From positions 72,762 to 104,761 of the forward strand of contig NZ_AQWN01000001.1 of assembly GCF_000376385.1 (NCBI RefSeq): a DNA stretch of 32,000 nucleotides, written 5' to 3'. The stretch's first letter is position 1, and every line of letters starts with the position of its first letter. The DNA is from Desulfurispora thermophila DSM 16022. GTDB lineage: Bacteria > Bacillota > Desulfotomaculia > Desulfotomaculales > Desulfurisporaceae. A model generated the notes under the pieces. That model was not told the origin of the DNA. It searched no databases and was given only the letters and a program-made list of their open reading frames with translations. Made by a program: the position numbers and the translations under genes. Of this stretch, positions 1-32,000 are shown piece by piece.

Positions 1-947
1 GGGGAGAAGCCTTTGCCGCATCCACGGTGGTGGACGACGCTGTGTTGCAAAAGCTGGAGGAGCTGAGCCAGCTGGCACCGTTGCACAACCCGCCCAATGT
101 GACCGGGATCAAGATCTGCCGCCAGCTTTTGCCCCATGCTCTGCAGGTGGCGGTTTTTGATACGGCTTTTCACCAGACCATGCCGCCCAAAGCCTATATG
201 TATGCCCTGCCCTATGAGTATTACCGGAAATACGGGCTGCGCAAGTACGGCTTTCACGGTACCTCGCACCGCTATGTGGCCCAGCGGGCGGCACAAATGC
301 TGGGCCGGCCCCTGGATGAGCTTAAGCTGATCACCTGTCACCTGGGTAACGGCTCCAGCCTCTGCGCTGTGAAAGAGGGTCGCGCGGTGGATACCACCAT
401 GGGCTTTACGCCGCTCTCCGGCCTGGTCATGGGTACGCGCTGCGGTGATATTGACCCGGCCGTGGTGGCACTGCTGATAGAAAAGGAAGGCTTAACTCCG
501 GGCCGGGTGAGCGACCTTTTGAACAAGCAAAGCGGTGTGCTGGGTGTATCAGGCCTGTCCAGCGATTTCCGGGATCTGGAGCAGGCGGCAACCGCGGGCA
601 ACCGGCAGGCCCAGCTGGCGTTGGACATGTTTGTCTACAGTGTGCAGAAGTGGGTTGGTGCTTTTGCCGCCGCCATGGGCGGGGTGGATGCCATTGTTTT
701 CACGGCGGGCATCGGGGAGAATTCGCCCTATGTGCGCCGGCAGGTGCTGGACGGTCTGACCTGGCTGGGCCTGCGCCTGGATGAGCGGGCCAATTGCACC
801 CGCGGCCGGGATGCCTGGCTGACCACGCCCGATTCTGAGGTGCAGGCGCTGGTGGTGCCTACGGATGAGGAACTGGTGATTGCCCGCGATGCGGCCGGGT
901 TGCTTGCGGAGCATACTCTAATGGAAAATATAAGCATCACGGCGTAG
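1..947 (+). CDS. ackA: acetate kinase, C-terminal ~315 codons (5' end lies outside the window)
   Basis: The reading frame is open to the left window edge. The translation carries the acetate/propionate kinase hallmarks LAPLHNPPN, FHGTSHRYV, ITCHLGNGSS, GFTPLSGLVMGTRCGDIDP, FTAGIGENS and VVPTDEELVIARDA. Confidence 0.92.
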   Translation, partial: GEAFAASTVVDDAVLQKLEELSQLAPLHNPPNVTGIKICRQLLPHALQVAVFDTAFHQTMPPKAYMYALPYEYYRKYGLRKYGFHGTSHRYVAQRAAQMLGRPLDELKLITCHLGNGSSLCAVKEGRAVDTTMGFTPLSGLVMGTRCGDIDPAVVALLIEKEGLTPGRVSDLLNKQSGVLGVSGLSSDFRDLEQAATAGNRQAQLALDMFVYSVQKWVGAFAAAMGGVDAIVFTAGIGENSPYVRRQVLDGLTWLGLRLDERANCTRGRDAWLTTPDSEVQALVVPTDEELVIARDAAGLLAEHTLMENISITA

Positions 948-1150
948 ATTTTGTCCGCAGCGATTGCCTTGAGGATTGCACGCAAATCTATGCCGTAGCC
1001 AATAAAAAAATACGTTTACAGTTAAGGCCGGGCTTATTGCGCGGCCTTTAACTTTATGCTTATGTTGCGCTGAACAGAATAAAAAACTATTGCATTTTTT
1101 AGTTAGTTAGGTAAAAATATAGAAAAAATAAAGTCGAAACATCTATTTGT

Positions 1151-3103
1151 ATGTCGAAATGTATGAACAAAAGGAGGCGGCAGATTTTGCGCAGCATTAA
1201 GTACACTCTGGTGGCGACCACTGTTCTGGTTACGCTGCTGATTTTCGCAGGACAGGCCGTGTTTGGTTATCATCATTTTCGCTCTTTTCTGTCCGCCCGG
1301 GTGGAGGAAGAACTTAAGCTGCGGGCGGAAAAGGAAGCGGCATTGCTGGAGGGGCAGTTGCTGGGAGCAGGTAACCTGGCAGCGGCGCTGGCGGGCGATA
1401 TTGTGGCCATGCCCGAGCGGCACTACGACAGCAACCTGCTTTTCAGTATCATCAAGAAATATCTGTCTGAAAACCAGCTGGTGGTGGGCGGAGGATTCTG
1501 GTTCGAGCCCAAAATGTTTGACGGCAAGTCTGATACATATGGCCCGTATTTGTATAAAAGTGAGGGACAGATTAAGCTGAGCTGGTATACGGACTACTTC
1601 CAGTACGATTGGTATAAAGACGGCTTCAAGACGGACAAGTCCATTGTCTGGAGCGAGCCCTATGCCGATGCCATTACCGGTGTGGCCATGATCACGGCTA
1701 CCAGTCCCATCAAGCAGAATGACCGGACGGTTGGCGTGACCACCATTGATATCGGCCTGGCGGAGCTACAGCGCAAAGTGGCTGAGGTTAAACCAGGCCG
1801 GGGTGGCTTTGCCTTTGTGATCAGCCGGCAGGGCAGCTATGTTGCCCACCCGGACAGCGGGCGGGTGCTGAAAGAGAAGATTACTGAAGATAAAAGTTTC
1901 GGCGGGCAGGTAAGCCAGATAATCCAGCAGGGCGGATCTATCGCTTCACTGATTAATTATAATAAAGAGCCCTACTATTTTTCCGCCGCTCCGGTGGGCG
2001 ACACCGGCATGAAACTGGTGGTATTGCTGCCGGAAAAAGAAACGATGGCCTTTATCAAGCAATACAACCTGGTTTCGGCGATTTCTTTGCTGGTAGCATT
2101 GCTGGCATTTGCCTGTTTTCTCTACTGGTTTGTGGAGAGAAAAATCAGCCGGCCGTTACGTCTGGTGATAGCCGAAACAAACCAGATCGCTGACGGTAAT
2201 TTGGCTATTTCCACGGTGGCGCTGGAAAAAGTGGGAGCGGGGCAGGACGAAATTGGCACGCTGGCCCGCTCGTTCAAAGCCATGGCTGCGCACATGGTGG
2301 ACATGGTGCAGCAAATTAAGAGCAAATCCAGCGAAGTGGCCGGGGCGTCCGGTCAGATCCAGGTGGCGGCCCGCCAGACATCGGCACATGCCACCGATAC
2401 GGCCGCGGCGGCCGAGCAAATTGCTTCCACAGTGGAAAATGTTAATGCCAGCATGCAGGAGATTGCCCGGGCGGCGGACGAAACGGCGGAGAAAGCCCGC
2501 CAGGGCAGCCGGGATGTGCAAACAGTTAATGAGCAATTTACCGGGGTTGCCACAGCGACCAGGGAATTTGCCGGGCTGGTACAGGAGCTGAACGACAAAG
2601 CCGCTTCCATTAACCAGATCGCGGAAATGATCAGCGACATTGCCGGCCAGACCAACCTGCTGGCTTTGAATGCGGCCATAGAAGCGGCACGGGCCGGTGA
2701 GCACGGGCGCGGTTTTGCCGTAGTGGCCGAGGAAGTGCGGCAACTGGCCGAACAAACGGCAGCGGCCACCCGCCAGATCCACGACCTGCTGGGCCAGATC
2801 CAGTCCCAGGCCGGATTGGTGGCCAGCAAAGTGAATGACAGCGTGACCCGGGTGGAGCAGAGCGACCGCATGGTGCGCGGTGCGGGAGAAAACTTCCAGG
2901 CCATCGTCAGCAGCGTGCAAACCCTGGCCGAACAAATTGAGCAGGTGGTCTCCGCCATGCAGCAGATGGCTGCCGGTGTGGACAGCGTGGCCCAGGTTAC
3001 CCAGGAACAGAGCTCGGTCAGCCAGGAAGTGCTGGCGGCGGCGGAAACCCTGGCCAATACGGCCGGTGAACTCAACCAGCTGGTGGCCAGGTTTAAGCTG
3101 TAA
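1151..3103 (+). CDS. methyl-accepting chemotaxis protein (TM1, Cache-like extracytoplasmic sensor, TM2, HAMP, MA signalling domain)
   Basis: This is a 650-aa ORF. Two hydrophobic segments ([15 protein letters not shown] and [21 protein letters not shown]) bracket a ~280-aa sensor region. It has a HAMP-like [18 protein letters not shown] and the conserved MCP hairpin tip [47 protein letters not shown] at 1171-1177 suggests the true start may be TTG 1187. Confidence 0.92.
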
Positions 3104-3112
3104 ATAGAACAA

Positions 3113-3148
3113 AGAGCCAGGCCGAACACCTGGCTCTATTGTTTTGTT
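3113..3148 (+). terminator. intrinsic terminator of the MCP gene
   Basis: Perfect 9-bp stem AGAGCCAGG (3113-3121) / CCTGGCTCT (3129-3137), a 7-nt loop, then the T-rich ATTGTTTTGTT. Confidence 0.75.
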
Positions 3149-3258
3149 CGGACAAAGAATCCGGTGGGCAGTTATTATCCGTTAGTCTTGGCCGTGAGCC
3201 AGGTCGGAAAACGGGTTTGTAGCAGAATAACTCGCAGTTGCTAGTCGTGTCATCTGTG

Positions 3259-3272
3259 TATATAATTATATA
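3259..3272. promoter_or_regulatory. perfect 14-bp palindrome TATATAATTATATA in the ACR3 promoter region (candidate -10/operator)
   Basis: Read directly from the sequence. It lies ~47 nt upstream of the ACR3 start and contains TATAAT. Its function is not demonstrated. Confidence 0.3.
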
Positions 3273-3318
3273 AGAAGCAGCTTATTTTAAAACATGTCTC
3301 ATTAAAGGAGGTGCGTGG

Positions 3319-4380
3319 ATGACTCAACCCGCTGTGAAAAAGTTGTCCTTCCTGGACCGCTATCTCACTCTGTGGATTTTCCTGGCCATGGTGCTGGGCG
3401 TGGGTGCGGGGTATGTTTACCCGCAGATTGCCAGCTTCTGGGGCAAATTTCAGGTGGGCACCACCAATATCCCCATTGCCATTGGACTGATCTTAATGAT
3501 GTATCCGCCCCTGGCCAAGGTGCGCTATGAGGAGTTGCCCACGGTTTTTCAAGACAAGAAGTTGCTGGCCCTGTCGCTGATCCAGAACTGGGTTGTCGGG
3601 CCGGTGGTCATGTTTGTGCTGGCGGTATTGCTCTTGCCCGACAAGCCCGACCTGATGACGGGCGTTATTTTGGTGGGATTGGCCCGCTGTATTGCCATGG
3701 TGCTGGTGTGGAATGACCTGGCCGACGGCAACCCGGAATATGTCACGGGTTTGGTGGCATTTAACGCTATTTTCCAGGTGCTGACCTATTCAATTTATGC
3801 TTATTTCTTCCTGACGGTAATTCCGGCCTGGCTGGGTATGCAGAGTGTGGTTGTGGATGTTTCCATGGCCGAGATTGCCAAGAGCGTGTTTATTTACCTG
3901 GGTATCCCCTTCATCGCCGGGTATATTACCCGGGCTGTGTTGGTGAAACGCAGCGGCCGGGAGTGGTATGAGAAAAACTTTATCCCCCGTATCAGCAAAA
4001 TCACCCTGATCGCGCTGCTCTTCACCATTGTGGTCATGTTCTCCCTGAAGGGCAATGTGATTGTCACTCTGCCCTATGATGTGTTCCGGGTGGTAGTACC
4101 GCTTACCCTGTACTTTGTGATCATGTGGCTGGCCACTTTCTATCTGGGCAAATGGGTCGGTGCCGACTACGGCCGCACCACCACCATTGCCTTCACCGCG
4201 GCCAGCAACGACTTTGAGCTGGCCATTGCCGTGGCCGTGGCCGTGTTCGGTATCCACTCGGCCCAGGCTTTTGCCACGGTGATTGGCCCGCTGGTGGAAG
4301 TGCCCGTGTTGATCAGTCTGGTCAATGTGGCATTGTATTTCCGCAAGAAATACTTCAGCCACGAGCTGGCTGGAAGGTAA
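3319..4380 (+). CDS. acr3: ACR3-family arsenite efflux transporter
   Basis: This is a 353-aa polytopic membrane ORF behind AAAGGAGG. It has the typical ACR3 N-terminus [36 protein letters not shown], the conserved Cys motif [13 protein letters not shown], and [13 protein letters not shown]. Confidence 0.92.
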
Positions 4381-4414
4381 GGGGCAGATAAGCCGGATAA
4401 GGTAGATACCCTTT

Positions 4415-4460
4415 AGCCGCTACAAGGTTTTTGTAGCGGCTTTTCTTTGTTATACTTAAG
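4415..4460 (+). repeat. copy 1 of a 45-bp module: terminator hairpin + T-tract + extended -10 (TGTTATACT)
   Basis: AGCCGCTACAAGGTTTTTGTAGCGGCTTTTCTTTGTTATACTTAAG has a 9-bp stem GCCGCTACA/TGTAGCGGC followed by TTTTCTTTGTT. It is near-identical to 8105-8147 and 20448-20492. Confidence 0.85.
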
Positions 4461-4472
4461 TAGTGAGAAAGG

Positions 4473-4495
4473 TTTATTGTTATACAGACAATAAA
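4473..4495. promoter_or_regulatory. inverted repeat TTTATTGT-N7-ACAATAAA in the Uma2 leader (candidate operator)
   Basis: Perfect 8-bp arms read directly from the sequence. It lies just downstream of the putative extended -10 and is absent from the otherwise related leader after repeat copy 3. Confidence 0.3.
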
Positions 4496-4576
4496 TGCTG
4501 ATTTGATAACCAGGCAGAGGTGGAGCGGTTGAAATAGCTCTGCGTCATAAATAAATCTGTACGGGTGTAAGGGGGG

Positions 4577-5140
4577 ATGTGTATGTATACGTTGCAAGAT
4601 TACTTCCGTCTGCCGGAAGGGGCGCCTTATCAATTAATCGGGGGGGAACTGGTCATGACGCCGGCACCGGGGAAAAAGCACCAGCTGGCCTTGAAACGTT
4701 TGCTCAGGTTGCTGGACGATTATGTGGAGCAGAATCAGGCCGGGGAGGTGCTTTGTGCACCCCGGGATGTAGTGCTGGCGGAAAACGAGGTTTACCAGCC
4801 CGATATTGTCTTTGTGGCCAGGGAGAGGTTGGAAATTTCCCAGGAAGAAAGAGTTAATGGGGCTCCCGACCTGGTAGTTGAAGTGCTTTCCCCCTCCAGC
4901 GCCTACTACGACTTGCGAAAAAAATTTCGCGCCTATGAGAAATATGGTGTTAAGGAATACTGGGTGGTGGATCCGGAAGAAATGAGCATTGAGGTGTATG
5001 CCCGCCAGGAGAGCGGACTGGTAAAGGTGGCCAGGGCGGAATGGGGTGAAAGTATTGCTTCAGCTGCTGTGCTGCCCGGTTTTGTTTGTGACGTGGCTGC
5101 TGTGTTTCCCCGGGGGAAGGAAGAGATAAAAGGGCAGTAA
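4577..5140 (+). CDS. Uma2-family (DUF820) PD-(D/E)xK putative endonuclease
   Basis: Shows the family pattern YTLQDYFRLPEG..YQLIGGELVMTPAP..H, QPDIVFV, GAPDLVVEVLSPSS..D..K...Y...GVKEYWVVDP. The start ATGTGT (4577) matches the start context of the second Uma2 copy at 24167. Confidence 0.85.
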   Translation: MCMYTLQDYFRLPEGAPYQLIGGELVMTPAPGKKHQLALKRLLRLLDDYVEQNQAGEVLCAPRDVVLAENEVYQPDIVFVARERLEISQEERVNGAPDLVVEVLSPSSAYYDLRKKFRAYEKYGVKEYWVVDPEEMSIEVYARQESGLVKVARAEWGESIASAAVLPGFVCDVAAVFPRGKEEIKGQ

Positions 5141-5539
5141 CTGGGCAGGTAATATTCCGTTAAGCCAGTAAAAGACAAGCGTGGATGTTAAGTGCAGCTA
5201 TTGTGGAAAATTTTTTTTGGAAAACTTGGATTAAACGGCATCTGAAAAATGTGAGGTGAGGCAGGAAAAGGACCGTCCGGGGGGAGGGTAATACCAGAAA
5301 CAAGTTATTATGTTAAATAATTGAACGGTGTTGTTAAGATTGATAACAGCAATTAATAAATACGGGGAAAAATTGTTACTATTCAGATTATTATAGTCAA
5401 TAAAAGTAATGCGTGCCGGGCTTATTTAAAATTTCACGGGCTTCCTGGTATCATTATTGCTTTATTTAGTATCAGGTTGCTTCCTTAAGAAGCTAAGTGC
5501 GACTCCAAATTTGAACCGGGAGGTGAGTAATAATAAAAG

Positions 5540-5563
5540 TTGCAAATTTCTGAAATTTCGCAA
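5540..5563. promoter_or_regulatory. near-palindrome TTGCAAATTTC TG GAAATTTCGCAA (candidate operator upstream of the membrane-protein/acyl-CoA ligase genes)
   Basis: 11-bp arms with one bulged base, read directly from the sequence. It lies in a 530-bp AT-rich non-coding stretch. No function has been shown. Confidence 0.25.
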
Positions 5564-5668
5564 ATAAGAGGGGTGAGGTGGGCTGGACAAAAGTTGTCTT
5601 TTCCTGATCCTGGGGCGTATTTAAAAACCATATGGAGGTAATATTTACCATTTATTGTCGAATAGATA

Positions 5669-6244
5669 TTGAGGGGAGTGTTAATATTGAAAAAGCAGGA
5701 AACACCGGGACTTCCCTGGAGCGCAAAAATAGTTATGGGCCTTCTGATAGTGGCTGTGGTGCTGGTAGCCTTTGTTATTTTCGAAAAATTTAAGATTTCA
5801 AGCTGGCCTGCCTATGTAGCCATGATTCTTTTCTTCATTGTTCATGAGAACGTTGCCTTGGTGCCGAACATAATTATTGGCGGAGCATTCGGAATATTCA
5901 GTTATTTTCTGTTGGGTCTTTTTGTCAAAGCAACGGCCATGTCAATGGGTGGCATATTCCTTCCTGTACTCATCTTCGTAGGGGTCTTTGTTTTTCTGAT
6001 TGTTCTGTTAACCGATATCCTGCCTTATCTGTTTAACAGTTTTGCGTTTCTTTATTTTACGATATCCACTGTCGCTTCTGCTTCTGAAGGTGCGCACGCA
6101 CCGTTAATGTGGGTTAGATGGGTTGGCTGTGAAATTATCGGGGGACTATTGCTGATTGCAGGTGTTATCGGAACTCTCAAGGTTGTAGGGAGCATGATAA
6201 AGTCCACGGTTAAATCGGAGATTACAAATACCACGATAGAGTAA
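5669..6244 (+). CDS. hypothetical polytopic membrane protein (5-6 predicted TM helices)
   Basis: The ORF is strongly hydrophobic throughout, for example LLIVAVVLVAFVIF, IIIGGAFGIFSYFLLGLFV and VLIFVGVFVFLIVLL. GAGGGGAG at 5671-5678 favours TTG 5687 (MKKQETPG..) as the real start. I recognise no family. Confidence 0.6.
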   Translation: MRGVLILKKQETPGLPWSAKIVMGLLIVAVVLVAFVIFEKFKISSWPAYVAMILFFIVHENVALVPNIIIGGAFGIFSYFLLGLFVKATAMSMGGIFLPVLIFVGVFVFLIVLLTDILPYLFNSFAFLYFTISTVASASEGAHAPLMWVRWVGCEIIGGLLLIAGVIGTLKVVGSMIKSTVKSEITNTTIE

Positions 6245-6411
6245 GCTCAATCTGTCTATTCTGTTAGTGTATCAGTTGTGAAATCAAATCAAGGATTGAT
6301 TTTATATATCCCGTGCCCGCTCTTCAATAAGAGTACGCCGGAGCGGACAAGTTCTCTCAATTACCTTTGATTGCGGGAAGGAATATAATTGCCTGAACTT
6401 TAAAACGAGGG

Positions 6412-8040
6412 GTGATCAAAATGATGGAATATCCACTTTCCATAAGAAGCATACTTTACCGCGCCAAAACCGTCTTCCCCAAAAAGGAAGTTGTTTCACG
6501 TGATTTTTCAGGGATTTTCAGATATACCTATGGCGATATGTACAAAAGGGTCTGTCAACTGGCAAATGCTCTGAAGAAAATAGGTATTCAGCAAGGAGAA
6601 AGAGTTGCTTCTTTTGCCTGGAACAACCACCGCCACCTGGAATTATATTTTGCTGTGCCCTGCTATGGAGCTGTGTTAAATACCGTGAACATTCGCCTGT
6701 TCCGGGACCAACTTGTTCACTGTATTAATTTTGCCGAAAATAAAGTTCTATTTATCGATGAAGATCTATTACCGCTGATAGAAGACATCAAAGGAGAACT
6801 AAAGACTATTAAAGCCTATGTGGTTATGACAGATAAAGCAGAGTTGCCCCCAACCACCTTATCCCCTGTATATTCCTACGAAGAGTTGATCAAAAATGAG
6901 CCAGACGAATATGATTTCCCTTATCTGGATGAGTGGTCACCGGCCATCATGGCATACACCACTGCAACCACCGGCTTTCCGAAAGGTGTCGTTTATACCC
7001 ACCGGGGCCTTTATATTCACACCCTGTCTATTTTAGTCGGTGAATACGGGGCGAATGAAAGGGATGTCTGCATGCCCATTGTGCCCATGTTTCATGTTAA
7101 CGCCTGGTGCAGGCCATTTGCCGATGCCCTGGTGGGGGCCAAACAGGTCTTGCCGGGGAGCAGGCCGACTCCCAAGGATTTTTGCGAGTTAATCCATCAG
7201 GAAAGGGTAACCTACAGTGCAGGCGTGCCAACCATCTGGATGGGTATTCTGAATCACGTCCTGGAAAATCCGGGCAAATATGATTTCAGCTGTGTGCGGT
7301 GTTTTATTTCCGGTGGAGCCCCCCTGCCGGCCAAACTCACAGAAGATTATGAAAAAAAGCTGGGGATTACGCTCTTTCAGGGCTACGGGCAGACGGAAAC
7401 CACTCCTGTGACGCTGATGTGCTTCCCCAAGAGCTATCTGGAAAATCTGCCTGAACCGGACAAATACCTGCTGCGGGTGAAAACCGGCCTGTTGATGCCC
7501 GGGCTGGAAATGAGGGTGGTAAATGATAAGGGTGAAGAGGTTAAACATGATGGAAAAGAAATGGGTGAACTGCTCTTAAAAGGTCCCTGGATAATCAAAG
7601 AGTACTACAAGGATCCTGAAAAGACCAGGGAAGCGTTTGTGGACGGATGGTTCAGGACCGGCGATATTGTTACTGTTGATGAAGAAGGATATGTTCAGGT
7701 GGTGGATCGAACCAAAGATTTGATTAAGAGCGGCGGTGAGTGGATTTCTTCGGTTGATCTGGAAAACCACCTGATGGGGCACCCTGCCGTGGCGGAGGCG
7801 GCTGTTATCGCCATACCACACGACAAGTGGCAGGAAAGGCCGCTGGCCTGCGTGGTGCTGAAGCCCGATGCCCGGGGTAAAGTGAGCAAGCAAGAATTGC
7901 AGGATTTCCTGCGCGACAAGGTGGCACGCTGGTGGCTGCCCGATGACATTGTTTTCATTAACGAGATTCCCAAGACCAGCGTTGGTAAATTTTCCAAGCG
8001 GGCTTTAAGACAGCTCTACCAGGAGGGGAAACTGCTGTAG
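6412..8040 (+). CDS. AMP-dependent acyl-CoA synthetase/ligase (fatty-acid--CoA ligase type)
   Basis: Carries the adenylate-forming enzyme motifs YTTATTGFPKGV, GYGQTET, TGDIV, KSGGEWIS and PKTSVGKFSKR. The likely start is ATG 6421, after GAGGGG at 6407-6412. Confidence 0.9.
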   Translation: MIKMMEYPLSIRSILYRAKTVFPKKEVVSRDFSGIFRYTYGDMYKRVCQLANALKKIGIQQGERVASFAWNNHRHLELYFAVPCYGAVLNTVNIRLFRDQLVHCINFAENKVLFIDEDLLPLIEDIKGELKTIKAYVVMTDKAELPPTTLSPVYSYEELIKNEPDEYDFPYLDEWSPAIMAYTTATTGFPKGVVYTHRGLYIHTLSILVGEYGANERDVCMPIVPMFHVNAWCRPFADALVGAKQVLPGSRPTPKDFCELIHQERVTYSAGVPTIWMGILNHVLENPGKYDFSCVRCFISGGAPLPAKLTEDYEKKLGITLFQGYGQTETTPVTLMCFPKSYLENLPEPDKYLLRVKTGLLMPGLEMRVVNDKGEEVKHDGKEMGELLLKGPWIIKEYYKDPEKTREAFVDGWFRTGDIVTVDEEGYVQVVDRTKDLIKSGGEWISSVDLENHLMGHPAVAEAAVIAIPHDKWQERPLACVVLKPDARGKVSKQELQDFLRDKVARWWLPDDIVFINEIPKTSVGKFSKRALRQLYQEGKLL

Positions 8041-8104
8041 TTCCCGGGAAGTAACGAAAACAGCCTGTGTGTACAATATTTCCCATATTGAAATAGTAAT
8101 AGTC

Positions 8105-8147
8105 AGCCGCTGCAAGGTGTTTGTAGCGGCTTTTCTTTGTTATACTT
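8105..8147 (+). repeat. copy 2 of the 45-bp terminator/extended -10 module
   Basis: AGCCGCTGCAAGGTGTTTGTAGCGGCTTTTCTTTGTTATACTT. The A->G change in the stem still allows a G-U pair. It lies between the acyl-CoA ligase stop and the rlmD start. Confidence 0.85.
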
Positions 8148-8177
8148 TTAAAAAAAGAGGATGCAGGGCGCAGGGAG

Positions 8178-9593
8178 GTGCGGTGCGTGTATATGTCTCA
8201 GGATAAATGTTATCTGCCGCAAGGGGCTAATAATGAAGAAGTAACACTGCCAATTACCGGCCTGACCCACAGCGCCGAGGGAGTGGGGCGCTTAAACGGT
8301 CTGGCGGTCTTTGTGCCCGGAGCCGTGCCCGGCGATACGGTGCTGGCGCGGCTGGAAGAGCGCAAAAAGAGTTACGCTAGGGCGCGGCTTTTGGAAGTGC
8401 TGCAGGAAGCTCCGGAACGCAGGCCTGCTCCTTGCCCGCACTTTTCCGGCTGTGGCGGTTGCCGCTTGCAGCAGGTGACCTATGCCGAACAATTGCGTCT
8501 GAAAAAGCAGCTGGTGCAGGACAGTTTGGCCCGCCTGGGTGGCCTGGGCGATGTGCCGGTGCATGATGTGGCCGGTATGGACAACCCCTGGCATTACCGC
8601 AACAAGATTACCTTGCATGCGGGGTGGTCCGGTGGGCGGTATGTGCTGGGCCTGTTTACCGAGGGTTCACACGATTTGATTGAGCTTTACCCATTGGGTG
8701 TGGCGGAACCAGCGGCGGGTTGCTTGCTGGTGAATAAGGAGCTCAACCAGGTGGCCCGCACAGTGCAGGAGCTGTTGAACAAATACGCACCAACCGGGAC
8801 AAACGACTTTTTCCACCGGGTGATATTACGTAAAGCTGTGGCCACCGGGCAGATCATGGTGGTGCTGGTCACTGCCGGCGGGGCCTGGGCGGGAGAAAGT
8901 GCTCTGGTGCGGGATCTGCTTTCCCGGCATCCTGCTGTATCGTCCCTGCTGCGCCATGTCCCCGCGCCGGGCTTTGCAAGCGGCGGCGGTTCCTATAAGC
9001 TGCTGGCCGGTAAGGAGTACATTGAGGAAGAGCTGCTGGGCCTGTACTTTCGCATATCTCCCGCCGCCTTTTTCCAGGTGAACCCGGTGCAGACTGCTTA
9101 TTTATATCAAAAAGCGTTGCAGTATGCCGCGCTCACCGGCCGGGAGACGGCGCTGGACGCCTACTGCGGCACCGGGACCATCGCCCTTTTGCTGGCCCGG
9201 CAGGCGGCCCGGGTTTACGGTCTGGAGGTTGTGGCCCAGGCCGTGGTCGACGCCCGGCAGAATGCTCTGCGGAACAACACCGGCAATGTCCGGTTCATGG
9301 AGGGCGCGGTGGAAAAGCTGCTGCCCCGGCTGGCGGCGCGCGGTCTGCGCCCCCACCTCATTGTGCTGGACCCGCCCCGCAGCGGCTGCGGCCGTCCGGC
9401 GCTGCAAGCGGTGGCGGCCATGCAGGTACCGCGGCTGGTGTACGTTTCCTGTGACCCCGGTACCCTGGCTCGCGATCTGGCCTTTTTGAGCCAGTATGCT
9501 TACCGTGCTCTGGAGGTGCAGCCCGTGGACATGTTCCCCTGGACCAGCCACGTGGAGTGCGTGGTATCGCTGAAAAGAAAACACAGCCCATAA
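8178..9593 (+). CDS. rlmD: 23S rRNA (uracil-C5)-methyltransferase, RumA/RlmD type (TRAM + Fe-S cluster + SAM MTase)
   Basis: Has an N-terminal TRAM-like region (GLAVFVPGAVPGDTVLARLEE), Cys cluster CPHFSGCGGCRLQ, SAM motif DAYCGTGTIAL, LDPPRSG and the catalytic VYVSCDPGTLARD. The start is ambiguous between GTG 8178/8187 and ATG 8193. Confidence 0.9.
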   Translation: MRCVYMSQDKCYLPQGANNEEVTLPITGLTHSAEGVGRLNGLAVFVPGAVPGDTVLARLEERKKSYARARLLEVLQEAPERRPAPCPHFSGCGGCRLQQVTYAEQLRLKKQLVQDSLARLGGLGDVPVHDVAGMDNPWHYRNKITLHAGWSGGRYVLGLFTEGSHDLIELYPLGVAEPAAGCLLVNKELNQVARTVQELLNKYAPTGTNDFFHRVILRKAVATGQIMVVLVTAGGAWAGESALVRDLLSRHPAVSSLLRHVPAPGFASGGGSYKLLAGKEYIEEELLGLYFRISPAAFFQVNPVQTAYLYQKALQYAALTGRETALDAYCGTGTIALLLARQAARVYGLEVVAQAVVDARQNALRNNTGNVRFMEGAVEKLLPRLAARGLRPHLIVLDPPRSGCGRPALQAVAAMQVPRLVYVSCDPGTLARDLAFLSQYAYRALEVQPVDMFPWTSHVECVVSLKRKHSP

Positions 9594-9625
9594 AGCCTTG
9601 CGCAGCAAGGCTTTATGGGCTTTTG
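9587..9625 (+). terminator. strong intrinsic terminator of rlmD
   Basis: Perfect 15-bp stem CCCATAAAGCCTTGC (9587-9601) / GCAAGGCTTTATGGG (9605-9619), loop GCA, then CTTTTG. It overlaps the rlmD stop codon. Confidence 0.85.
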
Positions 9626-9689
9626 GGGTGGATAGGGTATGTTTTCGTTGAAGTGGAGGAAACACCGGATAAGAACCTGTATCCAAAGA

Positions 9690-9718
9690 TTGTTAAATGC
9701 TATAGCATCTGCTATAAT
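9690..9718 (+). promoter_or_regulatory. near-consensus sigma-A promoter TTGTTA-17-TATAAT with an embedded 12-bp perfect palindrome ATGCTATAGCAT (9697-9708)
   Basis: The hexamers and the 17-nt spacer were read directly from the sequence. The promoter lies 23 nt upstream of the HTH gene start, and the palindrome fills the spacer. Confidence 0.55.
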
Positions 9719-9740
9719 TTTATGCTGTGGAGGTGTGTTT

Positions 9741-9953
9741 ATGGATTTTAGTGATATTGTTAAAGCCGTTCGAGTATGCTTGGGAATTACACAAGAACAA
9801 CTTGCGCGTGATCTTAATATCAGCTTTTCCACAATTAACAGATGGGAGAACGGCCGCACCATCCCCAGCAGGCTGGCAAAAATGCGTTTTATTGAATACT
9901 GTTTGCAAAGAAATGTTGATAATGCCATCATTGCCGAGTTGAACGACTTATAG
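9741..9953 (+). CDS. 70-aa XRE-family helix-turn-helix regulator (controller/C-protein-like)
   Basis: GGAGGTG lies 6 nt before ATG 9741. The HTH_3 signature is GITQEQLARDLNISFSTINRWENGRTIPS. The longer ORF from 9639 is rejected because its extension is Cys/Ile-rich and has no RBS. Confidence 0.85.
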   Translation: MDFSDIVKAVRVCLGITQEQLARDLNISFSTINRWENGRTIPSRLAKMRFIEYCLQRNVDNAIIAELNDL

Positions 9954-9995
9954 TAATGAAGACGTCATAGAGATTTTTCGGAAAGGGGAAATAAG

Positions 9996-10991
9996 ATGGC
10001 AAGAGGAGATTTGCTCAAGAAGCTGTTCAGCAGCTTCAAGCATGAAGATAAAGAGGGCTTTTACAAGATAGCAAATGAAATAATCGAGGATGAACAGAAG
10101 AAAAATCATGGGATACTGGCGGATGAACTAAGGATGATTTTGTTCAATGGAAACTCTACATATAAGCACACGTTAAGCAAAATCAAGCCGAGTGTTCCCA
10201 AAGACGCGGATAAGGATGTCTCTCTCATAGAGGTTGTTTATCCTGATAAATATTTTGCGGACCTGGTATTGTCACAAGAAAAGAAAGAAGTTCTGGAATC
10301 AATCGTCCGGGAATTCAGCAATTGGGACATTCTTGCCAGCAACGGTGTCATCCCGAGCAGAAAGATACTTTTCTATGGACCGCCCGGTTGCGGAAAGACC
10401 ATAACTGCACATGCAATTGCTTGTGAGTTGGGTATCCCCTTACTGTATGTCAGGTTTGACGCAGTTGTTTCCTCATTCCTTGGAGAAACGGCGAGTAACA
10501 TCCGCAAAGTATTTGATTATGCAAAAAACGATAACTGGGTTATCTTCTTTGATGAGTTTGACGCCATTGGCCGAAGCAGAGATGATCTCTCCGAACATGG
10601 TGAAATTAAAAGGGTAGTAAATACATTCCTGCAGCAGCTCGATAATTTCAAAGGTCGCTCCTTGATTATTGCAGCTACGAATTTTGAAAGATCGTTGGAT
10701 TATGCTTTGTGGCGAAGATTTGACGAAATTTTAAATTTCGAACTGCCGACTTCTGAAGAGAAATTGAAGTTATGTGCTTTGTCCATCAAGCGTTTTAAGG
10801 GACCTGTACAGGTTTTTGAGCAGTATCTTGGTGAAATGGAGAACTTCTCACATTCTGATATTGATAAAATGTGCCAGACTATCATGAAGCAGTGCATCCT
10901 GGATGGACGAAGAATATTTACCAAGCATGATGTTGAATTTGCTGTCAGAAAGCAGTCCGCCATTGTAGCAATGAGAAAAACAAGCTACTAA
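9996..10991 (+). CDS. classic-clade AAA+ ATPase, IetA-like partner of the downstream S8 protease
   Basis: 331 aa with Walker A GPPGCGKT, Walker B VIFFDEFDAIG, sensor-1 IIAATN and Arg-finger region ALWRRFD. It has a ~110-aa N-terminal domain of unknown type. The gene sits 18 nt upstream of the protease gene. Confidence 0.85.
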   Translation: MARGDLLKKLFSSFKHEDKEGFYKIANEIIEDEQKKNHGILADELRMILFNGNSTYKHTLSKIKPSVPKDADKDVSLIEVVYPDKYFADLVLSQEKKEVLESIVREFSNWDILASNGVIPSRKILFYGPPGCGKTITAHAIACELGIPLLYVRFDAVVSSFLGETASNIRKVFDYAKNDNWVIFFDEFDAIGRSRDDLSEHGEIKRVVNTFLQQLDNFKGRSLIIAATNFERSLDYALWRRFDEILNFELPTSEEKLKLCALSIKRFKGPVQVFEQYLGEMENFSHSDIDKMCQTIMKQCILDGRRIFTKHDVEFAVRKQSAIVAMRKTSY

Positions 10992-11009
10992 ACATAGGGA
11001 GGATATGCT

Positions 11010-13538
11010 ATGTTAGAAATAGAGAAGCTGAATCACTTGGAGATTATGAGGGAGGATACGGTTAGACCGTACCGTATTTCTCAAAATCAAAATGCGCCGC
11101 GCCCTCCGGTACGGGAACGTCATATCCATGGCAAGAAACTGGAGAGGGAGATTAAAGCGACCACCGACTCAATAAACAAACAGCGACAGAAACTTGGTAT
11201 TGAACCCGACAAACTGCTCATTATCAGTATGACCAACCAGGCAATGTCGCAAGAACTGTTAAATCGTATGCTTAGCGCCTTTAACCTATCCTTGATAGAG
11301 GAGGTATTCGTAGAAAACGGAGAATTCACAAGAATCCTTGTCCAGTTTCCGGATAGTTATTCTATTTCGGCATTTGACCGTGAAAGAGCGCTTTGGGAAG
11401 CAGATTCAAAGGAACATGCTATTCTCACATATGCGCAAAGGCGTGACATATTTTCTTGTATTGAAAGTATCAGGCAGGTTCAGCGGGAAGACAGAATCGG
11501 TCCAAGACTGCGGCGCAAATTGGAGAGCGGCGAGCCGCTGCCGGATGGCTTTTTTATAATGGATATCGATATCTGGTATAACGGCGATAGGAGACAGATA
11601 ACAGAAATTGAAAGAAAAATAAAGACGGTCCTGGGAACTGTAGGGAGCGCTTTAATCGGTGATTTGTTTGAGACACCGAGTTTGCTGCTTGGCCGTGTTA
11701 AAGTCAACCAGTACAGTCTCGAAGCCCTGTTAAATTGTGATTTGATAGCAACTGTCGATTTTCCAATGGGAACAGTATCCGAGGAGCCTTGTGAACTGTT
11801 TGCTGCAGATTTTGAGCCGATAATAAAAAATAACCTTGATGCAAATGCCCCTTTGGCAACTGTGCTGGATTCCGGGATATTTTCCGGGCATCCTCTTTTA
11901 AATGATGTTATTGTTGCCGAAGAAGATTTTGACCTTGTTGAAGGAACCACCTCGGATAACTGCGGCCATGGTACGGGTGTAGCCGGCATTGTCGTATACG
12001 GAGATTTCCATAAATGCATTGAAACCAAGGTGTTCACACCTTTGGTGCGAATCTGTAATGCCAAGGTTATGCACAATGATGGTAGTAACCATCCAATATT
12101 CAGCCCGGTTAAGCGCCCTGAAAGGATTATAAAAGAGGCAATTGAATATTTCCATCGTGAATATGGCTGCAGAATCTTCAATTTGTCTGCCGGAAATGAG
12201 GATATGGTTTATAACATGGGGCGTCAGATGCCGTGGGCTGAAGTCTTGGACCAATTATCCAGAGAGCTGGATATTGTGATTGTCGTAAGTGCTGGCAATG
12301 TATCGAACCCCGAGATTCATAATTTTATGAGTAGAGAGGAACTAATGGAGAAATGTAGGGACCAGTTGTTTGAACCCGAACACAGATTAATTGATCCAGC
12401 TACAGCTTCCCTTTGTGTGACGGTAGGTTCCATTACCCGCTTCGATGAACCAGAACTGGTTGATGGTAGGAGTGTCAGACTCTCCGCCGGGCCGAAATAC
12501 GCTCCATCTGTATTTACCCGGATTGGCAAGGGTGTAAATAAAGCCATAAAACCTGAACTGGTGGATTATGGAGGGAATTTTGCCATACATCAGGTTATGC
12601 GCGGCGATATAAGATGGGTAAAAAACGACAGAATCCTAATGGAACCTACCTTGAATCATAATTATTCAAAACTCTTCAAGGGGTTTTGCGGTACAAGCTT
12701 TGCGGCTCCACGTGTTACACACCTGGCTGCACGTATTGAACGGGCGCTGGAAGAACAGATTGGGGACAAGCCCTCTGCAAACCTGATGAGGGCGGTGCTG
12801 GTCAACTCAGCGTCTCTTAGCAAAGAAATGATTGAATGGGCGGAACAATCCACAGACCGGCTTTACACAGGAAAAAAGAACCTGAAGCAGGAAAGACGGC
12901 TGCGGCTTTTTGGTTATGGCAGACCAAACGACGCTTGGCTGTATTCAGGCCGTAACCATGTAACTTTGTTTTCTGAAGATGCTCTTAGCCTTCGTACATT
13001 TCATTTATACAAAATACCTGTGCCCATTGAATTCTTAAAGCTGAATTGCGGTAAAAAAATTATCATTAGCATGGCGTATAATCCGGTAACGCGGCTGAGC
13101 CGGAAAGATTATCTTGCCAACAACCTTTGGTTCGAGGTCTATAGGAGAATAGATGAAGATACGCTGGCTAAATACAAAGCCAAGAAGGAAGCGGGGCAGG
13201 ATGGTGATTCAGAGCTATTGCCGGACGAATATAAAGCGGATTTTTCACCGGGGCGTACCGAGGTAGGCAGTTCCACACTTCAGCAGCGTGTCTGGACAAA
13301 GAGCAAATCAGGCGGAAAAGATTTAATATGGAATAAGGATGATCCCTACATATATGTACTGGTTACCGGCAAGGAAAGATACAAGTATGCAGAGCAGGAA
13401 CAGCCACAGCCGTATGCTCTCGCCATCACTTTTTCGTTTGATGGCGAACAGGATATTCAACTATATAATAAATTACAGCAAAAAGTGCGCATCAGGGAGC
13501 GTCAGAGAGAACGTGCCCGTACTCAGGCCAGAATGTAG
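11010..13538 (+). CDS. cytoplasmic subtilisin-family (S8) serine peptidase with large uncharacterised N- and C-terminal regions, IetS-like
   Basis: 842 aa behind GGGAGGA. The triad motifs are intact: ATVLDSG (Asp287, nt 11868), HGTGVAG (His320, nt 11967) and GTSFAAP (Ser563, nt 12696). There is no N-terminal signal peptide or hydrophobic segment. Confidence 0.88.
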   Translation: MLEIEKLNHLEIMREDTVRPYRISQNQNAPRPPVRERHIHGKKLEREIKATTDSINKQRQKLGIEPDKLLIISMTNQAMSQELLNRMLSAFNLSLIEEVFVENGEFTRILVQFPDSYSISAFDRERALWEADSKEHAILTYAQRRDIFSCIESIRQVQREDRIGPRLRRKLESGEPLPDGFFIMDIDIWYNGDRRQITEIERKIKTVLGTVGSALIGDLFETPSLLLGRVKVNQYSLEALLNCDLIATVDFPMGTVSEEPCELFAADFEPIIKNNLDANAPLATVLDSGIFSGHPLLNDVIVAEEDFDLVEGTTSDNCGHGTGVAGIVVYGDFHKCIETKVFTPLVRICNAKVMHNDGSNHPIFSPVKRPERIIKEAIEYFHREYGCRIFNLSAGNEDMVYNMGRQMPWAEVLDQLSRELDIVIVVSAGNVSNPEIHNFMSREELMEKCRDQLFEPEHRLIDPATASLCVTVGSITRFDEPELVDGRSVRLSAGPKYAPSVFTRIGKGVNKAIKPELVDYGGNFAIHQVMRGDIRWVKNDRILMEPTLNHNYSKLFKGFCGTSFAAPRVTHLAARIERALEEQIGDKPSANLMRAVLVNSASLSKEMIEWAEQSTDRLYTGKKNLKQERRLRLFGYGRPNDAWLYSGRNHVTLFSEDALSLRTFHLYKIPVPIEFLKLNCGKKIIISMAYNPVTRLSRKDYLANNLWFEVYRRIDEDTLAKYKAKKEAGQDGDSELLPDEYKADFSPGRTEVGSSTLQQRVWTKSKSGGKDLIWNKDDPYIYVLVTGKERYKYAEQEQPQPYALAITFSFDGEQDIQLYNKLQQKVRIRERQRERARTQARM

Positions 13539-13621
13539 TATGCTATTCCATACAGTGTGCCATAAAAATAAACTGGAGTGTTCAATGATTAAGAATTACC
13601 AAGCATAGAGAGGTGCAGTCA

Positions 13622-15175
13622 ATGCCGTCAATCAATAATGAAATAGAAAAAAAGCTATGGAATGCCGCAGACCAACTGAGAGCGAACTCAAAGCTCAAGG
13701 CTTCCGAGTATTCGGTACCTGTTCTTGGTCTTATTTTCCTTAGATTTGCTGACCAAAGATTCAGTATGGCCGAAAAGGAACTTGCCGAAAAAGCAAGGGC
13801 AGCAGGTTCCAGGCGTGCCATCGGTAAGGCCGACTATCAGGCCAGAGGGGTCATGTACCTGCCGGAACAGGCCAGGTATTCCTATCTCCTGAAGTTACCG
13901 GAAGGTGAGAATATCGGCAAGGCCGTCAACGAGGCCATGAAAGCCATTGAAGCGGAAAATGAAGACCTGAAAGACGTTTTGCCAAAGACTTACACCCGGC
14001 TGGACAATGATACACTGATTGCGCTGCTCAAGATATTCTCCGAAATCCCTATGGATGTGGAAGGGGACGTCTTCGGAAATGTATATGAATATTTCCTCGG
14101 CGAGTTTGCCCGTTCGGAAGGGCAGCGAGGCGGCGAATTCTACACGCCCACCTCGCTGGTTAAGCTCATTGTAGAGGTAATCGAGCCGTACAAAGGACGT
14201 ATCCTGGACCCGGCCTGCGGGTCGGGCGGTATGTTTGTGCAGTCGGCCAGGTTTGTCCAGAATCACAAAAAAAATCCCAGCAGCGAAATATCCATCTACG
14301 GCCAGGAGAAAGTTGCTGAAACCGTAAGGCTATGTAAAATGAACCTGGCAGTGCACGGCCTTTCCGGCGACATCCGGCAGGCCAACACCTATTATGATAA
14401 TGTACATAATTGCATAAACCGCTTTGACTTTGTCATGGCCAATCCCCCATTCAATGTGGATGGGGTAGACAAGGAGAAGATCAAGGACGATCCCAGGTAT
14501 CCCTTCGGCCTGCCTACTACTGATAACGCCAACTATATCTGGATTCAGGAGTTTTACAGTGCTTTAAATGATAAAGGACGGGCCGGTTTCGTCATGGCCA
14601 ACTCGGCCAGCGATGCCAGGGGCTCTGAACTGGAAATAAGAAAAAAGCTCATCCAGGACAAAGTTGTCGATGTGATGATCTCCATCGGGCCAAACTTCTT
14701 TTACACCGTTACTCTGCCCTGTACCCTCTGGTTCTTTGATAAGGGCAAACGGCAGACTGAGCGCGGGAACAAGGTGCTGTTCATTGACGCGCGGAATATC
14801 TACCGCCAGGTGAATCGGGCCCACAGGGAGTTTACGCCGGAGCAGATTGAATTTATCGCCAACATCGTGCGTCTATACCGCGGCCAGCCGGTGGAAACCG
14901 TCAACGGGTCGGAAGAAATGCTCAAGGAGAAGTTTCCCGAAGGCAAGTATGTAGACGTTCCCGGCCTGTGCAAGGTGGCGACCATAAACGAAATCGAGGC
15001 CCAGGGCTGGAGTCTCAACCCCGGCCGGTATGTGGGGGTAGCCCAGAAGGATGAGGAAGACTTCGACTTCATGGAAAGGCTGCAGGAGCTGAATGAGGAG
15101 CTGGAACGGCTTAATGCTGAGGCAGCGGAATTGGAGGAGAGGATAAGGGAGAATGTGGGGCAGTTGTTGAATTAA
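13622..15175 (+). CDS. hsdM: type I restriction-modification system, N6-adenine DNA methyltransferase subunit M
   Basis: Has an HsdM N-domain ([14 protein letters not shown]), EFYTPTSLV, the SAM motif [12 protein letters not shown] and catalytic [16 protein letters not shown] precedes ATG 13622, and the ORF track starts at GTG 13613. Confidence 0.93.
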
Positions 15176-15203
15176 CCTGATAAAATAACGAGAGGTAATA
15201 TTT

Positions 15204-16469
15204 ATGAATAGAAACTTATCGTGGATAAATACCAAGCTAGGGGATGTTCTGGATCAAATATTGGGTGGAGGCACTCCATCAAAATCAGTTGTAGAGTACT
15301 GGGATAATGGCAATATTCCATGGGCTACTGTGAAAGATATGGCGGAAGGCAAGTACGTATTGTACGATACAAAAGACCACATTACTGAAGCAGGTGTTAA
15401 AAATAGTGCAACACGAATTATACCAAAAGGAACTGTAATTATATCAACAAGGATGGGGCTTGGAAGATGTTTCATTAACAAGGTTGATATGGCTATAAAC
15501 CAAGACTTGAAAGCATTAATACCTAAAAAAGATCTGGTTGATACTAAGTTCCTTCTTTGGCTTTATGCAAGTAAAGCACAAACAATAGACAATCTTGGAA
15601 CAGGAACCACCGTAAAAGGTATACGAATTGAGCAGGTAAAAGACATTGATATTAGTTTACCTCCCCTTCCAACCCAACGTAAAATCGCCGCCATCCTCTC
15701 CGCCTACGACGACCTGATTGAAAACAACACCCGCCGCATCAAAATCCTGGAGGAAATGGCGCAGCTCATTTACCGGGAGTGGTTTGTGAAGTTCAGGTTC
15801 CCGGGCCATGAGAAGGTCAGGATGGTGGATTCGGAGCTGGGGCCAATACCTGAGGGGTGGGAAGTTAAACCTATTGGGGAAGTGTTTGATACTTTAGGTG
15901 GAGGTACACCCTCAACCAAGAACCCACAATACTGGGAAAACGGCACAATAACATGGTTTACTCCTAGTGATTTGACATCAGCAAGAACTATGTTTATTAG
16001 TGATTCTGCTAGAAAGATAACCCTAAAAGGTCTTGAGAATAGCTCCGCAAAGATGTTTCCTTCTTATTGTGTTATGATGACAAGTAGAGCTACTATTGGG
16101 GTTACGGCAATAAACACAGTCCCAGCATGTACGAATCAGGGATTTATTGTTTGTATACCTAATGAAATTGCTTCAACTTATCAAATCTATTATTGGATAC
16201 TTACAAACAGAGAAAGAATTGAAGCGATTGCATCAGGAGCAACTTATAAAGAGATAAATAGAACAGAATTTCGTTCTTTTTCTTATGTTATAGCTGACTT
16301 GGCAACACGTAAACGCTTTGAGAGTTTGATTGAGCCTTTGGCTAAACAAATTGAAAACTTAACAAAGAAAAACTCTATCCTCCGCCGCACCCGTGACCTG
16401 CTCCTGCCCAAGCTCATATCTGGCGAACTGGATGTGGAGGACCTGGATATTCCCGTTGGGGGTGATTGA
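15204..16469 (+). CDS. hsdS: type I R-M specificity subunit S (two target-recognition domains + two conserved helical spacers)
   Basis: It has a duplicated architecture. TRD starts are LGGGTPSKSVVEYWDNGNIPW and LGGGTPSTKNPQYWENGTITW. The conserved regions are LPPLPTQRKIAAILSAYDDLIENNTRRIKILEEMAQLIYREWF and ILRRTRDLLLPKLISGELDV. Confidence 0.93.
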   Translation: MNRNLSWINTKLGDVLDQILGGGTPSKSVVEYWDNGNIPWATVKDMAEGKYVLYDTKDHITEAGVKNSATRIIPKGTVIISTRMGLGRCFINKVDMAINQDLKALIPKKDLVDTKFLLWLYASKAQTIDNLGTGTTVKGIRIEQVKDIDISLPPLPTQRKIAAILSAYDDLIENNTRRIKILEEMAQLIYREWFVKFRFPGHEKVRMVDSELGPIPEGWEVKPIGEVFDTLGGGTPSTKNPQYWENGTITWFTPSDLTSARTMFISDSARKITLKGLENSSAKMFPSYCVMMTSRATIGVTAINTVPACTNQGFIVCIPNEIASTYQIYYWILTNRERIEAIASGATYKEINRTEFRSFSYVIADLATRKRFESLIEPLAKQIENLTKKNSILRRTRDLLLPKLISGELDVEDLDIPVGGD

Positions 16470-19400
16470 ATGAACCAGTACTGCGAAGATGCCTTGATTG
16501 AGCAGCCGGCCATCGCCCTATTTCAAGAACTCGGCTGGGAAACCATCAACTGCTTCCACGAAACCCTGGGAACAGCGGGGATCCTCGGACGGGAGACCAC
16601 TGCCGAGGTAGTGCTCACCCGGTACCTCCGTGATGCCCTGGAAAAGCTCAACTCAGGTGTGGACAGTGAGGCCATCAACCTGGCCATCGAGGAAATCGTT
16701 AAAGACCGCAGCAGCCTAAACCCCGTTTATGCCAACCGGGAGGTTTACAAGCTCCTTAAGGACGGTGTCAAGGTTATATATAAGAACGCCGATGGCGAGG
16801 AAACAGACGAAGTAGTGAAGGTCATTGACTGGAACAACCCCGAAAACAATCATTTCCTCCTTGCGTCCCAGCTTTGGATAACGGGCGAAATCTACAAACG
16901 CCGCGCCGACCTTGTCGGCTTTGTCAACGGCATCCCCCTTGTCTTTATCGAGCTAAAGGCCACCCACCGCAGGCTGGAACACGCCTATTACGACAACCTG
17001 CGGGACTATAAGAATACCATACCCCAGTTGTTCTGGTACAACGGCTTCATCATCCTGTCCAACGGCAGTCAGAGCCGCATCGGCAGCATGAGCGCGTCCT
17101 GGGAGCATTTTGCCGAATGGAAGAAAATCAACAGCGAGGGCGAGGAAGGCGTTGTCTCCCTGGAAACCATGATCCGCGGCACCTGCGATAAGGCAAAGCT
17201 ACTGGACATCGTAGAGAACTTCACCCTGTTCAGTGATGCCGGAGGCTCCATGGTCAAACTGGTGGCTAAAAACCACCAGTACATTGGGGTCAACAATGCC
17301 ATCGAAGCAGTGAAAAAGATACGGGAAAATCATGGCCGTCTGGGGGTGTTCTGGCACACTCAGGGTTCGGGCAAGTCCTATTCCATGCTTTTCTTCTGCC
17401 AGAAGATCCTGCGCAAGCTGCCTGGCAACTGGACTTTTGTCATCGTCACTGACCGGGCGGAACTGGATGAGCAGATTTACAAGAACTTTGCCTCAGCCGG
17501 TGCCGTAATCGAGAAAAAGGTCCAGGCTGAAAGTTGCCAGCACTTAAAAGAGCTGTTGGCAGAGGATCACCGCATGGTGTTCACCCTCATCCAGAAGTTT
17601 CAGAGTGAAGACGGGGGTAAGTACCCGAAAATAACGGACAGGGACGACATCATCGTGCTGGTGGACGAAGCCCACCGCAGCCAGTATGACACCCTTGCCG
17701 CCAATATGCGCTCTGCCATGCCCAATGCTTCTTTCATCGCTTTTACCGGGACACCTCTTATGGCAGGAGAGGAGAAAACCAGGGAAGTATTCGGCGATTA
17801 TGTTTCCATCTATAACTTCCGCCAGTCCATTGAGGATCGGGCCACCGTTCCCCTTTATTATGAGAACCGCATCCCGGAACTACAGCTTATCAATGAAAAC
17901 CTCAACGATGACATCCAGGACATAATCGACAATGCTGATTTGAGCGAGGAAGCGGAGAAGAAGCTGGAACGGGAATTTGCCCGGGAGTATCACCTGATTA
18001 CCCGTGACGACCGGCTGGAAACCATTGCCGAGGATATCGTCAAACATTTCATGAGCCGTGGAGAAATGGGCAAGGCCATGGTTGTGAGCATCGACAGGTA
18101 TACTGCCGTCAAGATGTATGACAAGGTTCGGAAATATTGGCAAAAGTATATGGAGGAGCTGAGCAAGCAGCTAGCCAAATGTTATCCTCAAGAAGCAGCA
18201 GAAATAAAAAAGAAACTGGATTACATGCGGGAAACCGATATGGCGGTGGTCATATCTTCCGGGCAGAATGAGGTTGAAGCCTTTCAAAAGAAGGGATTGG
18301 ATATCCTGCCCCACCGCAAACGCATGGTCACCGAAGACCTGGATAAAAAGTTCAAAGACCCCAATGATCCTTTTAGAATCGTGTTTGTCTGTGCCATGTG
18401 GCTGACAGGCTTTGACGCTCCTGCGGTCAATACGATTTATCTGGACAAGCCCATGAAGAACCATACCCTGATGCAGACAATCGCCAGAGCGAACCGGGTA
18501 TTCAAGGATAAAACCTGCGGTACTATAGTCGACTATATCGGCGTATTCCGTAACCTTCAAAAAGCACTTGCCATATACGCTACCCCTGTAGCGGGCGGCT
18601 CAGTGGATACACCGGTGAAAGACAAGGCGGCACTGATCGATGAACTTAAAAAAGTTATTGCTGAAACAACTGCTTTCTGCAATGAAAAAGGCATTGACGT
18701 AGGTAGGCTCCTTAACACATCAGGTCTTGAACTTGTCGGCCTTTTGGACGATGCTGTGGAGCGCCTGGTGGTAAATGACGAAACCAAGCAGCGGTTTCAA
18801 TCCTTGGCGGGGAATATAGTTAAACTCTATAAAGCTATTTTGCCTGACCCCAAAGCTTCTGAATTTGCCAGTCAGAAGAACCTTTTCACCTGTATTTCTG
18901 ACAAAATTCGGGCACTGACCCCACCGGCCGACATCTCTGAAATTATGGTTGATATTGAGAAAGTTCTTGATCAGTCTATTGCCAGTGAAGGGTATATCAT
19001 CCACGAAGCCCCCGCTGGGTACAATACAAAAGTTGATTTGAGCCAGATTGATTTTGAAGCTTTGCGAAAGTTCTTCGACAAGTCCAAGAAGCATACGGAA
19101 GTCGAAAAACTGAAAGGTTTAATCAACGCCAAATTAAACAAGCTCGTACGCCTTAATAAAAGTAGGATTGATTTTGCCGAGAGGTTCCAGAAACTTATTG
19201 ACGAGTACAATAGCGGCGCCCTTAACGTGGAATTGATGTTTGATAAACTGCTTGCCTTCGCCAAGGAGCTCACCGAAGAAGAAAAGCGTGGCATGGCGGA
19301 ACAGCTTACGGAGGAAGAACTGGCCCTGTTTGATATCCTTACCAAACCTGAACCTAAATTGACAGCTAAAGATAAGGCTAAAGTGAAGAAAGTAGTCAGG

Positions 19401-19622
19401 GAACTGTTGGATACGCTCAAGAGGGAGAAACTGGTACTTGACTGGCGAAAACGCCAGCAGACCAGGGCAGCGGTTCAGATTACGATACAGGATTCCCTTG
19501 ACCGGGAACTGCCGAGGGCATATACCCCAGAAATATTCAACCGAAAGTGTGATTTGGTGTACCAGCACATTTATGATTGTTATTATGGTGCTGGGCAGAG
19601 TGTATACAGCCGGGCGGGTTAG
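16470..19622 (+). CDS. hsdR: type I R-M restriction/translocase subunit R
   Basis: The ATG directly abuts the hsdS TGA. It has an N-terminal PD-(D/E)xK motif (ADLVGFVNGIPLVFIELK) and SF2 motifs HTQGSGKS, LVDEAHRSQ, FTGTPL and QTIARANR. The protein is 1050 aa. Confidence 0.93.
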   Translation: MNQYCEDALIEQPAIALFQELGWETINCFHETLGTAGILGRETTAEVVLTRYLRDALEKLNSGVDSEAINLAIEEIVKDRSSLNPVYANREVYKLLKDGVKVIYKNADGEETDEVVKVIDWNNPENNHFLLASQLWITGEIYKRRADLVGFVNGIPLVFIELKATHRRLEHAYYDNLRDYKNTIPQLFWYNGFIILSNGSQSRIGSMSASWEHFAEWKKINSEGEEGVVSLETMIRGTCDKAKLLDIVENFTLFSDAGGSMVKLVAKNHQYIGVNNAIEAVKKIRENHGRLGVFWHTQGSGKSYSMLFFCQKILRKLPGNWTFVIVTDRAELDEQIYKNFASAGAVIEKKVQAESCQHLKELLAEDHRMVFTLIQKFQSEDGGKYPKITDRDDIIVLVDEAHRSQYDTLAANMRSAMPNASFIAFTGTPLMAGEEKTREVFGDYVSIYNFRQSIEDRATVPLYYENRIPELQLINENLNDDIQDIIDNADLSEEAEKKLEREFAREYHLITRDDRLETIAEDIVKHFMSRGEMGKAMVVSIDRYTAVKMYDKVRKYWQKYMEELSKQLAKCYPQEAAEIKKKLDYMRETDMAVVISSGQNEVEAFQKKGLDILPHRKRMVTEDLDKKFKDPNDPFRIVFVCAMWLTGFDAPAVNTIYLDKPMKNHTLMQTIARANRVFKDKTCGTIVDYIGVFRNLQKALAIYATPVAGGSVDTPVKDKAALIDELKKVIAETTAFCNEKGIDVGRLLNTSGLELVGLLDDAVERLVVNDETKQRFQSLAGNIVKLYKAILPDPKASEFASQKNLFTCISDKIRALTPPADISEIMVDIEKVLDQSIASEGYIIHEAPAGYNTKVDLSQIDFEALRKFFDKSKKHTEVEKLKGLINAKLNKLVRLNKSRIDFAERFQKLIDEYNSGALNVELMFDKLLAFAKELTEEEKRGMAEQLTEEELALFDILTKPEPKLTAKDKAKVKKVVRELLDTLKREKLVLDWRKRQQTRAAVQITIQDSLDRELPRAYTPEIFNRKCDLVYQHIYDCYYGAGQSVYSRAG

Positions 19623-19676
19623 AGGCGGAGTACTGGAAAAAACGGTAAATCATTACGTGGCTCCCAAGGCCCGGAT

Positions 19677-19708
19677 GGGAAACGAGTCCATTTGGTTGCC
19701 CTTTTTTA
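19677..19708 (+). terminator. probable terminator after hsdR
   Basis: Imperfect stem GGGAAAC / GGTTGCCC followed by TTTTTT (19702-19707). It is the first hairpin plus T-tract I can find downstream of the 9690 promoter. Confidence 0.4.
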
Positions 19709-19767
19709 CAACGCGAGAAACACATTAATTGAGTCAGTATTTAATAATTTAAAACATCGATACCTGC

Positions 19768-19807
19768 TTGATTGGTTATCATAATTATGATAAAATTATG
19801 ATATAAT
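19768..19807 (+). promoter_or_regulatory. TA-1 promoter/operator: TTGATT-17-TAAAAT overlapped by the 18-bp perfect palindrome TTATCATAATTATGATAA (19776-19793) and a repeated ATTATGATA half-site
   Basis: Read directly from the sequence, immediately upstream of the Phd/YefM antitoxin gene. This is a typical autoregulatory layout for type II TA operons. Confidence 0.55.
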
Positions 19808-19823
19808 GTAAAGGGGTGGTTAT

Positions 19824-20111
19824 ATGCCACATATCAGACCGGTTTCGGATTTGCGGAATAATTTTGCTGATATATCCAGGATTGTTCATGAGACCCAAGA
19901 GCCAGTATTTCTGACCAAGAATGGTTATGGCGATATGGTTGTAATGAGCATTGAAACTTATGAACGAAAACTCTTTGCAAGCGAAATCTATTTTAAGCTT
20001 AAGGAAGCCGAGCTTGAAGCAAGGTCCACTGATCAACGCTTTTCCCATGCAGAAGTTTTTTCCAATTTGAAGTCAAGGCTCGCAAACGAGGCAGATGGAG
20101 ATAATGCATGA
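19824..20111 (+). CDS. Phd/YefM-family type II antitoxin
   Basis: The N-terminus IRPVSDLRNNFADISRIVHETQEPVFLTKNGYGDMVVMSIETYE is the canonical Phd/YefM fold signature. The gene overlaps the downstream toxin gene. Confidence 0.88.
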   Translation: MPHIRPVSDLRNNFADISRIVHETQEPVFLTKNGYGDMVVMSIETYERKLFASEIYFKLKEAELEARSTDQRFSHAEVFSNLKSRLANEADGDNA

Positions 20112-20409
20112 GGTAAAATACCTGCCTTTGGCACAAAGGGATTTAATAAATATTATCGACTATATTACTGATACCCTCAAAGCGCCAAAGGCTGCAATGG
20201 ACCTGGTTGATGCCCTGGATGCTTCCATATCAAGACTCGCACAGTTCCCATATTCAGGCAGGTTATATCAACCTGTACAGCCGCTTCAATCTGAATATAG
20301 GGTTTTACCAGTAAAAAACTATTTGGTGTTCTATGTGGTTAACCAGCATGAAGTAGAAATACACAGGATCCTTTATGCAAAGATGAATATTGAAAAGTTT
20401 GTAAAATAA
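20095..20409 (+). CDS. ParE/RelE-superfamily type II toxin
   Basis: ~100 aa with AQRDLINIIDYI, FPYSGR and YRVLPVKNYLVFYVV...VEIHRILYAKMN. The start is ATG 20095 or 20104; the latter overlaps the antitoxin stop as ATGCATGA. Confidence 0.82.
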   Translation: MEIMHEVKYLPLAQRDLINIIDYITDTLKAPKAAMDLVDALDASISRLAQFPYSGRLYQPVQPLQSEYRVLPVKNYLVFYVVNQHEVEIHRILYAKMNIEKFVK

Positions 20410-20447
20410 ATTATAAGTGCCACTTATATTTCTGATCTGGAAAATTT

Positions 20448-20492
20448 AGCCGCTACAGCAGGTTTTTGTAGCGGTTTTTCTTTGTTATACTT
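20448..20492 (+). repeat. copy 3 of the 45-bp terminator/extended -10 module
   Basis: AGCCGCTACAGCAGGTTTTTGTAGCGGTTTTTCTTTGTTATACTT, with a 2-nt larger loop. It lies 39 nt after the ParE-1 stop. Confidence 0.85.
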
Positions 20493-20574
20493 AAAATAAA
20501 GAGAAGATAGCTTCTGGCAGTCTGTTTCGGAGGGTGTTTGCTCGTAACAGTGCGGTGCTGAAGGGGGAATAAAT

Positions 20575-20628
20575 GTAAGCGTAAACAGCCCCCTCCTTGC
20601 CAGCAAGGTAGGGGCTGTTTACGCTTAC
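20575..20628. mobile_element. 54-bp IS66-type terminal-inverted-repeat-only mini element (MITE-like/solo IR pair)
   Basis: GTAAGCGTAAACAGCCCC ...18 nt... GGGGCTGTTTACGCTTAC has perfect 18-bp arms. The arm matches the right end of the IS66 remnant at 24141-24162 (GTGGGGGCTGTTTGACGCTTAC), and the 5'-GTAAGCG terminus is typical of IS66-family ends. Confidence 0.55.
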
Positions 20629-20727
20629 GTTTATGATGAAAGAGGTCTGGTGTTTATATAAATTTGCGAAACGCATGCATATAGCAATACAATTAGGTAT
20701 AATATATGCAGAAGGAGGCGTTTTGAA

Positions 20728-21033
20728 ATGGCAAGAACCGCTAATATATTTGCCCGCGTTGAACCTGAAATTAAAGAACAGGCTGAAAAGGTGCTTGAGC
20801 AGCTTGGCATTCCCATGTCCAACGCAATCGGGCTTTTTCTGCGTCAGGTTGTGCTTCAGCGAGGAATCCCGTTTGATTTGAAGCTTCCTCAAAATAAGCC
20901 TTTGTCTATTGAAGAGCTCGGCGAGGAGCAGTTTTATGAGGAAATTGAGAAAGGCATGGCTGATTTAAACAGCGGAAAGGTTGTTCCGGCCCAAAAAATA
21001 TTTGACAGGATAAGCAAGGATTACGGGCTATGA
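20728..21033 (+). CDS. RelB/DinJ-family type II antitoxin
   Basis: AGGAGG lies 9 nt upstream. The N-terminal ribbon-helix-helix signature is NIFARVEPEIKEQAEKVLEQLGIPMSNAIGLFLRQVVLQRGIPFDL. A 4-nt ATGA overlap joins it to the toxin gene. Confidence 0.88.
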   Translation: MARTANIFARVEPEIKEQAEKVLEQLGIPMSNAIGLFLRQVVLQRGIPFDLKLPQNKPLSIEELGEEQFYEEIEKGMADLNSGKVVPAQKIFDRISKDYGL

Positions 21034-21344
21034 ACACGTGGAAAGTGGTTTATACAGAACAGGCGGAAAACGATCTGCGCGGGATTTACGAATACATCGC
21101 TTTCTCGCTGCTTGAGCCTGAAATTGCAAAGAGGCAGACGAAACGGATTATTGAAGCTACGGCAAAACTAAATGAAATGCCATTCCGCTGCCGGTTGTAT
21201 GAAAAAGAACCGTGGCGCAGCAAGGGGCTTCGGGTTTTACCGGTTGATAATTACCTGGTGTTTTATCTGCCCGTTGAAGAGCGGCAAACTGTTGCAATAA
21301 TCCGTATCATGTACGGCGGGCGAAATATTGATAAGCATCTTTAA
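21030..21344 (+). CDS. ParE/RelE-superfamily type II toxin (paralogue of 20095-20409)
   Basis: Carries AENDLRGIYEYI, MPFRCR and LRVLPVDNYLVFYLP...VAIIRIMYGGRNI, the same motif order as toxin 1. Confidence 0.82.
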   Translation: MNTWKVVYTEQAENDLRGIYEYIAFSLLEPEIAKRQTKRIIEATAKLNEMPFRCRLYEKEPWRSKGLRVLPVDNYLVFYLPVEERQTVAIIRIMYGGRNIDKHL

Positions 21345-21550
21345 TAAACAGATAATGGGAAACGGGTTATGGCACAGCGAATTTAGAAATGCGGGTTTTA
21401 TGAGAAAAATTGCCCCCAAGAAAAAATGTTTATATCCAAGATTGTTATGGGGACTGTCTCCTTTTGGGATTGACTGGAATATCCTTCCAAGGGCTTCCAG
21501 TCGCGACCGCGAGTAAGGGCGGAGTGAGGAACCATCCCCTTTTTGGAGAG

Positions 21551-21580
21551 ACTGTAAGCCCCCTTCCGGGGGCTTACAGT
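21551..21580. other. perfect 13-bp-stem hairpin ACTGTAAGCCCCC-TTCC-GGGGGCTTACAGT in a 290-bp non-coding gap
   Basis: Read directly from the sequence. No T-tract follows on either strand, so it is not a canonical terminator. The GTAAGC...CCCC arm is reminiscent of the IS66-type ends nearby. Confidence 0.4.
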
Positions 21581-21633
21581 GACGAACGCGATTTGGAACA
21601 ACCACGAATGAAAAAACTACTGGCTGGCGAAGT

Positions 21634-22695
21634 TTAATGCACAATACTTTTTTGCAGTTTCAGCACTTCTTCCAGTGACAGGCCGGTGATTTCGCTGACC
21701 AGTTGCGGATCTAGTCCTTTGCGCAGGGCAGCCAGGGCGTTTTCCCGTGCTTTTTTAAGCTCGCCCTGAGCCATACCCTCCTGCCGGGCATTATTGATAG
21801 TTTCCCCCAATATCCTCTCCACGTTGGTAACCATCCGATCACTCTCCTCCGGGCCAAGCTTCTCAATGGCTGCAGCAAGCTCCTGCTGTTTTTCCGGTGA
21901 CAATTGCGGTGCAAATATTTTCAGACAGAAGGTCTTAAACCGCTGAAAATCCTCAGGCGTCATTTTCCGGGTAATGCGCAACAGGCGGCGCAGGGTTTTG
22001 ATGATCTGCGGCCAGTCCCGGCTTTTTTCCAGCATGAATACGGCTGCCAGCAGGTTGGCCATGTGCATTAGCTCCCGGTCTTTGTAGCTGTGTACGCTGA
22101 TTACTTCGTAGTGAAAATTGAGCAGGTAGTCGGCAAACTGTTCACTGGCGGCCAGGATGTCCTGAAAGAATGTGGCTGCCGTCCAGCGTGGCTTTCCATT
22201 GTACAGCACCAGAGGGATGATGGCCGGCAGGCGAAATTCCTTGCTCTCCCGCTCCTTCGGCGGCGTGTTATTAAACACCTCCCGCCAGATTTCCACCATG
22301 TACAAAAGCAGGCGAAAGGGCATCAGGTAGTCCACTGTGGACTGCAGTTCCAGCAGGACGTAAAAGATTACATCACCTTCAGTGCTTTTCATGCGGTAGA
22401 CTATGTCGGCTTCTTTGTCGGCAAATTCCTGGGTGATGTAGCTTTTGTCCACCAGGATGAGGGCCTGCAGATCAATATTGTGCACCCAGGGGGCCGGGAC
22501 AAAACTGCGCAAAAGCTGCAGGAAGGTGTCTTTGTTTTTGAGCAGATATTTGTAGCCCTTGTCGTGCGGTTGGTGGGTTGGTGGACGGGGTGGATCATCC
22601 GGCGGCACTCCTTCTGTTTTGATTATACCACGCGCTCCGGGACATGAGAAGTTGCCTGGAAAACCAAAAAAGCTCCGGCTTGAAGAGGCTGACAT
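21634..22695 (-). CDS. Rpn-family recombination-promoting nuclease / putative transposase (PD-(D/E)xK, YhgA-like)
   Basis: Has HDKGYKYLLKNKDTFLQLLRSFV near the N-terminus, a nuclease core ADIVYRM...VIFYVLLELQSTVD, and a C-terminal HTH-like tail RKGLDPQLVSEITGLSLEEV. The first ~45 codons (Ser/Pro-rich) may be an over-extension, so the start is uncertain. Confidence 0.8.
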   Translation of the reverse strand: MSASSSRSFFGFPGNFSCPGARGIIKTEGVPPDDPPRPPTHQPHDKGYKYLLKNKDTFLQLLRSFVPAPWVHNIDLQALILVDKSYITQEFADKEADIVYRMKSTEGDVIFYVLLELQSTVDYLMPFRLLLYMVEIWREVFNNTPPKERESKEFRLPAIIPLVLYNGKPRWTAATFFQDILAASEQFADYLLNFHYEVISVHSYKDRELMHMANLLAAVFMLEKSRDWPQIIKTLRRLLRITRKMTPEDFQRFKTFCLKIFAPQLSPEKQQELAAAIEKLGPEESDRMVTNVERILGETINNARQEGMAQGELKKARENALAALRKGLDPQLVSEITGLSLEEVLKLQKSIVH

Positions 22696-22817
22696 AAATT
22701 GTAGCGATTACAGCTACCGGTAAAGGGAATATAAGCGTCAAATATTCCCCACCTGGCAATCGCCTTTACCCTATAAGATAATCAACCTCAGAACACCAAA
22801 CTGAGGAGGGTTATCCA

Positions 22818-22994
22818 ATGACACAGGCCGAACGGGAAAAACTCTGGGAAGCCCGCATAGCCGACTACCGGGCCAGCGGGTAGAGTGTAAGAGAATGGTG
22901 CGCAAACAATACCATCAGACCAGATCGTCTCTGGTACTGGCTGCGCAAATACAAACCGTTACAGGAAGCAAATAATTACTTCCCCCGGTCTAAA
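22818..22994 (+). pseudogene. IS66 orf1 (tnpA-like) remnant with an in-frame TAG
   Basis: MTQAEREKLWEARIADYRASG*SVREWCANNTIRPDRLWYWLRKYKP, with the stop at 22881-22883 inside an otherwise open HTH-type IS66 TnpA frame. Confidence 0.65.
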
Positions 22995-22995
22995 G

Positions 22996-24104
22996 ATGAT
23001 CCGGGCAGGGCAGTGGAATGGCTGCCGGCTGAACTGGTTCATGGGACAGTTTCGCCTGAGCAAGCAGCGGCAATTCGGTGCTGCCAGCGAACGGACCCAT
23101 GTTGAACTACAGCCGCTTTTTGTTTTCAATTATCGCCAGGAACAGCAGCTGGCCCGGCTGGGGATAAACCTTTCCCGCCAGACCATGGCCAACTGGATGC
23201 TCTACGGGGGCCAACCAGTGGCTGACCCTGCTCTATGAACGACTGCATTTCTGGCTGCTCAGGCAGGATATCCTGCATGCCGATGAGACCACCCTGCAGG
23301 TGCTCAAAGAACCGGGCCCGGGCGGCGGAAACAAAATCTTTCCTGTGGCTCTACCGTACCGGAGCCCAAGGGCCGCCAATAGTTCTCTATGACTACCAGA
23401 CCACCCGGGCCGGTAAACACCCCCGCCAATTTCTGGCCGGGTTTAAAGGCTACCTGCATGTGGATGGCTATGCCGGCTACAATGAACTGCCCGATGTAAC
23501 CCTGGTGGGCTGCTGGGCCCATGCCCGGCACAAGTTCGATGAAGCGCTCAAAGCACTGCCGCCCGGGATGCAGAAGACGGCCGATGTAGCGGCCAGAAAA
23601 GGTCTGGAGTTTTGCAACAAGTTATTTGCCATCGAGCGGGAGCTAAAAGAAACTACTCCGGAAGAGCGCTATGAGGCCCGCCTGGTACGCAGCAAACCTG
23701 TACTGGATGACTTCCGGAAATGGCTGCAAGAGCAAAAGCCGCAGGTACTGCCCAAAAGTGCCTTTGGGCAGGCGATTAACTATTGCCTTGGTCAGTGGGA
23801 AAAGCTCACCGCCTTTCTAAAAGATGGGCGGCTGGAGCTGGACAACAACCGCAGTGAACGTTTCATCAAACCCTTTGTGATCGGCCGGAGAAACTGGCTG
23901 TTTGCCAACACTCCGCGGGGTGCCCGGGCCAGTGCGATTATTTACGGCATCGTGGAGACGGCGAAGGAGAACGGGTTAAACCCCTTCCAGTACTTGTGTT
24001 ACTTGTTTGAGAAGCTGCCCAACGTGGATACTCAGGATGAACAGGCTTTGGATGAGCTGCTACCCTGGTCGGATAAGCTGCCCGCCGATTGCCGGATCAA
24101 GTAA
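22996..24104 (+). pseudogene. IS66 TnpC (DDE transposase) remnant with an internal deletion plus a frameshift near 23235
   Basis: It is split into two ORFs, 22996-23238 and 23235-24104. It carries LSKQRQFGAASER, INLSRQTMANWM, LHADETTLQVL, FLWLYRT, YLHVDGYAGYN, CWAHARHKFDEA and LELDNNRSERFIKPFVIGRRNWLF. The zinc-ribbon region normally lying between the first two motifs is missing. Confidence 0.8.
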
Positions 24105-24166
24105 CTTTTAGCATATTACAGCCCCCATCTTTATGGCAAGGTGGGGGCTGTTTGACGCTTACGAAT

Positions 24167-24689
24167 ATGTGTCATTTTTTACAGCACGCGCGGAAAAAAA
24201 TATACCTACCGCGATTATTTGCAGTGGCCCGGCGAGGAAAGGTGGGAAATCATTGAGGGCGTACCGCACCTGCTCGCACCGGCACCGGGACGGGAACACC
24301 AGGCCATAGCCGGTGAACTGTTCTGGCAGGTTTATTCCTTTTTTCACGATAAAGAGTGCCATGTTTTTTTCGCCCCCTTTGATGTGCGCCTGCCGGAAGG
24401 GGAGGAAGAGGATGAGGAAATCACCACCGTTGTGCAGCCCGACCTGGTGGTGGAGGTCATTTCTCTGTCTACCGCCAAAAAGGACTTGAACGAGAAATTC
24501 AACCTCTACGAGCGTCGGGGTGTGCAAGAATACTGGGTGGTTTTTCCCCGCTTTCAGGCTATAGAGGTGTATCATTTGGGAACGACAGGCAAGTATGAAA
24601 AAGCAAACACCTATACGGTGGGGGAGATGCTGGTCAGCGTACTTTTTCCCGGCTTGACTGTGGATGTGGCCAGGGTGTTCGGGGGATAG
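24167..24689 (+). pseudogene. degenerate second Uma2-family gene (frameshift in an A7 tract, internal deletion, IS66 4 nt upstream of its ATG)
   Basis: ATGTGT at 24167 has the same start context as Uma2 at 4577. The frame shifts at AAAAAAA (24194-24200) into the frame of ORF 24219-24689 (YTYRDYLQWPGEERWEIIEG..PAPGREHQ..QPDLVVEVISLST..GVQEYWVV). It lacks the ~23 aa that separate QPD from APDLVVEV in the intact copy. Confidence 0.65.
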
Positions 24690-24865
24690 GGGCTATGTGG
24701 TACGCATAGAGCCTGTTTACCTGAACAAATGAGGTAAACCCTCTGTTTGGACTGGCTGAAGTGGCGGAAAATAAAAAGTAAGTTTTGCCCCTTCTTCATC
24801 TGGCAAAAGAATTGTTCTATTATAATAGTATCAAGGCGGTATTTTTTCTTGGCAGAGGTGAACAT

Positions 24866-25414
24866 ATGAGAATCACCATCATGAGCGATACCCACGGCAG
24901 CCGGACGGCATTTCAGAAGGCACTGGAGGCCGCCGGGCCGTGCGATCTCATCTTGCACGCCGGTGATATCCTGTATCACGGTCCCCGCAATCTTCTGCCG
25001 GAGGGGTATGACCCCGGGGAACTGGCGCAGGCCATAAATAACCTGGATAAACCGTTCATTGCCGCGGCCGGGAACTGCGACGCGCCCGTGGACCAGCTCA
25101 TGCTCTCGGTGCCCGTTCAGGCCCCCTATGCCCTGGTGTACCTGGAACATATGCTCATTCTGGTCACACACGGGCACGCTGCCGGTGAGGAAGAGCTGAT
25201 CGGCCTGGCCCGGCAATGGGGAGTAAAGCTGTTGGTGACCGGCCACACCCATGTCAAGCGGCTGGAAAAAAGGAATGGGGTGTACCTGCTAAACCCCGGT
25301 TCCTGCGCGCTGCCCAAGGACGGCAGCCCTTCGGTTGCCGTGCTGGAAGATTTCCGGGTGCATTTTATCAATATTGAAAGCAAGGAAACCATACAGAGCC
25401 AGGCTCTATTATAA
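24866..25414 (+). CDS. yfcE: YfcE/MJ0936-family metallophosphoesterase (phosphodiesterase)
   Basis: AGAGGTG precedes ATG 24866. The motifs are MRITIMSDTHG, HAGDILYHG, AAGNCD, LVTHGH and VTGHTH. The ORF-track start at 24785 is an over-extension. Confidence 0.85.
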   Translation: MRITIMSDTHGSRTAFQKALEAAGPCDLILHAGDILYHGPRNLLPEGYDPGELAQAINNLDKPFIAAAGNCDAPVDQLMLSVPVQAPYALVYLEHMLILVTHGHAAGEEELIGLARQWGVKLLVTGHTHVKRLEKRNGVYLLNPGSCALPKDGSPSVAVLEDFRVHFINIESKETIQSQALL

Positions 25415-25513
25415 GCCTTCGGATGTATGCCGTCACTGATGTGTGATTGCTCAAGTTGATTATGTGAGATTATACGTAAAACTACTAAGCGATTAAATGG
25501 CATATTGATAACA

Positions 25514-26797
25514 TTACCAATCCAGCGCAAGCAAGCCGCCGGCAAAAACAAGCCGCTGCGGCGGGCTGACAATGTCCACGCCTGTATGCCGGGCCAGATC
25601 CCGGGCCAGCCTTTCCGTGACCCAGAGGTGTTCCATCTCCAGGGTGTTCTTGATGATGGCCCCCTTCAGGTTGCCGGTATCGTCCGTGGCCAGGCTTTGC
25701 AGTGCCGCCTCAATGGCTTTCCGGTCATCGGGCATGACCACGGGCAGCATGGCTCGCTGCAAGTTACCGCTGGTCAAGCAGTTGAGGTAAGTGGCCTCCC
25801 GGTCTATTTTGGCGGCCAGGCGCGCGGTGGTGATGTCGGCCAGACCAATGCCGGTGGCATTGCCGTGGGACTGCGCCGTCAGGTCCAGAACCACAATGCG
25901 TTCAATAAAGGGGTGCCGGGGTTCCGGCACTCCGGCCATTCTCATCCTGCCGATGACATTGACATCCATGCCCGTGCCGCTGATGTTTTTGCCCATTTCC
26001 CCCACCACCAGGAAATCCAGATAGTCCACCGGCAGGCGGGGCAGTAAACGATAGGCTTCTTTTAAAAGTCTCTTTTCCAGTTCAACCAAACCCTCCGGCA
26101 GTGCTGTCTCCACCATGGCGGTTTCCTCATAGCCGTTTTCCACCACGGCCAGACCGGCCACTATCTTTCCCGAGCGCAGGAAAACGTCTCCCACATCCAG
26201 GATCGCCTGTGCCATTTCCCCCGGCCTGGTACGGTGAAAGGCGGCGGCTCCCGGGGCTTTTCCCAGCCCTACGGTCATCATTTTCAAAAGGCCGCTTTCC
26301 ACCGGCCCGTGAAAGGTGGTGTGGGGTTTGACGCGGTTTACCACCAGTATACCGTCTGCCTGCCAGGCCAGGGCGTCACAATAAACCTTTCTGCCTTTGG
26401 CCGTTTGGCCTATTTCCACTGCTTCGGCCGTGGCCAGCACCGGGCAGCCCACACTGTTTTCCGTGATACCCAGAGATGTCAACACTTCTATTTGGCCTTG
26501 TTCGCTTCCTCCGCCGTGGCTTCCCATGGCAGCCAGCAAAAAAGGTTCTGCTCCGGCGGCCCGTACCGCCTGTACTACCGCGCGCAGGATAATTGCTATA
26601 TTGGCTATGCCCCGGGATCCGGCGGTGATGGCTATTCGCTGGCCCGGCTCCAACCGGGCGTTGAGGTTGATTTTTTGCAGTTTTTCACTGATCTGGCGGG
26701 GTATATCGGCAATCACCGGGCGGGGGAAGTGTTGCCTGATTTTAACAAAGAGGGGCAGGTCCATTAATGGTTCATCTCCTGGCTCATTCTTCATCAT
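25514..26797 (-). CDS. LarA-like (DUF2088) lactate-racemase-domain protein
   Basis: ~420 aa with ITAGSRGIANI, AAMGSHGGG and VKPHTTFHGPVESGLLKMMTVGLGK...AAFH, a His/Lys/His arrangement reminiscent of the LarA nickel-pincer site. AGGAGA before ATG 26764 suggests the true start is MDLPLFV. It is the last gene of the glcD/glcF-like operon. Confidence 0.65.
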   Translation of the reverse strand: MMKNEPGDEPLMDLPLFVKIRQHFPRPVIADIPRQISEKLQKINLNARLEPGQRIAITAGSRGIANIAIILRAVVQAVRAAGAEPFLLAAMGSHGGGSEQGQIEVLTSLGITENSVGCPVLATAEAVEIGQTAKGRKVYCDALAWQADGILVVNRVKPHTTFHGPVESGLLKMMTVGLGKAPGAAAFHRTRPGEMAQAILDVGDVFLRSGKIVAGLAVVENGYEETAMVETALPEGLVELEKRLLKEAYRLLPRLPVDYLDFLVVGEMGKNISGTGMDVNVIGRMRMAGVPEPRHPFIERIVVLDLTAQSHGNATGIGLADITTARLAAKIDREATYLNCLTSGNLQRAMLPVVMPDDRKAIEAALQSLATDDTGNLKGAIIKNTLEMEHLWVTERLARDLARHTGVDIVSPPQRLVFAGGLLALDW

Positions 26798-27998
26798 AAG
26801 TCATGGCTAAAAGTTCCACCGGGTGAAAAACAGGCAGCGCCAGCCCCGCCCGGGCCAGGCCGGAGGCGAGCTGCTGGCGGCAGGAAGGGCAGCCCGTGGC
26901 CACGGCCTGAGCACCGGTGGCTTTGATGTTTTCCAGCTTCTGCGCCAGTATGCGGGTGGAAATTTCGGGGTGGGTGATTCCAAAAGCGCCGGCCAGGCCA
27001 CAGCAGGTGTCGCTCCGGGTCATTTCTATCAAGGTCAGACCGGGAATGCCGGCCAGAACCTGGCGTGGTTCCCGGAAGACACCCTGTCCTCTCTTTAAAT
27101 GGCAGGGGTCGTGATAGGTTACAGTGAGGGGTATTTTACGCCGGCCGGTTTGAAAAGCGGTTTTGTGCACGAGAAAGGCGGTAATGTCCATCACCCGGCT
27201 GGCCATTTCACCGGCCGCTTTCCGCATAGCGTCTTCTGCCAGCAGGCGGCCGTACATTTTGAGCATTTCCCCGCAACTGGCACAGTCGGTGACTATAAAA
27301 TCCGCTTTCAGCCTTTGCCAGCTGGCCACATTGCGCCTGGCCAGCTCCCGGGCCGTTTTTAGATCTCCCGCTGCCAGTGCCGGCATACCACAGCAGCCCG
27401 GGTCGGCCGGGAGCACCTGTACGTTGTTTTGGGCCAGCACTTTTAACACGGCCTGACCGGTCTGGTGATTAACGTACTGGGTCAGGCAGCCCACAAAGTA
27501 AGCTGCGGTATAAGAGGGCTTTTTTATTTCTTGAGGATGAAATAAGCTTGTAAAAGGGGGGAAGCGCAATGCGGGCAGAATCTGGCCACGCAGTTTTTTT
27601 CCCAGCCCCGCTTTCTGGCAGGGCGCTGCTGCTCTGCCCAGCAGCTTTAGCCTTCTGGGGGAAGCCAGGGCACCGCGCAGTAAAATTATTTTCGCCGGGG
27701 TGGGCTTTTTTTCTCCCAGGGCTTTCGCTCTGGCCCAGAGCACCAGTTCATCCACCCTTACGCCGTTGGGACAGTGGGCTACGCAGGCCCGGCATAAAAG
27801 GCAGGCGTCCATTATTTGATTGAAACGTCGGGAGAAATTGAGCTGTCCGGCGAGTGCGGCGCCGGCCAATTGCACTCTGGCTCTGGCCACCCAGGGCTCG
27901 CTGCCCGTTTGCAGAAATACGGGACAGACCTCCCGGCAAGAACCGCATTTGCTGCAGCGGTTGATGTGATATCTTGCTTCTTCATCCCTGTGCAACAA
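26784..27998 (-). CDS. GlcF/LutA-type iron-sulfur oxidoreductase subunit (2x[4Fe-4S] + two CCG domains)
   Basis: Has CSKCGSCREVCPV and CLLCRACVAHCPNGV ferredoxin motifs and two cysteine-rich CCG motifs (DPGCCGMPA, SDTCCGLAG). A TTG start follows GGGAGGAG and is coupled to the upstream stop. Confidence 0.85.
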   Translation of the reverse strand: MLHRDEEARYHINRCSKCGSCREVCPVFLQTGSEPWVARARVQLAGAALAGQLNFSRRFNQIMDACLLCRACVAHCPNGVRVDELVLWARAKALGEKKPTPAKIILLRGALASPRRLKLLGRAAAPCQKAGLGKKLRGQILPALRFPPFTSLFHPQEIKKPSYTAAYFVGCLTQYVNHQTGQAVLKVLAQNNVQVLPADPGCCGMPALAAGDLKTARELARRNVASWQRLKADFIVTDCASCGEMLKMYGRLLAEDAMRKAAGEMASRVMDITAFLVHKTAFQTGRRKIPLTVTYHDPCHLKRGQGVFREPRQVLAGIPGLTLIEMTRSDTCCGLAGAFGITHPEISTRILAQKLENIKATGAQAVATGCPSCRQQLASGLARAGLALPVFHPVELLAMTYDEE

Positions 27999-28001
27999 CT
28001 C

Positions 28002-29381
28002 TTAACTCCTCCCGAAAACCTTGCCCGGATTCAAGATGCCCTGCGGGTCGAGGGCATCCTTTATTTTTTTCATCACGTCCACTCCCGCCGGTCCATATTC
28101 CAGTGCCAAAAATGGCGCCTTTAAAATACCAATGCCGTGTTCGCCGGAGAGGGTACCTCCCAGGGAGAGGGCTGCTTGAAAAATTTCCGCCGTGGCCGCT
28201 TCCGCGCGGGCCATCTCGTCAGAATCGCTTTTATCCACCAGCAGGTTGGGGTGCAGGTTGCCGTCCCCGGCGTGGCCAAAAATGGCGATGGTTAGCCGGT
28301 ACTTGCGGGCAATATCTTTGATCGCCCCGATTAAGGCCGGTACCTGGCTGCGGGGTACCGTGGCGTCTTCAGAAATTTTGGTGGGCTTGATTTGCACAAG
28401 CGCCGGTGAAACCGCCTTTCTGGCCCGCCACAACTCTGCGGCCTGGGCATCGTTTTGGGCCACTTTTACCCTCGCTGCGCCGCACTGGGCACAGAGAGCC
28501 GCAATGTGCCTGATCTGTTCGCCCAGAATTGCCGCCGGTCCGTCCACCTCTATGAGCAGGATGGCCTCCACATCCAGGGGGAGGCCGGTGTGGAGGTAAT
28601 TCTCCACGCACCGGATGGTTACATCATCCATTAGTTCCAGAGCCGCAGGTAATATACCGGCGCTAATTACGGCGGTAATGGCTTCCGCCGCCTGGTCGAT
28701 ATATTTGAAATCGGCGCGCAGCGTTTCCCGGCCCGCGGGCCTGGGAATCAGGCGCAAATAAGCCCGGGTAACAATGCCCAGTGTGCCCTCGGAGCCCACC
28801 AGCAGCCGGGTCAGATCGTAGCCGCTGACATTTTTGACCGTTTTGCCCCCGCACTCTATGATCTCTCCGCTGGCCAAAACCACTTCCAATCCCAGGACAT
28901 AATCCCGGGTAACACCATATTTTAACCCCCGGGGTCCGCCGGCACATTCGGCGATGTTACCACCCAGGGTGGAGACGTGGGAACTGGACGGGTCGGGTGG
29001 ATAAAAAAGGCCCATGCTTTCCACTGCCCGGTGCAGGCTGGCGGTGACCACTCCCGGTTCCACCACAGCCAGCATGTTGTTTCTATCAATTTCCAGAATG
29101 CGGTTCATGGCCGTCATGTCCAGAACAATGCTGTCTGCCTCTGGCACCGCTCCACCGCTTAAACCGGTTCCCGCTCCCCGGGGGACGATGGGGATTCTTT
29201 CCGCCGCAGCCAGCCGCACTACTGCGGCCACTTCCTGGGAGGAGGTGGGGCGTACCACCGCTACCGGGCTGCCCGTTAAAAAAGTGCCGTCGTAGGAGTA
29301 GCAATACAGGTCTTCCGGGGTGGAAAATACCTTGTCTTTCCCCAAAAGACGCTGCAAGTTTCTGGCTATTTTCTGTTTCAT
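28002..29381 (-). CDS. FAD-linked oxidase, GlcD / D-lactate dehydrogenase type
   Basis: 459 aa with FAD_binding_4 signatures (VVRPTSSQEVAAVVRLA, PIVPRGAGTGLSGGAVP) and a C-terminal FAD-oxidase domain (SGEHGIGILK). Confidence 0.88.
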   Translation of the reverse strand: MKQKIARNLQRLLGKDKVFSTPEDLYCYSYDGTFLTGSPVAVVRPTSSQEVAAVVRLAAAERIPIVPRGAGTGLSGGAVPEADSIVLDMTAMNRILEIDRNNMLAVVEPGVVTASLHRAVESMGLFYPPDPSSSHVSTLGGNIAECAGGPRGLKYGVTRDYVLGLEVVLASGEIIECGGKTVKNVSGYDLTRLLVGSEGTLGIVTRAYLRLIPRPAGRETLRADFKYIDQAAEAITAVISAGILPAALELMDDVTIRCVENYLHTGLPLDVEAILLIEVDGPAAILGEQIRHIAALCAQCGAARVKVAQNDAQAAELWRARKAVSPALVQIKPTKISEDATVPRSQVPALIGAIKDIARKYRLTIAIFGHAGDGNLHPNLLVDKSDSDEMARAEAATAEIFQAALSLGGTLSGEHGIGILKAPFLALEYGPAGVDVMKKIKDALDPQGILNPGKVFGRS

Positions 29382-29466
29382 GGATTACACCTGACTTGCA
29401 TATAGTGCCGTTGGCAGGGTTTCTTTGTACTTAATCATATAAGAGAAATAAAGAATGTTCAATAAA

Positions 29467-29490
29467 TGTAACTTTCATTGTAACTTTCAT
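29467..29490. promoter_or_regulatory. perfect tandem 12-bp direct repeat TGTAACTTTCAT x2 in the divergent glcD-like / PNPOx-like intergenic region
   Basis: Read directly from the sequence. It lies 86 nt upstream of the glcD-like start and 146 nt upstream of the PNPOx-like start. It is a candidate transcription-factor site, not proven. Confidence 0.35.
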
Positions 29491-29635
29491 TGAAATGCGG
29501 AATTGGGATTGGTGCTTGTACCAGTTCCTGCAGGCAGTATAATATTAATGGGTAATGGTAACATTATACTTGTTGTCTATCATGTTGACCTGCAAAAACT
29601 GTTGTAAATTACGAAAAAATGAGGGGGTTATATTC

Positions 29636-30037
29636 ATGGAAGAAATCCTTAAGTACCTCAAAGAGGGAGCGATTGGCGCCTTCGCCACTGTGAATGACGG
29701 TAAGCCGGATGTCAGACCCTGGCAGTTCCAGTTTGCACAGGACGGTAAGCTTTACTTTGCCACCGCCAATAATAAAGAAGTTTACCGTCAAATGCAAAAG
29801 AATCCTTACATCGCCTTTACGACCACCAATGAAGATTTCACAACGGTAAGGCTTTATGGCCAGGCGGTCTTCACCGACGATATCAGCATCAAGGAAAAGA
29901 TCATGGAGAAACAGGAAGGTATAAGAAATATCTATAAATCGGCCGACAACCCGGTTTTTGAAGCCTTTTACATCGAGCACGGCGAGGCGGTCATCTCTGA
30001 CTTTTCCGGTAATCCGCCCAGAAGGATCACTTTTTAA
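29636..30037 (+). CDS. pyridoxamine 5'-phosphate oxidase-family FMN-binding protein
   Basis: GAGGGGG precedes ATG 29636. The pattern AFATVNDGKPDVRPWQFQFAQDGKLYFATANNKEVYRQMQKNPYIAFTT is typical of the split-barrel PNPOx-like family. The ORF-track start at 29555 is an over-extension. Confidence 0.7.
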   Translation: MEEILKYLKEGAIGAFATVNDGKPDVRPWQFQFAQDGKLYFATANNKEVYRQMQKNPYIAFTTTNEDFTTVRLYGQAVFTDDISIKEKIMEKQEGIRNIYKSADNPVFEAFYIEHGEAVISDFSGNPPRRITF

Positions 30038-30089
30038 CAAATCTGAGATGCCCTGGTTAATTTGAGATAGCAAAGAGAAGGAAAATATC

Positions 30090-30584
30090 TCAACTATTTT
30101 TTGTACCTGGTCCAATAAAAATAGGGCAAGGTACTTTCTTGGCAATAGTATTCAGATTGAACCTCAGTGCATAGCATGCTGCCGGAGGGCTGGCATGGGG
30201 GCTGGGAAGAACCAGCAGAGCTGTTTTTTGGCTAACAGTGGACTCAATGATCACCTTTTCTGGCTGACCGGTTTTTATTTCAACTTCCACTAGTATGCCT
30301 GCTGCTTCTGCCTGTCTTTTGAACTCTGCCAGAACTTTCTGGGCATGGCTGTGTAAATCTTTTTCCAGCCAGCGAAAAAAAACAGTGCGGGTACTGGCAT
30401 TGCTTATCCACTCGTCTCCCAGCAGTTTCCTCCAGCCCTTGTCCAGAATAAATAATGCTCTGACCGGTAAATTCATGGTGCGGGACAAATTGATGGCAAC
30501 TTTACCAGCTTCTGCAATGGAAGGCGATCCATCGGTGATCAGCAAAATTTGCCCCCGGGGCGGGGTGTTTTTTTTGTCATACAT
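30090..30584 (-). CDS. universal-stress-protein (USP)-like domain protein
   Basis: GAGGG lies 8 nt before ATG 30584. It has the USP-like layout ILLITDGSPSIAEAGKVAINLSRTMNLPVRALFILD ... ALLVLPS ... KKVPCPIFIG. Confidence 0.6.
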   Translation of the reverse strand: MYDKKNTPPRGQILLITDGSPSIAEAGKVAINLSRTMNLPVRALFILDKGWRKLLGDEWISNASTRTVFFRWLEKDLHSHAQKVLAEFKRQAEAAGILVEVEIKTGQPEKVIIESTVSQKTALLVLPSPHASPPAACYALRFNLNTIAKKVPCPIFIGPGTKNS

Positions 30585-30650
30585 GCTGGTAACCCTCATT
30601 TACCCTCAATGTTATTTCGAGCCTGCCAATACAATATTATCATAAATAAT

Positions 30651-30688
30651 AAATGCGCAAGCGCCTTGGGCAAAGGGCTTGCGCATTT
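30651..30688 (-). terminator. hairpin terminator after the 66-aa membrane-peptide gene
   Basis: 12-bp stem AAATGCGCAAGC / GCTTGCGCATTT with an inner CCTT/AAGG pairing. T-rich sequence flanks it on both strands. Confidence 0.55.
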
Positions 30689-30695
30689 TTCATGC

Positions 30696-30896
30696 TTAAC
30701 CGTCTTCTTCTTCGGACTGCCCAAAGAATGTGTACAGTACGAAAATGCTTGCCGCAATGGGGATCAGCACCAGGGTATTATGATAGCTGTAGCAGTGTAC
30801 AATGCAATAAAACAAGGCAAAAAGCAGGAAGCAGGGAATGGTCTGATAGAAGTATGCCAGGAACTCTTTGACTGTGGGGTCGTTGGGTATTTTCAT
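30696..30896 (-). CDS. 66-aa hypothetical two-TM membrane peptide
   Basis: Has two hydrophobic stretches (IPCFLLFALFYCIVHCY and LVLIPIAASIFVLYTFF), an acidic tail SEEEDG, and a G-rich SD-like GGGGTGGGG just upstream. Confidence 0.45.
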   Translation of the reverse strand: MKIPNDPTVKEFLAYFYQTIPCFLLFALFYCIVHCYSYHNTLVLIPIAASIFVLYTFFGQSEEEDG

Positions 30897-31030
30897 TTCC
30901 CCACCCCCGGTTTCCTGCTAAATTAGGCTTGATGGTATTTTAGCATAATTCCAAATAAGGAAACAAGTGGGTTAGGGGGTGTAGTGACAAAACATATGCA
31001 AAGCTGTTCTGGTGGGGCGGGACAGACGGG

Positions 31031-31474
31031 CTATTTGATAATTAATAGCGATGTGGATAGATTGGCTAACATCTTTTCTTTGACCTTGCTGGACGTATTT
31101 CCGGGAGATTTGGGCTTGGTACCCAGGATGAGCAGGTCATAAGCACCACTTTCCAGTTCGCGGCCGATTTCCTGGGCGGGGTTTCCCTCTCGCAACTTCC
31201 ACTCAAATTGCCAATCCGATCTTTCTGCCAACTCCTGGAATTTGTTGAAGATGCTCTGTTGCTTTTCAACTGCCATATTGTAAATGTAATTAATAAATTG
31301 CTCCTTTGTAATAGCACTGGCCAGTTGATCGACGTAACCGTAATGGGTCAGGCTGGTTTCGGAAACATGTAATATTGTGACGCCGGGTCTGATTAATTCC
31401 AACAGCTCGGATATTTTCTGCCAATATCCTTCACTTTCTTCGCCGTGCACAGCGATTAAAATATTTTTATACAT
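31031..31474 (-). CDS. universal stress protein (UspA family)
   Basis: 147 aa with YKNILIAVHGEE at the N-terminus, YDLLILGTKPKS...SKV...L..STSLLIIK at the C-terminus, and GGGAGGAAA upstream. Confidence 0.75.
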   Translation of the reverse strand: MYKNILIAVHGEESEGYWQKISELLELIRPGVTILHVSETSLTHYGYVDQLASAITKEQFINYIYNMAVEKQQSIFNKFQELAERSDWQFEWKLREGNPAQEIGRELESGAYDLLILGTKPKSPGNTSSKVKEKMLANLSTSLLIIK

Positions 31475-31502
31475 AAAAATTTCCTCCCGTATTTAACGGC
31501 CT

Positions 31503-31547
31503 CCACAAAATTATTTCAGGGTAAGGCTTTGTTTAGACCTTACCCTG
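31503..31547 (-). terminator. intrinsic terminator after the 41-aa ORF / transporter gene
   Basis: Perfect 10-bp stem CAGGGTAAGG / CCTTACCCTG (31517-31547), followed on the minus strand by AAATAATTTTGTGG. Confidence 0.55.
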
Positions 31548-31578
31548 ACAGCAAAACCAGTTTATCCTTTCAGCGTGC

Positions 31579-31704
31579 TTAGGCCAGGACCTTGGCCAGA
31601 GCCAGCAAAATCAACCCCAGAGTAATGACCATATAGTCCTGTTTTCTGACCTTGCGGTCGGCTGCTCTTTGCTCTTCTGCAGCGGAGCTCGATTTTTCAC
31701 TCAT
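31579..31704 (-). CDS. 41-aa hypothetical tail-anchored membrane peptide (below the ORF-track length cut-off)
   Basis: My own translation is MSEKSSSAAEEQRAADRKVRKQDYMVITLGLILLALAKVLA. GGGAGGTG lies 7 nt upstream of the ATG, and the ORF starts 43 nt after the transporter stop. Confidence 0.5.
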   Translation of the reverse strand: MSEKSSSAAEEQRAADRKVRKQDYMVITLGLILLALAKVLA

Positions 31705-31747
31705 GGACAGACACCTCCCGAAATTTGTTCATTTAGAAACCGAACCA

Positions 31748-32000
31748 TTACAGGGGAAGGACGAACTTCACTACCAGCAGGGCAAAGGCTGCCTTGACAA
31801 AACCGACGATAAAGCCGAGTACGATACCGTCTTTACCGGCGGCTTTCATGTCGGAGAACTTTGTGGTCAGGCCGATGCTGGCAAAGCCCAGGGTAAAGGC
31901 CCAGGTCATAAAGGTATTGGCCATTTTGACCTCTTCTTTGCTGAACAGGCCGGCCGTGTTTGCCAGCACAGCAACCAAGAAGGCAATGATAAACACAGGG
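31748..32000 (-). CDS. C-terminal end of a polytopic membrane transporter (possibly YeiH/UPF0324-like), 5' end outside the window
   Basis: The frame is open to the right window edge. It has hydrophobic helices plus FASIGLTTKFSDMKAAGKDGIVLGFIVGFVKAAFALLVV. The family assignment is tentative. Confidence 0.4.
   Translation of the reverse strand, partial: PVFIIAFLVAVLANTAGLFSKEEVKMANTFMTWAFTLGFASIGLTTKFSDMKAAGKDGIVLGFIVGFVKAAFALLVVKFVLPL

Follow-up and report, generated by a model that had tools for sequence, protein, structure and literature searches.

Six intact genes of one orientation lie in a row in the window, the whole stretch of 32,000 nucleotides analysed here, bounded by a strong 5′ hairpin and by a hairpin with a U-tract after hsdR (Table 1). 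The first three encode an HTH regulator, an AAA+ ATPase and a subtilase, and the last three the subunits of a type I restriction-modification (R-M) system. Do they form one system, or have two systems come to stand side by side? We suggest, with a probability of roughly 55%, that two defence modules, each self-sufficient, make up the region as a composite, in which IetAS was placed in the hsdM leader. For the comparison about 140 related loci were used.

Table 1. Features of the locus in window coordinates
Feature	Position	Strand	Basis
17-bp perfect hairpin with T-run	9585..9621	+	17 pairs; -31.3 kcal/mol, z -5.65
Candidate promoter of the HTH-IetAS module: -35 TTGTTA (9690-9695), 17-nt spacer, extended -10 TGCTATAAT (9710-9718)	9690..9718	+	10/12 matches, TG present
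Presumed operator, perfect palindrome TGCTATAGCA between -35 and -10	9698..9707		conservation
70-aa Xre-family HTH regulator	9741..9953	+	Pfam HTH_3, 2.5e-11
IetA, single-module classical-clade AAA+ ATPase	9996..10991	+	PADLOC IetA 5.7e-91; Pfam AAA 2.2e-34
IetS, 842-aa S8 subtilase, predicted cytoplasmic	11010..13538	+	PADLOC IetS 9.7e-109; Peptidase_S8 1.6e-29
Fusion junction ietS/hsdM	13539..13621	+	DNA homology limits; fold z +1.4
hsdM, type I methyltransferase	13622..15175	+	HsdM_N + N6_Mtase 2.1e-89; PADLOC MTase_I 1.5e-234
hsdS, specificity subunit, two target-recognition domains	15204..16469	+	Methylase_S, two stretches
hsdR, type I restriction/translocase subunit	16470..19622	+	HSDR_N, SWI2_SNF2, T1R_D3-like, T1RH-like_C; TIGR00348 538 bits
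Hairpin (12 pairs, bulge; 19668-19700) then U6, likely terminator	19668..19707	+	fold + T-run

Genes and borders of the locus

The six co-directional ORFs of the original prediction, with their coordinates and gaps of 42, 18, 83, 28 and 0 nt, are all present on the + strand. The starts ATG 9741 (HTH) and ATG 13622 (hsdM) are favoured over longer mechanical ORFs by conserved RBS and start codons. The 5′ hairpin, the terminator of the preceding TRAM/U5 RNA methyltransferase gene, is also the left border of the island; in L058, a relative without IetAS, the same hairpin element is found directly 5′ of hsdM. At the other end, the hairpin and T-tract noticed earlier after hsdR were found again and probably end the transcript as an intrinsic terminator. 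They lie outside the DNA common to other copies of the cassette; homology to L001, L055 and L058 stops at 19636-19653. The island is a typical mosaic, with two Phd/RelB-ParE pairs and also transposase genes.

Identity of the ATPase-protease pair

Each protein has a full-length match to its PADLOC profile, IetA to PDLC02196 (residues 7-317 against profile positions 7-318 of 374) and IetS to PDLC02198 (residues 7-841 against positions 4-794 of 795, non-catalytic regions included). These matches identify the pair as IetAS and bear out the IetAS-like identity proposed for it. The NCBIfam equivalog cut-offs are not reached, with 242.5 bits against 510 for IetA (IteA_antiphage) and 107.6 against 900 for IetS (IteS_antiphage). 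Judged by these scores, the window's IetAS is a divergent clade within the broader PADLOC definition rather than an equivalog of the E. coli prototype. The gene ietA lies directly 5′ of ietS on the same strand with an 18-nt gap, and this order is identical in every locus that has both genes.

The catalytic elements claimed for the AAA+ protein can all be read in its translation: GPPGCGKT, VIFFDEFD, IIAATN and ALWRRFD, comprising Walker A and B, sensor 1 and the Arg finger. Its closest solved relatives are p97/Cdc48 (6e-59), and its pore-loop FLG aligns with WFG of p97. In IetS the proposed triad D287, H320 and S563 is intact and, together with the oxyanion-hole N391, invariant in an alignment of 15 IetS homologues. 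Direct reading of the IetS sequence found no N-terminal hydrophobic segment, in agreement with the predicted cytoplasmic protease without a signal peptide, and intracellular subtilisins are its top PDB profile matches. The N- and C-terminal regions of IetS are family-specific; homologues carry the precomputed Pfam domains Y4kK_N and Y4kK_2nd. IetS has been reported as a toxin protease and IetA as its antitoxin, defence needing the protease activity, by a mechanism given there as unknown; on its own the pair reportedly acts both as a toxin-antitoxin and against phage, and ietAS cloned alone is reported active in E. coli (PMC13069673). In the papers found, the IetAS mechanism is still given as unknown in 2026.

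The HTH regulator and its presumed operator

The near-consensus promoter predicted before the HTH gene, TTGTTA-17-TATAAT with a TG-extended -10, is indeed the best promoter-like site of the + strand in 8.5-21 kb by consensus scan. It belongs to an operator-promoter element, TGCTATAGCA-NN-TGCTATAAT, that is conserved with fixed spacing in 75 loci, or 57 distinct sequences. Among these 57, TTG is kept in 54-55 and the -10 positions in 52-56; each position of the palindrome TGCTATAGCA is kept in at least 50, most of them in 54-57, and the flanks are random. The conservation of the operator persists with HTH identity down to 43%. A third TGCTA half-site, beside TGCTATAGCA, overlaps the -10. We presume that TGCTATAGCA is the binding site of the HTH protein acting as an autorepressor.

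Homologues of the HTH protein (43-93% identity) are encoded directly 5′ of ietA in most loci of the Firmicutes clade. By this distribution the HTH gene is the third conserved gene of the Firmicutes IetAS clade, and a part of the IetAS module, not of R-M. Its description as controller-like holds with respect to the conserved operator within its own promoter, but not with respect to the R-M genes: it goes with IetAS, and a search for a second operator across the window returned only one copy and none at hsdM. In L093 a methyltransferase/GHKL-ATPase operon stands under the same HTH and operator; therefore, the HTH/operator cassette is portable.

The hsdMSR operon and the junction

The second module is, by its domain content, an ordinary type I R-M operon. 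HsdM, HsdS with two TRDs and HsdR are all intact, have full-length Pfam/PADLOC matches and are separated by only 28 and 0 nt; HsdR scores 538 bits with TIGR00348 against a cut-off of 284.55. The closest relatives of HsdR (94, 88, 85 and 83% identical) belong to stand-alone hsdMSR operons without IetAS, and HsdM is 94% identical to that of L058. The TRDs of hsdS are swapped relative to its close relatives, with DNA conserved only in ~15647-15891 and at the 3′ end (against L001, L055 and L058), and HsdS has 36% aa identity to HsdS of Thermincola potens.

DNA homology with distant IetAS loci begins at 9686-9690 and stops at ~13513-13525, and in a Cohnella locus it is limited to ietA-ietS, 9983-13551. 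Thus, at the junction the IetAS homology stops at ~13513-13551, ~13552-13600 is lineage-specific, and from 13601 (homology start 13601-13619) follows the hsdM RBS region, common to the window and the stand-alone hsdMSR operons. Only ~20 nt (RBS) of the native hsdM upstream sequence is retained. On the other side, 9586-9666 of the window corresponds to 6962-7044 of L058, directly 5′ of its hsdM. Because of this shared element and the homology start at 13601-13619, the window can be described as an L058-like layout in which a 3.9-kb insertion replaces 74 nt. By these homology limits there are two separable modules: promoter, HTH gene, ietA and ietS (9686-13538) as a mobile unit, and hsdMSR (13601-19622). 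They differ in GC content (41-45% vs 47-54%).

The IetAS module is found within the hsdM leader in the window's lineage, Thermincola potens and one metagenome contig included. The window's block of six genes recurs at 88-90% nt identity in T. potens and, with differing flanks, in L055, and in L055 hsdM is split and IetAS intact. T. potens JR, which has the same cassette, has a complete genome sequence.

Probable transcription across the junction

No stable hairpin was found in the 83-nt spacer between ietS and hsdM, and the terminator-like matches inside ietS and hsdM are few, weak and at chance level (12 vs a shuffle mean of 13.7). Consensus scan found no promoter-like site on the + strand between 11881 and 13979. 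The scan is also blank before stand-alone hsdM genes, which must have promoters; therefore, the blank spacer is weak evidence by itself. That a weak or non-consensus promoter could sit in 13552-13600 or at the 3′ end of ietS counts against the composite reading. Since only ~20 nt of the native hsdM upstream sequence are kept, read-through transcription of hsdMSR from the HTH promoter is plausible. Hence, the predicted shared transcript stands as far as the junction is operon-like and the native upstream region of hsdM is lost; the read-through itself we infer.

The blind spot of the scan also allows that hsdMSR is transcribed separately, from an unrecognised promoter located in 13552-13621 or within the 3′ end of ietS, and that the modules are mere neighbours in the island. 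The Phd/RelB-ParE pairs and transposase genes of the island mosaic and the different GC contents of the modules agree with this. However, so little of the native hsdM upstream sequence is left, the spacer has no terminator, gaps of 31-34 nt in other lineages give scant room for a promoter, and the six genes stay together in L055 despite a different flank. We regard neutral adjacency as unlikely.

Proposed explanation

In the composite reading, module 1 would be a three-gene variant of the IetAS toxin-antitoxin or abortive-infection system, with an Xre-type repressor, IetA and the cytoplasmic subtilase IetS. Judging from the conservation, the repressor would most likely bind TGCTATAGCA and the adjoining TGCTA half-site, between and over the -35 and -10, and autorepression would keep the expression of the module low and steady. 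By analogy with the published pair, IetA would restrain IetS, and infection would release the protease activity, with the infected cell or the phage being stopped.

In an ancestor of the lineage, module 1 would have been placed in the leader of hsdM, where it replaced all but the RBS of the native upstream region; thus, hsdMSR would likely be read through, at least partly, from the HTH promoter, and the read-through transcript would end at the hairpin after hsdR. The modules would be linked by transcription and co-inheritance as a layered defence in a defence island, and a dedicated biochemical dependence between them is not required.

Distribution of IetAS and functional coupling

About 90% of the HTH-IetA-IetS loci have no R-M genes next to the module, and the nearest hsdMSR operons lack IetAS; the claim that the pair is not free-standing therefore applies to the window's narrow lineage only. 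Among the families that directly follow IetS, type I R-M is the most frequent (8 of 89 loci, a raw count that ignores kinship), and other neighbour families occur at most three times each. Type I genes came to follow IetS in at least four independent lineages with differing hsd families, whose HsdM proteins are 25-45% identical to each other; the genes are co-directional, with gaps of 31-135 nt. This recurrence hints at more than neutral juxtaposition and is counted against the composite reading.

The recurrence argues for a restriction guard similar to PrrC/EcoprrI: IetAS would remain latent as long as HsdMSR, or some other SF2 restriction translocase, works, and a phage anti-restriction block would release IetS for abortive infection. 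Such a guard is an established concept for PrrC and PARIS. Further restriction-type partners adjoin IetAS elsewhere (BREX-like, McrBC, N6/N4 methyltransferases, HsdR-like helicases, PLD-ResIII-DUF3427), among them the HsdR-like genes directly 5′ of ietA in L025 and L042, an arrangement different from that of the window. RM III and ietAS have been published to co-localise non-randomly in E. coli, and ietHAS requires a SNF2 helicase, mutation of which leads to toxicity (PMC13069673). Against the guard, most loci have no R-M beside IetAS, obligate embedding in a type I locus is not seen (8 of 89), and no R-M neighbour was found at the three plasmid-borne proteobacterial pairs inspected, including that of the Ti plasmid. 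Moreover, cloned ietAS is reported active without such a partner, and the partners are mechanistically heterogeneous, as clustering in defence islands would give. This makes the guard improbable, and the predicted back-up effector that acts when restriction fails is not novel as an idea, being known as the PrrC/EcoprrI concept (PMC12707154).

In a broader form, IetAS would guard ATP-dependent restriction translocases in general, where IetA monitors SF2 motors (HsdR, IetH-like helicases) and frees IetS when anti-restriction factors stall or inactivate them. We hold this to be quite improbable. If true, the repeated HTH-IetAS fusions to type I, BREX-like and other R-M operons would be the footprint of the coupling, and the common HTH-controlled promoter would fix the proportion of guard to guarded system.

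The other predicted role, a dedicated HsdR-control protease and portable ClpXP substitute, where IetA unfolds and IetS degrades HsdR to delay restriction at establishment or after DNA damage, has in its favour the position of unfoldase and protease 5′ of hsdMSR under one controller-like promoter and the ClpXP precedent in types IA and IB, but it is contradicted by the module occurring overwhelmingly without a type I system, by the closest hsdMSR operons doing without the module, by the split hsdM beside intact IetAS in L055 and by the reported stand-alone defence by a pair in which IetA restrains the toxin IetS (PMC13069673), and is thus extremely unlikely.

Comparison with known systems

The composite locus is a variant of known systems, in which an IetAS pair with its own presumed repressor and promoter is inserted before an ordinary type I operon. 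IetAS is reportedly a plasmid-stabilising toxin-antitoxin of pTiC58 and is said to be an anti-phage system in Gao et al. 2020. Both proteins recur in the window, in that order and tightly linked, with intact AAA+ motifs and triad and a probably cytoplasmic protease. Unlike in the three proteobacterial plasmid loci inspected, the window's clade adds the 70-aa HTH and the operator-promoter, and the window's lineage has the module fused to the 5′ side of hsdMSR.

In ietHAS (Liu-DS4) the essential SNF2 helicase IetH, a stand-alone DrmD-like protein, is encoded 5′ of ietA (PMC13069673). Similarly, IetAS stands here in one operon with a SF2/SNF2-type ATPase, since HsdR has a SWI2_SNF2 domain. However, this protein is a complete HsdR encoded 2.9 kb downstream in hsdMSR, and the gene 5′ of ietA is that of the small HTH and not of a stand-alone SNF2 helicase, so that membership in ietHAS is rejected.

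PrrC/EcoprrI, as well as RloC and PARIS, share with the locus an abortive-infection-type effector in or beside a type I operon, with a probably shared transcript. PrrC is an anticodon nuclease physically masked by the EcoprrI type I system (PMC12707154), whereas IetAS is a protease/ATPase pair found mostly without R-M.

The C proteins of R-M systems are similar in that the operon opens with a small Xre-type HTH gene whose own promoter is overlapped by a palindromic predicted operator, and in L093 a DNA methyltransferase operon follows directly on HTH and operator. Unlike with C proteins, the regulated genes in most loci are ietA and ietS instead of a restriction endonuclease, and no specific sequence similarity of the HTH to solved C proteins was found. 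A dedicated R-M C protein is rejected, as the HTH accompanies ietA-ietS regardless of R-M, which follows in ~10% of loci.

The operator TGCTATAGCA-NN-TGCTATAAT gives a handle for regulation studies and genome annotation, and the junction in the window's lineage can be retraced with almost single-base precision. Should the linkage be functional, the PrrC-type guard idea would extend to a protease/unfoldase, with a pointer to the IetAS trigger; if not, the locus is a clean example of defence-island assembly by promoter capture. T. potens JR could be a test bed for these ideas, provided that the strain grows. Compared with the IetAS papers found, the presumed HTH repressor of the large Firmicutes clade with its definable operator and the repeated promoter-proximal placement of the module in type I operons are new.

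Organization of the block and identity of IetAS

Six co-directional genes had been proposed for this region, and all of them are intact (see the table), with gaps of 42, 18, 83, 28 and 0 nt. The promoter placed in front of them, TTGTTA-17-TATAAT at 9690-9718, is the top plus-strand promoter-like match of the region and has a TG extended -10. The hairpin at the end of the block is also found, with 12 pairs and U6 at 19668-19707. The gene upstream is closed by a very strong hairpin at 9585-9621 (fold z -5.65), and no folding was found in the 83-nt ietS-hsdM spacer (z +1.4). The block sits in a low-GC island of ~42-50% GC in a background of 55-60%.

Genes of the six-gene block, window coordinates and profile matches
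Gene	Position	Strand	Profile matches
HTH	9741-9953	+	Pfam HTH_3
AAA+ ATPase (IetA)	9996-10991	+	Pfam AAA; PADLOC IetA
S8 protease (IetS)	11010-13538	+	Pfam Peptidase_S8; PADLOC IetS
hsdM	13622-15175	+	Pfam HsdM_N + N6_Mtase
hsdS	15204-16469	+	Pfam Methylase_S, two stretches
hsdR	16470-19622	+	Pfam HSDR_N + SWI2_SNF2 + T1R_D3-like + T1RH-like_C

The suspected identity of the ATPase/S8 pair with IetAS is confirmed by full-length PADLOC profile matches (IetA, E 5.7e-91; IetS, E 9.7e-109). The scores against the NCBIfam E. coli-type equivalogs are under the cut-offs and hence the pair represents a divergent clade of the IetAS family. IetA, a classical-clade AAA+ protein, has the Walker A, Walker B, sensor-1 and Arg-finger motifs; its closest solved structures are p97/Cdc48, and its FLG pore loop matches that of p97 D2 in the alignment. 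The triad of IetS is intact, as first read, with D287, H320 and S563 invariant across 15 homologues, and N391 likewise. In sequence and profile searches of the PDB, matches were confined to the subtilisin core, the best being intracellular subtilisins; the N- and C-terminal regions had none. No record matched the window's IetS in an exact-sequence look-up; an AlphaFold2 model from a 15-sequence alignment reached a mean pLDDT of 45 and a pTM of 0.47.

Two antitoxin-ParE pairs follow the block in tandem, Phd-ParE (19824-20409, the Phd pair being common to the window and the IetAS-less relative L058) and RelB-ParE (20728-21344), with a 32-nt, 91% complementary inverted repeat between them (20569-20634). 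At the right edge of the island (21634-24104) lie a minus-strand YhgA-like (Transposase_31) gene and an IS66-family transposase fragment. A second low-GC patch (~41% GC) occurs upstream at 5000-6500 and includes a 191-aa ORF (5669-6244) without a Pfam match. The left-edge hairpin element (9585-9621) is a repeated sequence: in L058 copies at 5761-5879 and 6962-7044 flank an HNH-like gene, Thermincola potens has one copy, and a half-copy with two mismatches lies at window 29846-29860. This could be a terminator or a REP-like element that marks a cargo-insertion hotspot 5' of hsdM.

HTH regulator and its predicted operator

Upstream of the HTH gene in 75 loci we found TTG(nnn), TGCTATAGCA, NN and TGCTATA(A/T)T at fixed spacing. 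These loci comprise 57 distinct sequences with HTH identity of 43-100%; nearly all positions of the operator-promoter core are kept in at least 52 of the 57, and the adjoining positions are random. The palindrome TGCTATAGCA is perfect and occupies the -35/-10 spacer, and a third half-site, TGCTA, overlaps the -10. The elements are arranged as in an autorepressed promoter, the HTH protein being the putative autorepressor.

The window contains a single copy of the operator and a scan of it found none at hsdM. Hence, the HTH is a component of the IetAS module; the role of an hsd-specific C protein is rejected, as the HTH accompanies ietA-ietS with or without R-M genes behind them. Against the PDB, the HTH matched generic Xre, antitoxin and phage-repressor proteins, and no C protein specifically. 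The original prediction of a controller-like HTH thus stands as regards the conserved operator inside its own promoter, but the tie is to the IetAS module, not to R-M. The HTH is absent from the three proteobacterial plasmid IetAS loci inspected.

Judging by one IMG/VR contig (L093), the predicted HTH-operator cassette is portable: the same HTH family (53% identical) and an identical operator, TGCTATAGCA...TGCTATAAT, stand directly 5' of a DNA methyltransferase/GHKL-ATPase operon (3263-8349). The HTH gene there overlaps the methyltransferase gene start by 4 nt, and the operon continues with a 769-aa double GHKL-ATPase protein and a 455-aa unknown protein; a serine recombinase adjoins. This cluster resembles an R-M operon placed under the same controller. 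Scanning viral contigs for the operator motif gave 85 stretches, 80 of which were screened; the HTH was present in five (three with IetAS, two without), and the matches without HTH are presumably due to chance.

Two modules and a reconstructed junction

All six genes also occur in T. potens JR, at the same site; its IetS is 89% and its HsdS only 36% identical. The metagenome contig L055 has the six genes in different flanks, with DNA homology to the window spanning 9639-19636. In the more distant loci L056, L057 and L026 the homology is limited to 9686/9690 to ~13513-13525, i.e., promoter, HTH, ietA and ietS, and in Cohnella laeviribosi to 9983-13551, i.e., ietA and ietS. The nearest HsdR relatives (94, 88, 85 and 83% identical) belong to stand-alone hsdMSR operons without IetAS, whose homology to the window begins only at 13601-13619, at the ribosome-binding site TAGAGAGGTGCAG.CAATG.

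L058, with HsdR and HsdM both 94% identical to those of the window, has the window element 9586-9666 (hairpin and ~45 nt) directly 5' of its own hsdM, and the same Phd gene downstream. Together with the homology limits this makes the window an L058-like locus with HTH-IetAS inserted, in which, as the alignments indicate, a 3.9-kb module (~9667-13600) replaces 74 nt of hsdM leader. Searching for repeats around the island revealed no direct repeats flanking the insertion and no att-like sites at its ends.

Right after the ietS stop, the segment GTATGCTATTCCATAC (13539-13555) holds a TGCTAT half-site inside a 5-bp inverted repeat. It has two mismatches to the operator palindrome and is kept in three cassette copies, which may be chance; the Cohnella homology reaches into it (13551). 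Among otherwise ~90% identical cassettes (the window, L001, L055 and L058) HsdS is alignable only in the central region (~15647-15891) and at the 3' end; its target-recognition domains are swapped, in the way familiar from type I specificity shuffling. In L055 a frameshift has apparently split hsdM (6610-8162) into ORFs of 338 and 193 aa, and HTH, ietA and ietS are intact.

Genes adjacent to IetAS

We sampled 51 species-representative genome loci and 74 metagenome loci. R-M-type genes are adjacent and co-directional in 8/51 genome loci (among them type I, HsdR-like, BREX-like (DUF6079/PglX-like), N6/N4 methyltransferase, McrBC and PLD-ResIII-DUF3427). In the metagenome set type I genes lie 31-135 nt 3' of IetS in five of the 47 loci with sufficient downstream flank. 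Over all samples, a type I operon immediately follows IetS in 8 of 89 loci with at least 1.5 kb of downstream sequence, the largest class of immediate-downstream neighbour; other families occur at most three times each. These eight loci form at least four independent lineages, between which HsdM is just 25-45% identical; one has the order hsdR-hsdM-hsdS.

No R-M genes adjoin IetAS in ~90% of loci, and the other neighbours include a caspase-like peptidase, a KilA-N protein, a UvrD/PD-(D/E)XK protein with methyltransferase, and housekeeping genes. The claim that IetAS is not free-standing therefore holds for the six-gene block of the window, T. potens and L055 but not for most loci. An argument from the downstream-only position of R-M in the Firmicutes clade was set aside, since there are only four independent events and a distant clade has upstream R-M.

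In L026, an independent type I fusion, a HEPN AbiU2 gene lies between hsdS and hsdR (12505-13407), which adds a second abortive-infection-type gene to the operon. In L046 (3039-19848) IetA-IetS lies within a co-directional BREX-like cluster with gaps of ~30-90 nt: DUF6079 protein (1289 aa), HATPase_c_4, IetAS, N6_N4 methyltransferase (925 aa) and a 1513-aa AAA protein. In Desulforadius tongensis (L006, 4888-6462) a gene for a 524-aa caspase-like (Peptidase_C14) protein begins 3 nt past the ietS stop; it might add a second protease effector to the operon. A PLD-ResIII-DUF3427 helicase-nuclease gene lies co-directionally 3' of ietS in two separate IetS lineages (L027, 12772-15747; L187, 10641-14115, here preceded by a MazG-like gene) and may be another recurrent partner.

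Proposed origin and function of the block

We suggest, with a probability of roughly 0.55, layered defence via module fusion. An HTH-autoregulated IetAS toxin-antitoxin/abortive-infection module would have been placed in the hsdM leader, and dedicated biochemical coupling of IetAS with hsdMSR need not exist. With the leader replaced, hsdM no longer has its native promoter region, so read-through from the HTH promoter is the simplest, and probable, route to hsdMSR transcription. A consensus promoter scan found no promoter in stand-alone hsdM leaders either, so the absence of a match in the spacer is not relied on. An unrecognised hsdM promoter in 13552-13600 or the ietS 3' end is conceivable; neutral adjacency, with hsdMSR transcribed separately from IetAS, seems to us unlikely.

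IetAS is described as a plasmid-stabilising toxin-antitoxin, with IetS as toxin and IetA as antitoxin, and also as an anti-phage system whose mechanism is called unknown; the ietHAS variant requires an SNF2 helicase (PMC13069673). By analogy with the PrrC paradigm, IetAS might guard the adjacent restriction complex, as the recurrent independent type I fusions and the ietHAS precedent would allow. However, this is weakened because R-M is absent at most IetAS loci and ietAS cloned by itself reportedly shows activity, and we regard it as doubtful. The original suggestion of a dedicated HsdR-control protease conflicts with the module distribution, the reported toxin nature of IetS and the IetAS-less sister hsdMSR operons, and is very improbable.

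Module fusion, our preferred reading, brings together families that are known, and a statistical association of IetAS with R-M has already been noted, the co-localisation of RM III and ietAS being non-random in E. coli (bioRxiv 10.1101/2022.08.21.504612). Our literature search found no description of a three-gene HTH-IetAS clade with a defined operator or of repeated promoter-proximal IetAS fusion to type I operons. In the window the junction of such a fusion can be reconstructed.
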